IMG/VR virus record: IMGVR_UViG_3300035388_000018
Location: 1 to 58,336 of that record
Reading direction: 5' to 3' (one strand)
From: a virus
Taxonomy: Duplodnaviria; Caudoviricetes
Length of the DNA: 58,336 bases
Each line of letters starts with the position of its first letter. Within the stretch, counting starts at the first letter, position 1. Made by a program: the position numbers and the translations under genes. Of this stretch, positions 1 to 58,336 are shown piece after piece. Below the pieces are notes generated by a model, which saw only the letters and a program-made list of their open reading frames with translations, did not search any database and was not told the DNA's origin.

Positions 1-2
1 TT

Positions 3-1199
3 GATGGTGATGCCAGTGTAAACCGTACTGTCGCAATTACCGATGCCATCGATGGTGATATGTCCGGTGAAACCGCCATTAACGGCACGTTTACAATCAC
101 GTTCACCGACAAGGATGAGAACGGGGAAAGTTATACGCTGGAATCTTATGTCGTCAGCACTAAGGAAAATGGCCTTGATGATATGGGCCTGCCTGCCTTT
201 ATTGAAACCGTCCTTGAAAACAACAGTGACCGTTTTAGATGTGACATAGATACATCGGTATCCTGGGTAGATCTCAAGGCGGCTATCGCTGATGTTGCTG
301 GTTTTGCGACGGCTCAGGCTTTCACCGGCGGTACCGAGGGTGCCACAGAACCGACAGCGGAAGAATGGGACGATGCGTGGGACCTTTTCCGGAATGAATC
401 CGTTAACTGTGACCTGATGTTTGCAGCTGGCAACCTTGATGAGGACGTTCTTGAAAACTGTATCGAAATTGCCGAATTACGCCACTGTTCTTTTTTCTTT
501 GATGCGTCACCAGCTATCAAGCATGACGCGGCCATTACATGGTTGACCACGGCCGGTCTGGAAAGCAGGCAGGCGGCTTGCTACCATGCCCCGTTTGCGG
601 CCAAAGATAAATATTATGGCGGGAAAACAGTCTGGGGCGTGTCCGGGGAAGTCGCGGCGGCCTGCGCCCGAGGGGATGCCATTATGACCGGCAGTGTCCC
701 CGGTATCCATTACGCCCCTGCCGGTGGGAAACGGGCAAAACTCACCAGAACCGGCGTAACACCTTTGTATCCGGATGACATTCTTGACCGGGATGCGTTG
801 TACACGGCCCGGATTAACCCCGTCATTGCCTCACAAAGCGGCGGCGCGGTGGTCGATGACTGCCTATCCCTGCATTATAAGACCAATTATAGCCGTTTTG
901 TATGGGTCAACCGTATCCTGAATTACATTGATCACCGGTTTGTCGAAGCGGCCGGCCTGGCCAAGTTTGAGCCCGACGGCCTGACCTATGACATCCTGTA
1001 TCGTCTGTGCAAAACGATTATGGATGACCTTGTTACTTCGGGCGCCCTGGTCGAGCCACGAGATCCGGACACCGATGGAACGGAACCCTACATTCTGACT
1101 ATCGAACAGCAAGAAATCGACTTGTGGTTGGTGACATGGGAAGTGTGCCCGACCGGTGCCGCCCGGCGTATCGCTGGACAGCCCAAACTGATTAAATAA
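3..1199 (+). CDS. Contractile tail sheath protein (P1 gp22-like), 5' truncated by the window edge
   Basis: Frame is open from position 3 into the 60..1199 ORF. Sheath C-terminal motifs (LYTARINPV, RFVWVNRILNYID, FEP). Lies directly upstream of a P1-like tail block. Confidence 0.88.
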   Translation, partial: DGDASVNRTVAITDAIDGDMSGETAINGTFTITFTDKDENGESYTLESYVVSTKENGLDDMGLPAFIETVLENNSDRFRCDIDTSVSWVDLKAAIADVAGFATAQAFTGGTEGATEPTAEEWDDAWDLFRNESVNCDLMFAAGNLDEDVLENCIEIAELRHCSFFFDASPAIKHDAAITWLTTAGLESRQAACYHAPFAAKDKYYGGKTVWGVSGEVAAACARGDAIMTGSVPGIHYAPAGGKRAKLTRTGVTPLYPDDILDRDALYTARINPVIASQSGGAVVDDCLSLHYKTNYSRFVWVNRILNYIDHRFVEAAGLAKFEPDGLTYDILYRLCKTIMDDLVTSGALVEPRDPDTDGTEPYILTIEQQEIDLWLVTWEVCPTGAARRIAGQPKLIK

Positions 1200-1269
1200 A
1201 AGCCCGGTGTCTCCCTTTGCAGGGCGATACCGGCCCAAACAAATAATTTTCCTTTAGGGGGTATTTTTT

Positions 1270-1923
1270 ATGTTTTTTAAGAATCCGGATAAAGATGTTT
1301 TTTCCATGGGGTTTGGCAAACCTGCCAAACTTGATGGGGAAGAGGATATTTTCGAAGCGGCAAGCAAAGATGCTGGCGGTTTCGCCGGTCAACAGCTGCG
1401 GGCCATGGCCATGTCTACCGCCCTTACTTGGCTGGACGAAAAGGATTATTCTTTTGAAGCCCTGGACGTTCTTACCGTTGGTATGGTTGACGTTGATGGT
1501 GACAAGGAAGTCGATGACGACGAAGAGCAGGACTATAACGAACTGCTGGCCGGTGTCGGTGACGCCCTGGTTAAACTGGGCGGATCGAGTGAGAACGTAA
1601 CGGCTTTCATTGACGGCGAAAGTGACGAACAGGGCGGAAAGCTTGGAAAATTCCTGGGTAAAAAGCTGGATGGATCGGCCATTGATGATAATCAGCTGGT
1701 TACCAGGTACGCAACCGTATCCGGGTCTGAATCCATTTTTGAATCTGTCAAAAAGGTCGTGCGAAACGGTAAAATCGTGCTGAAAAAAAAGCGCGTAAAA
1801 AAATACCGTATGACGGCGGCTCAACGGCAGGGGCTTAAAAAAGCCCGGCGGAAAAGTAACACGGCGGCTGCCCGGCGGAACCGTGCAAAGTCAATGCGAA
1901 CCAGAAAAAAAAGAGGCATTTAA
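1270..1923 (+). CDS. P1 gp21-like virion protein; acidic body and very basic C-terminus (prohead-core-like)
   Basis: KKVVRNG...TAAQ..LKKARRK...KSM..RKKRG tail matches my recollection of P1 gp21; position after the sheath gene. Confidence 0.75.
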   Translation: MFFKNPDKDVFSMGFGKPAKLDGEEDIFEAASKDAGGFAGQQLRAMAMSTALTWLDEKDYSFEALDVLTVGMVDVDGDKEVDDDEEQDYNELLAGVGDALVKLGGSSENVTAFIDGESDEQGGKLGKFLGKKLDGSAIDDNQLVTRYATVSGSESIFESVKKVVRNGKIVLKKKRVKKYRMTAAQRQGLKKARRKSNTAAARRNRAKSMRTRKKRGI

Positions 1924-1926
1924 TCC

Positions 1927-2520
1927 GTGGCGTTTATTTGGAAATCAGGGCTCACAATTGTGGGGAATAATGACCCGAGTGTGAGCCCTTATCTCAAAAC
2001 CTGGATTAAACAGGGCAATGTACTTGTTTGCGGCGTCACCGGTGAGGGAACCAGTAAGGAAATTACTGCCAACTGGAATAGCCCGTTTGAAGAGGATTCA
2101 ATTGGCGGGCATTTTCAAAAGGTCGGCGGGTTATTGCAGTATAAAACCGGCCGAACCAGTAAAAGCAAACTTGCAAGTGTGCAGATATGGGAAGGCAACC
2201 GGCCGCATATGTTTAGTTTGGTTCTGCGGTTTTATGCCCTGGCCGATGCAAAGGCCGAGGTTATGGACCCGCTTCGAGAACTTGAAAAAATGCTTTCTCC
2301 TGATGTTAACCCGATGGCACCCGCCGGCCGGATACCGCAACCGGTATGGCTAAATATCGGCCGGAACGCGATTTACGGGGATTGTATCCTTGCAAGTATG
2401 TCTGTGCCCTTGGACAAAGAAAAAACCCGGGAAGGCTATTTGGTCCGGGCTGAAACCACGTTGCAGGTTGAAACGAAGACCATGATGAACCGGTCTGAAA
2501 TTGACGCTACCTACGGATAA
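1927..2520 (+). CDS. pmgG: PmgG-like tail/baseplate protein
   Basis: VSPYLK, NWNSPF, WEG, IP..V.LNIGR motifs as recalled for P1 PmgG; synteny. Confidence 0.75.
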   Translation: MAFIWKSGLTIVGNNDPSVSPYLKTWIKQGNVLVCGVTGEGTSKEITANWNSPFEEDSIGGHFQKVGGLLQYKTGRTSKSKLASVQIWEGNRPHMFSLVLRFYALADAKAEVMDPLRELEKMLSPDVNPMAPAGRIPQPVWLNIGRNAIYGDCILASMSVPLDKEKTREGYLVRAETTLQVETKTMMNRSEIDATYG

Positions 2521-2532
2521 GAAAGGCAAAAT

Positions 2533-3054
2533 ATGGATTCTTTTGGATCGGCCAATGTCGCATTGGTCAAAAAATCTTTAAATAAATTTCTCTCCATGGG
2601 GGAAAAGGCCACATCTGATGATTTCAGGATGACAGTGGAAGGATACTCTGAGCTTGAATTCTTGATTCAAACCGGACAACTTCCCCCGATCAAACGTGAA
2701 ATGGTCGAAATTGTGGGGCCCCATGGCATGCAGGTGCAGCAACAGGGCAAAATTATCAATGCCCATGAAGTGCCTATCACCTTCATTGAAACCGTTTCAG
2801 GCGCCGTACTGGGTGTCTTGCGGGACTGGGTGAAAAACAAGAGGTATCTGACTGTCACGCTTGCCATGCTGTCTGAGGGCGATACTCAGTCCAGTAAAGC
2901 CGCTACGGTGCGGTTTGAAAACTGCTGGATCGAATCGGATGCCATTGAATTCTCAGTTGAAGACAACACGCCTTTAAAACCGGCGGCTACATTGCATGTC
3001 AACTGGGTGTCCTATTTTGATGAGGACGGCAACACGCTGAACTGGGGCGTTTAA
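2533..3054 (+). CDS. bplB: BplB-like tail tube protein
   Basis: GE...S.DF, RE.VE..GP.G, ET..G, SDAIEFS.ED, NW motifs as recalled for P1 BplB; synteny. Confidence 0.75.
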   Translation: MDSFGSANVALVKKSLNKFLSMGEKATSDDFRMTVEGYSELEFLIQTGQLPPIKREMVEIVGPHGMQVQQQGKIINAHEVPITFIETVSGAVLGVLRDWVKNKRYLTVTLAMLSEGDTQSSKAATVRFENCWIESDAIEFSVEDNTPLKPAATLHVNWVSYFDEDGNTLNWGV

Positions 3055-3590
3055 TGACTCCTGCCGAGATCATAGATCGGGCAAAACTCAAGTTTGATGT
3101 TCTGTATCATAGCAATCCTGCTAAATTGACGGCTATGATGCAGGACACCCTTGGCGTGTTTGAGGACAAAGCGGGCGCTATCCGATCCGTCCAGATTGCA
3201 TCCCCGGAGACCAGTATTGAAAAGCCGGCGGATATGCTTGCGGTGTGCTGCGTGCATGATGGCAAGGGAATGTTTGTCGAGAGCACCACAACTGCAACGG
3301 ATATTGTGATATCCGGGATTGTGGCGTATCCGGTGACCGTCAAGTACCTGGTTAATTTTCGGGATATGGAATTTAGTGTCAACCTGCCGGCCGAAAGTGT
3401 CGGGTTGATACAATCCCATTTCACGGCTCAATTGACTGTCCGGAACACGCGGCGGGAACGGGCGGTGGCGGTGGCCGCCGGATTACAGGTTGAATTGCCT
3501 TCAGAAGAGTCCTTGACGGCTAAGGTCGAAACAATCGAGACGGCCATGGAAGAAACGGCGGCTATCATCCCCATGATTACGGTGGTGTGA
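3054..3590 (+). CDS. pmgC: PmgC-like head-tail adaptor
   Basis: MTP.E.....K..F, LG.FEDKAG motifs; directly upstream of the tub-like gene as in P1. Confidence 0.7.
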   Translation: MTPAEIIDRAKLKFDVLYHSNPAKLTAMMQDTLGVFEDKAGAIRSVQIASPETSIEKPADMLAVCCVHDGKGMFVESTTTATDIVISGIVAYPVTVKYLVNFRDMEFSVNLPAESVGLIQSHFTAQLTVRNTRRERAVAVAAGLQVELPSEESLTAKVETIETAMEETAAIIPMITVV

Positions 3591-4078
3591 TGGAAGATTT
3601 TAATAAATTGCGGTTGATGGCCGGGCGGCTGGTCGAAACCCATTTTCGGGAACCCTGGCAATTCCGGATTGAGATAGATCAGTATCCTCATGATGATTTT
3701 GACCTGTATGTCCGTGAAATATCCTATGGGCCTACCGAGATTGAAACGGATCAGGAAAAGGCCGGTATTCAAACCTTGACTTATCCCAGCGGTACGGCGC
3801 CCGTCACTGTCTCAATGACAATGCGGGATCATGAGGATATGCGGGTTTCAGATTGGTTTAATGCCCTGATAAAAAAAGTGATCAATTCAGACGGTACCGT
3901 AAATTTGCCGATTGATTATTGTGTCAGCTTCAAACGATTTTCCCTTTTACACGACAATACTGAAACCGAAACCGATAAATGGATGGTTTATCCTACTCAA
4001 ATTGGGGATATCACCGAATCCAAGGACGGTGACGGGGTTTTGGAATTTCCAATAACTTTTATTCAATTTAGGTCTTGA
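3590..4078 (+). CDS. tub: Tub-like tail tube/tube-initiator protein
   Basis: WQF.IE.D, I.Y...EIE, MRD, DWF....VINSDGT.NLP..Y, GD.T, FPITF motifs. Confidence 0.75.
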   Translation: MEDFNKLRLMAGRLVETHFREPWQFRIEIDQYPHDDFDLYVREISYGPTEIETDQEKAGIQTLTYPSGTAPVTVSMTMRDHEDMRVSDWFNALIKKVINSDGTVNLPIDYCVSFKRFSLLHDNTETETDKWMVYPTQIGDITESKDGDGVLEFPITFIQFRS

Positions 4079-4079
4079 T

Positions 4080-4847
4080 ATGATTTCACCTTTTAATTTA
4101 CCCAGCAACCCGGAAAAAGAAATCCACTTGCGTGAGGCCACCGTGGGTGATGCTATGGATTTTTCAGATGTGGACGCGGCCCGGGAAGAGGCGGCCACCA
4201 CGTTATTTTTAAATACTATCCAGGATAAGGCCACGTTTTACGATTCAAAATACTGGACCGGTGAGGATCGGCGGTTTGCCCTGGTATGGTATTACATGCA
4301 TACCGAAAAAGACACCACCCTATCTGTGTCATACGATTGCGGGGCCTGCAGCAAAGAACATTCGTTTTCTTTTGATGTGAAGGATATAGCGGCCGAATAT
4401 TCTGACATTAGGGGCAAGTCGGAGCGCGATATTGAGTTTGAAGGACAAAAGGTTATTGTCCGACCATTGAACGGCATATCCCTTGAAATGCTTGAAATTG
4501 AACGAATAGCCCTTGCAGATGCGAAGGCGCGTGCCGGGGAACAATCCGGCGGATATCGCAAGCAGGCGGCCCGGATTAAGTTGAAAAGCCTTCTCTGGTG
4601 TTGTGAATTTCCCGGCATGACCGGTGATGAAAAAGAACGGCTGGTCTTTACCTTTGGGGTAAAGAAACTTGAGCGTTTTCTTGATGCCGTCGGGGAACAA
4701 TTGGTCGATATGCGCCATGGATTATTGACCGAATACGAAAACGGCAAGATTTTTCTGGTGTCCCCTACTCATGCCTGCCCTGAAAAGGAGGTACTGACCC
4801 GGGTTCGGGTCCCGTTTCGGCCTGGCGACTACATTCCCGAACTATAG
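4080..4847 (+). CDS. pmgB: PmgB-like tail assembly chaperone / baseplate hub assembly protein
   Basis: LPS.P..I..R....DAM.F, WT..DR..AL.W, CxxC, PL.G...EMLE, HGL, VPFR motifs; immediately upstream of the tape measure gene. Confidence 0.75.
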   Translation: MISPFNLPSNPEKEIHLREATVGDAMDFSDVDAAREEAATTLFLNTIQDKATFYDSKYWTGEDRRFALVWYYMHTEKDTTLSVSYDCGACSKEHSFSFDVKDIAAEYSDIRGKSERDIEFEGQKVIVRPLNGISLEMLEIERIALADAKARAGEQSGGYRKQAARIKLKSLLWCCEFPGMTGDEKERLVFTFGVKKLERFLDAVGEQLVDMRHGLLTEYENGKIFLVSPTHACPEKEVLTRVRVPFRPGDYIPEL

Positions 4848-4977
4848 TCGGGACGGCTGGACTATTATTATCAATAATCTTTGTTTGCACGCCCGGCAAA
4901 CGATCCGGGGCGTGCTTGATTCCCCCAAAGATATTGCGCTGGCGTTGCATCGTGAAATAGAAAAGGCGAACCGGTGA
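4816..4977 (+). CDS. Unannotated +1-frame extension of pmgB (putative programmed-frameshift product, lambda G-T-like)
   Basis: +1 frame is open 4798-4977 with no ATG. It reads FGLATTFPNYSRDGWTIIINNLCLHARQTIRGVLDSPKDIALALHREIEKANR* and its TGA overlaps the sit GTG start (GTGA 4974-4977). Confidence 0.6.
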   Translation, partial: FGLATTFPNYSRDGWTIIINNLCLHARQTIRGVLDSPKDIALALHREIEKANR

Positions 4978-6773
4978 AAGATCTAAAATCAATTTCCCTT
5001 CTAAAGAGTATCGACACGCGGCTTGACAAGCTTCTAAATGCTGTCATGTCGAGTTCAAAGGCCACTATCGGCCATATTCAAAAAGCTACCAAAAAGAGTG
5101 GACCATCGACCCGGCTTGCACGGAAAAAGCCCGTGACGGCCAAACTGAAGCGATCCACGGCCAAAAAATCGACCATTGTCATATCGATTGATGAGGTTGA
5201 TAAGGTGTCCACAAAAAAGGTCGTTGCTAAGGCGGTCAAAAAAGTTGAACCCCTGCAAAAAAAGCAATCCACCGCAAAGAAAATATCGAAAAAGCCTATT
5301 GACCGGCAGGGCATTAAGCCCGTGCCGGCCGTAAAAAAAGCCTCGTCTGCAAACATTAATCAGGACCGGCAGGAAAAGACACAACAAAAAGCGAACAACA
5401 AGGGGTTTTTCAAATCCCTGGCCGCTTCGTTTTCGTCGGTCACCGGGAAAATAACGGGGCAGGTTAGGGAATTGACCGCCGGAAAGGGCGGCGTCGAACA
5501 AGGCCGGGATGCGGTGGGTATGGCTGCCGGCGGGCCGGTGTGGGGCGCAATCAAAGAAATGACCGAGTTTGTTTCTGATGTCCGGGGCGAACGGAGCATG
5601 ACCGGGCGGATTGTCGGGAACCTGTTTAAACGGTTTGCCGGTAGGAAAGCGGCCGCCGATACTCCGGAAGGGTATAAGCCGGATAAAAACGGGAAACTTC
5701 GAGATAAAAAGGGGCATTTCCTGAAAGGGTCGGGAACTGTCGAGAAATCACCGGACAAAAAACAGGATAATAATGCCCTGTTCGATGATCTGTTCGGCAA
5801 TGATGGACAAAAGGGCAAACCGGCCGGCCACCTTACCCGGAAAAGCAAAAAAAGAAGTGCCGAACAGCTGGGAACCGTCACAGACTCCATGAAGGTCAGT
5901 GAAAAGGCGGAGAAAAAACGGCATAAGGAACTTTTAAGCGCGGTCAAGGGAATCGATGCCGACGGGGACGGCGGCCTTCTAGGTAATTTGAAGGGCGGCA
6001 AGGGTATCTCCGGAAAAATAAAAGGCCTGCTGGGGCTGGGGGCTGCCGGCGGGGTGGCTACAAAGGGCGGCGGCATCCTGAGCAAGGTCCTTGGCGGTGG
6101 CAAAAAAGCCATGGGCGCAGTGAAGGGGCTGGGGGGCAAAGCGCTTGGGAAAGTCGGGGGCAAGGGGGCCTTGAAGGGGCTGGGTAAGGCTGGCGGCAAG
6201 TCGTTATTGAAAAAAATCCCTGTCTTGGGTCTTTTGGCGGGCGGTGGGTTTGCCATACAACGTCTGATGAAAGGGGACATGGCCGGTGCCCTTGGTGAAT
6301 TAAGTTCAGGAGCGGCCAGCATGGTCCCGGGACTTGGAACGGCGGCATCTGTGGCTATTGATGCCGGACTCGTGGCGCGTGATCTGAAAAACGGTGAGGC
6401 AGATGAGACTGTAACGCCTCATGGACCGGATACCCGGGCCGAGATTGAACAGATCCGGGCGGCCAAGAAAAACAAATCTTTAAATAAAGGCAAAAAGAAA
6501 ACATTACAAGCAGGGACAGTATCAGGCAAAAAAAGCAGTACGGTTCCCGGTAAAATTGGTAAGACAGTGTTACCCGTGTCGCCGATTAAGGCCCCGGCCG
6601 TGTCAAAAGCACCGGCTACGCAGTCTCAACCGGCGGCGGCGAAGCAACAACAACCGGTTATTGTGATAAAAAACGCGGAAAGAGAAAAAGAAAAAAAGAA
6701 ATCTTTACCGCATAATATTCCAACTGAGTATGACGATACCGTTTTGACGCTAATGGCGCATGACCGATTATGA
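4974..6773 (+). CDS. sit: Tape measure / Sit-like protein
   Basis: Lys/Gly-rich low-complexity protein with DAVG.AAGGP.W and a C-terminal IPTEYDD..LTLMAHD motif; lies between pmgB and pmgA as in P1. Confidence 0.72.
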   Translation: MKDLKSISLLKSIDTRLDKLLNAVMSSSKATIGHIQKATKKSGPSTRLARKKPVTAKLKRSTAKKSTIVISIDEVDKVSTKKVVAKAVKKVEPLQKKQSTAKKISKKPIDRQGIKPVPAVKKASSANINQDRQEKTQQKANNKGFFKSLAASFSSVTGKITGQVRELTAGKGGVEQGRDAVGMAAGGPVWGAIKEMTEFVSDVRGERSMTGRIVGNLFKRFAGRKAAADTPEGYKPDKNGKLRDKKGHFLKGSGTVEKSPDKKQDNNALFDDLFGNDGQKGKPAGHLTRKSKKRSAEQLGTVTDSMKVSEKAEKKRHKELLSAVKGIDADGDGGLLGNLKGGKGISGKIKGLLGLGAAGGVATKGGGILSKVLGGGKKAMGAVKGLGGKALGKVGGKGALKGLGKAGGKSLLKKIPVLGLLAGGGFAIQRLMKGDMAGALGELSSGAASMVPGLGTAASVAIDAGLVARDLKNGEADETVTPHGPDTRAEIEQIRAAKKNKSLNKGKKKTLQAGTVSGKKSSTVPGKIGKTVLPVSPIKAPAVSKAPATQSQPAAAKQQQPVIVIKNAEREKEKKKSLPHNIPTEYDDTVLTLMAHDRL

Positions 6774-7120
6774 GCGAACTTAAAGAATATAACTGGTTGA
6801 TGGTGTCATCCCCAAGCGAGGGGGTAAGTACCCACGATGACGGCGCGGCCATGGCCCAGCGGATTCTTGAATGGTTGGGCACTCCGGAGGGCAGCGTCGC
6901 GGACCTGCCGGACTGGGGCAATACGCTTTTTACGCTTAAACACGAGCCGACCGGTGTGGATCTTCAGGTATTTGCTGAAATGACCATTTTTGAGAAACTT
7001 ATCAAAGATGTCGAGGATATTGATATTCGAAAAGTGAGCGTCGAATTTCCTGATATCGACATGGCCAAGGTTACCATTGCGTATGGTACCGAGACTCTTG
7101 AAGAGACGGTGATATTATGA
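6770..7120 (+). CDS. pmgA: PmgA-like baseplate protein (T4 gp25-like)
   Basis: RI.EWL.TP.G.V...P.WGN.L...KHEP, KL..D motifs. Confidence 0.78.
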   Translation: MSELKEYNWLMVSSPSEGVSTHDDGAAMAQRILEWLGTPEGSVADLPDWGNTLFTLKHEPTGVDLQVFAEMTIFEKLIKDVEDIDIRKVSVEFPDIDMAKVTIAYGTETLEETVIL

Positions 7121-8514
7121 TCAGTAAAACCGAGGCAATAGCCAAGTTTAAGGAAATAATCGGCACAAAAGGGACATGGGGCCAGCTGGCTGCATCTCAA
7201 TTTGTCGAACATCTTGCTATTTTTATGTCCTGGGCGCTTCGGCAAGCATTGTGGGCTATTGAAAGGGCCTTTCAGGAGTTTTTCAGATCCACAGCTATGA
7301 ACCGGTCAAGCATTCTGGCCCACGTTGAGGATGAAAACTACATCCCTTTGAAAGCAACCCCGGCCACGGGGACATGCAGCATCACAAATAACGGAGCGGC
7401 GGCGGTGTCGCTGGATCTTTACCAAGCTTTCCTGTCATCCACACAGGAGGATTACATTTTAAACGAGGTTGTCGCCTTGGCTGCGGGCAGTACCGCTGCA
7501 GTCGAATTTAAGCAGTTTGAAAAAATGATCCTTCTGTATGCCGTTGATGAGGAAAAAGCCTTTTACGAGATCCTCTTCGATAAGGTGCTGTCCGGCACCA
7601 TTCACAGCATGACCGTGTATGTGGATGACGTGGAATGGACGCTGGATAGTAAATTCCGAAACGCTTATTCAGACTCAAAATTTTACGATGAATTCTATTC
7701 ACATACGGATCAAGTCGGCATCCGATTTGGTAACGGCATATTCGGACAGGTCCCGGCCCTTGATAGTGTGGTCCGGGTAGAATTATGGCTCACCAATGGC
7801 GATACCTACCTTGCGGAAAATCAGGCGCTTACTATTGTCGGTGAGGTCCTGGACGTTGCCGGGGACGCGGTTGACTTGGCCGTCATGAGCACTACTGCCC
7901 TGACTGGCGGCACTGATATGGAAGATACCGAAAGCATCCGGAGAAACCTTCAATATTGGCCCATCTATAATGATCAACTGGTTTGGGATAACGATTACAT
8001 CTATTTTGTGAAACGAAGTGTGTCCGATATTATATGGATGAATGTTTGGGGTGAAAAAGAAGCCGAAGCCGAAGCGGGCGCGGCAAGTCTGGCTTTTATC
8101 AACACCATTTTCGTTTCAGCGTACCAGGCGGGCGGGGCCGCTATCGAGGGCACCGTCATTGATCTGCTGGAAGGCGCGGTTGAAAAGCTTAATCGCAAAT
8201 TTGAATGGGTTGCCCCTTCTTTTGTAACGTTCACCGTATCGGTCACCGCAAAAGTCGGCAAATCACGCAATACGGCCGATGTCGAAACCGCTATTACTGA
8301 AATTCTTGCAACCAATTACGACAAGGACTCCGCAAACCGAAAAGACTTGGTTCTGCTAAGAGAGATTTACGCATTGATCGAGGGTACCGGCTATTTTACT
8401 GGCGTTGGGGAGTATTTTGAAGTCACGGCGGCCGGGGACACGACGGCGGATCTTCTCAAGGAAATGGTTTGTATTGATCTGGGCACTTCAACTTTTACAA
8501 TCGGGTATTTATGA
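7117..8514 (+). CDS. bplA: BplA-like baseplate wedge protein (T4 gp6-like)
   Basis: FRSTA.NRSSILA, GIRFGNGIFG.VP, TGG.D.E, LVW.NDY, VWGE motifs. Confidence 0.85.
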   Translation: MISKTEAIAKFKEIIGTKGTWGQLAASQFVEHLAIFMSWALRQALWAIERAFQEFFRSTAMNRSSILAHVEDENYIPLKATPATGTCSITNNGAAAVSLDLYQAFLSSTQEDYILNEVVALAAGSTAAVEFKQFEKMILLYAVDEEKAFYEILFDKVLSGTIHSMTVYVDDVEWTLDSKFRNAYSDSKFYDEFYSHTDQVGIRFGNGIFGQVPALDSVVRVELWLTNGDTYLAENQALTIVGEVLDVAGDAVDLAVMSTTALTGGTDMEDTESIRRNLQYWPIYNDQLVWDNDYIYFVKRSVSDIIWMNVWGEKEAEAEAGAASLAFINTIFVSAYQAGGAAIEGTVIDLLEGAVEKLNRKFEWVAPSFVTFTVSVTAKVGKSRNTADVETAITEILATNYDKDSANRKDLVLLREIYALIEGTGYFTGVGEYFEVTAAGDTTADLLKEMVCIDLGTSTFTIGYL

Positions 8515-9173
8515 TTGACTGGTTAAAAAAACGATTGGTCCCGGCTAAAGGGGATACCTCAAGATGGTCGGAACTTGCGGAAGCGTGTCAAACGTTTTGG
8601 GAAACGTATTTTGACCCTTATGCACAGCGGTTACTTGATCTGAGGTCAATTTACACGGCATGGGGCGATGATCTTGAAACGATCATGACCGAGCTGGGGG
8701 ATTATTTCCGGGCGGATATCGGGGAAAGCGTCGACAGGCCTATTCAAATTGTGTGGCGACGGCTGGAATTACAGGGGAAAGAGACTAAAAACCTTGCTCA
8801 TATGACTTTGAGGCGTAAGTTTTTAGGCCTGGATATCGAATGGGTGCCGCTTTATCACGAAAAAACCGCCGAGTACGGTACCGCTTTTAAAAAGCTCGAA
8901 GAGATAGAGTTCGCCGGGCTGGATGTGGCCGATTATTTTTTAACTTCTCACGGCAAGATTCAACTGGCATCCAAATCTTTGAATCAGCAAAATTTATCTT
9001 TTGCCGATTTCCTGGCGGCGGTCAAGGAAGAGCTTGAGCGTTTTTTACCAACCCATATTGTTTATGATGGGGCTGAATTAACGTCGGAGGAATTAAATTT
9101 GCCGATTTATTTTGGCGGGTTTGTGGTTGAAGGCGTCACAACTGAAATAGAAATGGATGCTTTTGTTTATTAA
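8511..9173 (+). CDS. P1 gp16-like baseplate protein
   Basis: WLK.RL.P.K...W..LA, RSIY, ELG.YF, W.PLY, FLTS.G, P.HIVYDG motifs; synteny. Confidence 0.75.
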   Translation: MIDWLKKRLVPAKGDTSRWSELAEACQTFWETYFDPYAQRLLDLRSIYTAWGDDLETIMTELGDYFRADIGESVDRPIQIVWRRLELQGKETKNLAHMTLRRKFLGLDIEWVPLYHEKTAEYGTAFKKLEEIEFAGLDVADYFLTSHGKIQLASKSLNQQNLSFADFLAAVKEELERFLPTHIVYDGAELTSEELNLPIYFGGFVVEGVTTEIEMDAFVY

Positions 9174-9182
9174 GGAGTAACA

Positions 9183-10448
9183 ATGTCACAGTTTGGCAAT
9201 TTTTTTATAACCGATGCCGGCGCGGACCTGCTGTCAAAGGTCCAGGCAGGCGGAACGCTTCAGTTCAATCGTTTGGCTATAGGGGATGGGACATGGCCTG
9301 ATGCCGGCGCGGACAATTCGGCCATGACCGGCCTTTTAAGTGAAAAGGTCACCATGGGCATCCAAACCCTGACGGCGATAGGCGGCGGAAAGGCCAATTT
9401 AGCCTCTATTATGATGTATGCCGACCTGCTGTCTACCGGTTTTTATGGCCGTGAATTGGGGTTATTTGCTCAAGATCCGGACAATGGAGAAATTCTATTT
9501 TCGGCGGCTTATTCCGGGGATCTATCCGACTGGATACCGGCCACAACTGAGGTCCCGGCCTATGAGCATGCTTATAACCTGGGAATTGCTATAGGAAGTG
9601 CGACTACATTGACCGTACAGGTCGACCAGACGATTGTTACCGCTACGGTACAGAATCTTAACGATCATGCTGCCCTGACAGACCCGCATAGCGCAACCAG
9701 CGCGGCCACAGCCAGTCGCCTTGTTCTCAGGGATACAAACGGCCGGGCGCAGGTCAATGCGCCTGCTGTTGCGGCGGATATTGCACGTCTGGCCGAAGTG
9801 GACGCGGAAGCTACGCTCAGGGGTAATGCCGATAGTGCAGAAGCTTCCACACGGCAATCCGCTGACAGTACGCTCCAAGAAAATATTGATTCGGAAGCTA
9901 CGCTCAGGGCCAATGCGGACATTGCCCATGCTGCTTTAACCCACCTTGCGTTGGGGGAGACTTCCGCTATGGCCTACAGGGGCGATAGAGGCAAGGTAGC
10001 TTATGACCATCGCGCTTTAACGAATAACCCGCATGCTGTGACGGCTGCGCAACTTGGAGCGGCTGCGATTCTTACACAAATCAAAACCGTTGATGGCCCT
10101 GGTACCGGCCTGGATGCTGATTTGCTGGACGGAAAACATGCAAGCGAATTCTGGGATGATGCCGCCGGGGTATGCAGCCTTGCATCTAATGGCTACCAGA
10201 AATTTCCCAGCGGACTTATTCTCCAATGGGGTGTAAAAGATTATGTCCATTACAGTACTGATGAGGAAGTAACTTTCCCAATCGCCTTTCTTAATGCTTG
10301 TTTACAGGGCTTTACGGTACAAGGGGCAAAGGTTGGTATCGAGACGTTTTTCGGTGGGGCTGTTTATAATTTGACCAAAACTCAAATGACGCTTTTTAAT
10401 ATGGCAACCACCAACGTGATAATGCGTTGGTTTGCAATTGGTTATTAA
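9183..10448 (+). CDS. Tail fibre protein
   Basis: N-terminal collar-type domain (IT.AG..LL, AIGDG, GFY.RELGLFA.DPD.GEIL), E...R..AD coiled-coil repeats, GLDADLLDGKH, and a C-terminal NGYQKFPSGLILQWG...FPIAF...WFAIGY tip. Confidence 0.9.
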   Translation: MSQFGNFFITDAGADLLSKVQAGGTLQFNRLAIGDGTWPDAGADNSAMTGLLSEKVTMGIQTLTAIGGGKANLASIMMYADLLSTGFYGRELGLFAQDPDNGEILFSAAYSGDLSDWIPATTEVPAYEHAYNLGIAIGSATTLTVQVDQTIVTATVQNLNDHAALTDPHSATSAATASRLVLRDTNGRAQVNAPAVAADIARLAEVDAEATLRGNADSAEASTRQSADSTLQENIDSEATLRANADIAHAALTHLALGETSAMAYRGDRGKVAYDHRALTNNPHAVTAAQLGAAAILTQIKTVDGPGTGLDADLLDGKHASEFWDDAAGVCSLASNGYQKFPSGLILQWGVKDYVHYSTDEEVTFPIAFLNACLQGFTVQGAKVGIETFFGGAVYNLTKTQMTLFNMATTNVIMRWFAIGY

Positions 10449-10463
10449 AAAAGAGAGGGTTTG

Positions 10464-11033
10464 ATGGGACAAAAACACGCTACATTCAACGACAATGGGG
10501 TTCCGGTGGCTTTTTACAGCACGGAAGTCCATGGGGAACTCAATGCGCCCGGATGCATGATCCCGGATAATGCCGAAGCTATCACTACCGGCGATTGGAA
10601 AAAATATATATCCGGTAATTATTACCAGTCGAAGGGTGCGTGTACGCTTATTCCGGCTCCGGTTGAAAGCCTGGAAGATACCAAGAGTGCGGCATACCAA
10701 AGGATCAACATAGCCCGTCTTAAAGTGGTGGATGGGGGCGTCGAGTGGAATGGCTATATCTGGGATTCTGACGAAACCAGCCGAAACAACTTGACCGGTT
10801 CGATTTCCGGGTTTCAAGCGGGATTGTTCGCGGCCGATCCGGAGACAGGCATCGTCATTACCTGGCGGACAGCGGATAATCAGGATATCGAATTAACTGC
10901 GGTTGAATTGTTGGGCATGGCGGGCGCCATGCTGAACCACGTAAACACTCAATACCAAAGATCATGGGTACTGAAACAACAAATAAATGCCGCGACCACG
11001 GTCGAAGCGGTGGCGGCGATCATCTGGACCTAA
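10464..11033 (+). CDS. Tail fibre assembly chaperone (DUF4376-like)
   Basis: FY..EVHG N-terminus; DSD..SR.N, W.TADN....L, LK.QI.AATT.E.V.AI.W; follows the fibre gene. Confidence 0.8.
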   Translation: MGQKHATFNDNGVPVAFYSTEVHGELNAPGCMIPDNAEAITTGDWKKYISGNYYQSKGACTLIPAPVESLEDTKSAAYQRINIARLKVVDGGVEWNGYIWDSDETSRNNLTGSISGFQAGLFAADPETGIVITWRTADNQDIELTAVELLGMAGAMLNHVNTQYQRSWVLKQQINAATTVEAVAAIIWT

Positions 11034-11060
11034 AATCAATGTGCATGAAAGGACGTTTTT

Positions 11061-11666
11061 ATGAAAACAATCGGTTTTGTAAATTTTAACCCCAAGGGCC
11101 TGAAACCCTTGACGGATGAGCTTGAAAAGAAACACAAGCTGCCCGTTGTCGATGTGAAGGCGCCCAACATGCCAAAGCGTGAGGACGGGTTCCAGGTCAA
11201 GACGGCCACCTTTACTTTTGAGAGCGGTCAAAAAATGGTCCTGAAGATCAAGGCGAACGGTACTATTTTTCAGGTCCGGCTTAACGGTAAGGTTATTCCG
11301 GTGAAAAACTCTGAAGACTTGCACGTTCCCCAGAATTTCAAAAAAGCCGTCAAGGAAATGGCGAATTTTGTCAAGAAAAACGAGCCCGCCTACACAAAAC
11401 AGAAGGCCAAGCGATTAAATAAGGCGGTGGGCCCCAAACCGAAGCGGGTTAGCGCGAGTGTAGCCAAACAACTTTCTTTCAAGAAATCTTTATTGGAAGA
11501 TTTAAAGGCGGAGGCCACCGAACTGGGGCAGGAATTGACGGAACAAAAAGGCGTTGCCGACACAAAGACGTCAAACCTTGAAGCCTTGAAAGCCGAACTT
11601 AAAACCGAACAGGACCGTAACGAGGCCCTGCAAACCGAATACAATCAACTGTTGGAGGCAGCATAA
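11061..11666 (+). CDS. hdf: Hdf (homolog of DarA fragment), capsid-internal protein
   Basis: KREDGF.VK...F.FESGQ, G.IFQV.LNGK.IP, C-terminal coiled coil; directly upstream of darA. Confidence 0.8.
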   Translation: MKTIGFVNFNPKGLKPLTDELEKKHKLPVVDVKAPNMPKREDGFQVKTATFTFESGQKMVLKIKANGTIFQVRLNGKVIPVKNSEDLHVPQNFKKAVKEMANFVKKNEPAYTKQKAKRLNKAVGPKPKRVSASVAKQLSFKKSLLEDLKAEATELGQELTEQKGVADTKTSNLEALKAELKTEQDRNEALQTEYNQLLEAA

Positions 11667-14600
11667 TGAATAATCCCTATGCCGATGGCACAAAAGTTAC
11701 CCTGGGGCTGGATCTGTTCGCCCGTGGGTTCTCTCAAAAAGAACTGGATGCCGCTTATTATGATTTAACGGCGGATCCGGATCAAGAAAGCCTGTTGTTT
11801 GAAACCGCTTCTTTTCAGGACATCGATGACGAATACAACCCGGGCGAACTGGAAATGATTCTTGAATCGATTCGGGTTAAGAAATTCTCACAGACCGCTT
11901 CAAAAATGAAAGCCCTGGTACGGGTTCTGAATAAAAACGCCAAAAAAGAGATTACGGCGGAACCGGCCATGATCGGAAAGCCCCGAAAGTCGGGTATGTT
12001 TGCGACTGTCACGGTGCAAATTCCTTTCACTGATGGGCAGGTCCTCAGTATTGTTTTTCATAGCCCCGGCGGTGATGAGCGCAAGATCCTGGCTGATGAC
12101 GCGATTATCGCTTTTCGCTGGTTGCTGAACAAAAGGGATATCACACACGCGGTATCACCGGAAAAGGGCCAGAATGTAAGCCTGGAAAAGATCAGTAAGC
12201 GGATAATGCAGATCACGGCCAAAAACTCCGAGATATTCCAGAAAAAACAGTCTGAAATCAAGGCACAAAAAACGGAACTGGCCGAAACGACCACGGCTAT
12301 TGATACGCAGGAAAAGCAGAAACAAGAGACCCTGGCCACGATCACCGAAGTTAAGGCGCAGGCCGAAACCGCTGATGAGGATATTGGTGTCCTGCAGGCC
12401 CGTATTGAAAAGCTCAAAGAGGACAATGCCGACCTTGAAAACTCTCTTGAGGCTTTAAAAAAGAAACGGGCCGAAGAAAAAGTGAGAAATGACGCGATTG
12501 ATGAAACGAAACGGCTACAGGCATTGGGCGCAGAGCATGTCCCGGGCCTTCGCTTTCAGGATACGGAAGATGCCGGCCGAACATGGGAGTATTTTCAGTC
12601 GGGCAATCTGACGCAGGACCAGTGGGACAGCTATGTCAAGGATTTGTATAAATCCGGAAAAGCTACGGAACCTGAAATTGAAAACATCGATGATATTAAA
12701 TGGGATGATCTAAAAGAACTCTTTACCTCCGCAAAAACAGAGGCAAGGCGTGAGGTCATAAGGGGTGAAATAAAAAAACGTACTGAAAATCTTGGCGGTT
12801 TATCCTTGGCGGAACTTCGGACGCTTTACAAAAGCACTGAATCCCGGGACAAACAAGATGCGGTGCTTCAGGAAATTGAAAAACGTGTCGCTAACGGTGA
12901 AGATGATGTGTCGGAAACCGAATCAAATGCCGATAAAATAAAAGGCATTCTCATCCTTGGTGACCGTCCCACCGAGGCACCTGTCGGCAGTCTGATTTTT
13001 AATGCCCCCCGGCCCATTGTCGGGCATGAAGAGTGGCAGGGTGACTTTGCCCATGGCCGTTTCTATACCGCCGTCGATCCCAAGGGGGACCGGGCGGATT
13101 GGATGATTGAAGAGAACCGCAAGATGGACGCCTATGTCGCTGAATTTCGAAATAAGGCGGAAACCTTGGCACTTGCAAAGGCCTGGTTCCGGGCAGAATA
13201 TCCGCAATATGCCGACAAACAAGAGGCCCGGGAAGATTCAGATGAAGATTATATCCGGTCTTTCCATGCGCGTATGGAAAAAATCAAGACATACGGGGAA
13301 CTCAAAAAGGTACTTGCTATATACGGTGCCATGGTCGGCAAAACGGGCACCGAACCCGAGCCCGAAAAAGAAACGGTCTCAATCCTGCCGGCAAAAGAGC
13401 AGAAGGGAAACCCGGCAAAGCGGGCGGCCAGAATCCTGCATAAGCTGAAGCTGGAAGCCCGGGCCATGAAAAACGACTTTCATGTGAAGCTGAAAAACGG
13501 GGCCTGGATGGATTTATCCATTGAAACCCATGATACCGACTCCATGGATGGTGACGGCGGCAAGCGGATCTATTTCACTCAGTACATAAAAGAGGGCGGT
13601 GACCTGATTATTGATTCTGAAATGGTTTTTGTCACCAATGCCTATACCGGATACCTGAAGCTTGCGGAGATCGGTTATCGGGGACCCATGGGCGAAGTCA
13701 GAAAAACCAATATCGGGCGGCCGGAAAGCAGCTGGGCAAACATGTTCTCAAAAAATTTGATTGATCAGGGGTATGACAAAGCGTCACCGGCCGAAGTCGA
13801 GACTGAAACCAAAAATCTGAAGCAACTCATTGCCAAAATAAAGGAAGAAAAGGATCAGAACAAAAAGGCTGACCTTTGGTATGACGCCGATCTGAACACT
13901 TCCGAAGGCAATCAGGCCGTCAGGGAAATGGTGATGTCGCTTCCGGCTGGACAGTACAAGCTACACAGCCGGGAATATGGCACAAATCTCGTAGACCTTA
14001 TGTATGAGCTTTACGGAAAAATGCCAAGTAATATGGTTGATGAGCCGTTGCTTTTAGGGTTGACAACGACAAATCCCGAAAAAGTGAATGCTACATTCAC
14101 TCACGACATGGATTCGGTGACCATAAATAGCGACAAAGCCAATGCTCCGACGATTGATGATGTCAAGGCATGGATGCGGACAAATACCAGCCTTGACCTT
14201 GACACCGAGGACCCTGAAAACGGTGAAATAGCGTATTCCACCAGGCAAAGTGGTGATGTCGGCAACGAGACACCGGGAAAAGGCGACATCGAATATGTAG
14301 GTAAAATAGCCAAAAAGCTTACAGCGCAATTCCCTGGTGTACAGACTTCTCGGGAAACGGTTGATGAGTATGTGATACTTACCATTTCCGGTTGTAAGCC
14401 CGAAATCGGCACGGGGACCGACCCCGGGCCTGATACCAAGATCGATCCCCCCGATATCCCTGAAAAAATGGTGTCAATTTTAAACGCTTTCGATGCCGGT
14501 AACATGGGTGAAGCTGATTATTCGGAAGCTTCGTACCAAATCGTGGATGAATTCACGGCGGATGAAGTCAAGGATGCCAGCGGGATATTGAAAAATTACA

Positions 14601-14929
14601 CTGAATCCGATTCCTACCGGGCCATGTCTGAGCCAGAACAAGACAAGTACAACCACTGGGCGCAGGTTTTATTTATGGCCATGGTCGCTATGAATAAAGA
14701 CATAAATAAACCGGATCCTGAACCTGAACCCGGCCCGGACCTGGACGAAGGCACTTTGCAAATAGCGGATGATCTTCTGTCCGGCGCATATGATGACATC
14801 CCCATGGACGAGCTGTCAGACCTCATTGAGCCGATCTTCGACCTTGACGAAGGTAAGTATATGGACCTGATGGAAAAAGTTGATTCTTACGCAACTGAGC
14901 TAACCAAAAAGAAAGCGCAGGCCGCATAA
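11666..14929 (+). CDS. darA: DarA antirestriction/head-internal protein with extra inserted domains
   Basis: DarA N-domain (IPF.DGQ.LSI.FHSP, AFRWLLNKRDITH.V.P), coiled coil, Pro/Glu linkers, C-terminal helical domain. Confidence 0.85.
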   Translation: MNNPYADGTKVTLGLDLFARGFSQKELDAAYYDLTADPDQESLLFETASFQDIDDEYNPGELEMILESIRVKKFSQTASKMKALVRVLNKNAKKEITAEPAMIGKPRKSGMFATVTVQIPFTDGQVLSIVFHSPGGDERKILADDAIIAFRWLLNKRDITHAVSPEKGQNVSLEKISKRIMQITAKNSEIFQKKQSEIKAQKTELAETTTAIDTQEKQKQETLATITEVKAQAETADEDIGVLQARIEKLKEDNADLENSLEALKKKRAEEKVRNDAIDETKRLQALGAEHVPGLRFQDTEDAGRTWEYFQSGNLTQDQWDSYVKDLYKSGKATEPEIENIDDIKWDDLKELFTSAKTEARREVIRGEIKKRTENLGGLSLAELRTLYKSTESRDKQDAVLQEIEKRVANGEDDVSETESNADKIKGILILGDRPTEAPVGSLIFNAPRPIVGHEEWQGDFAHGRFYTAVDPKGDRADWMIEENRKMDAYVAEFRNKAETLALAKAWFRAEYPQYADKQEAREDSDEDYIRSFHARMEKIKTYGELKKVLAIYGAMVGKTGTEPEPEKETVSILPAKEQKGNPAKRAARILHKLKLEARAMKNDFHVKLKNGAWMDLSIETHDTDSMDGDGGKRIYFTQYIKEGGDLIIDSEMVFVTNAYTGYLKLAEIGYRGPMGEVRKTNIGRPESSWANMFSKNLIDQGYDKASPAEVETETKNLKQLIAKIKEEKDQNKKADLWYDADLNTSEGNQAVREMVMSLPAGQYKLHSREYGTNLVDLMYELYGKMPSNMVDEPLLLGLTTTNPEKVNATFTHDMDSVTINSDKANAPTIDDVKAWMRTNTSLDLDTEDPENGEIAYSTRQSGDVGNETPGKGDIEYVGKIAKKLTAQFPGVQTSRETVDEYVILTISGCKPEIGTGTDPGPDTKIDPPDIPEKMVSILNAFDAGNMGEADYSEASYQIVDEFTADEVKDASGILKNYTESDSYRAMSEPEQDKYNHWAQVLFMAMVAMNKDINKPDPEPEPGPDLDEGTLQIADDLLSGAYDDIPMDELSDLIEPIFDLDEGKYMDLMEKVDSYATELTKKKAQAA

Positions 14930-14940
14930 AAGAACCTTAA

Positions 14941-14971
14941 AAGGTGCCCGTGGATTATTCCCGGGCACCTT
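14941..14971 (+). terminator. Stem-loop after darA
   Basis: AAGGTGCCCG...CGGGCACCTT inverted repeat; no strong U-tract. Confidence 0.4.
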
Positions 14972-14995
14972 ACCCGGGATAAAAGGAGTATGAGA

Positions 14996-15331
14996 ATGGC
15001 GTTATCATTTAAAGAACGGAACAAGATCCGGAAACAGATCGGACAGCAAACAGCACAGCTTGAAGGGGCCGAAGGGCTTACTTTCAAGGAAAAAAACCGT
15101 ATCCGGAAAGAAATAGGCCAATTGCTTGCACAGCTGGAAGCTGAAATTGACAAAAAACCCGAAGTCAAAAACGAAAAACTGACGGCCCTTATCGCCGGCA
15201 AGTATAATACCGAAAAGCCTGAGCGTTTCTTGGTCATTTTGCAGGAAATCGTTGACGAAATACAGGACATCGAGCCCGTAAAAGAACCTGTCATTCAGTA
15301 CATCGAAAAATATGAAGAGAAAAAAGAATGA
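14996..15331 (+). CDS. ddrA: DdrA-like protein
   Basis: About 112 aa directly after darA; duplicated N-terminal helix and L.A.K....F...L....VK C-terminal pattern as recalled for P1 DdrA. Confidence 0.65.
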   Translation: MALSFKERNKIRKQIGQQTAQLEGAEGLTFKEKNRIRKEIGQLLAQLEAEIDKKPEVKNEKLTALIAGKYNTEKPERFLVILQEIVDEIQDIEPVKEPVIQYIEKYEEKKE

Positions 15332-18231
15332 AACGATTTTTTGCCGCGGCGTCCATAAACTCCACCGATGCTGATTCCATTCAGAAAGTACATGTTGATC
15401 CGGTAACCATCCTGATAGACGGGGATGTTTGCCTGGTCGGCACGTCTTCTCAGTTTGAAACTTATGTACTGGATGCGGATTCGGGGCAAGCGGAGTCGTC
15501 ACAAGACGTTCTATTGCCCTTTGGTGAAACTGGGCCCAAACGCTGGATACGACACGTTGACGCGGATATTGTCGATGCCGTGTTGAAAAAGCATGAGCAT
15601 GCCAACAAAGCCCTTATCGACACCTATAGCCAGACCAATGCCAATATAGGCGATGCTATCACAAAGAAGCATGCACAGCTTTGTGCATCTGCCGATTTCA
15701 CCAAGCTTGGTGGTATTGAGGTGGGGGCCAATAAATACGTCCATCCGGCTGCCCATGTGATTACAGAAGTGACAGGCCTTCAAACGGCTTTGGATGGAAA
15801 ATCTGATGATGGTCATATCCATGATGGCCGATATTACACCGAAGCCGAAACAGACCAGAAGATTGCAGCCCTTGTCGAATCCGCACCGGAGACCCTGGAC
15901 ACTCTAAACGAGCTGGCCGCGGCACTGGACGATGATCCAAATTTTGCAACCACTGTTGCTACCCAGATCGGGACAAAGGTTGATAAAGTCGCTGGCAAAG
16001 GCTTGTCTACAAACGATTACACGGACGCTGAACAGACAAAGCTTACGGGGATTGCGGCGGGCGCCCAGGTTAACACAATCGATGCCGGTGGCGGTTTGGC
16101 CGCTTTGGACGCCACGGCCGATACAAAGCTTGAGGGGATTGAAACGGGGGCTAACAAATATGCTCACCCTGTAACCCATCCGGCCGGTATTATCGTGCAG
16201 GATGCGGCCAACCGATTCTTTACTGACACTGAGCGAACAAAGCTTACAGGGATAGCGACGGGCGCTAATAAGTATGTCCACCCTACCGCCCATACTATCG
16301 CGGAGGTAACCGGGCTGCAAGGTGCCCTGGATGGCAAATCTGACACGGGACACGGTCATGCTATTGGAGACACATCCGGGTTACAAACAGCCCTAGACGG
16401 GAAGTCTGCTACGTCTCACAACCATGATAGCAAATATTTAGGGATATCGGCAAAGGCCGCTGATTCGGAAAAGTTGGATGGAGTTAACGGGGGTGATTTC
16501 CTTAAAAAGTCGGAGGATTACGTCGCTGGCCACCATGCTGAAGGTCGGGCGCTAATAAGTGCATCTCTTACCAATGATTTCGGCAACCTTCGACATAGGG
16601 GCGGTGAATTTATTTTCACGAATATTTCCCCCGGTGACAATACAATTGATTATATGTTTGATGGGTTGTCTACTTTTCTTTCTATGGCAGTGGCTTCAAC
16701 CACCTTCCCGGTTGTCATTGAGTTTACGTTACCAAGGAAATTAACATATAGTGCTTATATAGGTATCGGCTTCGGCAGCACCAGTTGGAGGACCAACGGT
16801 GTAAAAATAGAAGCCTTCAGTGAAGGTGGCTGGGTCACGGTGGTGGACACTATAACCAATTCTTCAGAAGATATCTTCGCACAGATTCCAGGGAATTCCA
16901 GCATAGGCACAACCAAAGTCCGATACACGTTGACCGACCCAAACACAACGTCAGTTCGCATCTGCCACTTGTGGGGCTATAACTATAATTCGGCAATGTG
17001 GTCAGAGCTTCAGATGCCCCGCGTTGGTGGTAAAATGTATGGCAGTCTGGAAGTGGAAGGGGATGTAACGCTATCAGGCACCGTTGATAGTCGAGACCTT
17101 ACCGCAGATGGCACAAAGCTTGATGGCATAGCGACCAGTGCCAATCTTTACACACACCCAGCAAATCACCCTGGATCAATCATAACCCAGGATTCAACTC
17201 ACAGGTTTGCAACGGATACGGAAAAAACAACCTGGAATGACAAGAGCAATTTAGCCCTGGGCGAAACGTCAGTTACAGCATATCGAGGTGATAGGGGCAA
17301 GACGGGATATGACCATTCCCAGGTTGCACACGCACCGACAGGCGCCCAGGTTAATACCATTGACGCTGGTGACGGCTTGGCGGCGTTAGATTCGGCGGCC
17401 GATACCAAGCTTGACGGGATTGCGACCAGTGCAAATAACTATTCTCACCCGGCAACCCATCCGCCGTCAATCATTGTTCAAGACATAACGAACCGATTTG
17501 TAACAGATGCAGAAAAGGCAGCGTGGACAGCTAAAAGCGATTTAGCTTTGGGAGAGACTTTATCGACCGCTTACCGTGGGGATCTTGGTAAACTTGGGTA
17601 CGATCATTCAAAGATACTCCATGCCCCCAGTAACGCCAATTATTACGAGCATCCTGCAACTCACCCAGCAAGCGTTATCGTACAAGATGCCAGTAATCGG
17701 TTTTTTACGGATACTGAACGGACCAAGCTTACGGGCATTGCAACCGGCGCTAACCTTTATTCTCACCCGGCGAACCATGCAATCGCAGTTATTACCGGCC
17801 TCCAAACGGCCTTGGACGGTAAGTCAGCTACAACCCACGTCCATGATAGCAGGTACTATACGGAATCAGAGGTAAATGCCCTTTTGGCTGGTATTGGTGG
17901 GGGCGCTAAGTTTAAAACAGGTCAGTACACGGGTAATGGGTCTACCAGTCAAGCCATCACGGGGGTTGGGTTTACTCCAAGATACGTGGCCATTAGATAC
18001 CGAACAACGAGCTCAGCTGACGGCGCTTACTTCATCCGCACCGATCAAGAAATAACTGATTATTGTATGGTGATTAAAGGAGAAATTGATGCCCTGGAAG
18101 TTCCTTTAACTCAAATGTTAGACGACTGTATCATTTCTTTGGATGCTGATGGCTTTACAGTGGATGATATTGGCAACCCTGGTGACCCCAACTACTCCGG
18201 CAGAACATACATTTACGTTGCTATAGGATAA
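15328..18231 (+). CDS. Second long fibre protein with His-rich repeats
   Basis: APETLDTLNELAAAL..DPNFA, repeated HP..HP..II.QD..NRF.TD.E..KL.GI, GLQ.ALDGKS, H.HD.RYYTE.E; C-terminal GQYTGNG...GF.P...YVAIG. Confidence 0.85.
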   Translation: MKRFFAAASINSTDADSIQKVHVDPVTILIDGDVCLVGTSSQFETYVLDADSGQAESSQDVLLPFGETGPKRWIRHVDADIVDAVLKKHEHANKALIDTYSQTNANIGDAITKKHAQLCASADFTKLGGIEVGANKYVHPAAHVITEVTGLQTALDGKSDDGHIHDGRYYTEAETDQKIAALVESAPETLDTLNELAAALDDDPNFATTVATQIGTKVDKVAGKGLSTNDYTDAEQTKLTGIAAGAQVNTIDAGGGLAALDATADTKLEGIETGANKYAHPVTHPAGIIVQDAANRFFTDTERTKLTGIATGANKYVHPTAHTIAEVTGLQGALDGKSDTGHGHAIGDTSGLQTALDGKSATSHNHDSKYLGISAKAADSEKLDGVNGGDFLKKSEDYVAGHHAEGRALISASLTNDFGNLRHRGGEFIFTNISPGDNTIDYMFDGLSTFLSMAVASTTFPVVIEFTLPRKLTYSAYIGIGFGSTSWRTNGVKIEAFSEGGWVTVVDTITNSSEDIFAQIPGNSSIGTTKVRYTLTDPNTTSVRICHLWGYNYNSAMWSELQMPRVGGKMYGSLEVEGDVTLSGTVDSRDLTADGTKLDGIATSANLYTHPANHPGSIITQDSTHRFATDTEKTTWNDKSNLALGETSVTAYRGDRGKTGYDHSQVAHAPTGAQVNTIDAGDGLAALDSAADTKLDGIATSANNYSHPATHPPSIIVQDITNRFVTDAEKAAWTAKSDLALGETLSTAYRGDLGKLGYDHSKILHAPSNANYYEHPATHPASVIVQDASNRFFTDTERTKLTGIATGANLYSHPANHAIAVITGLQTALDGKSATTHVHDSRYYTESEVNALLAGIGGGAKFKTGQYTGNGSTSQAITGVGFTPRYVAIRYRTTSSADGAYFIRTDQEITDYCMVIKGEIDALEVPLTQMLDDCIISLDADGFTVDDIGNPGDPNYSGRTYIYVAIG

Positions 18232-18238
18232 AAATATT

Positions 18239-18781
18239 ATGAAAGCATTTATCAGAGTAAACCAGGACAACGAAATAGTCTGTAGAGCAACTGAAACGTG
18301 CAATCTGCATGGCGAAGGCACAGATTATCTTGTTGCCGATGAATCGGCAAATCCCGGGTATTCATGGACTCCCGAGTATGAAGATCAAGGTGTCACCGTG
18401 GGGGTTTTAGGCCCTGACCCTATGGAAATTGTTTTGGCGAAGAAAGCAAATGAAATTAAAACCGCCTTTTATACGGCGGCTGCGCAGCCGGTACCCATTG
18501 AGGTCAACGGAATCACATTTCAAATGGATGGCAAAAAAGACAGTGGGCGGCTCCTGAATGACGGTATTACGTTGGCTGAGTTGGCCGGAGAGACTACCAT
18601 TGACGTCATTGATTATTACAATGTGCCGCATTTCGGGATTTCCCTGGTTGATGCTAAGGAGATCGCTAAACAACAAGCTCTTGCGTTCAGAGCTAATTAT
18701 TACATTCGCGCAGGTTTGCGTTATCAGGTTGAGGTCGCGCCTGATGTTGCTACATTGACTGCGATAACCTGGCCTACCTAA
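18239..18781 (+). CDS. Fibre assembly chaperone (DUF4376-like)
   Basis: Follows the fibre gene; C-terminal LR.QV..A.....L.AI.W. Confidence 0.65.
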   Translation: MKAFIRVNQDNEIVCRATETCNLHGEGTDYLVADESANPGYSWTPEYEDQGVTVGVLGPDPMEIVLAKKANEIKTAFYTAAAQPVPIEVNGITFQMDGKKDSGRLLNDGITLAELAGETTIDVIDYYNVPHFGISLVDAKEIAKQQALAFRANYYIRAGLRYQVEVAPDVATLTAITWPT

Positions 18782-18803
18782 TTAGCCAACGTAAAGAGGC
18801 TCC

Positions 18804-20438
18804 ATGACAGTCACATTTAAAGATACCGCATCCACCATATGGCAGAATCAGGAGGTTACATTCTATGGCCGTCAGGTTGATATTGAGGGTTCTGGTAGCT
18901 GTTTGGATTTTTGCACAAGTTTGAGTGATATCAGTAAGGTTACAGGCTTGATAATCGAGAATTCCCAGTTTGATTTTCAAGCAGACATAAGCGCTTTGAC
19001 GAAACTGGTAGACCTCACGGGGGCCGCAAGTCAGCTTGATCTGCAAGCCGATACGAGCGTTTTGACGAAACTGGTAGGCCTGGCAGGTGGCGCAAACCAG
19101 TTTAGCTTTCAAACCGATACGAGCGATTTGACTAAGCTGGTAAGCTTGGTGGGCGGCGCAAGTCAGATTGGTTTTCAAACAGGTGTGAGCGATTTAACAA
19201 AGCTGGTGGACTTGGCGGGATCTGCATGCCGGTTTGATCTCCAAACAGGCATGAGTGCTTTAACAAAGCTGGTAGATTTGACGGGATATCCAAGTCAATT
19301 TGATTTGCAAACCGATATAAGCGCCCTCATAAAGCTGGTGGACATGGTAGGCGATCCCAGCCAGTTTGATTTCCAAGCCGGCATAAGCGTTTTGACAAAA
19401 CTGGTGGACCTGGCGGGCAGTTCGATCCAGTTTGATTTTCAAGCAGGCATAGGCGTGCTCACGAAGTTGGTGGACATGGTGGGCGATCCAAGCCAGTTTG
19501 GTCTGCAAGCCGGCACGGGATCACTCACGAAGTTGGTGGACCTTGCGGGCAGCTCGAACCGGTTTGATTTCCAAACAGGTATGAGCGCTTTGACGAAGCT
19601 GGTAACTTTGACGGGGGGTTCAAGTCAGTTTGATTTCCAAGCAGGTGTAAGCGCACTCACGAAACTGGTAGCTTTGGCGGGGGATGCGAGTGTATTCGGC
19701 CTGTATGCTGGGCCGAGCGGGTTGGTGCGTATCCGTTCCATAACGGGTGGCGCAAGCTTGTTTCAAAATGAGATCAGTGGAAGCGTACTTACCTTATTGT
19801 GCAACGTGACAGGCGGAGCCAACAAATTCGATTTTTTTGCCAGTCACAGTATGTTGACAAAACAGGTCGCTTTAATAGGTGCCCCTAATATATTTAATCT
19901 CCAGGGCAGTGTATCGCCCTTAACGTTCGTGGGGAATCTTTTAGCGGGAGATGGGCACTTTGCCTTTGCATCCGAGGAAAGCACTCTCAGTAAGCTTGTG
20001 GAGCTTGTGGGCGGGGGTTCTTGTATTGATTTCTTGGGCGATACTTCGCGCGTAACGGCTTTATGCAATATCGTGCCCGGGTTGTCGGTTTTGGAAATGG
20101 GTTTGAGTGCCGGCGAAGTGGCAAAAATGGCACTTATTTACCCGGATTCGTCAGTTTTTAACATGCTTTCGGGCTCAAGCGCATTGTCCGCGCTCAAGCC
20201 GATTTTCCCCGGCAATAGTTGTTTTAATTTTGAAGGCAAGGGCAGCAATATCATATTTTGGTCATATCCGCTCAATGCATTTGTTGCACAGCAAGGGGTT
20301 TATGCTTTTGTTTCAATAAAAAATAGTATTTTTCAGCATACGGCTACAGCGCCAGGCATTTTTGTGTTCACGGCTAATACTGAAAATTTTAATAGAGTAG
20401 GTAATTTAATCAATTTTTGTCGTAAAATTAGGAAGTAA
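18804..20438 (+). CDS. 22-aa tandem-repeat protein, probably structural
   Basis: About 21 in-register units, consensus SQFDFQAG.SALTKLVDLAG.. Confidence 0.75.
   Translation: MTVTFKDTASTIWQNQEVTFYGRQVDIEGSGSCLDFCTSLSDISKVTGLIIENSQFDFQADISALTKLVDLTGAASQLDLQADTSVLTKLVGLAGGANQFSFQTDTSDLTKLVSLVGGASQIGFQTGVSDLTKLVDLAGSACRFDLQTGMSALTKLVDLTGYPSQFDLQTDISALIKLVDMVGDPSQFDFQAGISVLTKLVDLAGSSIQFDFQAGIGVLTKLVDMVGDPSQFGLQAGTGSLTKLVDLAGSSNRFDFQTGMSALTKLVTLTGGSSQFDFQAGVSALTKLVALAGDASVFGLYAGPSGLVRIRSITGGASLFQNEISGSVLTLLCNVTGGANKFDFFASHSMLTKQVALIGAPNIFNLQGSVSPLTFVGNLLAGDGHFAFASEESTLSKLVELVGGGSCIDFLGDTSRVTALCNIVPGLSVLEMGLSAGEVAKMALIYPDSSVFNMLSGSSALSALKPIFPGNSCFNFEGKGSNIIFWSYPLNAFVAQQGVYAFVSIKNSIFQHTATAPGIFVFTANTENFNRVGNLINFCRKIRK
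18963..19688 (+). repeat. 11 well-conserved 66-bp coding tandem repeats; degenerate copies continue to about 20260
   Basis: Recurrent CAGTTTGATTTYCAAGC...ACGAARCTGGT at a 66-bp period. Confidence 0.9.
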
Positions 20439-20460
20439 ACAACTTTAAGGAGTGTCAATT

Positions 20461-20832
20461 ATGGGACGTTGGGCATCAGATTCAGTTATAGACGCATCTT
20501 TGGACAAAATGTCAGAGGCAAACCTTTTGATCGCCTGTTCGCAGCAACCGGCTAATCGCGTAGAAGCGGTAGGCACATATGCTATTGCCGATGTCGTATT
20601 AGCCGCCGAGGATTTCAGCAAGGCGAATGATACCAGCGGTAGGATATTGACAGTCGCAGGGAAGGCGCTGGTCGATGTTGATACAGACGGGACAATTACG
20701 CATCTGGCTCTTTGTGACGAAACCGAATTGCTGTATGTCACGACCACCAACAGCAAAATCGTTGAAATTGGTGATAAGGTTAATATTGGCGCCTTCACCG
20801 CAAACCTCAAAGACCCTGTAGCGATTTCATAA
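20461..20832 (+). CDS. Small beta-rich putative virion structural protein
   Basis: AAGGAG RBS; D..LD, CS..P, DF....SGR..TV, GT.TH.AL.D...LLYVT pattern seen in phage fibre-associated proteins. Confidence 0.6.
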   Translation: MGRWASDSVIDASLDKMSEANLLIACSQQPANRVEAVGTYAIADVVLAAEDFSKANDTSGRILTVAGKALVDVDTDGTITHLALCDETELLYVTTTNSKIVEIGDKVNIGAFTANLKDPVAIS

Positions 20833-20841
20833 GGTGACGTG

Positions 20842-21198
20842 ATGGCTGATTTTCCGCAGGACATAATCGAGTTACGGTATTTTTCCGATAATTGGGGGCC
20901 GTTCTCGTTCGATTTTGGCAATCACTTGCCGCCGGGATCGAATCTTAGCCATGTTGATCTAAAGGCTTATGCCGGTGCTGTCAATCCGGCGTCGGATTTG
21001 TCTGAAGCTACTGAGATCACGAGCGAAATTATTGATAGCGATATGTTACCGCTAATCGACAAGAACACTGTGCTGGTGTATTTCAAATATCCGACATTGG
21101 GCGAATTGAAAGGGATAAAAGCTACATTGTTGTTCGAATTTACCCTGGATACGACTGCCCGGCATGTGGCTTATTTCCAGTATGTCAAAATAATATAA
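20842..21198 (+). CDS. Small putative fibre-adaptor/structural protein
   Basis: WGPFSFDF...L..G..L pattern; last gene of the cassette. Confidence 0.5.
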   Translation: MADFPQDIIELRYFSDNWGPFSFDFGNHLPPGSNLSHVDLKAYAGAVNPASDLSEATEITSEIIDSDMLPLIDKNTVLVYFKYPTLGELKGIKATLLFEFTLDTTARHVAYFQYVKII

Positions 21199-21321
21199 AT
21201 GTGGAAAACGTGAAAGCCAAAGCCGGTTATAAAAAACAAAAGTCTGAAAGCTCAACCGGCAAATGGTTGAAACGATATTTTGAAAAACGAACTTGTCGGA
21301 AAAGAATAGGAATTGGTGTAA

Positions 21322-23427
21322 ATGCCGCTTAAACTCAAAACGATTTCCCCCCGAAATAGAGTGGAAAAAGCAAAAGGTTTCCCGGATATCCGAAGGATTA
21401 TCTGCCAGCGTTTTGAAATCAATGAAAATATGTGGCAACTTTCCGCCGATGCCGGTTTGAGGGCTATCCGGGGGCTAAAGCGGGCGGAACAAAGCACAGA
21501 CCCCCTTGATAGGGCCTTGCAAGGGGAAAGCTTGTTCCGGGCAATGCCAATGCCGGATACGTTTGAAAATATGGGCGTCGATATTGACGACTTCAAGCAC
21601 AGGGCAAAAGCCCTTTACCCCAAGGGTGAAAAAAACGGTATAGAATCGGATATTGGGACTATCGCTTACCAGCATTACACCGAAGCCGGGGCACTGCCAG
21701 GGGATGTTTTAAGTCTTGTCGACACGATTAAGGCGGCGGATAAACAGACCAGCGACAAGATAAAGGAACAAGGGGAATTAGTTAATAAAAATTACGGAAA
21801 ACTGAATGCGGCTATCGCAGAATACCGCCGGGATGCAGGGTGGGACCGAGAACGGGCGAAATTCTACAAGGTACACAGCGAGGATGTGGCGCCCCGGGCG
21901 GATGCCGGCACCGAATTTCAGGATGGCCGGATAGATAGAATCGAGTTTAATAAAAAAATAGCGGCCCTTAACGAAAAACTCCGAGCGGCGACCCGTGCAT
22001 GGAACGAATTTGCTAATAAAGTACAGGCACACGAAATAGGCCTACATAGTAAATACGTTGGGAATAGTGAACATGTGCAACAAGAAACCGATAACAAGGA
22101 AATGGATGCAGCATTACAGGCGTTTTATGCTAAAACGGTATCCGTGGCCTTAGAATCATCCCCCATATCTGAAAAAGACGCGCAGGACTGGGCCGGAAAG
22201 CAAGTGATCGCTCCGGCCTTGAAAAGCAGGCTCAAAAAGTCGGGTTATGGTGAGGCACAATTTAAGGATGATACGGCTGAATTTTATCGGTTGTGCGGCG
22301 GCCGGGTTGGGACAATCGAGTTTAAAACAACCAGGAAAAAGCGGTCATTTGCAATGGTCGAAAGTAACCAGGTCCATTTAAGCGCAAAGTCCGATAAGCG
22401 GACCATCTTCCATGAAATGGCCCATCTACTTGAAAACCAGCCAGTTGTTAAGGCGGCTAATAACCGTTTTATAGATAAAAAAACAGGCGGTCGTCAAAAA
22501 ATGGCGTCGCTCCGGTCGTTAACCGGGAACCGGGGGTATAAGTCGAACGAAAAGGCGTTTGTTGATCATTTCTTTGATCCGTATGTCGGTAAATATTACC
22601 CGGGCGGAATAACCGAAGTGGGTAGCATGGGGTTCCAGATGTTTGCAGACCCTAAAAAAATGGCAATGCTTTATGACCAGGACCCGGAAATGTTCCAATA
22701 CATTTTAGGGGTGGTTCGTAGTCCGATGACCAGCGTCGAGAAAGAAGCGGTTGACCTGATGGTAACGAAACGTCAAGAAAATATTGACGCGGTTGCGGTC
22801 GGTAAAAAGTTTTATGCGGCACTGGATAAAAAAAGTAAGAACATAGATAAAATAATCGAGGGGTCGTATTATCGGTTTGAAGGAACGTTGAGCCGGTTCA
22901 GGGTGATGTTTAAGGATGATTATATACTGGCTGCCACGGTTACCAAGAAAATAGCGCAGCAATTTTTATATATGTACTTGTGGCAGCTGTCTATATCCCC
23001 AAGGGTAGGCAGGCCAACTGACTCTAATTTGGAATATTGTATTAAAAACAATATCATCCCCCATACACTCAAGATCGATGACAGATACAAAACAATCCCA
23101 GATATCACCGTCTTGGACGTGGATAAAATGCCAAAAGATTTGGCTGAATTTACTGCCGGGGCTGATGAATTTATCAAATGGTTGAAGGGCAAAGCGTTCA
23201 GTCTTTCCCCGTATTCGTATGATACCGAGAATTATGAATATTCCAAGGGCGGCAAATCCATCATGGCTAAAGTGCGGCGGGGGGAACACGGAACCGTTTT
23301 AATAGAAGATAGAACGGACTTCGAGAATTTAAGCGTGGACTCTTTGTATCGATTTAGAGAAAAATCCGTAAAAGAAATATTCAAATCGGCCAGGGCTGAT
23401 ATCCAAAAGATAATAGGGGACGAATAA
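21322..23427 (+). CDS. ddrB: DdrB-like head-internal protein with zincin HExxH motif
   Basis: EFYRL.GG, RSFA, IFHEMAHLLE, D.F..PYVGKYY..TEV.SMG.Q; position in the dar cluster. Confidence 0.7.
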   Translation: MPLKLKTISPRNRVEKAKGFPDIRRIICQRFEINENMWQLSADAGLRAIRGLKRAEQSTDPLDRALQGESLFRAMPMPDTFENMGVDIDDFKHRAKALYPKGEKNGIESDIGTIAYQHYTEAGALPGDVLSLVDTIKAADKQTSDKIKEQGELVNKNYGKLNAAIAEYRRDAGWDRERAKFYKVHSEDVAPRADAGTEFQDGRIDRIEFNKKIAALNEKLRAATRAWNEFANKVQAHEIGLHSKYVGNSEHVQQETDNKEMDAALQAFYAKTVSVALESSPISEKDAQDWAGKQVIAPALKSRLKKSGYGEAQFKDDTAEFYRLCGGRVGTIEFKTTRKKRSFAMVESNQVHLSAKSDKRTIFHEMAHLLENQPVVKAANNRFIDKKTGGRQKMASLRSLTGNRGYKSNEKAFVDHFFDPYVGKYYPGGITEVGSMGFQMFADPKKMAMLYDQDPEMFQYILGVVRSPMTSVEKEAVDLMVTKRQENIDAVAVGKKFYAALDKKSKNIDKIIEGSYYRFEGTLSRFRVMFKDDYILAATVTKKIAQQFLYMYLWQLSISPRVGRPTDSNLEYCIKNNIIPHTLKIDDRYKTIPDITVLDVDKMPKDLAEFTAGADEFIKWLKGKAFSLSPYSYDTENYEYSKGGKSIMAKVRRGEHGTVLIEDRTDFENLSVDSLYRFREKSVKEIFKSARADIQKIIGDE

Positions 23428-25265
23428 TGGAATCTGAATTTACAGACGGCTTTTCGTACCAGTTTGAGTTAAAAACCCTGGCAGGCCCTGGGGTGATAAC
23501 AGTTGCCCCGACACAATGGGATGAACCGGGGAAAATCACCATTGAAGATTATGGGTCCAGTGACATCCATTATTGTATTTCGAGCCTTTTTGACAAACAC
23601 GGTTTCGGCATGACCGGTGTTTGTATGCAGATGGGTACTGAATCCCCTGTTGACATCAACCGTGTGTTGCAGATGTACGCGGGAAAAGAAGGGGAAATGG
23701 TCCTTTCTTACGATTTAATCGGGTTTAATCCTGATGAAATGGCCGAAGGTGGCAGCGTTCTTGAAAGCGCGGTCACTTTCAAAGAGAAAAAATTCACACT
23801 GCAGGACCGGTATCAATTCCAGGGCCTGCCCATTTCCATTGAAAATAAAAAAGGATCGTATCGAACCGGTATGTATCCGGACGGCCATGAATGGAAAACC
23901 TTCATGTATTTTGATTATGGGTATATCCGGAAAACCAAGGGTGAAGACGATGAAGGCATTGACGTGTATGTGGGTCCGGACCGGACGGCAAAACACGTTT
24001 ACATCGTGAAACAGCATAAAATTGAAGCGGTCAAGAAATGGGAGGGCGCCTATTGCCCTAAATGCGGTGAGCATGCCCGGGATTGCGCCTGTAAAGAATT
24101 TTTCGACGAAGATAAGGCGTTTGTAGGCTTCGGGAATAAAGAGGCCGTTATCAGCGCATACGGCAAGCAATACGACTCCCCTCTTTTTATCGGGCCGATA
24201 TCCACCATGACGGTCGATGATTTTAAAAAACTGATGACCGGGCCAAAAGAAAAGGTGAAAGTCCCTTTGCAATTTGTGTCTGAATCAGCTGGGGATTGGC
24301 GGAGCGTCATAAGAAACGCGGAGACGTTCTCTTCCATCGTGGCCGTTTTTAAAGATAAAATGATTGGCCCGGCGCCCGAGCAAGAAAACACATCCGCCGA
24401 GGAAAGGGCAATAAACCGGCCGATCCTGAACAACTTTTTCAAGGGCGTGAAGCTGAAAAAGGCTGAATACAAGGTGTTTGAAATTGGTGAAGACAATAAA
24501 CCCGCGTATCGGCCGGTAACCGGTTGGCGGTATGGTCATTTTGCGACACAAAAGGTCGACGGAAAATGGGTAACGACACATATCAAGACAGGGCAGGGCG
24601 TGGGGAGAGTCCAGGGGAAAAAGCTTGATGCCGTCGAACACATGTGGCGCCTTGAAAAGCTGGGGTCTGAATGGGATTTCGATAAGTCTGAAGATATGCC
24701 TGAAGACCTAGCCCAGCACGCCATGGAAATCCGGGATGACATCGAAAATGTTAGGTTGCCGGCCGAATTGATACCGGCTGAAACACCAGCACCGGCACCG
24801 CAGGGGAGCGAGACCCCCCTGTATCACGGCAGTCCGGTAAAAGACCTGAAAACGATACAGGCGGGTTCATGGTATAGCCCGGTAAAGGCTTTAGCGGCGG
24901 CGTTTGCCCGGGGCAGGGGAAACAAAAAAGATCCTGGGCAGATATACGGCGTCAATATGGACCTGGGCGGCTACCAATGGGCCGATTTAACGGCTTTTGG
25001 GATGGATGAGTATGTCACACCAAAACAAATGGCCGTTGCCACTGGTGTTGACCTGGCGGAACTCATGCAGGCATTTCAAAAAGAATCCACATTGAAGGAT
25101 ACTCTTGAAGATGGCCTTATCGCATTGCGCCATCTTGTTGACCAAAAGCCGATTATGGACTTTTACAAGGCAAAGGGCTTTGATGGATTCAAGGCAAAGG
25201 AAGGGTTAAAGTCACCCACTGATTATATCGACACCTATAAATTGTTTTTCAGCCAAGCTTTATAA
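23427..25265 (+). CDS. Polyvalent protein: inorganic pyrophosphatase-like domain plus C-terminal ADP-ribosyltransferase-like domain
   Basis: GLPISIEN.KGS.R.G...W.T.M..DYGYI..T.G.D.E.IDVYVGP...FDEDK...GF (InPase of polyvalent proteins); LYHGS...GSWYS...A..FA...IY.V...GFDG (ART-like). Confidence 0.75.
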   Translation: MESEFTDGFSYQFELKTLAGPGVITVAPTQWDEPGKITIEDYGSSDIHYCISSLFDKHGFGMTGVCMQMGTESPVDINRVLQMYAGKEGEMVLSYDLIGFNPDEMAEGGSVLESAVTFKEKKFTLQDRYQFQGLPISIENKKGSYRTGMYPDGHEWKTFMYFDYGYIRKTKGEDDEGIDVYVGPDRTAKHVYIVKQHKIEAVKKWEGAYCPKCGEHARDCACKEFFDEDKAFVGFGNKEAVISAYGKQYDSPLFIGPISTMTVDDFKKLMTGPKEKVKVPLQFVSESAGDWRSVIRNAETFSSIVAVFKDKMIGPAPEQENTSAEERAINRPILNNFFKGVKLKKAEYKVFEIGEDNKPAYRPVTGWRYGHFATQKVDGKWVTTHIKTGQGVGRVQGKKLDAVEHMWRLEKLGSEWDFDKSEDMPEDLAQHAMEIRDDIENVRLPAELIPAETPAPAPQGSETPLYHGSPVKDLKTIQAGSWYSPVKALAAAFARGRGNKKDPGQIYGVNMDLGGYQWADLTAFGMDEYVTPKQMAVATGVDLAELMQAFQKESTLKDTLEDGLIALRHLVDQKPIMDFYKAKGFDGFKAKEGLKSPTDYIDTYKLFFSQAL

Positions 25266-25356
25266 CCCGGGCCCGGATCGTGGGCAGGGCGGTTTTTATC
25301 AAAAAAATGTATCGTTTTAACTTTATTTAAAGAAAAAAAGTTTAAAAGGGAGTACA

Positions 25357-25608
25357 ATGCCTAAAATAAAAGGTTTTTTCCAGGATGCGGTTGGCAATTT
25401 TTCAATGATGCGGCTTTTGTCCTTCATTATCACGATCACGGTAATGTTGATTTGGGCCGTGGAATGTTTGCGTAAAAATGAATTTCTTGGATGGGGGGAC
25501 AGCCAAGTTTACATACTTATCGCGTGTATCGTTCCCACTGTCCTACAAAAGCTGGTGGAATCCGGCGGGCTGCAGTTCCTATTCGGCAGCAAAAAGGCGA
25601 CTAAATGA
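25357..25608 (+). CDS. Putative holin (2 TM)
   Basis: 83 aa, S.MRL motif followed by hydrophobic helices; overlaps the endolysin start. Confidence 0.6.
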   Translation: MPKIKGFFQDAVGNFSMMRLLSFIITITVMLIWAVECLRKNEFLGWGDSQVYILIACIVPTVLQKLVESGGLQFLFGSKKATK

Positions 25609-26207
25609 AAATCCCATCTGTACCAGACATTATTAAGGCCATGAGGAACAAGGGCTATACCGTCTACAGCGATCCGGACGGTTATGACCTGAATATAGTA
25701 GGCATCCGGGCAAAAAACATTTTTGCAAATCGGTTTGATGATCTGCTGACGGTGTTTTATCGGTTTCAAGATCAGTGGGGTTATGTAGCTTTCCCGGCAA
25801 CGACCGACCCGGGAACATATTGGTTGGAAAATCCCATGGTGAAACTGGGCACCGCCATTCTTGCCCCGGGACAATACCGAGCTGCATACAAAATAGGAAA
25901 ACACCATGGCAAATATGATGCGTTGGTACAGACCAAGCCTGTCACGGTTTTTAGGGACCGGAACCGGGATAATAGGTTGGATGTCAAGGACGCCATCACG
26001 GATACCGGCATGTTCGGTATCAACATTCATCACGCTACACGAAAAGGCAAATCGAACAATGTCGAAAAGTGGTCGGCTGGTTGTCAGGTGATCCAAAATT
26101 CAAACGAATTTGAAGTTCTCATGTCATTGGCCCGGGTTGGCCGGGAACGCTTCGGGAATTGCTTTACATACACTCTACTGGACGAAAAAGACATTAAGGA
26201 TTCTTAA
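25605..26207 (+). CDS. Putative endolysin, L,D-transpeptidase (YkuD)-like Cys peptidase
   Basis: LNIVGIR, N.FDD, TTDPG, PGQY, GINIH...WSAGCQV (H-x14-SAGC); flanked by two membrane-protein genes. Confidence 0.6.
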   Translation: MKIPSVPDIIKAMRNKGYTVYSDPDGYDLNIVGIRAKNIFANRFDDLLTVFYRFQDQWGYVAFPATTDPGTYWLENPMVKLGTAILAPGQYRAAYKIGKHHGKYDALVQTKPVTVFRDRNRDNRLDVKDAITDTGMFGINIHHATRKGKSNNVEKWSAGCQVIQNSNEFEVLMSLARVGRERFGNCFTYTLLDEKDIKDS

Positions 26208-26209
26208 CG

Positions 26210-26749
26210 ATGATTTCAATTTTTTCCTCATTAGCAAGCGGCGGCATTCTGGGCGCCATTGGCAGTGGCATTACAAACCTTTTCGATTTCCTGAAACAAA
26301 AGCAGGCCAACAAACAGGCGCTTGAAGTCCGAAAGCTGGAGATTGCAGTTACCAGTAAACGCCATGAGCACGAATTGGCCCTGGCCGGCATGAAGCAGAC
26401 CATGGACATGCAAAAAGGCGCGGATAAGATCCAATCGGCCAGTTATGAAATGGATAAGGCCACATATACGGACACAAAAAGTGCAAACTGGGTTTCACAG
26501 ATCCTTTTGACGACTGTTGATGTACTTCGGGGGTTGGTCCGGCCGGCGATGACCGGCTACATGGTCTGGGAAGTCCATGTTTTGCGAACATCGGTTGAAG
26601 CGATATTGACCAGTTCCGGTGTTACGCTGATTTCAGCACCGCAGGCATTGGCAATCTATAGCGATATAGTCAACATGATTCTATTTCTGGCATCAGCGTC
26701 TTTTTCATGGTGGTTCGGTACAAGAATAAAAAACAAAGCCGTTGCATAA
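26210..26749 (+). CDS. 3TM holin-like membrane protein
   Basis: RGLVRP..T and C-terminal WWFG.R motifs, with TM segments. Confidence 0.65.
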   Translation: MISIFSSLASGGILGAIGSGITNLFDFLKQKQANKQALEVRKLEIAVTSKRHEHELALAGMKQTMDMQKGADKIQSASYEMDKATYTDTKSANWVSQILLTTVDVLRGLVRPAMTGYMVWEVHVLRTSVEAILTSSGVTLISAPQALAIYSDIVNMILFLASASFSWWFGTRIKNKAVA

Positions 26750-26827
26750 CCTGTATTACCAGCGGTTTAAAGATATTTAAGCACTATACAAATGTATAAG
26801 TGCAAACCAGTTAAAAAGGATTGTAAT

Positions 26828-29800
26828 ATGGGTAATCAAGTGTCGTTATTTGGAGATGATTTGATTCTGGAACGGGCGGCGTTGCCGGCAGAGCAGATCC
26901 GGGAAGCAACCTCTTACAAAGAGATTGCCACGGTGTTTGCAAAAATCTTTAACCTATCGGATGTCCCGGGAGTGGTTGGGCCAACGGCTTACAAAGATCC
27001 CAAAAGCGATTTTGGGTTGAAGGTCCGGGGCGTAAAAACACGGGAAAAGATTAACGAACAGGCAAAGGCAATATTGAAAAAGGCTGATTCCTTAAAAGAT
27101 TTGTCTGAAGAGGATGTCGACTTTTTGAAACAATATTCCGGCCGGGGCGGTTTGACAGAGAATTCACAGTTCGAATATTACACGCCTACACCCATTGCAG
27201 AAGGCGTTTGGGATGTTCTTAAACTCCACGGTTTTGAAAACGGCAACGTCCTTGATCCGTGTACCGGCGCTGGCGTATTTCCCACCACGAAACCAGACGG
27301 CGTTTTAATGACCGGCGGTGACATCGATCCGGTTGGATCCAAAATAGCGGCCCTGTTTAACCCCGAAGATTCGATTAAAAACCGTTCATTCGAACAAATT
27401 GCGGTGGCAACCGAGGATAATACTTTTGATTCGGTCGTTGGCAATGTGCCTTTTGGGGATGCCCGGGGAAAGGCTATCTTTGATGACCCGGCATATAAAA
27501 CTGAAAAACGGATCGAGCGATATTTCCTTCTCAGGGCCATGGACAAACTTAAACCCGGGGGGCTGGCCTGCCTGGTGGTGCCGATTAACATTGTCGGGGC
27601 AAAAAACGACAAATGGAAACGCTTTCGAATTGCCATGAGCAAAAAGGGTGAATTCCTTGGCGCCCATAAACTGCCGTCCAAGTCCTTTGGTGGTCAGGGC
27701 ACTGATACTGTGGTTGATATCGCCGTGTTTAAGAAACATCCCCAGGACCTTCTTGAAAAAATCGACAATCTTGAATTCGAAACCCTGCAGGAAACCAATG
27801 TCATATGGGATGAGTTCATTGACGGCCGATACTGGCTGGGTGAAGGAAAACGGTTCATTCAGGGTAAGTATGTCCCGAAAACGGCCGGGGACCGGTGGAG
27901 CCGGGAAACAGTTGACGGTGACATCGATCCTATCACGATCAAGAAAAAACTGGCCGTGCATTTCGCTTCCCGGATTGACTGGGATGCACTGGAAACCGCC
28001 GAGGCTGAAGTTAAGAATTACGCGGAAGGTGACCGCAATATTATTAACGGCATCGAGTATGAATTCGTTGACGGCGATTGGCAACGGGTTCACCAGACCG
28101 AAAAAAATGATATCCGGATTGATGAGAATAAATATGGTGCTGGCACAATGGCAGAATTAAAGGCACTCTTATCCTCTCCGGAAGGCGCCCTGCAGCTAAC
28201 TGCAAAACAGTTGTTCGCTATCTATAAAACGTGGCCGGACCTGCTTTCCCCGCTTCAAAAGGATGCGGTTGAATTTTCCATGAGTCAATCTGATGAAAAA
28301 TTCCATGAACAGGCATGTAGGGGTACGATTATCGGTGGTCTTCTGGGCCGGTTGAAGGCGAATCCGGATGAAAACGAAAGAGCCCGCCTGCAAGAAATGA
28401 TGGCCGCTGAAATTGATAAGTACGGACACCCGAAAAACAATAGTCATTTGTGCTTGACGGGGTCCTCTTCACGGCAGTTTGGGCTTTTCCTGAATTCGGT
28501 TGATGAGAAAGGGCAGTTTTCCGACTTCCTGGCCGGCACTCAGGATACTGAGAAAAGCGAATTTGACCCGACAAACATTCAATCTATTGTGGAACATCTT
28601 TTTGTTCGTGAAGGTATCCACCAAATCGAGCTTGAAGATATCAAAAAGCTTTATTCCGGGAAAATGGGTCTTGATTCCCTGGGGGATCTGGCACAGGTCG
28701 ATAACATTGCCATTACCGCAGATGGGATGCTTATGCCGTTTGGTCGATACACGGCCGGCAACATATACACAAATATTCAGGCAATGACCGATGCCATGGC
28801 CGATGAGGAAGACGACCGCCTGAAAGACAAGTGGATGCAGCAAATTGAGGCCATTAACAAGAAGCGGAAAATAACCGTCGCGGAGGATATCAGTTTTGGC
28901 CTGCAGGATAAATGGTATCCGAGAGGGTTTCTTGTTGATTTTCTCCGTGAAAACGGTTGGCCGAATGTTAAATACGGTTATTTTGAAGATGTCGAGAAGG
29001 AAGACTCTTTTGACGGGACAAAAAACATTGTCAGTGAATTTGTCGAAGATGCCAATGCAAAAGACGGGGAATTTATCGGCATAGGCGGATCCGGCTTTCC
29101 TAAACAGCTTCTTAAATATCTGAACGGCGGCAAGATCACATCTTCGAAGCAGGATCTTATCGAACAGTACAAGAACGAAGCCAATGTCATGACGGAAAAC
29201 TTCAATGCCTGGATGCAGCAACATCAAGACATGGATCAGTTGACGGCTTCTTATAACCAGCGGTTCAATGCCTTTCTTCCGTATGAATATGAAGACACGG
29301 ACCTGCACCTTGAAGGATTTTCGAAACAGGTAAAACTACATGGCTTTCAGAACTCCGCAATCAGGCGGCTTTCTGAAGAGGGGCGGGGGATTCTGGGTTT
29401 CGACGTCGGACTTGGGAAATCCTACGCGGCGGTTGCACTGGCTCAATATAATAAACAAATGGGCAGATCTAAAAAGACATGTATTATAATGCCCGATTCT
29501 GTGCTGGCGAACTGGTATCATGAAATCAATCACCTTGTCGGCAATATGAATGACGTTTTGTTTGTCGGGTTTGAGCCCAAGATGGATAAAAATGGCGTAA
29601 TCACCAGGGAAGTCGTAAAAGACGAAAAGGGAGAGCCCAAGGTCAACAAGTTCACCGGTGAGATCGAACAACAGGACGTGCTGATAAAGCGTAAATCCAA
29701 GGCCGATATCTGGAAAAAAATGTGGGAGATCCCGACAACCGGCAAGTCACTGGTCGTCATGACAAAGGAAAAGTTCGGTTCCATTCCGATGCGGCCCGCA

Positions 29801-32800
29801 ACAAAGTCCAAGTACGCTGAAAAGATGATAAAAAGATCCCTTATCAGCGACAAAGTAGCCGCAGATATGATGGGAACGGATAAAGATGGCAAGAAAAAGA
29901 GCTACCAGGCCGATAAGGATGAGGCCAACTTTGCCGCAAAATATTACGATGAGGGTACGGCCAAAAAAGGCGAATTGCCGTATTTTGAGGATATGGGATT
30001 CACTGATGTCATTATAGACGAGGCTCACGAATTCAAAAATAGCTACCAGCCTGGGAAAGATACCAAAGATATCGCATACTTACCCACGGCACCATCTTCA
30101 AAGCGGGCGCTGGATATGACCCTGAAAACTTCATACCTGAAGGAAGCCAATAACGGCAGGGGCGTTTATCCTTTGACGGCAACCCCGGTAACAAACTCTG
30201 TTTTCGAAATCTACAACATGCTGTCTTATGTTTGCCCTGTCGAAGAATTCGAGCGTTTTGGTGTTTATACGGTCGATGATTTTGTCCGAGTGTTTGGGAA
30301 AATTGAACAGGTCGACAAGGTGATGGTAAGTGGCGCAATTAAGGCCCGTGACGGTCTGGTGGGTTTCCGTAACCTGGACGGGCTCAGAAACTTGTTTCAC
30401 AAATATACCATCCTGAAAAATGCTGATGACGTGGGGTTGGAACTGCCACCGCATGAAGAGGTCAATGAAGAGGTCGAGTTGACCAACAAACAAATGGATA
30501 TTTATTCGAATCTCAAAGCAGATGCCAAGGAAGCATCAAAGCCGGGTTCAAAAATTTCCATGTTCTCTGTTATCCGGGATATGGACAGGGTTACTACAGA
30601 CATGGACCTTTATAACCACAAAATGACCTTTCATTTCAAATCGGAAGATGAGGTAAAGGTTCGAAACTTGGTTGCAGACCTGCCGGCCACGGTGACCGTG
30701 ACAGACAAGGGCGAAGATGGAAAGGCCTACAAAACAAAGGTTTCGATCACTACCGAAACCCGTAAGGAAGGCGATATCTTCGTACTTGTGGTCCCTGAAT
30801 CTGTTGAAACGGCGGTTACGACTCGTCTGGCCCGGTTCGGTATCGATGAGATCGACGTGGCCCATCCCCTTGTCCCCAAATATGCCAAGCTGGTTGAGAA
30901 TCTCAGGTTACATCTTGAGGCGAAGGGGAAACAGATTGTTTTCACCGAAGAAAAATCACAGCATCAAAAAATAAAACGAATATTGGCGCATTATGTCCCA
31001 CTTTCCCGTGACAAGATCGGTATCATTAACGCGGAAGAAGCCGAAGGCGGAAAGCTTCAACAGATATCTGATGCCTACAATTCCGGGAAAACAAAGGTGG
31101 TGATTGCCAATAAAAAGGCGGAGGTCGGTGTCAACCTGCAAAAAGGGACCACAGCCATCCACCATTTGACACTGCCTTGGACGCCTGCCAGCATTCAACA
31201 GCGAAACGGGCGCGGTGTTCGGCAGGGAAACACGGCCGCAAATATTAAGATTTATTATTACCTGGGGGCGAAATCTTTTGATTTTTACCGCCTGGACCTG
31301 CTGAAGCGGAAATCAAACTGGCAGCGGGATCTTTTCAATGGGACAGACACGGAAGTGGAGAACGCTAACGCTCTGTCTCAGGATGATATGATTGATATGC
31401 TGGCCGATGATCCGGAAGAGACCAAGCGTCGCAGGATGGAGCGATTGGCCAAACAGAAGGCGGAGCGTGAAGAGCGTGAACGGCGCCGGTTGATTAATAT
31501 GATGCAGCAAATTGCCAATATAAACGAGTCGCTCTCCGGGTTTGATGAAAAACGGGAAGAGCGCAGGGTGAAGCTGAATACCGAAATTTCAGAACATGAA
31601 CGGGTCATTGCGGATCTGAAAGAAAAGGGAAAAAAATACGATGAAGACGACGAGCGACGTACAAACCTGGGTACGCGGATAGCAAAAAGGAAAACACGTC
31701 TTGCCGTTGCAAAGAACGCTTTGGACGGTCTTGATACTGCGTTTGATTCGAAAAAAAGTAGCCTTGAGGCGAAAACAAAGCAGCTTCGGAGTGTCCTTGA
31801 TCTGAAGGCCAAAAAAGGCGAATTGCCCTTTGACGCGGAGCTGATAAGTCATCCTGAAAAAATGATTGCCACGCTGGATGGTAAAGTCTTAGCTGTGGGT
31901 GATGTCTATGAGGATAAAGAACGAGACAATCTTTATCGCATCCTTAATGTTCTCAATGAATATAGGGCGGTTGATATCGAGTCGGTTACCGGGAAAGCTA
32001 TCTATCTCAAAAGGTTCTATGGTGCCGATGTTGATAGCGCGTATCTTGTCAAGCTGTCCGACTGGCCCTTTGATGATATGGTAAAATGTTCTTATTCTGA
32101 AAAAGAACTCGAGTTGAAAAAAATTCTCAGTGAATCGTATTCCTGTAAAAAATTGGTTGGTATCGACAAAAGCTTGTTTCTTGAAAATGCCAAAGACTTC
32201 TCTTTGTCCGGCGTTTTCCTGGTTCGAGCTACTGACGGTTATGCTCTTGAAAGTAGTGGGGATATTGCGGATAAAACAAATGTCGTGTATCCAGAACCAA
32301 AAAACGAAACGTATAAAAAGCATGTGGCTGAAGCATACTTGGCCCTATATCATGAAAAAGGCACCTCCGGATATTGGGAAAATGAGATGCTAAAAGACCT
32401 TTTCGGCTATGACTGGCGAGAGGCACTTGAGGAATTTGGCAAGAAGGCCACTGAAACAGAGATACGGACATGGTATGGAAATTATATCCAGAATTGCTTG
32501 GATGAGCGTCTTGACAACGGTTGCAATGAAACAGATCCCCGCAAGATTTTAAGACTGATTGATGATGAGTACCGATTTCGGCCGGGCATGGTGGCAGAGG
32601 CAAAGCGCGACGGCCTGGGCGATAACATGACATTCATCCGTGAAACGATAGTGTCTTGCTGGACAACGCAAGTTGAGGGCTTGAGGCGAAAAGCTGAAAC
32701 CCTTAACGAACAGATCCGGGAAAAAGAAGCCCGTGAAAAACAGGCGGCCGTTGATGCCGAAATGGATGCAGCTAAAAAGGATCCAAACTATAAAGAGATT

Positions 32801-33094
32801 CCCGAAAAGATCGCGGCCGGTTTTGCACAAATGGGTATTACCGCCAGAACCAATATGAAACAAACGGTTCTACCCGGGCGGCGGCGGTTTAAAGATACGA
32901 ACGTCGCTCCATTCTCCCGGTGGTTTTTTCAAGACAAGCACGGCAAGGCTGGCGTACTTTTCCGGGTAAAGGATATCCTCAAGGCGCGATATAGTGCTAA
33001 GTATTTTAATGGGGAATCCGGGGATTTTCAAGGGCCTTGGTGGCATGTCAGTTCAAAAGAGGATCTTGAGGAAATTTACGAGTTGATGGCATAA
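26828..33094 (+). CDS. darB: DarB: N6-adenine methyltransferase plus SNF2-type SF2 helicase (injected antirestriction protein)
   Basis: EYYTP, VLDPCTGAGVF, GNVPF (MTase); FDVGLGKS, IIDEAH, LTATPVTN, EVGVNLQ, QRNGRGVRQGN (helicase); followed by ulx. Start taken after the AAGGA RBS. Confidence 0.92.
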   Translation: MGNQVSLFGDDLILERAALPAEQIREATSYKEIATVFAKIFNLSDVPGVVGPTAYKDPKSDFGLKVRGVKTREKINEQAKAILKKADSLKDLSEEDVDFLKQYSGRGGLTENSQFEYYTPTPIAEGVWDVLKLHGFENGNVLDPCTGAGVFPTTKPDGVLMTGGDIDPVGSKIAALFNPEDSIKNRSFEQIAVATEDNTFDSVVGNVPFGDARGKAIFDDPAYKTEKRIERYFLLRAMDKLKPGGLACLVVPINIVGAKNDKWKRFRIAMSKKGEFLGAHKLPSKSFGGQGTDTVVDIAVFKKHPQDLLEKIDNLEFETLQETNVIWDEFIDGRYWLGEGKRFIQGKYVPKTAGDRWSRETVDGDIDPITIKKKLAVHFASRIDWDALETAEAEVKNYAEGDRNIINGIEYEFVDGDWQRVHQTEKNDIRIDENKYGAGTMAELKALLSSPEGALQLTAKQLFAIYKTWPDLLSPLQKDAVEFSMSQSDEKFHEQACRGTIIGGLLGRLKANPDENERARLQEMMAAEIDKYGHPKNNSHLCLTGSSSRQFGLFLNSVDEKGQFSDFLAGTQDTEKSEFDPTNIQSIVEHLFVREGIHQIELEDIKKLYSGKMGLDSLGDLAQVDNIAITADGMLMPFGRYTAGNIYTNIQAMTDAMADEEDDRLKDKWMQQIEAINKKRKITVAEDISFGLQDKWYPRGFLVDFLRENGWPNVKYGYFEDVEKEDSFDGTKNIVSEFVEDANAKDGEFIGIGGSGFPKQLLKYLNGGKITSSKQDLIEQYKNEANVMTENFNAWMQQHQDMDQLTASYNQRFNAFLPYEYEDTDLHLEGFSKQVKLHGFQNSAIRRLSEEGRGILGFDVGLGKSYAAVALAQYNKQMGRSKKTCIIMPDSVLANWYHEINHLVGNMNDVLFVGFEPKMDKNGVITREVVKDEKGEPKVNKFTGEIEQQDVLIKRKSKADIWKKMWEIPTTGKSLVVMTKEKFGSIPMRPATKSKYAEKMIKRSLISDKVAADMMGTDKDGKKKSYQADKDEANFAAKYYDEGTAKKGELPYFEDMGFTDVIIDEAHEFKNSYQPGKDTKDIAYLPTAPSSKRALDMTLKTSYLKEANNGRGVYPLTATPVTNSVFEIYNMLSYVCPVEEFERFGVYTVDDFVRVFGKIEQVDKVMVSGAIKARDGLVGFRNLDGLRNLFHKYTILKNADDVGLELPPHEEVNEEVELTNKQMDIYSNLKADAKEASKPGSKISMFSVIRDMDRVTTDMDLYNHKMTFHFKSEDEVKVRNLVADLPATVTVTDKGEDGKAYKTKVSITTETRKEGDIFVLVVPESVETAVTTRLARFGIDEIDVAHPLVPKYAKLVENLRLHLEAKGKQIVFTEEKSQHQKIKRILAHYVPLSRDKIGIINAEEAEGGKLQQISDAYNSGKTKVVIANKKAEVGVNLQKGTTAIHHLTLPWTPASIQQRNGRGVRQGNTAANIKIYYYLGAKSFDFYRLDLLKRKSNWQRDLFNGTDTEVENANALSQDDMIDMLADDPEETKRRRMERLAKQKAEREERERRRLINMMQQIANINESLSGFDEKREERRVKLNTEISEHERVIADLKEKGKKYDEDDERRTNLGTRIAKRKTRLAVAKNALDGLDTAFDSKKSSLEAKTKQLRSVLDLKAKKGELPFDAELISHPEKMIATLDGKVLAVGDVYEDKERDNLYRILNVLNEYRAVDIESVTGKAIYLKRFYGADVDSAYLVKLSDWPFDDMVKCSYSEKELELKKILSESYSCKKLVGIDKSLFLENAKDFSLSGVFLVRATDGYALESSGDIADKTNVVYPEPKNETYKKHVAEAYLALYHEKGTSGYWENEMLKDLFGYDWREALEEFGKKATETEIRTWYGNYIQNCLDERLDNGCNETDPRKILRLIDDEYRFRPGMVAEAKRDGLGDNMTFIRETIVSCWTTQVEGLRRKAETLNEQIREKEAREKQAAVDAEMDAAKKDPNYKEIPEKIAAGFAQMGITARTNMKQTVLPGRRRFKDTNVAPFSRWFFQDKHGKAGVLFRVKDILKARYSAKYFNGESGDFQGPWWHVSSKEDLEEIYELMA

Positions 33095-33171
33095 AGAAAA
33101 AAAGATTGAAATTTTAAAATATTTTGATAGGTTCGGGCTGAAAGGCCCGGACCTAAAACAAGGAGCGACAC

Positions 33172-33576
33172 ATGGAAAACATCGTAAAGCCGACCAAAGA
33201 GGATTTACAACCCGTCATCGATGAGGCGTGTAAGAGCCAGACGGCGGAGCAATGGCGGGAAAATGTCTTAAACTCCATCAAGGTTATGCTGGGGAAAAAG
33301 CCTATCCGGTACCGGGGGTTCGGTCCTTACTGGTGGTTGGTCAAAAAAATGTTTGTCGATCAAGAGTTTTTTGAATTCGGGGAAGATATCGACAAACAGT
33401 GGTTCGATATGACCGATTACGGCGATGCCACCTTAAACCTGGCGGCGGCGTTCGCCTATGAAGATGCCCGGTTTCAAACTGTCAATATTTATGAAAGCAC
33501 CCATACCGTAGAGACGGACACCGGCACCATGGATTATGTCCTGTCTGATGAGGATATGGAAATCATGGGAAAATAA
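33172..33576 (+). CDS. ulx: Ulx (aids DarB packaging in P1)
   Basis: KP.K..L, P..YR.FGPYW..VKK, FG..ID, L.AA..Y...RF motifs; directly after darB. Confidence 0.8.
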   Translation: MENIVKPTKEDLQPVIDEACKSQTAEQWRENVLNSIKVMLGKKPIRYRGFGPYWWLVKKMFVDQEFFEFGEDIDKQWFDMTDYGDATLNLAAAFAYEDARFQTVNIYESTHTVETDTGTMDYVLSDEDMEIMGK

Positions 33577-33602
33577 TAAGCTAAAAGTCGTAAATACATC
33601 TG

Positions 33603-33640
33603 AAAGGCCGGAAGCGGGGCACCGTTTTTGGCCTTTTTTT
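33603..33640 (+). terminator. Rho-independent terminator after ulx
   Basis: AAGGCCGGAAGCGG-GGCA-CCGTTTTTGGCCTT stem (with G-U pairs) followed by a T-run. Confidence 0.75.
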
Positions 33641-33764
33641 GTTGCATACCATATGTGCTTTTCCATCCTTTACCTTCTGACGGTATGTGAAACATAGTTA
33701 GGGTGTCAAATTGTATGGAATCGGGTGTTTTTAATAACAAATAAATAGGTAGGAATAAAAAATT

Positions 33765-34706
33765 ATGCGCAAAACAACTTTGAAGTTTGAAAATTACAGT
33801 TCATCGTTTATGGGTTACATTGGCCAGAACGCTAATTTTGAAGTCCCCGGGCACGCATTCGGGGACAATGGCGTGTTGGTTGCCGTGGATGCGGATCTGG
33901 TGGATAAAATCAAAGCGGCGGTGATGGCTCGGCAGCCGGCCATGGTTATCACCACGATAGGGGATTTTGACGATGGTATTGATCTTCCGGCCACTCCCTA
34001 CAGAAAAATTAACCCTGTTGGTACCAGTGCCCCGGGTGCCACTAATGATGAGATTGAATATTATTGTATCGGGTCCTTGTGGATCGATATCGCGGCGTCA
34101 CCAAAAGAGACTTATGTGTGCGTGGATGCGACCGAAGGCGCGGCGGTATGGGTGGGAACGGTTCATCCCAGCGTGCTTATGGCGCCCGAGAAATCCCCCG
34201 TTAATGCTGCGAGTGCCACTGGAGTATTGACCACAAATGAAACACTTGTTGCGGACGGCGATACCGTGACAATCGGTGAAACCGTTTACACGTTTAAAAC
34301 CGCTCTCAGTACCGAACCTGCCGTGCCCTATGAGGTATTGATTGGTGCGGACACCGTTGCACAGATGGCCAATCTTGCACTTGCCGTTAACGGCGGTGCT
34401 GGGGAAGGGATCAATTACGCAACCGGGACAGTAGCCCATCCAGACGTGTCCGGGGAAGTAGACGGCACGGATTTTACCGTTACCAGATTACCGGCGGGCG
34501 CGGCCGGTAATCTGGTTGCAAAAGCAGATGATAGCGTGAACCTTGACTGGGATGGCGACGGCGAAGTGCTTACCGGCGGGATTGACGGAACGGTGGGCGT
34601 CGCAAATGAAATTTGTGAAGATGGGACATACCTCTATCTGTGCATAGCGGACAACGACGTATCCCATACGAATTGGCGGCGAATCAGCATGGGGTCGGCT
34701 TACTGA
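33765..34706 (+). CDS. Putative head decoration / short fibre protein
   Basis: AP..TND...Y..GSLWID...YVC.DAT.GAAVW module, Ig-like DGDTVTIG..YTF domain, YLYLC....NW.R C-terminus. Confidence 0.55.
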   Translation: MRKTTLKFENYSSSFMGYIGQNANFEVPGHAFGDNGVLVAVDADLVDKIKAAVMARQPAMVITTIGDFDDGIDLPATPYRKINPVGTSAPGATNDEIEYYCIGSLWIDIAASPKETYVCVDATEGAAVWVGTVHPSVLMAPEKSPVNAASATGVLTTNETLVADGDTVTIGETVYTFKTALSTEPAVPYEVLIGADTVAQMANLALAVNGGAGEGINYATGTVAHPDVSGEVDGTDFTVTRLPAGAAGNLVAKADDSVNLDWDGDGEVLTGGIDGTVGVANEICEDGTYLYLCIADNDVSHTNWRRISMGSAY

Positions 34707-34726
34707 TATTGAAAAAAATAAAGAAT

Positions 34727-34759
34727 AAATGGCCGCCACTTGATTGCGGCGGCCATTTT
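34727..34759 (+). terminator. Stem-loop/terminator before portal
   Basis: AAATGGCCGCC-N10-GGCGGCCATTTT. Confidence 0.6.
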
Positions 34760-34790
34760 CATAATTAGTGAGTACGGCGAGGGGCTACCC

Positions 34791-36458
34791 ATGTCTAAAA
34801 AGAAATCTAAGATAAAAACCATAGAAAAAATTTCGCTTCTATGGGGCCGTCTTTTCGGTGGTTACGACAGCGAACGGAACGATCAAAGTAGCGATATTGT
34901 TGATATCAATTCGCAGGGCAGCGCAAGCGAGTTATTACCGCGGCCCGGCAACATGCTGGCCACGGAAGAGATTATAAAAGCGGCTGAAATCGGGACCGCT
35001 GAAACGGAAAAACTTGCAGAGACGTTCCCCTTGGAGCGTTTGGCAAAATATGGCGTTTTGACCAGCATGGACCGGGACCCTACCATTAACGCGGCCATTA
35101 CCCTGCATGTCAACCAAGCTTTAAGTGCAAAAACAGCAACCGGTGAGATTATTTCCATTGAATCGACTTCTGACAAAGATAATAAGTTTGTCAATGATCT
35201 TCGGGATACATTCAAGGAAATGATAAACAAAGATTGCCAGAAGTGGGCCTATAATGCCGCCTTGCATGGTATTTGGTATGTCCGGCCCTATGGATTTAAA
35301 GGCACGGGCATAACTCATGTCCGGAGTGACTTTTACACGCATCCCCGTTTCATTAAAGAGTATGAGCACGGCGGCCGCCTGGCCGGTTACACGCATGCCT
35401 ATCAGAATATTGCGAAAGAGGGGCGTATCGAGTTGATGGAGCCCTGGAAATTCGTCTCTTTTAAAATCCCTAACATAAAAAACGACACACTGATTGAGCC
35501 TATCCGGTTTGACCAAGAAAAGTTTGATATCGGTGACGATGATTGTTTGGCGGAAGAGCTTGTAGAAACGCAGAGCTATGGCAAGTCTATCATTGAAACG
35601 GCCTTTGATCCATGGTTTGACCTTCAAAACGCAATCATGAGCCTCAATATGTCCCGGCGCAATGCGGCCCGCCTTGAGCGTGTGGTGGGCGTCAATACCG
35701 GTAAGCTTTCTCCCCTGAAAGCGGCTGAATACCTAAATTCAGTATCGGGCCAGCTAAAAAAAGCGAATGAGCAACACGCAAAGCAAGCCATCACCAAGGG
35801 GTTTTTCCAGACTGTCATCAACCACCTGATTCCCATCTTCGGTGATCGCGGCCGGCTTGACATTTCAACCGTGGAAGGGTCCCCGAATATCGAAGGCCTT
35901 GAGGACGTAATGTTCCATGTCAAACGACTGGGCGGCGCCCTGGGGGCGGATCCTTCTTTGTTGGGGTTTGGAGACATGCTTTCCGGTGGTTTGGGCGAAG
36001 GCGGCTATTTTCGTATGTCGATTATGGCGGCCGTTAAATCAAATTTGATTCGGCAGGCTATCAGGGATGGATTGGAAGAGCTGTTTAACATCCACATTGC
36101 CTTGAAATACGGTCAATACTTTTTACCCGGTGAACGGCCTTGGCGTATCGTTTTTAATTCAATTTCGACGGCCGTGGAGCGTGAAGAGCAGGAGAACATG
36201 GAAGGGCGGGTTAATTTTGCAACGATGCTTGCCGGATTGGTCCAGACCGTTGATCCTGAATTCTCAAAAATTGAATGGAATGCCTTTAATAACTATCTGT
36301 GGACAGACATTTTAAAGGTTGATGAGGAAAAATATAAGGCCATTTTCCCGAAAAAAATGGAAGCTCCGCCGGCGGAAGGGGAAGAGCCCTTAATGGAGTC
36401 GGCTATTGAAGATCAGGTAACCAAAATAATTGATAAATTTTATGAGAGGGGTGTTTAA
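34791..36458 (+). CDS. prt: Portal protein (P1 Prt-like)
   Basis: YT.P.FIKEYE, ETQ.YG.S..E, G.ED..FH...L...LG.D...LG..D.LSGGLGEGG; upstream of pro. Confidence 0.85.
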   Translation: MSKKKSKIKTIEKISLLWGRLFGGYDSERNDQSSDIVDINSQGSASELLPRPGNMLATEEIIKAAEIGTAETEKLAETFPLERLAKYGVLTSMDRDPTINAAITLHVNQALSAKTATGEIISIESTSDKDNKFVNDLRDTFKEMINKDCQKWAYNAALHGIWYVRPYGFKGTGITHVRSDFYTHPRFIKEYEHGGRLAGYTHAYQNIAKEGRIELMEPWKFVSFKIPNIKNDTLIEPIRFDQEKFDIGDDDCLAEELVETQSYGKSIIETAFDPWFDLQNAIMSLNMSRRNAARLERVVGVNTGKLSPLKAAEYLNSVSGQLKKANEQHAKQAITKGFFQTVINHLIPIFGDRGRLDISTVEGSPNIEGLEDVMFHVKRLGGALGADPSLLGFGDMLSGGLGEGGYFRMSIMAAVKSNLIRQAIRDGLEELFNIHIALKYGQYFLPGERPWRIVFNSISTAVEREEQENMEGRVNFATMLAGLVQTVDPEFSKIEWNAFNNYLWTDILKVDEEKYKAIFPKKMEAPPAEGEEPLMESAIEDQVTKIIDKFYERGV

Positions 36459-37457
36459 ATGCCGGAAACAATAAAATGCAAGTTTAATTTATTCGAAGAG
36501 GGCCGGGAATATACCGGGCATCACCGAAAGTATGTTCTTGAAAATGCAAGGCGTGTCTGTTACGCGCCCGGGACCAGGGAAGGGCTCAGACTTCGGGAAA
36601 AATTAGGATACCTGGGCCACGGCCGGCGGGAAATGGCCGGCAAGATCCGGATCGGTGAAGTCGAAAAAGTGGAAATGCCGGATGGGTCCATGGCGGTTGT
36701 CGAAAATGTCCCAAGCAATGTGACCACGTTTTTTGAAATCGACAAAGATGGAAACGTTGACCACCACCAAGAAATTTTAGGCACGAACCAGCCCGGTAAA
36801 ATTGTTTCGGGCCTGAACCAATCCAAGGTGGGCGGTTTCTCTTGGGCTATGGGTGGCAGTGACGGCGGGCAGCATGGTGCCACACGAGTTTCGTCGTTTG
36901 AGGGGTTTGACTATGTTATGAACCCGGGTTTTTCTGCAAACCGGGGGTATGTCCTTGAATCAGCTGGGGCCCGGGATATGATACTTGAAAGTATTTGTAA
37001 AACCGGGATCGATGACAAGGTGGCTGAAAAATACCTTGAAAATTGGGCTGCATCGGCACAGGTCCAGGCAATTGAACTTGAGGAAAAGCTTGCATCGGCT
37101 GAAATATTCGAGTCGGCTTTGATTGAGAAAAGTGAGGCCTTAGCCGCTGAAAATGAAGCGTTTAAAAAGCAGGCTGAAGGAAGGCAGGCTTTAATCACTG
37201 AATGTGCCAAAAATAGCACGGTGGTTATCCCTGCCGGTGTTGCGGATGCACTTATCAGTATGGCGAATGAGGATGATTTTAATAAGCTGGTCGGCTTTTT
37301 TGAATCCGCCGGTCATGCTGACCTTTCCCGGTATCCGTTACCCGGGGTTGAACGGGAAAAAATAATGGTTGAAAAGTATCCGGTCAAAAGAAAGCCTGAG
37401 TATGGGCAGGCGGCGGCCGGTGTTGATTTTGGTGGCAAATCTTTTATCGTTCGATAA
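36459..37457 (+). CDS. pro: Prohead protease (P1 Pro-like)
   Basis: GR.Y..H.R.Y, GY.GHGRR, NVP...T, H.QEIL...PG..V....S..GGFSWA.GG, GFDYV..P. Confidence 0.88.
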   Translation: MPETIKCKFNLFEEGREYTGHHRKYVLENARRVCYAPGTREGLRLREKLGYLGHGRREMAGKIRIGEVEKVEMPDGSMAVVENVPSNVTTFFEIDKDGNVDHHQEILGTNQPGKIVSGLNQSKVGGFSWAMGGSDGGQHGATRVSSFEGFDYVMNPGFSANRGYVLESAGARDMILESICKTGIDDKVAEKYLENWAASAQVQAIELEEKLASAEIFESALIEKSEALAAENEAFKKQAEGRQALITECAKNSTVVIPAGVADALISMANEDDFNKLVGFFESAGHADLSRYPLPGVEREKIMVEKYPVKRKPEYGQAAAGVDFGGKSFIVR

Positions 37458-37467
37458 CGGGGGTGGT

Positions 37468-37755
37468 ATGAGCGAGTTATCAGCGATAATGTCAACACTT
37501 GAGAACCATGGCCGGAAATTAGAAACGATAGAGGGCGCTATCGCAGCAATCGCCGTCCAGGATGAGCAAATACAAAGTTTGCAAACACAGATGACGGCGT
37601 TGTTTGCAAAGCTTGAAGTGGTTTTAGGCCCCGAGGGAACGATTGTCCATATGAAAGAGCATCAAGCCAGCTGCCCAAAGTCTCAAGTCAAGTGGCTATG
37701 GACGGCGATAGCAGCACAGGCGCTAATGATTATTGGTAAATTTTTGACTGGATAA
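37468..37755 (+). CDS. Small coiled-coil protein with C-terminal TM helix (possible lysis accessory)
   Basis: Heptad-like N-terminus, C-terminal WLWTAIAAQALMII; follows pro, where P1 has lysis accessory genes. Confidence 0.5.
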   Translation: MSELSAIMSTLENHGRKLETIEGAIAAIAVQDEQIQSLQTQMTALFAKLEVVLGPEGTIVHMKEHQASCPKSQVKWLWTAIAAQALMIIGKFLTG

Positions 37756-37802
37756 AATAGGCCTGGGCCGTTTCGTGGGTGATCGCGGGGCGGTCCAGGT
37801 CG

Positions 37803-38157
37803 AACTTGGAATGCAAACCACCATCGTCCTCTAAATCTGTGGCGGTGTTTTATCTTTATATAGATAGGGTTAAGGGATAAGACAGTTTTTGTGCATCTAA
37901 GCATTTGTAATATTTAAAAAAGTGCAGGTTCAACTTGGAATGCAAACCACTATCCCCCGGTCAATTTGGAATGTAAACCACCACCTATACGCTTAATTTG
38001 GAATGCAAACCACCACCAATGGGCCTATTTTCTTGGGTGATACGGTCAACTTGGAATGCAAACCACCACCTTATGCGCTTAACTTGGAATGCAAACCATC
38101 ACTTTCGTTGGTCGATTGGAATGCAAACCACCACTTTTGTGGAATGCAAACCACCAT
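37803..38157. repeat. Iteron array: 8 copies of (T)TGGAATGYAAACCA(C), with an AT-rich gap (plasmid origin / incompatibility locus)
   Basis: Copies at about 37806, 37935, 37966, 37998, 38051, 38084, 38116, 38139. Spacings 31, 32, 53, 33, 32, 23 bp are near helical-turn multiples. Abuts the rep stop codon. Confidence 0.88.
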
Positions 38158-39156
38158 CTATGGCGTTTGTACGGTGTCTTTTTTGATCAATTTATTGATA
38201 GCGGTTGCCCTTTTTGCTGCATAGTTGAATTTAGGCGCTGTTACAATTGTTATCATGCCGTCTATGATTTTCCGGCCATTATATGTATTGTCTATTTGAT
38301 ATTTATGTACTGTCTCTTTGTCTATCATTTCATCCAGGGCTTTTTTTATTTCCCGGATGTTGGTTGCTAAACTTTTGTAAAATTTTCCACCCGACTCCCG
38401 TATCAATGTCGTGACCTTAATGGTGAAAGTCTGAGTTACGCTTGCTTGCGTAAATATGTGAGCTAACCTTTTGTGTAGGTATCGAGCCATTATTTTTTTG
38501 TATGACATGCATGTAACATAGTCATATTGTCGGAAAGTCCCCTCACGGATACAGCGATCCACAAGAATATTAAATCTGACAAAGCACCGGGCGTCGCCGG
38601 ATGTTTTTAGCCATTCGGCCCTGGTACTCATACCTAAACTTTCAAAAATGTTTGAGCTTATAACAGATGTCCCGTCGGCATTTGACAATTCGATATGCGT
38701 TCGGCTGCATATGGCAAGCGCCTCTTTGATTTGGTTGATATTCAGGTCGTGTCCACTGCGTTTTAATTCGTTCTGCAGCTCAGTTAAGGTAAAGACAACG
38801 CCAGCTTTATTGTCCAAATAGAAACCCTTTCCGTCTGTAGCCAGTTTGCGTAAGGCGTCTTCAACTATCTCTTCTCTATTCCCTGGGAAATGGTCTCTAT
38901 AGATTCCGTCTTTCCCTTCTATTCGGGCCGGGATTATATCCACTTGATATTCATGCTTATCAAACACGAATTCACGGTGTAAGGGCTCTTGCCGTATCGC
39001 TACTTTGCTGTTGTTCCAACGGTCATATTTTGGGATGGCATCGTACAGGTGTATGGTATTTGAATATTTACTGGGTTGGGTTACAATCTGGAACAAACTC
39101 ATTTGTTCCATCTTTTTAAACTTTTTAATCCTTTCTGGGAATTTAGTGTCCTTCAT
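38158..39156 (-). CDS. Plasmid replication initiator protein
   Basis: YSNTI.LYDAIPKY, PG.REE.VEDALRKLA, GV.FTL.EL..EL...GH, YL.KRL.H (plasmid Rep family); adjacent iterons; N-terminal QMSLF clamp-binding motif. Confidence 0.85.
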   Translation of the reverse strand: MKDTKFPERIKKFKKMEQMSLFQIVTQPSKYSNTIHLYDAIPKYDRWNNSKVAIRQEPLHREFVFDKHEYQVDIIPARIEGKDGIYRDHFPGNREEIVEDALRKLATDGKGFYLDNKAGVVFTLTELQNELKRSGHDLNINQIKEALAICSRTHIELSNADGTSVISSNIFESLGMSTRAEWLKTSGDARCFVRFNILVDRCIREGTFRQYDYVTCMSYKKIMARYLHKRLAHIFTQASVTQTFTIKVTTLIRESGGKFYKSLATNIREIKKALDEMIDKETVHKYQIDNTYNGRKIIDGMITIVTAPKFNYAAKRATAINKLIKKDTVQTP

Positions 39157-39358
39157 TTTTCCTCTTTTCGGCCTGAGCGAGTGCGTCAACGATGGCGTTT
39201 GTAATAAAGTCTTGGATCGTTTCTTCGGCTATAGCGCAATACACCCGCATTCGTTTAAGTACATCTTTATTTATTTTGGCGTTAAGGGGACCCCTGCCCG
39301 GGGTGGTGGCGGTAGGCCTGTTGGCTTCTTTTGCCATTTTTGCAAGATTACTTTTCAT
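39143..39358 (-). CDS. ParG-like ribbon-helix-helix centromere-binding protein
   Basis: 71 aa; flexible N-terminus then LNAKINKDVLKRMRVYCA...TIQDFI..AI; follows parA. Confidence 0.75.
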   Translation of the reverse strand: MKSNLAKMAKEANRPTATTPGRGPLNAKINKDVLKRMRVYCAIAEETIQDFITNAIVDALAQAEKRKNEGH

Positions 39359-39983
39359 GGGTTTTTCTCCTTTTGAAGATTTCTTTTTTTAAAGATTGGA
39401 TTTCTTTGCTGGCAGCACTCATGGGCGCGTATGACAACACGGTTTCACCATTGATAAGAGCGTTCACATAGGCGATTCTGTGCGAAATTTCGGCCCGTAG
39501 GACGGGAACGCGGTAATATTCAAGGGCCTGCCTTGCTTCCCGGCCAACAATGGTGTTTGCAACCTTTCGAGAAATTAGAATTCGGGCGTCCAGGGCCTTG
39601 TTGTATTCCTTTGCCTCTTTGATAAGCGGAACGATGTCGTTACTGGCCCAGATATCGAGAGGGGACGGCGTTATGGGGACAATGGCTATATCGGCACTCA
39701 GAAGACAGGAAAGCGTGATGTCGCTTATTCCTGGCGGCGCATCGATGACCGTGTGTGTAAACCCACGGGTTAGCTTTTCAATGGCGGTGTGTAATGGTTC
39801 GGGGTGGTGGATGACATCGAAATGATTATTATCTGCGATTGCTTTCCACCTGGTGGCGCTGGCTTGCGGGTCCCCGTCGATCAACCGGACCGGCGTTCGC
39901 TTCCCGGCCATGGCGTGTGAAAGATTGATGGCAATGGTTGTTTTCCCGACTCCGCCCTTTTGGTTGACAATGCAAATCACCAT
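39348..39983 (-). CDS. parA: Type Ib ParA (ParF-like) partition ATPase
   Basis: NQKGGVGKTT, IDGDPQAS, IDAPP; no N-terminal HTH. Confidence 0.93.
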   Translation of the reverse strand: MVICIVNQKGGVGKTTIAINLSHAMAGKRTPVRLIDGDPQASATRWKAIADNNHFDVIHHPEPLHTAIEKLTRGFTHTVIDAPPGISDITLSCLLSADIAIVPITPSPLDIWASNDIVPLIKEAKEYNKALDARILISRKVANTIVGREARQALEYYRVPVLRAEISHRIAYVNALINGETVLSYAPMSAASKEIQSLKKEIFKRRKTHEK

Positions 39984-40081
39984 TTTTCCTACCTTTCTTT
40001 TTTAAAAAAGAACTTTTAATAAAGTTTGTTTTAAAGTAATATAGCTTTAAGCAATACTTTTCAAGCGAAAAAGGGGGTTTT

Positions 40082-40282
40082 ATGGAATATTATCAGATTA
40101 GTTTGATTGACCAGGCGTTACAGGATTTGGGGGACGTGATCGCGGCGGATTGGATGGAAAATGCCAAGGGGCTTGATGGGAAGCCCCTTGGCGTGGATGT
40201 TTCTCTTAAGATTAAGTCAGCGGCGGGGTGTTTGGGGGAGATCAAACGGTGTCAAGGATGTAACCGGCCTGATATCCTTTAG
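40082..40282 (+). CDS. Small hypothetical protein
   Basis: AAGGGGG RBS, 66 aa; divergent from parA. Confidence 0.45.
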   Translation: MEYYQISLIDQALQDLGDVIAADWMENAKGLDGKPLGVDVSLKIKSAAGCLGEIKRCQGCNRPDIL

Positions 40283-40283
40283 G

Positions 40284-40502
40284 CTATTGATCGTCGGGCG
40301 CACCTTGTATCTCACTAGCAAATTTTATTATTTCTTTAAAGGTTTCGTCAACTCCCTCAATCATACGGCAAAGCATTTTTTGTTTATCAAGATCACCAAC
40401 GTCAGCGCATTTTGCGGCTAAGTCTTGAATTGTTTTTCTTGTTTGTATCCATTTCGCTTCAGTGTCCAAACTCATTGATATTATTTTTTTTATTTCGTCC
40501 AT
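40284..40502 (-). CDS. Hypothetical protein
   Basis: AAGGA RBS, 72 aa, helical. Confidence 0.55.
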   Translation of the reverse strand: MDEIKKIISMSLDTEAKWIQTRKTIQDLAAKCADVGDLDKQKMLCRMIEGVDETFKEIIKFASEIQGAPDDQ

Positions 40503-40556
40503 ATTGGTGTCCTTTTTAGCCTAAAGTGTCAAAACCTGCCGTTTTAATCTAAAGTG

Positions 40557-40727
40557 TCAACTTCCAAAGACTGCCCCATGCTGTTTGGCCGAAACCGTGA
40601 AACCTGCGTTATACTCTTTCAGACCGCTATTGTCGCTATTCCTGAGTGCTGGTGGATTGTAATTGTTGTACCATGCGTCGCTGTCCCCGTCGTTATAGCC
40701 CTTGGTGTAATGCTTGTCTTTTCCCAT
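40557..40727 (-). CDS. 56-aa hypothetical protein not in the ORF track
   Basis: MGKDKHYTKGYNDGDSDAWYNNYNPP...EYNAGF...; directly downstream of promoter unit 40755-40798, with GGAG upstream. Confidence 0.5.
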   Translation of the reverse strand: MGKDKHYTKGYNDGDSDAWYNNYNPPALRNSDNSGLKEYNAGFTVSAKQHGAVFGS

Positions 40728-40754
40728 GTTTCATTTGCTCCTGTTTGTGTTTTA

Positions 40755-40798
40755 GCCAAGTTTTCCCACTTAAACCATAAAACTTGGCGACGTGTCAA
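40755..40798 (-). promoter_or_regulatory. Promoter/operator unit 1
   Basis: TTGACA -35 on the minus strand plus the inverted repeat GCCAAGTTTT-N14-AAAACTTGGC. Confidence 0.75.
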
Positions 40799-40815
40799 GG
40801 GGAAAATGAAAACAA

Positions 40816-41406
40816 TTAAATCTCATTCGCATAAACATTTTTAATTTCAACATCCGTAATGCAAAGATAGATGAGTGTTTCCTTCTGGCTACTGTGATTC
40901 AGACATTTCATCAAGGTCGGCAGGCTCATACCGTAATTTGTGTACTGCTGGTAGGCCCACGTTTTCCGTAGTGTGTGACTGCCGTAATTCCCCGGCATGT
41001 TCACCCGCCCGCACCAACCTTTCACCAGTCGGCTCAGTGAGGATACGGTGAGGACAGGCGCCCGGTAACTGCGAAACAGGTAATTATCATCCTGATAATC
41101 GTGGGATGCCAAAAGTTTTTGAATCGCATCGACACAAAGGGTGTTTAAATGCAGGTCTTTGACTTTGCCGGTCTTTTTTTCCCTCAATGTCAGCTTCCCC
41201 ATAGCCTGAAGGTATTTGACATCCTTGACTTTGATGGAAAGCAGATCCGAAGCTCGAAGGTTTGTATTTACCCCGATAACGAACAGGGCATAATTTCTGG
41301 GATTATGGGAAAGCAACTGTTTTATAGTTGCAATGTCTTTTGGGGCCCGGATCGGTTCTACCCTTATGATTGATCCTTTTTTGGGTCGGTTCGAGTTTTT
41401 TTTCAT
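40816..41406 (-). CDS. Small tyrosine recombinase (catalytic domain only)
   Basis: LRASDL, EKKTGK, HTLRKTW, LNHSS, IYL: full R-K-H-R-H-Y set in 196 aa. Confidence 0.92.
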   Translation of the reverse strand: MKKNSNRPKKGSIIRVEPIRAPKDIATIKQLLSHNPRNYALFVIGVNTNLRASDLLSIKVKDVKYLQAMGKLTLREKKTGKVKDLHLNTLCVDAIQKLLASHDYQDDNYLFRSYRAPVLTVSSLSRLVKGWCGRVNMPGNYGSHTLRKTWAYQQYTNYGMSLPTLMKCLNHSSQKETLIYLCITDVEIKNVYANEI

Positions 41407-41741
41407 AACGATTCCTTGTTGTGCGCGTCATAACACAATTGATTACAAAAAACTTTATCCTTGTCATAAACAATTTCGGATAAATCGCTGATTGTAATAG
41501 CTATATTTGCCCCGCAATGGCTACATTTGAAAAGCCACATCTTTTGTTCAATCAAAAGTTTAGGAGGAACAAAGCCGGTTTTTGAGTAGATGTCAAAACC
41601 GGGGCGGCGAATACAGCTTGTGTAATTAGGGTTCAGCTTTAATCTTTCGGAGCCTATCCTTTTGGCCTTGATGCCATCATTGTGGAAAACTATCGTATAG
41701 TCACCGTCCCAGTGGTCATCTTGTATTTCCCAAGCCTTCAT
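41403..41741 (-). CDS. Cys-rich hypothetical protein; paralog of the N-terminus of 48261..49151
   Basis: MKAWE.Q...TIVFH.DG...GFVPPK.LIE...W.F.C..C...VFCNQ.CYDA is shared by both. Confidence 0.7.
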   Translation of the reverse strand: MKAWEIQDDHWDGDYTIVFHNDGIKAKRIGSERLKLNPNYTSCIRRPGFDIYSKTGFVPPKLLIEQKMWLFKCSHCGANIAITISDLSEIVYDKDKVFCNQLCYDAHNKESL

Positions 41742-42283
41742 AATTTTTCCCTTTCATGTGTGAATTTTCGCCCCATCTGGAACAATTCCTGTGTCGTGAA
41801 TTTATAGGCGCCCTGCAGGTATTTATCGAATTCAGACTGCGGGTAATGCACGGATAATTGTTTTCGAATAGTGGCATGGAAAAGCTCGATAGCTTCCGGT
41901 TCCAGGCCAACAGCTTTGATACCTTTTAATATAGGCCCGTCCAAAAGATAGAATTGAATCAAATTTTTAACCTGGCCGTTTTCCGGTTCCATCCATTCCT
42001 CTATCCATTCACGGTTGACTGGCCGGGCGTTAAAACTAAAATCAAGTTCACCTAATTTTTTTGAAAACATAAAAATCCAGATGGCCACCGGTACCGGCGT
42101 GCTGGTTTCCAGGTAGCCGTATTCCCTGAATGATGCCTTGAACGCTTTTTTCTCTACCGGCGTGAGGCCTGGCAGTTGAAGCGTTACTACCGGCCCACCT
42201 CTCCACATTTCCATAACTCCGCCTTCTTGGGGCGGTATCGGCCCGGGAAAAGGTTTCCCTACTTCAAACATTGTCATTGTCAT
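41738..42283 (-). CDS. Hypothetical protein
   Basis: 181 aa, AAGGA RBS, coupled to the next gene by an ATGA overlap. Confidence 0.7.
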   Translation of the reverse strand: MTMTMFEVGKPFPGPIPPQEGGVMEMWRGGPVVTLQLPGLTPVEKKAFKASFREYGYLETSTPVPVAIWIFMFSKKLGELDFSFNARPVNREWIEEWMEPENGQVKNLIQFYLLDGPILKGIKAVGLEPEAIELFHATIRKQLSVHYPQSEFDKYLQGAYKFTTQELFQMGRKFTHEREKL

Positions 42284-42304
42284 GAGTGCATCCTTTCGCT
42301 GGGG

Positions 42305-42568
42305 CTAAACCAGCATATCAGTATCTTCACCACGTTCAATTTCCATTGTCATGCCGCTTCTGTCTATAATGTATACGTCACTATAGCCTGATATGCAAAG
42401 GGCGTCATGTCTGGCTATGGCCCGGTATGGATATTCATGCACGGATGCTTGTGGCTTTGCCGTCGGGGAGATTACTGCAAATTTAAATTGCCTTTTGAAG
42501 TTGGCCACAATGGGCGCCATGCCGGGGTGTTTGATTTCTAATTTCACTTTTCCGATAATTCGTTTCAT
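42305..42568 (-). CDS. Hypothetical protein
   Basis: AAGGA RBS preceded by a hairpin repeat. Confidence 0.65.
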   Translation of the reverse strand: MKRIIGKVKLEIKHPGMAPIVANFKRQFKFAVISPTAKPQASVHEYPYRAIARHDALCISGYSDVYIIDRSGMTMEIERGEDTDMLV

Positions 42569-42609
42569 TATTTTCCTTTGTGCCCCGGTTGCCCGGGGCG
42601 GCTGGTGAT

Positions 42610-43554
42610 TTACATCCGGATCCCGGTGCCGATGGGTGAGAAAGCATACAAATATGCCACCGCCCGAATTTCAAAATCAGTCATGGGTACCCAGTTCGGC
42701 TTATCCCCGAATCCGCGGTTCCATCCCCATCCGGTGTTTGTTGGATGATCTTTACGAAAGGCTTCCTTTTTTTCTTCAGTGTCAATGTTGTGAGCTATGA
42801 ATGATTCAACGTCAATGGCCAGGCCACCCGCTTCAGGATTAACGACATACCCAAAGTCAAAAATATTCCGACAGGTAAAAATACCGGATTCACCGGTTTT
42901 GGAGTCGACGATCTTGACTTTTGCAAAGGGGTCGGGGCCGCCTTCACCGCCGGCACGGTGGGACCTTTTAATAATCTCAACATTAAAATTTTTTCTGTCA
43001 CGTTCCCGCTGTATCGCTCTTTCGGCACGGATCGCGGCCTTTTTGGCTTCAGCGGCCTTTGCCGCTTCCATCTTTTTTCGGGCTTTGTCAAACAATTCGG
43101 CCGGCAAAAAATACCACCCATGGTGATTTTCAAGCATGTCCGGACCAATTACCTTAGCCCCGGTTTCGTCCTCATATTCACCGGACATTAGGTCCCCGTT
43201 GGTCCACAGGCACCGGGCGATAGTGTGGCCGGCCGGGCATTCTACCAGGGCCTTGTTTTTCCGGTCCTCTTCGGCGGCCTTCTCTTCGGCGGCCCGGATC
43301 GCTTCGAGCCTTTTAATCTCAAAGTCAACTATCAACCAGTCGGTTTCGGGGATGCCAATACAAACACGCCCACGTTTGTTGTTTATTTTGGCATTGCTGA
43401 TGAGTACGCCAGCTTGTTCTTTTATTTTCGCCCATTTCCCGAAACCTGAGATTGCACCCAATTTAGGGTGATGGAGTGTTGCGAAACATCCATTGCCCTT
43501 AACTTCCAAAATCACCGGGAAGCCATCCTTTATTGTCTGTGTCTTAACTTCCAT
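42610..43554 (-). CDS. Hypothetical protein (314 aa)
   Basis: Long ORF with AAGGA RBS; RNIFDFGYVVNP motif. Confidence 0.75.
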   Translation of the reverse strand: MEVKTQTIKDGFPVILEVKGNGCFATLHHPKLGAISGFGKWAKIKEQAGVLISNAKINNKRGRVCIGIPETDWLIVDFEIKRLEAIRAAEEKAAEEDRKNKALVECPAGHTIARCLWTNGDLMSGEYEDETGAKVIGPDMLENHHGWYFLPAELFDKARKKMEAAKAAEAKKAAIRAERAIQRERDRKNFNVEIIKRSHRAGGEGGPDPFAKVKIVDSKTGESGIFTCRNIFDFGYVVNPEAGGLAIDVESFIAHNIDTEEKKEAFRKDHPTNTGWGWNRGFGDKPNWVPMTDFEIRAVAYLYAFSPIGTGIRM

Positions 43555-43569
43555 GTTTTTTTCCTTTTT

Positions 43570-43758
43570 TTATGCAAAATTCAAAAAATCAATCTTGGTC
43601 CCCACGTGGAATAACTTTTTCCGGCGCGGGAATATTTTTTTTGACATTTTCCGGACCTCGAGGCCGAAACTGCGGTCGCCTCTTTCAATCAGTTTTTTTT
43701 TCCAAGCGTTTGCCTCTTTCCGCGTGTGGAACGCTTTCCCGAATGTCCCGTTCATCAT
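43570..43758 (-). CDS. Small basic hypothetical protein
   Basis: AGGAGG RBS after a hairpin. Confidence 0.65.
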   Translation of the reverse strand: MMNGTFGKAFHTRKEANAWKKKLIERGDRSFGLEVRKMSKKIFPRRKKLFHVGTKIDFLNFA

Positions 43759-43797
43759 TTTTTCCTCCTGTAGCCCCGGTTGCCCGGGGCGGTTAAC

Positions 43798-44022
43798 CTA
43801 AACTATTTCAATCTCATCCGGCATATGATCAATTGACCCTAATTCAACGGGGGTAATGTCTGTTTTTCCGCAATTTTCGCAATCTAATCCAAAGGTTTCG
43901 GCCGCTGATTTTTCATTGCTATTATAGAATTCTGAACAAGTAGGGCAATATCCATGGCCCGATTTAGAATATGTGCCATACACTAAAATTTTACTATTTG
44001 CTGTTTTTACTATTTTTTTCAT
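43798..44022 (-). CDS. Small zinc-ribbon protein
   Basis: CPTC...CENC. Confidence 0.65.
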   Translation of the reverse strand: MKKIVKTANSKILVYGTYSKSGHGYCPTCSEFYNSNEKSAAETFGLDCENCGKTDITPVELGSIDHMPDEIEIV

Positions 44023-44082
44023 TTCAAACCTTTTTCGGCAGTTAACGAACTGCCCCGGTCGCTTCCCGGGGCAGTTCGGTTT

Positions 44083-44397
44083 TTAAAATGGGCAGTCCGG
44101 ACCTTGATCTTGTGCCATACCGACTGGCTCTATCTTGCGGAACACAAACAGGTAGGGTTCCGCATCCTCATCCGGTTCTTTTTTTTTAACGAAAGCTTCA
44201 GCTTCCGGCAGGGTGTCAAAGGTTTCCCAGATGTGCAATTCATTGCCCAGTACGGCATCTGTAAACGGGCAGTGAATGGAATCTTCAGAGCACACCGGGA
44301 ATTTTCCCTGTTCTGCCAAGGCTTCAGCCTCTTTCAGCTGTGACTTGTTTTGATATTCACTTTTGGAAAGTTCGAAGGCGTTTTGAAAATCATTCAT
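44083..44397 (-). CDS. Acidic hypothetical protein
   Basis: AAGGA RBS before MNDF; overlaps the upstream ORF. Confidence 0.6.
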   Translation of the reverse strand: MNDFQNAFELSKSEYQNKSQLKEAEALAEQGKFPVCSEDSIHCPFTDAVLGNELHIWETFDTLPEAEAFVKKKEPDEDAEPYLFVFRKIEPVGMAQDQGPDCPF

Positions 44398-44611
44398 GGT
44401 TGAATTCCTTATTAATTCTATTGCATTCATCTTTTACAAGCGGATGCCAGAACATAATAATCGTATCGCCCGCTTTGTAATTCTCCCTGGCCCACGATCT
44501 ATGGCTGAATTCTGTTTCTGGTGAAAAACCTTCACCATTTGTTGCCCACGATGGCCTTTTGTGTTCCGCTTCTTCTTCTGGCGTTACGTCCCTTGGTATT
44601 TTCGATTCCAT
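44390..44611 (-). CDS. Hypothetical protein
   Basis: AAGGA RBS after a hairpin; WHP....EC..IN motif. Confidence 0.6.
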   Translation of the reverse strand: MESKIPRDVTPEEEAEHKRPSWATNGEGFSPETEFSHRSWARENYKAGDTIIMFWHPLVKDECNRINKEFNHE

Positions 44612-44671
44612 GTTTTTTTCCTTTTTTGTGCCCCGGTCGCTCCCCGGGGCGGTTTATGCTGTTTGTCGGCT

Positions 44672-44863
44672 TTAATTGTTTCCGCCCGGGATATTAGCGA
44701 CAAGATACACAGGATCATTAACATTCAATCCGGATATCTTTGTCCGCCCACACTGCCGGTCAACGTGGAAAAATTTAGTGTTATGAACGTCGCCGGGGAT
44801 TGTCTCTAAAATTGCCTTCTTAGCGCTGCTTGGTATTTCTGAAAAATTGATTTTCGATTTCAT
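44672..44863 (-). CDS. Hypothetical protein, first gene after promoter unit 2
   Basis: AAGGAG RBS. Confidence 0.6.
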   Translation of the reverse strand: MKSKINFSEIPSSAKKAILETIPGDVHNTKFFHVDRQCGRTKISGLNVNDPVYLVANIPGGNN

Positions 44864-44887
44864 GTTTTTTCGCTCCTTTGTGTCGTT

Positions 44888-44931
44888 GCTAAGTTTTCCC
44901 CCTTTTTATATAAAACCTGGCGACGTGTCAA
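44888..44931 (-). promoter_or_regulatory. Promoter/operator unit 2
   Basis: TTGACA-N17-TAAAAA on the minus strand; GCTAAGTTTT-N14-AAAACCTGGC. Confidence 0.75.
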
Positions 44932-44963
44932 GGGGTTTTTTTGATATTTTTTCAAAAAAAGGT

Positions 44964-45006
44964 AAAAAAATAACCCGAGCCCCTGTTTTTACAGGCGTTC
45001 GGGTTA
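44964..45006 (-). terminator. Terminator downstream of the lipoprotein gene
   Basis: TAACCCGAGC...GTTCGGGTTA stem with an A-run on its left (U-tract on the minus strand); a second hairpin at about 45015-45045. Confidence 0.65.
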
Positions 45007-45049
45007 GTATGGCTTTTCGCCAACTTATAGGATAAGTTGGCGAAAGGAT

Positions 45050-45568
45050 TTAATTGTAAATTATATTTAAAATATGGTCCTGGTTGACTCCCTCCCATGC
45101 TTCCGAATAAAGCCCGTCAAGTTCAAAACTCTTTCCGTCAACGGCTATGGCCCATTGTGCGGTTACCGGAGTGCCCATGGGCCACATTTCGATATCAAGG
45201 TAGTCATCGATGGCGGCGGCTATGCCTTCAAGGGTGTTCGGTAGATTTCGCAAAAAGTCGGTTTTACCTTTTGAAAGGGCGTCCTCTAATATTTGTTCCT
45301 GGGAAACATTGGTTTTGATTTGCAGGACGGCGGCGTCATGTGTTTTTTGTGAAATGGTGCCGGCGAACTCAACAATATTTTGCCCTTTGTCGGTTTGCCC
45401 CTTTGTCCAGGTCGGATTATCGAAGGACCCTTCAAAAGCATTGCCGATTGTAAGCGTTTGGTATCCATCCATGGTGGCGTCTTTTACCGAATCAATATCA
45501 TTCGCATTGGAACAACCGGAGAGTGAGAGTAAAAAAAATACTGCGATGATCGAGATTCCCTTTTTCAT
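45050..45568 (-). CDS. Lipoprotein (moron-like)
   Basis: MKK + hydrophobic core + LSGC lipobox; own terminator. Confidence 0.8.
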   Translation of the reverse strand: MKKGISIIAVFFLLSLSGCSNANDIDSVKDATMDGYQTLTIGNAFEGSFDNPTWTKGQTDKGQNIVEFAGTISQKTHDAAVLQIKTNVSQEQILEDALSKGKTDFLRNLPNTLEGIAAAIDDYLDIEMWPMGTPVTAQWAIAVDGKSFELDGLYSEAWEGVNQDHILNIIYN

Positions 45569-45688
45569 GTTTTCCCCTTTTCTGCTTTGATTAAAAAACG
45601 TTTCTGTGATGAGCTTTTAATTTAAAAGATCAAGTTCTGATATTTTTGATTAGAATATCGGGTTATACCTTGATAAAATCAAGAGAAA

Positions 45689-46114
45689 TTATGTACTGGT
45701 CACGGTTTTATCTGATCCGGGACCGTCGGGCGGGATTACTCCAATTTTTTCAAGCCGTTCAATCCATTCGGCGGATGATTTAAAGGTTAACCGTTCACCG
45801 CCGTCATATTGATTGAGTAGGGCGGCATAGTGACTTTGTAATTTGACACTTTCCGACAATGCTATTTCCATTTTATCCATAGGGTGCTCTCTCAATGCTT
45901 CATTTAATACGCTTCGAAGCAATGCGGTTGCCTCTTTCTGTGCACCCTCAAGCGTGGCCGCCTTCAGTTCCCTGGCATTGAGAACCCCATAACAGGTTGC
46001 AAGCCATGTTTCACCACAACCTATATAATGGTGGACACACAACCTCAAAACACCGAAATCTCTTGATGACTCCCTTACTTCCTTTTTGCGCATTTCGTTT
46101 TTCCACTCTTCCAC
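45689..46114 (-). CDS. Hypothetical protein
   Basis: GAGGGG RBS, GTG start; SVKLQSHYA.LLN.YDGGER.F motif. Confidence 0.65.
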   Translation of the reverse strand: MEEWKNEMRKKEVRESSRDFGVLRLCVHHYIGCGETWLATCYGVLNARELKAATLEGAQKEATALLRSVLNEALREHPMDKMEIALSESVKLQSHYAALLNQYDGGERLTFKSSAEWIERLEKIGVIPPDGPGSDKTVTST

Positions 46115-46136
46115 GGGTCCCCCTCTCTAACTGTCT

Positions 46137-46985
46137 TTATGCTGCTTTGGGTAATTTAAGCTGGCGGTCCTCTTCTGTAAAACGTTTTTCAAAATCATGA
46201 ACTGTTTTATAATCCTTAAACCCCCGGTTATGCTCCGGCCGTGCCGCATCCATTTCAAGCGTATTCGTCCATAAGTCGGGGTAATGTTTTCTCAGCGTCC
46301 GGAGGTCCCCTATTCGCTGAAGCGGGCAACAATAACATGAAACTCTGCTAAAATGCTCATACAATCCGCCCCATCTGTATTCGTGATCATAGCAATATTG
46401 CAGTGCGTCGGCTTCCGTGACGCCCCATTCTATCAATGGGTATCGCCCGGGATATTTGGAATCATCTTTAATCCGATGGCTTTCGTCGGCAGCATAGCCA
46501 ATACATGAAACCGGATTCGGTATCGGCTTCATGAAATAATTAAGGGTATTGACCTTTTCACGGGTACACCACCGCCGGCCGGGTGAAGGCCAGCTATTGC
46601 CATACCTGTACACTTTACCCTTCAACATGCGCCTTAATAATACTTTCGATTGCGGCATGATATCCGGCATTGTCTGGTATTCACGCATTGTTTCGAACTT
46701 TTTTTGCAGATCCGGCAACGACAATTTTTTTAATGCGGTCATATTGGCAATAATGGGCCGGTGAAACATCCAATAGTCAAAGGGCAACCGGCTATGCAGT
46801 CGCCAGATTTTAAGGCCGGTCCGTTTCTCAAGCAAATTGATATGATCGTACATCCCCGGGAATTCCCAACCGGTGTCAAAAAATACGACCGAATGAATGG
46901 GGATACCGCGTTCTATCGCCATGAGTAGCATGGCGGTTGAATCTTTGCCGCCGGACAGGGAAAATACATTGTTTTGTTCAATCAC
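46137..46985 (-). CDS. PAPS reductase-family (PP-loop) protein
   Basis: SLSGGKDSTA, FFDTGWEFP, RWCT..K, IGYAADE..R, RVSCYCCP. Confidence 0.88.
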   Translation of the reverse strand: MIEQNNVFSLSGGKDSTAMLLMAIERGIPIHSVVFFDTGWEFPGMYDHINLLEKRTGLKIWRLHSRLPFDYWMFHRPIIANMTALKKLSLPDLQKKFETMREYQTMPDIMPQSKVLLRRMLKGKVYRYGNSWPSPGRRWCTREKVNTLNYFMKPIPNPVSCIGYAADESHRIKDDSKYPGRYPLIEWGVTEADALQYCYDHEYRWGGLYEHFSRVSCYCCPLQRIGDLRTLRKHYPDLWTNTLEMDAARPEHNRGFKDYKTVHDFEKRFTEEDRQLKLPKAA

Positions 46986-47008
46986 GCTATAAGCTCCTTT
47001 TTCTGTTT

Positions 47009-47052
47009 GCCAAGTTTCCCCGTTTAAACCATAAAACTTGGCAAGCTGTCAA
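47009..47052 (-). promoter_or_regulatory. Promoter/operator unit 3
   Basis: TTGACA on the minus strand; GCCAAGTTTC-N14-AAAACTTGGC. Confidence 0.75.
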
Positions 47053-47164
47053 GGGTTTTTTAATCCGGATATGTAACAAATTTGGATTTTAAAACGCAAA
47101 CCAACCAAAAAACGCATATTCGCGTTTTCCCGGCAGTTTGCGTTTTTCCCGTCAGCCTATTCCA

Positions 47165-47320
47165 TCAGGCATCCCCCTTGTCGACTTCGATATGTGATGA
47201 TTGTTCGTTACATTCGGGGCAATAAAAAAAATCACCATTTGCGTATGTGGCCGCAAGCGTTACGAATATATTATTGCCCTCATATCCACAATGAGGGCAA
47301 TAAAAGCGCAAAACGTTCAT
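47165..47320 (-). CDS. Small zinc-ribbon protein
   Basis: CPHC...CPEC; ATGA overlap with the thymidylate synthase stop. Confidence 0.6.
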   Translation of the reverse strand: MNVLRFYCPHCGYEGNNIFVTLAATYANGDFFYCPECNEQSSHIEVDKGDA

Positions 47321-48132
47321 ATCGAAATTTCCTTTTTGCTGGCAATCTTCAGACACCGGGCTTCGGCCAATTCAACGGCATACCCATACATATGGAGCCC
47401 CTTGCTGCTAATAACCATTTCCCCCTGATCAACTCCGATCATGGCGGCCATGTATTCTTGCAGTAAACTGATCCCTGCAAGATTGGCCGGAAGCCCGTTC
47501 CATAGATCCCATGACCGGAAATAAATATGGAAATGCAATTTTCCGTCCTGAATCCTGGTGTCGATATGCCGCAAGCAGGGCGGATCCTCAAGAAGCATGT
47601 CAGTTGGCTGCCCTACCTGCAAAACGATTTGGTTGTTTCGTGGCCCCTTGCTTCTGTATGTCCATATTGCGAATTCGATTTGGTTTAAATACCTACGCCA
47701 CGGGGATATATAGGAATGACCACTATCTATGATGAGAGCCCCTGCGGTTGTGGCGTCTACAACCCTACATTCAGATTGGTTGTCATCGACCAAAGGCATG
47801 CGGGTCAACCGTTCACCGTATGTATATTGCTCCCCCTCTTTTTTTTCCGGCGTCATAAGGTATTTCCAGTATTGTTCGGCAACATAATCCTTTTCAACCG
47901 GCGGTGGCAGTGTGCTGCCTTCTGGCAGTTCCGGGACCAATGGCCGGCCGTCAACATCCCTGAGATACGGCTTTTCAATATAACCTGTGAAATAATCGAA
48001 TTCAAGACGTGTCTGGCCGGCATAGCTGCCCTGGTCAACGATGAACGTTTGGCCATGGTCAAGTATGGCGTGAACTGCCCTGAACCATACATCCGGCAGC
48101 GTTGTTGCTTTAATCGTTACTGCATCTAACAT
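47317..48132 (-). CDS. thyA: Thymidylate synthase-family protein
   Basis: YTYGER, DPPCLR (catalytic Cys), YFRSWDL..GLPAN, LHMY. Confidence 0.85.
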   Translation of the reverse strand: MLDAVTIKATTLPDVWFRAVHAILDHGQTFIVDQGSYAGQTRLEFDYFTGYIEKPYLRDVDGRPLVPELPEGSTLPPPVEKDYVAEQYWKYLMTPEKKEGEQYTYGERLTRMPLVDDNQSECRVVDATTAGALIIDSGHSYISPWRRYLNQIEFAIWTYRSKGPRNNQIVLQVGQPTDMLLEDPPCLRHIDTRIQDGKLHFHIYFRSWDLWNGLPANLAGISLLQEYMAAMIGVDQGEMVISSKGLHMYGYAVELAEARCLKIASKKEISI

Positions 48133-48260
48133 TTATTCTCCCCCCAAGCATTTTGAATGTGAATTATTATGAGCCCAAATCCTTTTTTTTAGCCATTGGC
48201 ACCAGGTCCGGCCGTTAAATTTGCGGTGGCCGGCCCGGGCCGCGTATGATCGATAAGTTT

Positions 48261-49151
48261 TTATGATGCCCCCTGCGCCTTTTTATCGTGAATATCACGG
48301 ACGTATTGCATAAGATCGACTGTCGGCAGTATGGCTATATCCACCAAGGATGCAAGGTAGGCGTTCCCGCCGACTGCTTCAAGTTTGCCATCTTTTTTGA
48401 GTGCGTCAGAAATGGTTACAAGGTCGATGAGTTGGTGAAAGGCAAACAATTCCGTAATCGCTGTAAATATTTTCCGGTGAACCGGTGTGAAGTCTTCAGG
48501 TTCCAGGATATTCATGGCTTTTAAAAGGAAATCATCGTTTAACAGTGTCGCGCCGATAACCATCCGTTCTATTGCTTTAATGTCTGTTTTGCCTTGAAAT
48601 TTTTCCCATGCCTTGAGGTCCCCATTTGCAATAAACACCCTGTATTCGCCTTCCTGCGTCAATCGTATCGAACACAGATACTTACTGCCCGGGAACTTAA
48701 AGTAGGCGAACGGCGTCAATTTGGGCCATCCACCACGAAACTGGATGATGGTCAGTTGTGGAAATCTTTTTTTACATTCGGTTTTAAACTCTGCATAGGT
48801 ATTGTTGACGGCCTGCTTTCTTTTTTCCCGGGCGTCGTAACATGCCTGATTGCAAAAAACCCTGCGCCCCGAATAAACGACTTGTGACAAATCTTCTATG
48901 GTCGATTCAGATATGTGGTTAAAACAGTTTTCACATTCAAAATACCATTCATGATTTTCAATTAAAACTTTGGGCGGGACAAACCCCTGTTCGGCGTATT
49001 TGTCAAAAAGGGGACGTCTTTTGCAGGTGACGTATTCGGGGTTTACATCAAGCTCATTCGCTCCCAGGCGCCTTGCAGCTGTCCCGTCTTTGTGAAAAAC
49101 AATGGTTCCACGGTGTTCATCATCATCTTCTTGCACTTCCCATGCTTTCAT
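48261..49151 (-). CDS. Cys-rich phage domain fused to a DnaB-helicase N-terminal domain
   Basis: C-terminal E..VIGA.LL.....L.PEDF...HRKIF.AI..L.....IDLVT....L...GKLEAVGG.AYLASL; no helicase ATPase domain. Confidence 0.8.
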   Translation of the reverse strand: MKAWEVQEDDDEHRGTIVFHKDGTAARRLGANELDVNPEYVTCKRRPLFDKYAEQGFVPPKVLIENHEWYFECENCFNHISESTIEDLSQVVYSGRRVFCNQACYDAREKRKQAVNNTYAEFKTECKKRFPQLTIIQFRGGWPKLTPFAYFKFPGSKYLCSIRLTQEGEYRVFIANGDLKAWEKFQGKTDIKAIERMVIGATLLNDDFLLKAMNILEPEDFTPVHRKIFTAITELFAFHQLIDLVTISDALKKDGKLEAVGGNAYLASLVDIAILPTVDLMQYVRDIHDKKAQGAS

Positions 49152-49160
49152 GTTCTCTCC

Positions 49161-49658
49161 TTATAAATAGGGGTTGTCGTAAATTAAAGGGATCACGCCT
49201 CTCAGATGTAACCGCCTTAACGCTGAATACATAAGTGCTGTCTCACCCTTTGTGTTTATTTCTGTAAAATTGAAGTTGGGGTCTGTCCAGGTATTTCCTT
49301 TGGGGCCCACTTTTTGCCTTGCTGCCCCGTTGCCATCAACCCAAATGAGACCCCATTTATCAGGTAAGTCTTCAGGCATTATTAACCCTTTTGCGCAAAG
49401 ATAAAAACGGATCCGACCAACTCCTTGCCATGGCTGTTTTCTAATAAATTTTCTTTTATCGGCGTGGAAATCGGCCCTTGAAGCCTTGCACTCAATAAGG
49501 ATTGAGAGTCCAGACCTAAAACCAATGGCGTCGGGTGTTTCGCCGGCAAGCGTCGTTAATTCCTTGAACGCAAATCCACATTTTTTTAAAAGCCATTTCT
49601 CAGCGATGCCTACCAGGTCTTTATGCGTATATTTTGTAATTACTTTTTTCTTGCTCAT
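49161..49658 (-). CDS. PD-(D/E)XK (MmcB-like) nuclease-fold protein
   Basis: E.PDAIGF...SILIECKASRADF.AD..K, RFY, LP.KWGL. Confidence 0.7.
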   Translation of the reverse strand: MSKKKVITKYTHKDLVGIAEKWLLKKCGFAFKELTTLAGETPDAIGFRSGLSILIECKASRADFHADKRKFIRKQPWQGVGRIRFYLCAKGLIMPEDLPDKWGLIWVDGNGAARQKVGPKGNTWTDPNFNFTEINTKGETALMYSALRRLHLRGVIPLIYDNPYL

Positions 49659-49660
49659 TT

Positions 49661-50281
49661 TTAGAACAACCTCATTTGTGCCGGTGCTTTCCCTCTTTTG
49701 ACAAGAAACATACGCGATTTTTCAGCCCGAAACAGGGAATAAAACTCCCCCCCCTGAGCCACATAATCCCCGGCAAAGGCGGGGTTGTCGCTCTGGAAGT
49801 CAAAGGGATAACCCAGAACAAAGCCCCATGCCTCAACTCCCGCGTAATAAGTGTATTTGCAAACTTTCCTAATGCGAAAGAGTCGAATTGAATCAATACA
49901 GGGGTCCCGAAATTCAATCATGTCCCCCGGGAAAAGAAGTTTGCCTACGTCTTTTTCCCCTGGCGGTGTTTTCCTAAGCCTGCAACCGTCTGCAAGGACG
50001 AATTCGTTTTCGGTTTCCTGCGCTATTTTATTAATTTTCCGTCGGTTCTCTATGTCTCCACTGTTCATACCCCTCAGACATTCGTTGATATGGGTGACAG
50101 GGGTGTCATAATCAAAGGGTTCAAGTCCTGTCGATTCCTGAATAGCCCCTGTGAAAAAGTCTTTACCTTCAGTCTCACCTTTTGCGGTAAGCCGTTTTGC
50201 AAAATTCGCGGCCTTGCGTTCTGTACCTTCAAACCGTTTTATCCAGTGTTTTTCATGGTAAAAAACAAGATGTGTTGTCAT
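49661..50281 (-). CDS. Hypothetical protein ending in a clamp-binding-like motif
   Basis: 206 aa; C-terminal QMRLF. Confidence 0.65.
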   Translation of the reverse strand: MTTHLVFYHEKHWIKRFEGTERKAANFAKRLTAKGETEGKDFFTGAIQESTGLEPFDYDTPVTHINECLRGMNSGDIENRRKINKIAQETENEFVLADGCRLRKTPPGEKDVGKLLFPGDMIEFRDPCIDSIRLFRIRKVCKYTYYAGVEAWGFVLGYPFDFQSDNPAFAGDYVAQGGEFYSLFRAEKSRMFLVKRGKAPAQMRLF

Positions 50282-50292
50282 TTAAGCTTCCC

Positions 50293-50499
50293 TTAGAATG
50301 TTTCTTTTAAGACCATGCGGGCCAATTTTTGACATTGCCTGGCGTCAAGGCCGTTATCTGCAATGGTTTGCAAAGCGTTCTCCATGGTTCTGTATCTATG
50401 CTCAAGAATCCGTGTCGAGAAGGCTTCCCCCTGGCCAAAAACGACTGGCGGTAATGCGTCCCATGTTTTTATTTTTCGTATTTCAGCTGTTGTAGCCAT
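50293..50499 (-). CDS. Hypothetical protein
   Basis: AAGGA RBS; tight operon spacing. Confidence 0.55.
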   Translation of the reverse strand: MATTAEIRKIKTWDALPPVVFGQGEAFSTRILEHRYRTMENALQTIADNGLDARQCQKLARMVLKETF

Positions 50500-50511
50500 T
50501 CTATTTTTCCT

Positions 50512-50919
50512 TTATAGCCATCGAAAATTTTTAGAATCCGGAATGTCCATGTCAAAGAAGTCCCATAAAAATTCACGCACCCTTTTGACATAGCTGGCGA
50601 AATGTTTTCTATCCATTTCCCGGGTTCTGACAATCGTGAAGACACCAGGTTCGTCCGGATCATACTTGCGGGAACAATAATAAAGTAGCCACTCATGGGC
50701 TTTTAATTCTGAATACCCCGTCCATTCACACAGCCATAACCGGACTATGACTTTCCGGTAGTAAGCATTCAGGCCCATGGATCGTTTTTCCGGTACCGGC
50801 TCTACTGAGATATAATATTGGCCGTTATCCAAGCCGGTAATGAAATCGCGGAACGTTTCTTTGCTCCGCCACCTGGGCTGGTGATCCCAGACAGCAATTG
50901 ACATAAACGGTGTTATCAA
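50512..50919 (-). CDS. NinB-like recombination protein
   Basis: KRS...NAYY, GY....HE, T..M....F..Y, IPD. Confidence 0.7.
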   Translation of the reverse strand: MITPFMSIAVWDHQPRWRSKETFRDFITGLDNGQYYISVEPVPEKRSMGLNAYYRKVIVRLWLCEWTGYSELKAHEWLLYYCSRKYDPDEPGVFTIVRTREMDRKHFASYVKRVREFLWDFFDMDIPDSKNFRWL

Positions 50920-51230
50920 TTATCGCCCCATTCGCCCACCACGAGCTTGTATTGCTCGACAAGACCATGGCAATACATGCAAAGCGTTACGCAATTCTCC
51001 ATGGTATCCAAGCGCCCATGGCTGCGTTTTTGTTTGTGATGCACGGATAAAACGCTATTCGGAAACGGCATAGGTTCTTTTTTGCTCGGGCAGTCCGGAT
51101 TCCTGCATTCGTAATTGTCACGAGCAAAAACAGCCTCAATAAATGCCGTGTATTCTTTTCCCTTTTTGACCACTTTTTTTTGTTTTGGGACGGCAAAACC
51201 GCCCCAGTCGATAGCCTGTTTACGCTTCAT
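50916..51230 (-). CDS. HNH endonuclease
   Basis: RD.YEC...C, VHH...RSHG....EN.VTLC..CH. Confidence 0.85.
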   Translation of the reverse strand: MKRKQAIDWGGFAVPKQKKVVKKGKEYTAFIEAVFARDNYECRNPDCPSKKEPMPFPNSVLSVHHKQKRSHGRLDTMENCVTLCMYCHGLVEQYKLVVGEWGDN

Positions 51231-51414
51231 CGGTTATGGCCTGTATGTGGAAGATCGCACCGGAAAGCACCTGGCGAAATTCGGTGGGGATGTTTTTATT
51301 AAGGCAATCACTGATCGTTTCAGCCGAAAGGCCGGCTTTGATTTTTTCAGTCATTTGCAAAATGGCGCCCGGTGCCTGTTCTTTTACGAATTCAAAACAT
51401 TCATGGTTGGTCAT
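51220..51414 (-). CDS. Hypothetical protein
   Basis: Translationally coupled within the operon. Confidence 0.5.
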   Translation of the reverse strand: MTNHECFEFVKEQAPGAILQMTEKIKAGLSAETISDCLNKNIPTEFRQVLSGAIFHIQAITDEA

Positions 51415-51737
51415 TATTCGCTTTCCCTTTTCCTTGCGGTGGTTCTGGGTTCCGGTGTGATAATAATTTGCCCGTTTCTAAAATCAATCCATAGGTCGTT
51501 GTAGCAGGCCCGGATATTCGGTCCGTCTCCTGTAATGACAGGTGGTATGCAGGGCCGCTGGAAGACCTGAACGGGTAGTTGTTTTTTGGGCGGGACATCC
51601 GGGGCAACTTCTATTTCAATTTCATAACCTGCGTCTTGTAGCTCTTTGTATCGTTGGTTGAGATCATCTGTGCCTTCAGCTATCCAAGTAACGTATCGGA
51701 GTACCGGATGATTGCCTTTGATTAAAAATCTTTGCAT
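51414..51737 (-). CDS. Hypothetical protein
   Basis: AAGGA RBS after a GC-rich hairpin. Confidence 0.55.
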   Translation of the reverse strand: MQRFLIKGNHPVLRYVTWIAEGTDDLNQRYKELQDAGYEIEIEVAPDVPPKKQLPVQVFQRPCIPPVITGDGPNIRACYNDLWIDFRNGQIIITPEPRTTARKRESE

Positions 51738-51809
51738 ATCACTTTAATCCTTTATCTCTTTTTTTCTTTCCGGCGCCCGGACACAGCACGGCCCGGGCCC
51801 GGAAAGCGG

Positions 51810-54755
51810 TTAATATTCTACGCCATGGCCGGTGAACTCGATCACACGATCGGCCATGGCCACGCACACAGGTTTGTGAGATATAAAAAAATTGGTTTTA
51901 AAGCCGCCCTGGATCATGAACTGTCGGTAAAGAGAAATAAAATCCTGTGCGCTGTGTTCATCAAGCGCCCCGTCCTCTTCATCAAGCATGCAGGAATTAA
52001 AAGCACGCCCGCTCTTTTCCTTGCTGACCATAGTCAGTGCCAAGCGTGCAGCTTTATGTAGCCATACCTGTTCACCGCCGGAAAAAAGATCAAGCAAAAC
52101 TTCTTCCCCGTCCTCAAGGGTCACAACAAAATCAAGGACTTCCTTACCGGTGTCATCCAGGGTGGCGACCTTTAGCGTGTTTCCCGGGCCAAAAGTGGAA
52201 AGTAACAGGTTGTTGGCATAATTGGATATAGAAGGGGCAACGGCGGCAAGCTCAAGGGCCTGCAAGCCTGTTTTAGAGCAACCGTTCCTAGCGTATGTCC
52301 ACTGTGCTGCTTCGGTTAAAAGGACGCCTCGTTTTTCCACCAGGGCATCAAGCTTGGCCTGTTGTGACTCTTTCCGATCAAACTCTTTTTTCAGTTGCAC
52401 CAACTCTGTGCGTTTTTCTGTGGTTTGTCGTGAAGCTTGCTCCATTGCTTGCTCAAGGCCTGCGATATCGGCCTGCAATGTTGTAATTTCGCTGTAGGCC
52501 TTATGTTGTTCTGTCGCAGTGGTGAGCAGGGCGGCGTTTTTAACGGAAAGCTCTTTAAGTTCGGCTTCCAGGACGGCTTCGCACACACTGTGATCATTTT
52601 CTATGTCATCAATATTGACTTGGATACCGGCTTTTAAATTTTCGATAAAAGTAACGGCCTGTTTTGCACTTGCCAGGTCACCGGCCTTAGCGGCCATGGT
52701 TTGAGCTGTTTCAAGTTCGGCGAGCATCTTTTTAATGGACAATGCAAGGCTGTTAATTTTGGCACTGATGGCTTTTTGCTTCCCGGCCAATTCTGTTTCA
52801 GCCGCCATATTTTGTGCTAATGCACTTAAAATTGTATCGGTTTCGGTGTACCCGGCATCCTTAATTAATTCAGAACGGTTTTTTGTCAGGATGGAAAGCC
52901 GTTCTTTTGTTGCTATGATTTCACCTGATTTTTCGGCCATAGCCTGAGTTGCTTCAAGCGATAGCTGGAGTTCAGCGACGGCCATGTTGGCCTGTTCACA
53001 CGCCCGTGTGATGTCGCGGTGCTTTTTAGCCAGTTGACGGCCTAAATCGTGACTTCCGTCAATTTTGCCGTCATAACTGGTCAAGACATTGTTTCTTTCG
53101 AAGCTAAGGCTTTCTAATTCGGTAACGAGGGCATGTTTTTTATTTAAAAAGACCTCACTTTTATGTCTTAAAACTTCCTTTTCCTGCGCTATCGTGGCGA
53201 TTCGTGATTGCCGCCGATCTTCAAGGCCGGGTATCAAGGCTTTTGCCTTTACGGCATTGATAATGAATTTACAAGTTGTGCTGGTACATAATGGGTCGCG
53301 TTCTTCCAGTGCATCGGCTTGCTGGTTGACATATGTCAACTCCTGATTGACAGATGTTAATTCGGCGTCAGAATCAAGGAGTGAAAGCTCAAAATTAAGA
53401 TCATTCAGGTTGTGGTCAGCTTGTGCATGCTTTGTTTCGGCGGCGGTGATGCGGGCGGCAACTTCCGATATAGCCTGAGCCCTGTCTGATACGATCTGTA
53501 GATGATTTTGGTTATGTTCGTTTAATTGTGCGTTGATGTCTGATATTTGTTTTTCCGTTACGGTCTTTTTCTCTCGGGCGTCCAGAAGCGTGGCGTTTAA
53601 TTCGGAGATGCGTTCTTTTGCCTGTTTTACAAGCCCCTCGGTTTTTAACAACTCTTCGCACTGAGTAATATCGTTATCTATCTCCCCCCCCCTGGCCCTC
53701 AATTTGGTTGATACTTGATTGGCAATAGTCAAGGACCCTGTTGTTAGCGTGAGTTGATTCTGAAGCCGCTCCTTGTCTTCACGGGCTGTTTTAAGATCGG
53801 TATCAATCACTATCATCCTGTTCTGTGCCCGATGTATGTCAGGTTCGGCGGCGATTATTTCAGATTGTTGCGTTAATTCCCGGTCGGCATCTTCAAGCTT
53901 GAGTCTAAAAGTAGATAATTTAATGCCGCGGTCTTCCCTTGCTTTTGCCTTGGCTTTCCGGATCGTTTCAATCTGTTCTGCGATTGTATTGAGCTTTTGG
54001 TTTGTGAGCTCACTGTCTTTTGCAATTTCCTGCTGGCCCTGCAGCGCCTCTTTTTTTTTAGTCAACCATGCCCATGTGGATTTATATTTTCTGGATAGAT
54101 CCGCTATTTGTGTGCCTGCGTTTTCAAGCGTTTCCCGTGTGACAAGACAATCATCGATTGACCTTTGTAATGCCTCGATCTTGACGACCAAAGTTGACAG
54201 GGCGGATTCAACCATGCTTACACATTTGCCGGATGTTTTTTCATGGGCCTGAAGCCGCCACAATCCAAGAAATTCGGCCATGAGATCCCTGAGCTTCCCG
54301 GTTCTAATCTCCGACATTTTCTTAGTATTCTGAGCGCAAAAAACGGAGTTAAAAAATAACGCTTCAGATCCCATTATTTCGGTGATGGCCTTTTTGTATG
54401 CCCCGAATTTACCGTCGACAACAGATGATGTACTGTGGTTCTCGTACAAAAAGGCCTCACCACGGCCGGAGTTCGAATCTATAAAGATTTTTGACTGATA
54501 ATGAGTTCCGCCCATCCTGAACCCCAGATCACGAAAAGAATCTTTTAAGTAAAAATGGTGATGCAATGCCCCTTTGCGTGATGGCAGGCTTAAAAAAGGG
54601 TGCATATTGTCAAGCACGGTCGTTTTCCCGGTTCCGCAAGGGCCGGAAAAGGCCACCAGCCCGGTCATTCCTTTGAAATCAATTGTCACTTCATCAAGGC
54701 CCATGCCCCGCTGAATGCCTTTTGCGCCTCTGATTGTTACTTTTTCAATGTCCAT
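51810..54755 (-). CDS. sbcC: SbcC/Rad50-like SMC ATPase
   Basis: GPCGTGKT Walker A, long coiled coil with a central C-x4-C, FSGGE signature, LDEEDG Walker B, ISH. Confidence 0.92.
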   Translation of the reverse strand: MDIEKVTIRGAKGIQRGMGLDEVTIDFKGMTGLVAFSGPCGTGKTTVLDNMHPFLSLPSRKGALHHHFYLKDSFRDLGFRMGGTHYQSKIFIDSNSGRGEAFLYENHSTSSVVDGKFGAYKKAITEIMGSEALFFNSVFCAQNTKKMSEIRTGKLRDLMAEFLGLWRLQAHEKTSGKCVSMVESALSTLVVKIEALQRSIDDCLVTRETLENAGTQIADLSRKYKSTWAWLTKKKEALQGQQEIAKDSELTNQKLNTIAEQIETIRKAKAKAREDRGIKLSTFRLKLEDADRELTQQSEIIAAEPDIHRAQNRMIVIDTDLKTAREDKERLQNQLTLTTGSLTIANQVSTKLRARGGEIDNDITQCEELLKTEGLVKQAKERISELNATLLDAREKKTVTEKQISDINAQLNEHNQNHLQIVSDRAQAISEVAARITAAETKHAQADHNLNDLNFELSLLDSDAELTSVNQELTYVNQQADALEERDPLCTSTTCKFIINAVKAKALIPGLEDRRQSRIATIAQEKEVLRHKSEVFLNKKHALVTELESLSFERNNVLTSYDGKIDGSHDLGRQLAKKHRDITRACEQANMAVAELQLSLEATQAMAEKSGEIIATKERLSILTKNRSELIKDAGYTETDTILSALAQNMAAETELAGKQKAISAKINSLALSIKKMLAELETAQTMAAKAGDLASAKQAVTFIENLKAGIQVNIDDIENDHSVCEAVLEAELKELSVKNAALLTTATEQHKAYSEITTLQADIAGLEQAMEQASRQTTEKRTELVQLKKEFDRKESQQAKLDALVEKRGVLLTEAAQWTYARNGCSKTGLQALELAAVAPSISNYANNLLLSTFGPGNTLKVATLDDTGKEVLDFVVTLEDGEEVLLDLFSGGEQVWLHKAARLALTMVSKEKSGRAFNSCMLDEEDGALDEHSAQDFISLYRQFMIQGGFKTNFFISHKPVCVAMADRVIEFTGHGVEY

Positions 54756-54769
54756 GTTTGTTCCTTTCC

Positions 54770-56008
54770 TTATGCTGCTTTTGAGAGTGTAATGACCGCT
54801 TCGATCTCAACGATATGTTTGATTTTGGCGTCCAGGGCGTCAAGAATTGCCCCGGGTTCCTGGGTTTCCAGCTGATCAATTTTATCAAGGATTTCATTGT
54901 TGAGGGGTTGCCCCTTGATTTCAGCCATTTCCCGGAATTTATCCGTCAATCGCTCCAGACGCATCAACCGTTCACATCGGATATTTTCACGGGGGATCCG
55001 GGCAAGGCGGATATCGACACTTTTGGCACCCTGCGCTTCCAAAAGGCGTTTTAATTCGGCTTGATTAATGGTCTTGACTTCATCGGTGTAAACTTTGATC
55101 TGATACCGGACGATGGCTTCAATCATATTCTGATCGGTAACGGCCAGGGCCTCGACGGTGATATCTTTCTCGGTTGTCAGGTCGGCACCCATGACAACCA
55201 GATTGCGGGTGGGGATGTATGTTGGGGTTGTTTTGAGATAACCCGTTTCAACTTCATGGATAAAAAAGCCCTTTGGCTCAAGTTCCCCATAATCTTTTCT
55301 ATAGGAACTGCCCGGGAAATAAATATTTTTCCCGATCTGTTGCATCATATGGATATGGCCAAGGCAAACCACATCAGCATTTGCAAGGGAAATTTGATCC
55401 TGTGTGACTTCGATATCCTTGCCGGTTAAAATCTGATTCTCGGAGACATGAGCACCGTAAACGTTCCAGTGCCCGGTAAGAACGTGTGGGCAATCATAAT
55501 CAGCGGCACCGGCACCAAACCCCATGAAAACTTGTGCCATGGCCTCGGATATTTCGGCGTCTGTAATTTCGATAGAGTTTGATGTGGATTGAAAATGTTT
55601 CTTTGTCGGGGCCGGGAATTGAGAAATAACGGCCATTGGTGTGGAAAGCGGGCGGATATTCGTTAATCCGGCTTCCGTTAAAAATATTTGCTCTGGGACT
55701 TCTGACACCCATATCCGGGACGGATTGATGTGTTTAAAAAGCAATGGCGCCATGCCGTCATGGGTGGGCGTTCCGATGGGGATAACAACCGGGGCAATGG
55801 TGGATAGGTGGGAGACAATATCAAACAGCAACCGGGCGGATCGGCTTTTCATCCTGATTTCCTGGCTGTCGCTCAGGTCCCCGGCAATAACAATCAGGTC
55901 GGGTGCTTCGGCCTCGGCCTGATCAACTATAAAATTCAGGCATTTTTCACATTCGTCATAATCGATGTCGCGGACGTGAAAATCTGCGGTGTGAAAAACT
56001 CTTAACAT
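54770..56008 (-). CDS. sbcD: SbcD/Mre11-like nuclease
   Basis: HTADFH, IAGD, GTPTHD, GH, LGHIH, YPGS-like metallophosphoesterase motifs; start after AAGGA. Confidence 0.92.
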   Translation of the reverse strand: MLRVFHTADFHVRDIDYDECEKCLNFIVDQAEAEAPDLIVIAGDLSDSQEIRMKSRSARLLFDIVSHLSTIAPVVIPIGTPTHDGMAPLLFKHINPSRIWVSEVPEQIFLTEAGLTNIRPLSTPMAVISQFPAPTKKHFQSTSNSIEITDAEISEAMAQVFMGFGAGAADYDCPHVLTGHWNVYGAHVSENQILTGKDIEVTQDQISLANADVVCLGHIHMMQQIGKNIYFPGSSYRKDYGELEPKGFFIHEVETGYLKTTPTYIPTRNLVVMGADLTTEKDITVEALAVTDQNMIEAIVRYQIKVYTDEVKTINQAELKRLLEAQGAKSVDIRLARIPRENIRCERLMRLERLTDKFREMAEIKGQPLNNEILDKIDQLETQEPGAILDALDAKIKHIVEIEAVITLSKAA

Positions 56009-56057
56009 GCTTTTTTCCTTTCCCGGGCAGGTTCGGGGCCTGCCCAGTGTGTTTGGT

Positions 56058-57071
56058 TTATGCTGCTTTCTGAATTGCGGGACGGTCAAGAAGGGCTTCA
56101 AGAAACTTCAACCGGTTATTGTCGCTCAGCTCATCAATCTTGAAGGCCGCATTCCCCATATCGTATTTGGTTTTTTTGACCCATCCGTTTAGGGTTTCGA
56201 TCTGGTTTTCCGTATCCATGGCCTTGAAATCGGCCACGGTCGCTTCACGCTCGTTTGGCGGGCCGTCAGCTTCGGGCGGTGGCGTTGGTGTTGTGGGTGG
56301 CGCCGGTGTGGGGTTCGTTGCGGGCGCTGTCTTTGTTGCGGGTGTGTCCGGTGAACTGTCACTTGTTGGCATGACCTCTTTATATGTGGGTGTCGCCGGC
56401 TTTCCAAACAACCGTGTGCTTGCGCCCAATTGAGCCTTGAGTGCCAAGTCCTTTACGGCCGGGTCTTTAAAGTCAACCTGTAGCCGGTACCAGACAACGA
56501 CAAACGGGTATTTAAGTTCGGCGGCTGTAAAGTCATTCGGGACATTTAATATTTTCCTGATGGCCCTATTACGGGCCTCAGTTTCAGCAAGCCCCAACAT
56601 GTGGCTTCGTTTTTGCCGGAAAGCATTGTCCACGGCACTCTCAATGTATGGGGCTTTCTGTCTTGGGTCTGAAAAGTTTCTTTTATCCGCTTTTTTGGAA
56701 TGTTCGGCGTACAGGTCATCTTTTATGATGATCATATCAATATCCCCGTGCCCGAATACTGAATGGATTGTTCCGTCAACCCGTTTTCGCCATGCGACGG
56801 CTTCAAAAAGGATATACTCACCACGGATATGTTCTCTAACTCCTGATGTTATCGGGTCCCAACCGATATGGGCTTCGTTTGCCAGTTTTTCTAAAGCAAA
56901 GCCGGTTAATCTGAGGTTGCCGGTTGCCGGGTATATATCTTTGCCGGATGGGTTGGGATCTAAAAGGACTGTCTGAAATACTGCATCATATCCCTGTGCC
57001 GGTGAGTTGTAATTCACATCAACGGCCAATAAATTGACCGTTTGGCCTGTTTCTGGGTGTTTACATATCAT
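56058..57071 (-). CDS. Putative ssDNA-annealing/recombination protein
   Basis: L.KLA..A.I.W, AET.A.NRAIR..L motif, Pro/Thr linker and a small C-terminal domain; upstream of sbcDC. Confidence 0.5.
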   Translation of the reverse strand: MICKHPETGQTVNLLAVDVNYNSPAQGYDAVFQTVLLDPNPSGKDIYPATGNLRLTGFALEKLANEAHIGWDPITSGVREHIRGEYILFEAVAWRKRVDGTIHSVFGHGDIDMIIIKDDLYAEHSKKADKRNFSDPRQKAPYIESAVDNAFRQKRSHMLGLAETEARNRAIRKILNVPNDFTAAELKYPFVVVWYRLQVDFKDPAVKDLALKAQLGASTRLFGKPATPTYKEVMPTSDSSPDTPATKTAPATNPTPAPPTTPTPPPEADGPPNEREATVADFKAMDTENQIETLNGWVKKTKYDMGNAAFKIDELSDNNRLKFLEALLDRPAIQKAA

Positions 57072-57083
57072 CGCATCCCCCTC

Positions 57084-57308
57084 TTAATATGCCGGTTCCC
57101 CGGTGATGCTGGTTTGATTTGCGGCCATGGCCTCGGACAGAATCCGGGCGCCTTCACTTACCTCAACCTTTACGCCAGTGCGGGCCGGACAAACGGTAAC
57201 CGCTTCGAATTCATCCTGTCCGGTATGAGGTTTGAATGTGATTGCCTCAATCTCTGAATCCGGGATTGAGAGGCTTTCGCCGTTGCTCCATTTCACAATT
57301 ACGTCCAT
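57084..57308 (-). CDS. Hypothetical protein
   Basis: AAGGAG RBS before MDVIV. Confidence 0.6.
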   Translation of the reverse strand: MDVIVKWSNGESLSIPDSEIEAITFKPHTGQDEFEAVTVCPARTGVKVEVSEGARILSEAMAANQTSITGEPAY

Positions 57309-57474
57309 TGTTTTTCTCCTTTGGTTGAAATTTTGTGCAAAATCGTTCCCCCGGGTATGTTTCGCCCGGCGGGAACCGTTTCTCGTGGAAGCCGCAATAT
57401 GCAAGACTCCCCGGGTCCGGTCGCTCCCGGAATTTGAAATCAGCGCAATGTGCGCAGATCTGCTCTACAGACAT
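57247..57474 (-). CDS. Small Cys-rich protein
   Basis: CAHC..F...AYC......C.KF. Confidence 0.5.
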   Translation of the reverse strand: MSVEQICAHCADFKFRERPDPGSLAYCGFHEKRFPPGETYPGERFCTKFQPKEKNNGRNCEMEQRRKPLNPGFRD

Positions 57475-57605
57475 AAGAAAATCACCAGGCAGGGGAAGGC
57501 GATGGTAAATAAAATGATCCCTTGGGCGATCATGTTGCACGTTTCTTTGTCAAGCAGGCGTGATAATCGTGGGATTGATTCGAAAAGTTCTAATATTTTT
57601 ACCAT
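57465..57605 (-). CDS. 46-aa membrane peptide, first gene of the recombination operon
   Basis: AAGGGGG RBS; hydrophobic C-terminus; too short for the ORF track. Confidence 0.4.
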   Translation of the reverse strand: MVKILELFESIPRLSRLLDKETCNMIAQGIILFTIAFPCLVIFLCL

Positions 57606-57705
57606 TTTGTCCCCCTTTTGTGATTGTATCGCTCTTTATCCGGTTCGAGCCGTTTACCAATCAAGGTGTGTGGCGCCGGGCCGGTTTATGTTTGAGCTTG
57701 GGGGG

Positions 57706-57759
57706 ATAGTACACAAAAACTTTTGTATATGTCAAGTTATTTTATGAAACTTTTGTATT
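57706..57759 (-). promoter_or_regulatory. Sigma70-type promoter with a distinct operator
   Basis: TTGACA-N18-TACTAT on the minus strand; ACAAAA-AC-TTTTGT palindrome in the spacer; second AAACTTTTGTAT copy upstream of the -35. Confidence 0.65.
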
Positions 57760-57768
57760 ACAGAAAAC

Positions 57769-57803
57769 AAAAAAACCCGATCCGATAAAATCGGGTCGGG
57801 TTT
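57769..57803 (-). terminator. Rho-independent terminator
   Basis: AAACCCGATCCGAT-AAA-ATCGGGTCGGGTTT stem with an A-run on its left. Confidence 0.75.
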
Positions 57804-57935
57804 GGAAGAACTATGTACTATATATTATTTTTTATAAAAAATCGTAGTCGTTTTATTGATTCCAGGGGGAAATTATCTCGTCATCAATACCTTGTAATTT
57901 GTTACAACAATTTTTAATTATGCTTCCGATAAAGC

Positions 57936-58154
57936 CTATTTTCCTGTGGCGGAATTTATCTTTTTATAAACTGGCCTTTTTGCGAGGTAGAACGGAAACC
58001 CAATAATCCATATCAGTAGACAGGCAAAGAACCACCCATACGCGCCCAAGTTGCCCATGCCGTCGATCTGGCCTTTTTTGACGCCGATTGTTTTAGCATC
58101 AATTAACACCCATATTGATGTCCCTATAATAATAATCCAAACCAAGTTTTCCAC
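57936..58154 (-). CDS. Small 2-TM membrane protein
   Basis: AGGAGG RBS, GTG start; SIWV..DA, W...CLL.WI.GFP.YL.KR. Confidence 0.7.
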   Translation of the reverse strand: MENLVWIIIIGTSIWVLIDAKTIGVKKGQIDGMGNLGAYGWFFACLLIWIIGFPFYLAKRPVYKKINSATGK

Positions 58155-58336
58155 CGATCCTCCTTTTTGAGTTAATAAACATAAAAGAACTTGCTTAAAT
58201 ACCAAAGCATCAGAAATTTACAAACTGAAAATAGAAAATTGGCAATAACTCAATAATCAATGTAACTTATTGTTTTTACATAGAATAAAATAAATCTAGA
58301 CTTTTTATTAATACTAGTGTATAGCATTCTAAGTTA

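Follow-up and report, generated by a model that had tools for sequence, protein, structure and literature searches.

Why should three proteins encoded in one phage dar region carry the same short peptide, one of them in its middle? The region lies in a viral sequence of 58,336 bases (the whole stretch analysed, here called the window) which represents a distant myovirus of the P1 type and encodes the complete Dar set: Hdf, DarA, DdrA, a DdrB-like MPTase protein, DarB, Ulx, portal and Pro. All features described here are on the + strand. Upstream of the tagged genes lie the Hdf-like gene (11061..11666; phrog_1620, E 3.5e-36; BLASTP against P1 Hdf with 33% identity, E 3.5e-15), the DarA-like gene of 1087 aa (11666..14929; phrog_1926, E 7.7e-46; residues 65-266 against P1 DarA 66-282, E 1e-24) and the DdrA-like gene of 113 aa (14990..15331; phrog_1855, E 1.3e-7 over residues 3-107), whose product is proposed below as the tag adaptor. 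Downstream follow the Ulx-like gene (33172..33576; phrog_1629, E 8e-32; BLASTP against P1 Ulx, E 6e-19), the portal gene (34740..36458; phrog_1497, E 2.9e-143; BLASTP against P1 Prt, E 1e-100) and a Pro-like prohead protease gene (36459..37457; BLASTP against P1 Pro with 34% identity, E 1e-44; phrog_1801, the PHROG name also borne by pro in the P1 record).

The initial annotation had listed a 14-residue pattern at three sites, and a six-frame translation of the 58,336-base window confirmed exactly three matches, namely these. They translate as VEKAKGFPDIRRII (21361-21402), starting at residue 14 of P0001 (701-aa ORF, 21322-23427), IRNAETFSSIVAVF (24309-24350), starting at residue 295 of P0002 (612-aa ORF, 23427-25265), and IREATSYKEIATVF (26897-26938), starting at residue 36 of the DarB-like protein (2100-aa ORF, 26792-33094). 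The reported spacing of nine residues from a Glu to the motif start was likewise found in two of them (E27 to I36 in DarB, E286 to I295 in P0002). Because the pattern had been defined post hoc, the sites were tested only by models built from sequences outside the window. An HMM derived independently from 53 N-terminal segments of DarB homologues was searched against 1063 six-frame ORFs of the window, and ranked DarB first (E 2.5e-6) and the internal P0002 site second (E 0.024), the next match having E 0.59; with iterated models, again without window sequences, the P0002 site reached E 0.0039 and then 2.8e-4. In an 18-column score matrix the three sites took ranks 1, 2 and 3 of 57,135 positions (34.5, 16.2 and 12.8 bits; next 8.5). 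When the residues of the same ORFs were shuffled 300 times, the maximum was at least 16.2 bits in 2.3% of the shuffles and at least 12.8 bits in 16%, so that the P0001 site is non-significant by its own score; it was also missed by every HMM run on the window. It does match, column for column, the clearer N-terminal tags of orthologues in related loci. Thus the DarB and InPase/ART copies have statistical support at the sequence level, and the copy in the MPTase protein is best read, from the orthologue alignment, as a diverged one. No nucleotide similarity was found among the three window copies, and therefore they are not a recent DNA repeat.

The diverged copy (helix core V14-F31, 21361..21414; rank 3 of 57,135 with 12.8 bits) belongs to P0001 (21322..23427; phrog_20397, E 3.7e-52), an MPTase (zincin, HEMAH) protein and DdrB-like cargo, and has no cut-site motif upstream. 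The name 'DdrB-like' is justified by the MPTase domain common to P1 DdrB (276-448 against 786-971, E 3e-7) and does not extend to a ddrB-ParB domain, which P0001 lacks, since a Pfam search finds no family there.

In the case of DarB, the copy opens a methylase-helicase (P0003, 26792..33094; phrog_1685 and phrog_11801, E 0; Pfam SNF2 and Eco57I). Its likeliest start appears to be ATG 26828, favoured because AAAAGGA stands 7 nt ahead of it, as it does in the closest relative, L003. Numbered from ATG 26792, the tag reads LILE27|RAALPAEQ and then the helix core I36-F53 (26861..26950; HMM E 2.5e-6). An AF2 model of the first 350 DarB residues (from TTG 26861) placed tag helices at 10-14 and 19-29 (pLDDT about 70), and in the same numbering the stretch that follows, 36-53, had pLDDT <50; the hydrophobic moment of the tag consensus was 0.53, the 95th percentile of shuffles being 0.50. 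Among 120 DarB homologues, 53 contain the loose pattern, mostly at residues 10-20 after M-I-L-E-[RK]-A, and the profile tag3 placed a tag ahead of the methylase motif in 85 of them. Some stand-alone DarBs start exactly with M-I-L-E; cleavage there would cost four residues only, which would be unusual if the motif were nothing but a cut site.

P0002 (23427..25265) is a polyvalent protein that, by domain searches, homology and fold matches, is composed of an N-domain, an InPase domain, the tag, a small module and an ART-PolyVal-like domain. Between the N-domain and InPase lies a candidate protease site, VLE113|S (23757..23765), whose position reads IFE|S in L003 and VLE|S in both L013 and L040; in the L026 protein P0128 a tag follows the equivalent position. 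The InPase domain covers about residues 126-272 (23802..24242; Pfam PF18823, E 2e-30; PHROG alignments over 130-276). The tag itself, FVSE286|SAGDWRSV followed by the helix core I295-M312 (24273..24362; HMM E-values as above), also matches the N-terminal tag of P0048 by BLASTP (E 0.001). Its FVSE departs from the standard cut-site motif and is part of the conserved end of the InPase module. Behind the tag, residues 325-450 (24399..24776) are homologous to P0128 426-555, P0132 849-979 and residues 490-626 of an L026 ORF. The C-terminal residues 454-612 (24786..25262) gave an AF2 model with a mean pLDDT of 83.4, and a BFVD search with it returned 29 matches at E<=0.001 (best E 3.6e-7, TM 0.68), several of them named ART-PolyVal. 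A PDB search returned no match at E<=0.001, the weak matches being mostly H-Y-E ADP-ribosyltransferases. The earlier label of this protein as PPase/ART is consequently sound for InPase and, by fold, for an ART-PolyVal-like domain; the Pfam ART-PolyVal family itself, at E 0.12, stays under the cut-off.

Comparison with related loci shows the window peptides to be the core of a longer conserved leader, ~35 residues in all: hydrophobic-hydrophobic-Glu, [R/K/S]-A, often D-W, and then an amphipathic helix with the consensus [IV]xxAx[ST][FY]x[DE]Ixx[VI]FxxxF. The profiles tag2, tag3 and A2 were partly trained on loci later searched; the fully independent tests are the 53-segment HMM on window ORFs and the DarB-N-terminus profile on 41 related loci. 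In 8,627 six-frame ORFs of these loci, the latter detected 10 non-redundant sites at E<0.01 in 7 non-DarB ORFs, all 7 directly upstream of DarB, and all rows with E<1 (45/45) were on the DarB strand. These upstream ORFs encode polyvalent proteins with LPD3, ART-PolyVal, ddrB-ParB, PBECR3 and InPase, often with several tags per protein, ~75 residues ahead of each ddrB-ParB domain; in DarB the tag lies ~92 residues ahead of YSGRGG. The iterated profile gave 48 domains at E<0.01 in the related loci, all on the + strand, and none in either reversed or shuffled ORFs. In five related phage records scanned whole (410,223 bases), 16 of 16 matches at E<=1 were at the DarB start or up to ~8.3 kb upstream, with none elsewhere; 18 of the 41 loci had no tag at E<0.01. 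The element is thus conserved and keeps to dar loci, where it stands at N-termini and inside polyvalent proteins, ahead of cargo modules that are unrelated to one another: the methylase-helicase of DarB, MPTase proteins, ddrB-ParB, InPase, ART-PolyVal and modules of unknown kind.

The arrangement of modules is informative as well. In L003 the InPase protein stops 8 residues past PLQFVGES without a tag; L009 and L011 have InPase and DarB in one fusion, joined by a diverged tag; and P0132 has a near-identical leader, FFESAGDWRARIRNA, directly ahead of its homologue of P0002 325-450. These arrangements indicate that the tag travels with the downstream module.

The Glu at the head of the leader points to the capsid protease. 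The motif [ILVMF][ILVMFY]E occurs within 22 residues upstream in 26 of 41 non-redundant tags (background about 12%), at a distance of 9-12 residues in 19 of these 26; the other 15 tags lack it. P1 capsid protein is cleaved at AMLE|S, according to the cited section of PMC9024508, and at the aligned position all 5 related capsid proteins carry such a sequence (VLE|A, ILE|A, LLE|A, ILE|S, ILE|S). P1 DarA has a single such site, LLE68|A, and its cryo-EM model, as described in PMC12810830, begins at residue 70. D6 DarA has three, with MFE65|S at the position aligned to LLE68|A, and the window DarA-like protein has ILE67|S (candidate site MILE67|S, 11858-11866). The hydrophobic-Leu-Glu ahead of the tag is the motif of the maturation site mapped in the P1 capsid protein and of its counterparts in related phages, and the leader would likewise be cut after Glu, the Pro-like protease being the candidate enzyme. 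What is shown, taken together, is a real and conserved leader that passes from module to module, keeps to the cargo of dar loci and bears the Glu motif of the capsid maturation site.

Altogether we lean towards reading the three peptides as copies of one module leader, cut site plus docking helix, for the Dar cargo of a P1-like clade, with the C-terminal half of the DdrA-like protein as the likeliest receptor. The first part of the leader, hydrophobic-[L/F]-Glu, then R/K/S, then Ala, would be where the P1-type prohead protease (Pro) cuts; the second, 9 to 12 residues on, would be an amphipathic helix that docks cargo inside the procapsid, with a flexible linker to the cargo domain. Polyvalent proteins such as P0002 would be polyproteins, first loaded and then cut after Glu at module boundaries, so that each released module retains its own docking helix as a new N-terminus. 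The tagged proteins are probably carried in the phage head and injected. The leader thus looks like a reusable loading label, which would let such phages add new injected enzymes.

Capsid targeting, which the initial annotation had assigned to the helix, may be postulated by analogy with known signals, and for its receptor we infer the DdrA-like adaptor from a predicted complex and from gene fusions. In the alignment, the DdrA-like protein shows two LSFKE..IRK.IGQ repeats in its N-half and conservation in its C-half. The gene occurs in 21 of the 23 loci with a tag, a co-occurrence confounded by relatedness. A fused DdrA N-half is found in 11 of 120 DarB homologues, 11/11 without the tag and without the DdrA C-half, and a fused whole DdrA in 2 of 120, both of which keep the tag. 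The 11 N-half fusions possibly represent as few as two events. Complex prediction of the tag with a Dar partner had been suggested; run with the DdrA-like protein, it returned the verdict 'weak support' at a score of 0.42 (runs 0.42, 0.15 and 0.42; best of 3 controls 0.01), a range that per the tool is oftener wrong than right unless the guess is likely beforehand. Runs agreed in at least 6% of contacts, with partner pLDDT of at least 52. Of 80 solved complexes 58 reach the mark, against 2 of 110 mismatched pairs; with scores <=0.60 only 7 of the 80 reach it, and so do both mismatches. The pairing of the tag with the DdrA C-half is put forward here as a new proposal, in which the N-half would bind the DarA/Hdf layer beneath the capsid shell.

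Three other explanations were weighed. The leader could be a processing signal only, the Glu site and the helix together forming an exosite for a protease (Pro or the DdrB-like MPTase), with loading left to other determinants. This would agree with the 9-12-residue distance from cut-site motif to helix in 19/26 cases, with the identity of the motif to capsid maturation sites, with the MPTase protein encoded in nearly every such locus and with the MPTase-driven processing of polyvalent proteins proposed in the cited part of Iyer et al. (PMC5512222). However, in MPTase proteins (L003, L026, L040, L008 and P0001) tags occur at true N-termini with no cut-site motif and nothing upstream to remove, the helix is kept in stand-alone DarBs though cleavage would take off only 0-15 residues, and the swap of the tag for a fused DdrA N-half suits docking better than cutting. 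We thus regard a pure processing role as rather unlikely.

Less probable still is that the helix acts after loading, as an ejection or tail translocation signal or as a handle that, after injection, binds DNA of the phage, other cargo or a target in the host. Every carrier is expected to be injected, and maturation would leave the helix in place, which sets it apart from the T4-type signal as presented in PMC9024508; yet the data give no pointer to a tail or host partner, and co-variation with DdrA, which in P1 is a Dar component inside the head by the cited part of PMC12810830, points to the capsid interior. A resemblance without common function, be it an N-terminal helix present by chance or for structural reasons, or a trace of module recombination, would suit the post hoc pattern and the P0001 copy, which alone is within chance (16% of shuffles). 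But independent profiles recover DarB, P0002 and many other sites, in dar loci only and in the coding frame and strand only, the window copies have no nucleotide similarity that a recent DNA repeat would leave, and the domains after the tags are unrelated to each other. The 41-locus, control and 5-record searches largely refute this reading, which we consider very improbable.

The preferred reading, a leader for docking and cutting, can be set against known systems. In the cited section of Gonzales et al. 2022 (PMC9024508), the first 30 residues of P1 DarB suffice to bring TetR-mCherry into capsids, the signal having more than 9 residues and no more than 30. The leader similarly lies in the first ~30 DarB residues, ahead of a conserved pre-methylase region and within the same Dar gene set, and a helix at residues 8-25 fits these limits. 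The P1 Dar N-termini have no consensus according to that section, whereas the element here is common to several cargo proteins and repeated inside polyproteins. P1 loading is described as hierarchical, Hdf and DarA, then DdrA, then cargo (Piya et al. 2017, as cited in PMC12810830), which fits a DdrA adaptor, loaded between Hdf/DarA and cargo; binding determinants are not defined in that citation. The expectation that P1 DarB and DdrB N-termini belong to the motif family failed: they gave no HMM match and scored -2.0 and 2.5 bits in the matrix (ranks 226 and 44 of 85,768), and the cut-site motif is absent from the P1 DarB N-terminus. The link to the P1 DarB signal is therefore one of position only. 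D6 DarB is marginal in the same matrix (8.7 bits, rank 3 of 26,641).

The T4 capsid targeting signal precedes its cut site and is removed. The helix here, in contrast, lies past the cut site, would stay on mature cargo and also recurs internally. The likeness to the T4 internal-protein capsid targeting sequence/PEPP, a system summarised in PMC9024508, consists in a short N-terminal peptide by a prohead-protease site after Glu; the T4 signal sends injected internal proteins to the head and is transferable to foreign proteins. Finally, InPase, ART-PolyVal, LPD3, ddrB-ParB, PBECR and MPTase, present in P0002 and the tagged upstream ORFs, are domains of the polyvalent proteins of Iyer et al. 2017 (PMC5512222), for which packaging and processing were predicted. 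The relevant passages there lay processing to the embedded MPTase and do not describe a recurring leader or cut-site motif, whereas the module boundaries seen here bear a defined leader with a capsid-protease motif.

Three peptides that the initial annotation had read as a shared 14-residue address tag of capsid cargo proteins were found in three long plus-strand ORFs of the window. They lie near the N-terminus of the MPTase (DdrB-like) protein P0001 (21322-23427, 701 aa; peptide at 21361-21402), inside the InPase/ART protein P0002 (23427-25265, 612 aa; 24309-24350) and near the N-terminus of P0003, the DarB-like methylase-helicase (26792-33094, 2100 aa; 26897-26938). In the six-frame translation of the window, the annotated pattern matched only these three sites. 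Because this pattern had been written to fit them, models were built from sequences outside the window. A word-based search with the first 400 DarB residues gave 466 homologues; the figures below refer to the 120 listed of these 466. A loosened pattern was present in 53 of the 120 listed, mostly at residues 10-20 after M-I-L-E-[RK]-A, and in longer fused DarB forms the element is internal, still with I-L-E or F-E ahead of it. The complete leader spans about 35 residues, namely a hydrophobic-hydrophobic-Glu motif followed by a helix, and its consensus is amphipathic.

An HMM of the 53 segments was run against the 1063 six-frame ORFs of the window. DarB was the top match (E 2.5e-6) and the internal site of P0002 the second (E 0.024), while the third-best match reached only E 0.59. 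After two enlargements of the profile with sequences of other phages, the E-value of the P0002 site fell to 0.0039 and then to 2.8e-4. Additionally, BLASTP of P0002 260-345 against the homologues matched N-terminal tags, best in P0048 (residues 82-106, E 0.001). With an 18-column score matrix, the three sites rank 1, 2 and 3 among 57,135 window positions; in shuffled windows the P0002 score of 16.2 bits was attained in 2.3%, and the P0001 score of 12.8 bits was attained somewhere in 16%. The DarB and P0002 copies are firmly established and far from chance. In the case of P0001, the site was undetected by every HMM, including one of all tags and one of the tags of orthologous MPTase proteins. 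Orthologues of P0001 lie upstream of DarB in many related loci, and its residues 14-31 share alignment columns with clear tags of eight of them (L003, L026, L040, L013, L029, L022, L035 and L008). It was on this positional homology to the tags of its orthologues that the P0001 site was accepted as a copy, and by sequence it appears to be a diverged, weak member.

Pfam recognized no family over the tag segments, even at E<=10. A repeat at the DNA level, or recent recombination between the three copies, would also explain their likeness. No nucleotide similarity was found among the three window copies, which rules out this explanation and argues that selection acts on the peptide. Regarding the start of DarB, a TTG at 26861 was considered and rejected, as comparison with the closest relative, L003, favours the ATG at 26828, which has the same AAAAGGA spacing; counted from this ATG, the tag core occupies residues 24-41. 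An AF2 model of the first 350 DarB residues, numbered from the TTG at 26861, predicts leader helices at 10-14 and 19-29 (pLDDT about 70), and residues 36-53, between the leader and the conserved part, are modelled with pLDDT below 50.

To describe the element in related phages, an alignment of 34 DarB proteins was used to collect 41 IMG/VR loci, each with DarB and up to 10 kb per side. Nearly all of these loci share one gene set, which includes Ulx-like (37/41), DarA-like (37), portal (31), Hdf-like (27), DdrA-like (25) and Pro-like (25) genes, the misses being partly due to contig ends. An HMM built from DarB only was run on the 8,627 six-frame ORFs of the loci. Besides the N-termini of DarB, it recovered 10 non-redundant sites (E<0.01), spread over 7 ORFs other than DarB. 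Each of these ORFs lies immediately upstream of DarB and shares its strand, and the 45 rows with E<1 were without exception on the DarB strand. Several proteins carry multiple copies, with three in a 2053-aa ORF of L004, two in an 878-aa ORF of L006 and three in a 3891-aa DarB fusion of L007. By Pfam, the tagged upstream ORFs are polyvalent proteins with LPD3, ART-PolyVal, ddrB-ParB, PBECR3 and InPase domains. The spacing is regular, as a tag lies about 75 residues ahead of each ddrB-ParB domain and a constant distance of about 90 residues ahead of the YSGRGG motif of DarB. With the iterated profile, 23 of the 41 loci yielded 48 domains in total at E<0.01, all on the plus strand, and reversed or shuffled ORFs yielded none. 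The tag alignment was then searched against five whole related records (58.8-96.6 kb, three of them at least 90% complete). Its 16 matches with E<=1 were all located at the DarB start or at most about 8.3 kb upstream, with no match away from the DarB region; the profile had been trained partly on some of these sites, and 5 of the 16 are new. The enrichment in Dar-locus proteins foreseen by the initial annotation was thus observed, the tag being confined in these five records to the DarB start and the block upstream of it. With the first 110 DarB residues, tblastn against GenBank phages gave zero matches; with 400 residues it found the DarBs of the P1 group, in alignments that mostly begin past the tag.

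The Glu motif was analysed on 41 non-redundant tags, 38 from the loci and 3 from the window, after exclusion of four loci that were duplicates and of one site whose core was unclear. The motif [ILVMF][ILVMFY]E occurs at most 22 residues upstream in 26 of the 41, against a background of about 12%. In 19 of these 26 motif-bearing tags the Glu lies 9-12 residues from the helix, and in 24 of the 26 it is followed by R, K or S. Tags lacking the motif mostly stand at the genuine N-terminus of an MPTase protein, with nothing ahead of them to remove, and a few have one-residue variants (ILTES, and FVSES in P0002). In alignment A2 the Glu is invariant only because its 27 segments were chosen for having it.

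The same motif is found at the mapped capsid cut site of P1. The major capsid protein of P1 (gp23) is cut between E120 and S121, as given in the accessible text of PMC9024508, and this site reads AMLE|SV in the P1 record. Capsid proteins of five related phages all bear the motif at the aligned position (VLE|A, ILE|A, LLE|A, ILE|S and ILE|S). About 9 kDa is removed from the N-terminus of P1 DarA, whose model begins at residue 70 (PMC12810830). The sole such motif of P1 DarA is LLE68|A, with MFE65|S at the aligned position in D6 DarA and ILE67|S in the DarA-like protein of the window. In the cargo proteins, the motif expected of a substrate of the P1-type prohead protease, hydrophobic-[L/F]-Glu with a small or basic residue next, is present in DarB (LILE|R) and in P0002 (VLE113|S), where FVSE|S is a variant. 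VLE113|S lies at the boundary of the N-domain and the InPase and is kept in relatives; a tag follows it in L026/P0128. In view of the matches in the P1 capsid protein and DarA and of the conserved VLE113|S, it is a well motivated reading that P0002 is a putative polyprotein cut by a Pro-type protease. P1 Pro itself (L002:19014-20033) has seven hydrophobic-hydrophobic-Glu sites at which S, A or K comes next, as would be expected if the protease trims itself. A single cut-site-like motif, MVE347|S, is also seen in P0001 (residues 345-347; 22354-22362), shortly upstream of its HEMAH zinc motif.

P0002 carries several unrelated effector domains on one late-gene polypeptide, as polyvalent proteins do: an InPase (Pfam E 2e-30) and an ART-PolyVal-like fold. 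Its tag belongs to the module downstream. Residues 11-288, i.e. the N-domain and the InPase, share 62% identity with a protein of L003 that has 308 aa and terminates 8 residues past PLQFVGES, where the P0002 tag starts. The same InPase module is joined to DarB via a diverged tag in L009, L011 and L024. On the downstream side, a small module (P0002 325-450) recurs in P0128 and P0132, and P0132 has a near-identical leader at the same distance ahead of it. A word-based search with P0002 255-612 gave nothing beyond P0002 itself, and an exhaustive search with 320-612 gave 9 representatives; the final 155 residues are also found in polyvalent proteins of very large size.

The initial annotation had spoken of an ART-like domain in P0002, which for the C-terminal domain holds at the level of fold and was not reproduced by the sequence model. 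With the AF2 model (mean pLDDT 83.4), a BFVD search gave 29 matches with E<=0.001, several named ART-PolyVal, the best with E 3.6e-7 and 4.3e-7 and TM 0.68. Matches in the PDB were weak and mostly to H-Y-E ADP-ribosyltransferases, and the Atlas search returned leads only. The Pfam model ART-PolyVal (PF18760) stayed below its gathering score (13.5 bits where 31.2 are required; E 0.12), and it was absent from all six homologues scanned of the nine found for the C-terminal part. The best PDB match of this domain, weak as it is (E 5.2e-3, TM 0.40), is chain B of 9k3a, a cyanophage pre-ejectosome, which fits a role as an ejected protein.

Altogether, the comparative data, which reach far past the window, bear out the notion of the initial annotation that the tag is portable, can lie inside a polyprotein and is coupled to a protease Glu. 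From its position, its restriction to Dar cargo, the protease motif and its co-variation with DdrA, we infer that the tag is a capsid address.

Regarding DdrA, the window encodes a DdrA-like protein of 113 aa (14990-15331) after the DarA-like gene, with a full-length match to phrog_1855 (E 1.3e-7). Its N-terminal half has two short repeats and its C-terminal half is conserved. DdrA-like genes are present in 21 of the 23 tag-positive loci. Ahead of the methylase, the 120 listed of the 466 DarB homologues show the tag only (83), neither element (24), a fused DdrA N-half (11) or a whole fused DdrA (2). The fused N-half constitutes a second kind of DarB N-terminus (M.LSF.EKR... with two short repeats), in which the DdrA N-half is joined directly to DarB; examples are P0005, P0085-P0087, P0097, P0099, P0102, P0108, P0112 and P0115. 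All 11 of these proteins are without the tag and without the DdrA C-half, and both proteins with a whole DdrA (P0008 and P0032) keep the tag after it. P0005 is 79% identical to the DarB of the window, so that the swap between tag and DdrA N-half happened at least twice. This pattern would be expected if the tag binds the C-half of DdrA and the N-half docks. Complex prediction for the DdrA-like protein and the tag scored 0.42 (runs of 0.42, 0.15 and 0.42; best of three controls 0.01) and was classed as weak support. Of 80 solved complexes 58 attain the mark used, as do 2 of 110 mismatched pairs; with scores of 0.60 or below, it is attained by only 7 of the 80 complexes but by both of the mismatched pairs. 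The runs have at least 6% of their contacts in common, with a partner pLDDT of at least 52. The DdrA-like protein is put forward as a tentative candidate for the receptor of the tag. At the C-terminus of some DdrA-like proteins (L004:3529-3927, L006:7039-7446, L007:1234-1620 and L025:9385-9774), an extra I/V-M-E-S or I-T-E-S is followed by a short hydrophobic helix, e.g. AIMESVMGEVFGKLW, which looks like a further cut site with a mini-helix.

A two-part cargo grammar can be proposed from these observations, although we consider it rather doubtful as a whole. The cargo leader of P1-like phages would consist of a cut site for the prohead protease and then a docking helix. This helix would bind DdrA, a small adaptor, at the C-terminal half of the latter, and DdrA in turn would sit on a DarA/Hdf lattice beneath the capsid shell. 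Any domain acquiring this roughly 35-residue leader, either N-terminally or within a polyprotein, would be loaded, cut free and later injected. If true, this would explain the assembly and evolutionary turnover of polyvalent proteins as well as the DarBs with a fused DdrA N-half in place of the leader, and it would offer a defined peptide for loading chosen proteins into phage heads, usable in laboratory strains, and a rule for predicting injected phage proteins.

By sequence comparison, the window has the gene content of a distant P1-like myovirus. Matches to PHROG families, with BLASTP to the P1 counterparts, identify an Hdf-like protein (11061-11666, E 3e-15), a DarA-family protein (11666-14929, E 1e-24), a Ulx-like protein (33172-33576, E 6e-19), a portal (E 1e-100) and a Pro protease (E 1e-44). 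Sheath, tube, baseplate and PmgB/PmgC/PmgG-like proteins are also among the PHROG matches, and the gene for the capsid protein is located beyond the window. At the DNA level, megablast of 21000-27500 against GenBank phages and plasmids gave zero matches, and no close DNA relatives of the window were found among them. P0001 has the zincin motif HEMAH, and its residues 276-448 match the C-terminal MPTase part of P1 DdrB (786-971, E 3e-7). The N-terminal ddrB-ParB domain was not found in P0001 (0 Pfam families at E<=0.01); in related phages it is located in other tagged ORFs. Two stretches of this region deserve separate mention. Between the DdrA-like and MPTase-protein genes, 15328-20438 encodes two proteins. 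One, of 967 aa, shows phage tail repeats and matches to fibre-like PHROGs; the other, of 544 aa, has no family and no counterpart found in the related loci. This stretch corresponds in position to the inside of the P1 darA operon. Between the polyvalent protein and darB, 25357-26749 holds three small genes, for an 83-aa protein, hydrophobic by eye, a 200-aa protein of the endolysin-related phrog_33083 (E 2.4e-16) and a 179-aa protein of phrog_6637. These may be a lysis cassette within the cargo gene block, and none of the 41 related loci has counterparts of them.

Capsid-targeting peptides are known from T4, where the signal lies ahead of the protease site and is cleaved away during maturation. 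The order is different here, as the helix follows the Glu by 9-12 residues in 19 of the 26 motif-bearing tags. The comparison with P1 is closer in position than in sequence. The N-terminal 30 residues of P1 DarB are sufficient to carry TetR-mCherry into capsids and the N-terminal 9 are not (PMC9024508, accessible text). The tag of the window is in the same place, within the first 30 or so residues of DarB and within a Dar set, but its sequence is not detectably related. HMMs did not find the tag in P1 or D6, and P1 DarB and DdrB gave no match to the tag profile. By score matrix, the P1 DarB N-terminus reaches -2.0 bits (rank 226 of 85,768) and that of D6 DarB a marginal 8.7 bits. In the D6 locus (L050) the best-scoring position is internal, at about residue 2009 near the C-terminal part of DarB, with 13.9 bits, and may be either a chance match or a real element. 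Equivalence of the tag to the P1 DarB signal would thus be one of position and context. P1 DdrA, DdrB, Ulx and DarB all start with a Leu-Ser pair at residues 3-5 (MTLS, MSLS, MATLS and MNKLS).

How polyvalent proteins are loaded and cut is the question addressed by the leader. Such proteins have been described, and their processing by an embedded MPTase was proposed, in Iyer et al. 2017 (PMC5512222), whose accessible sections describe no recurring leader. Our literature search found no description of a shared leader, and none among the matches listed combines a capsid targeting sequence with a polyvalent protein. A capsid-targeting peptide of P1 DarB has been known since 2022, with no consensus among P1 Dar N-termini by BLAST and no signal shared among the P1 Dar proteins, as far as the accessible text of PMC9024508 goes. 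To this, the window and its relatives add a defined consensus common to different cargo proteins, a leader that marks module boundaries in polyproteins beside the motif of the capsid protease, and a specific candidate receptor in the C-terminal half of DdrA. Together, these three turn a vague idea into experiments with a few constructs.
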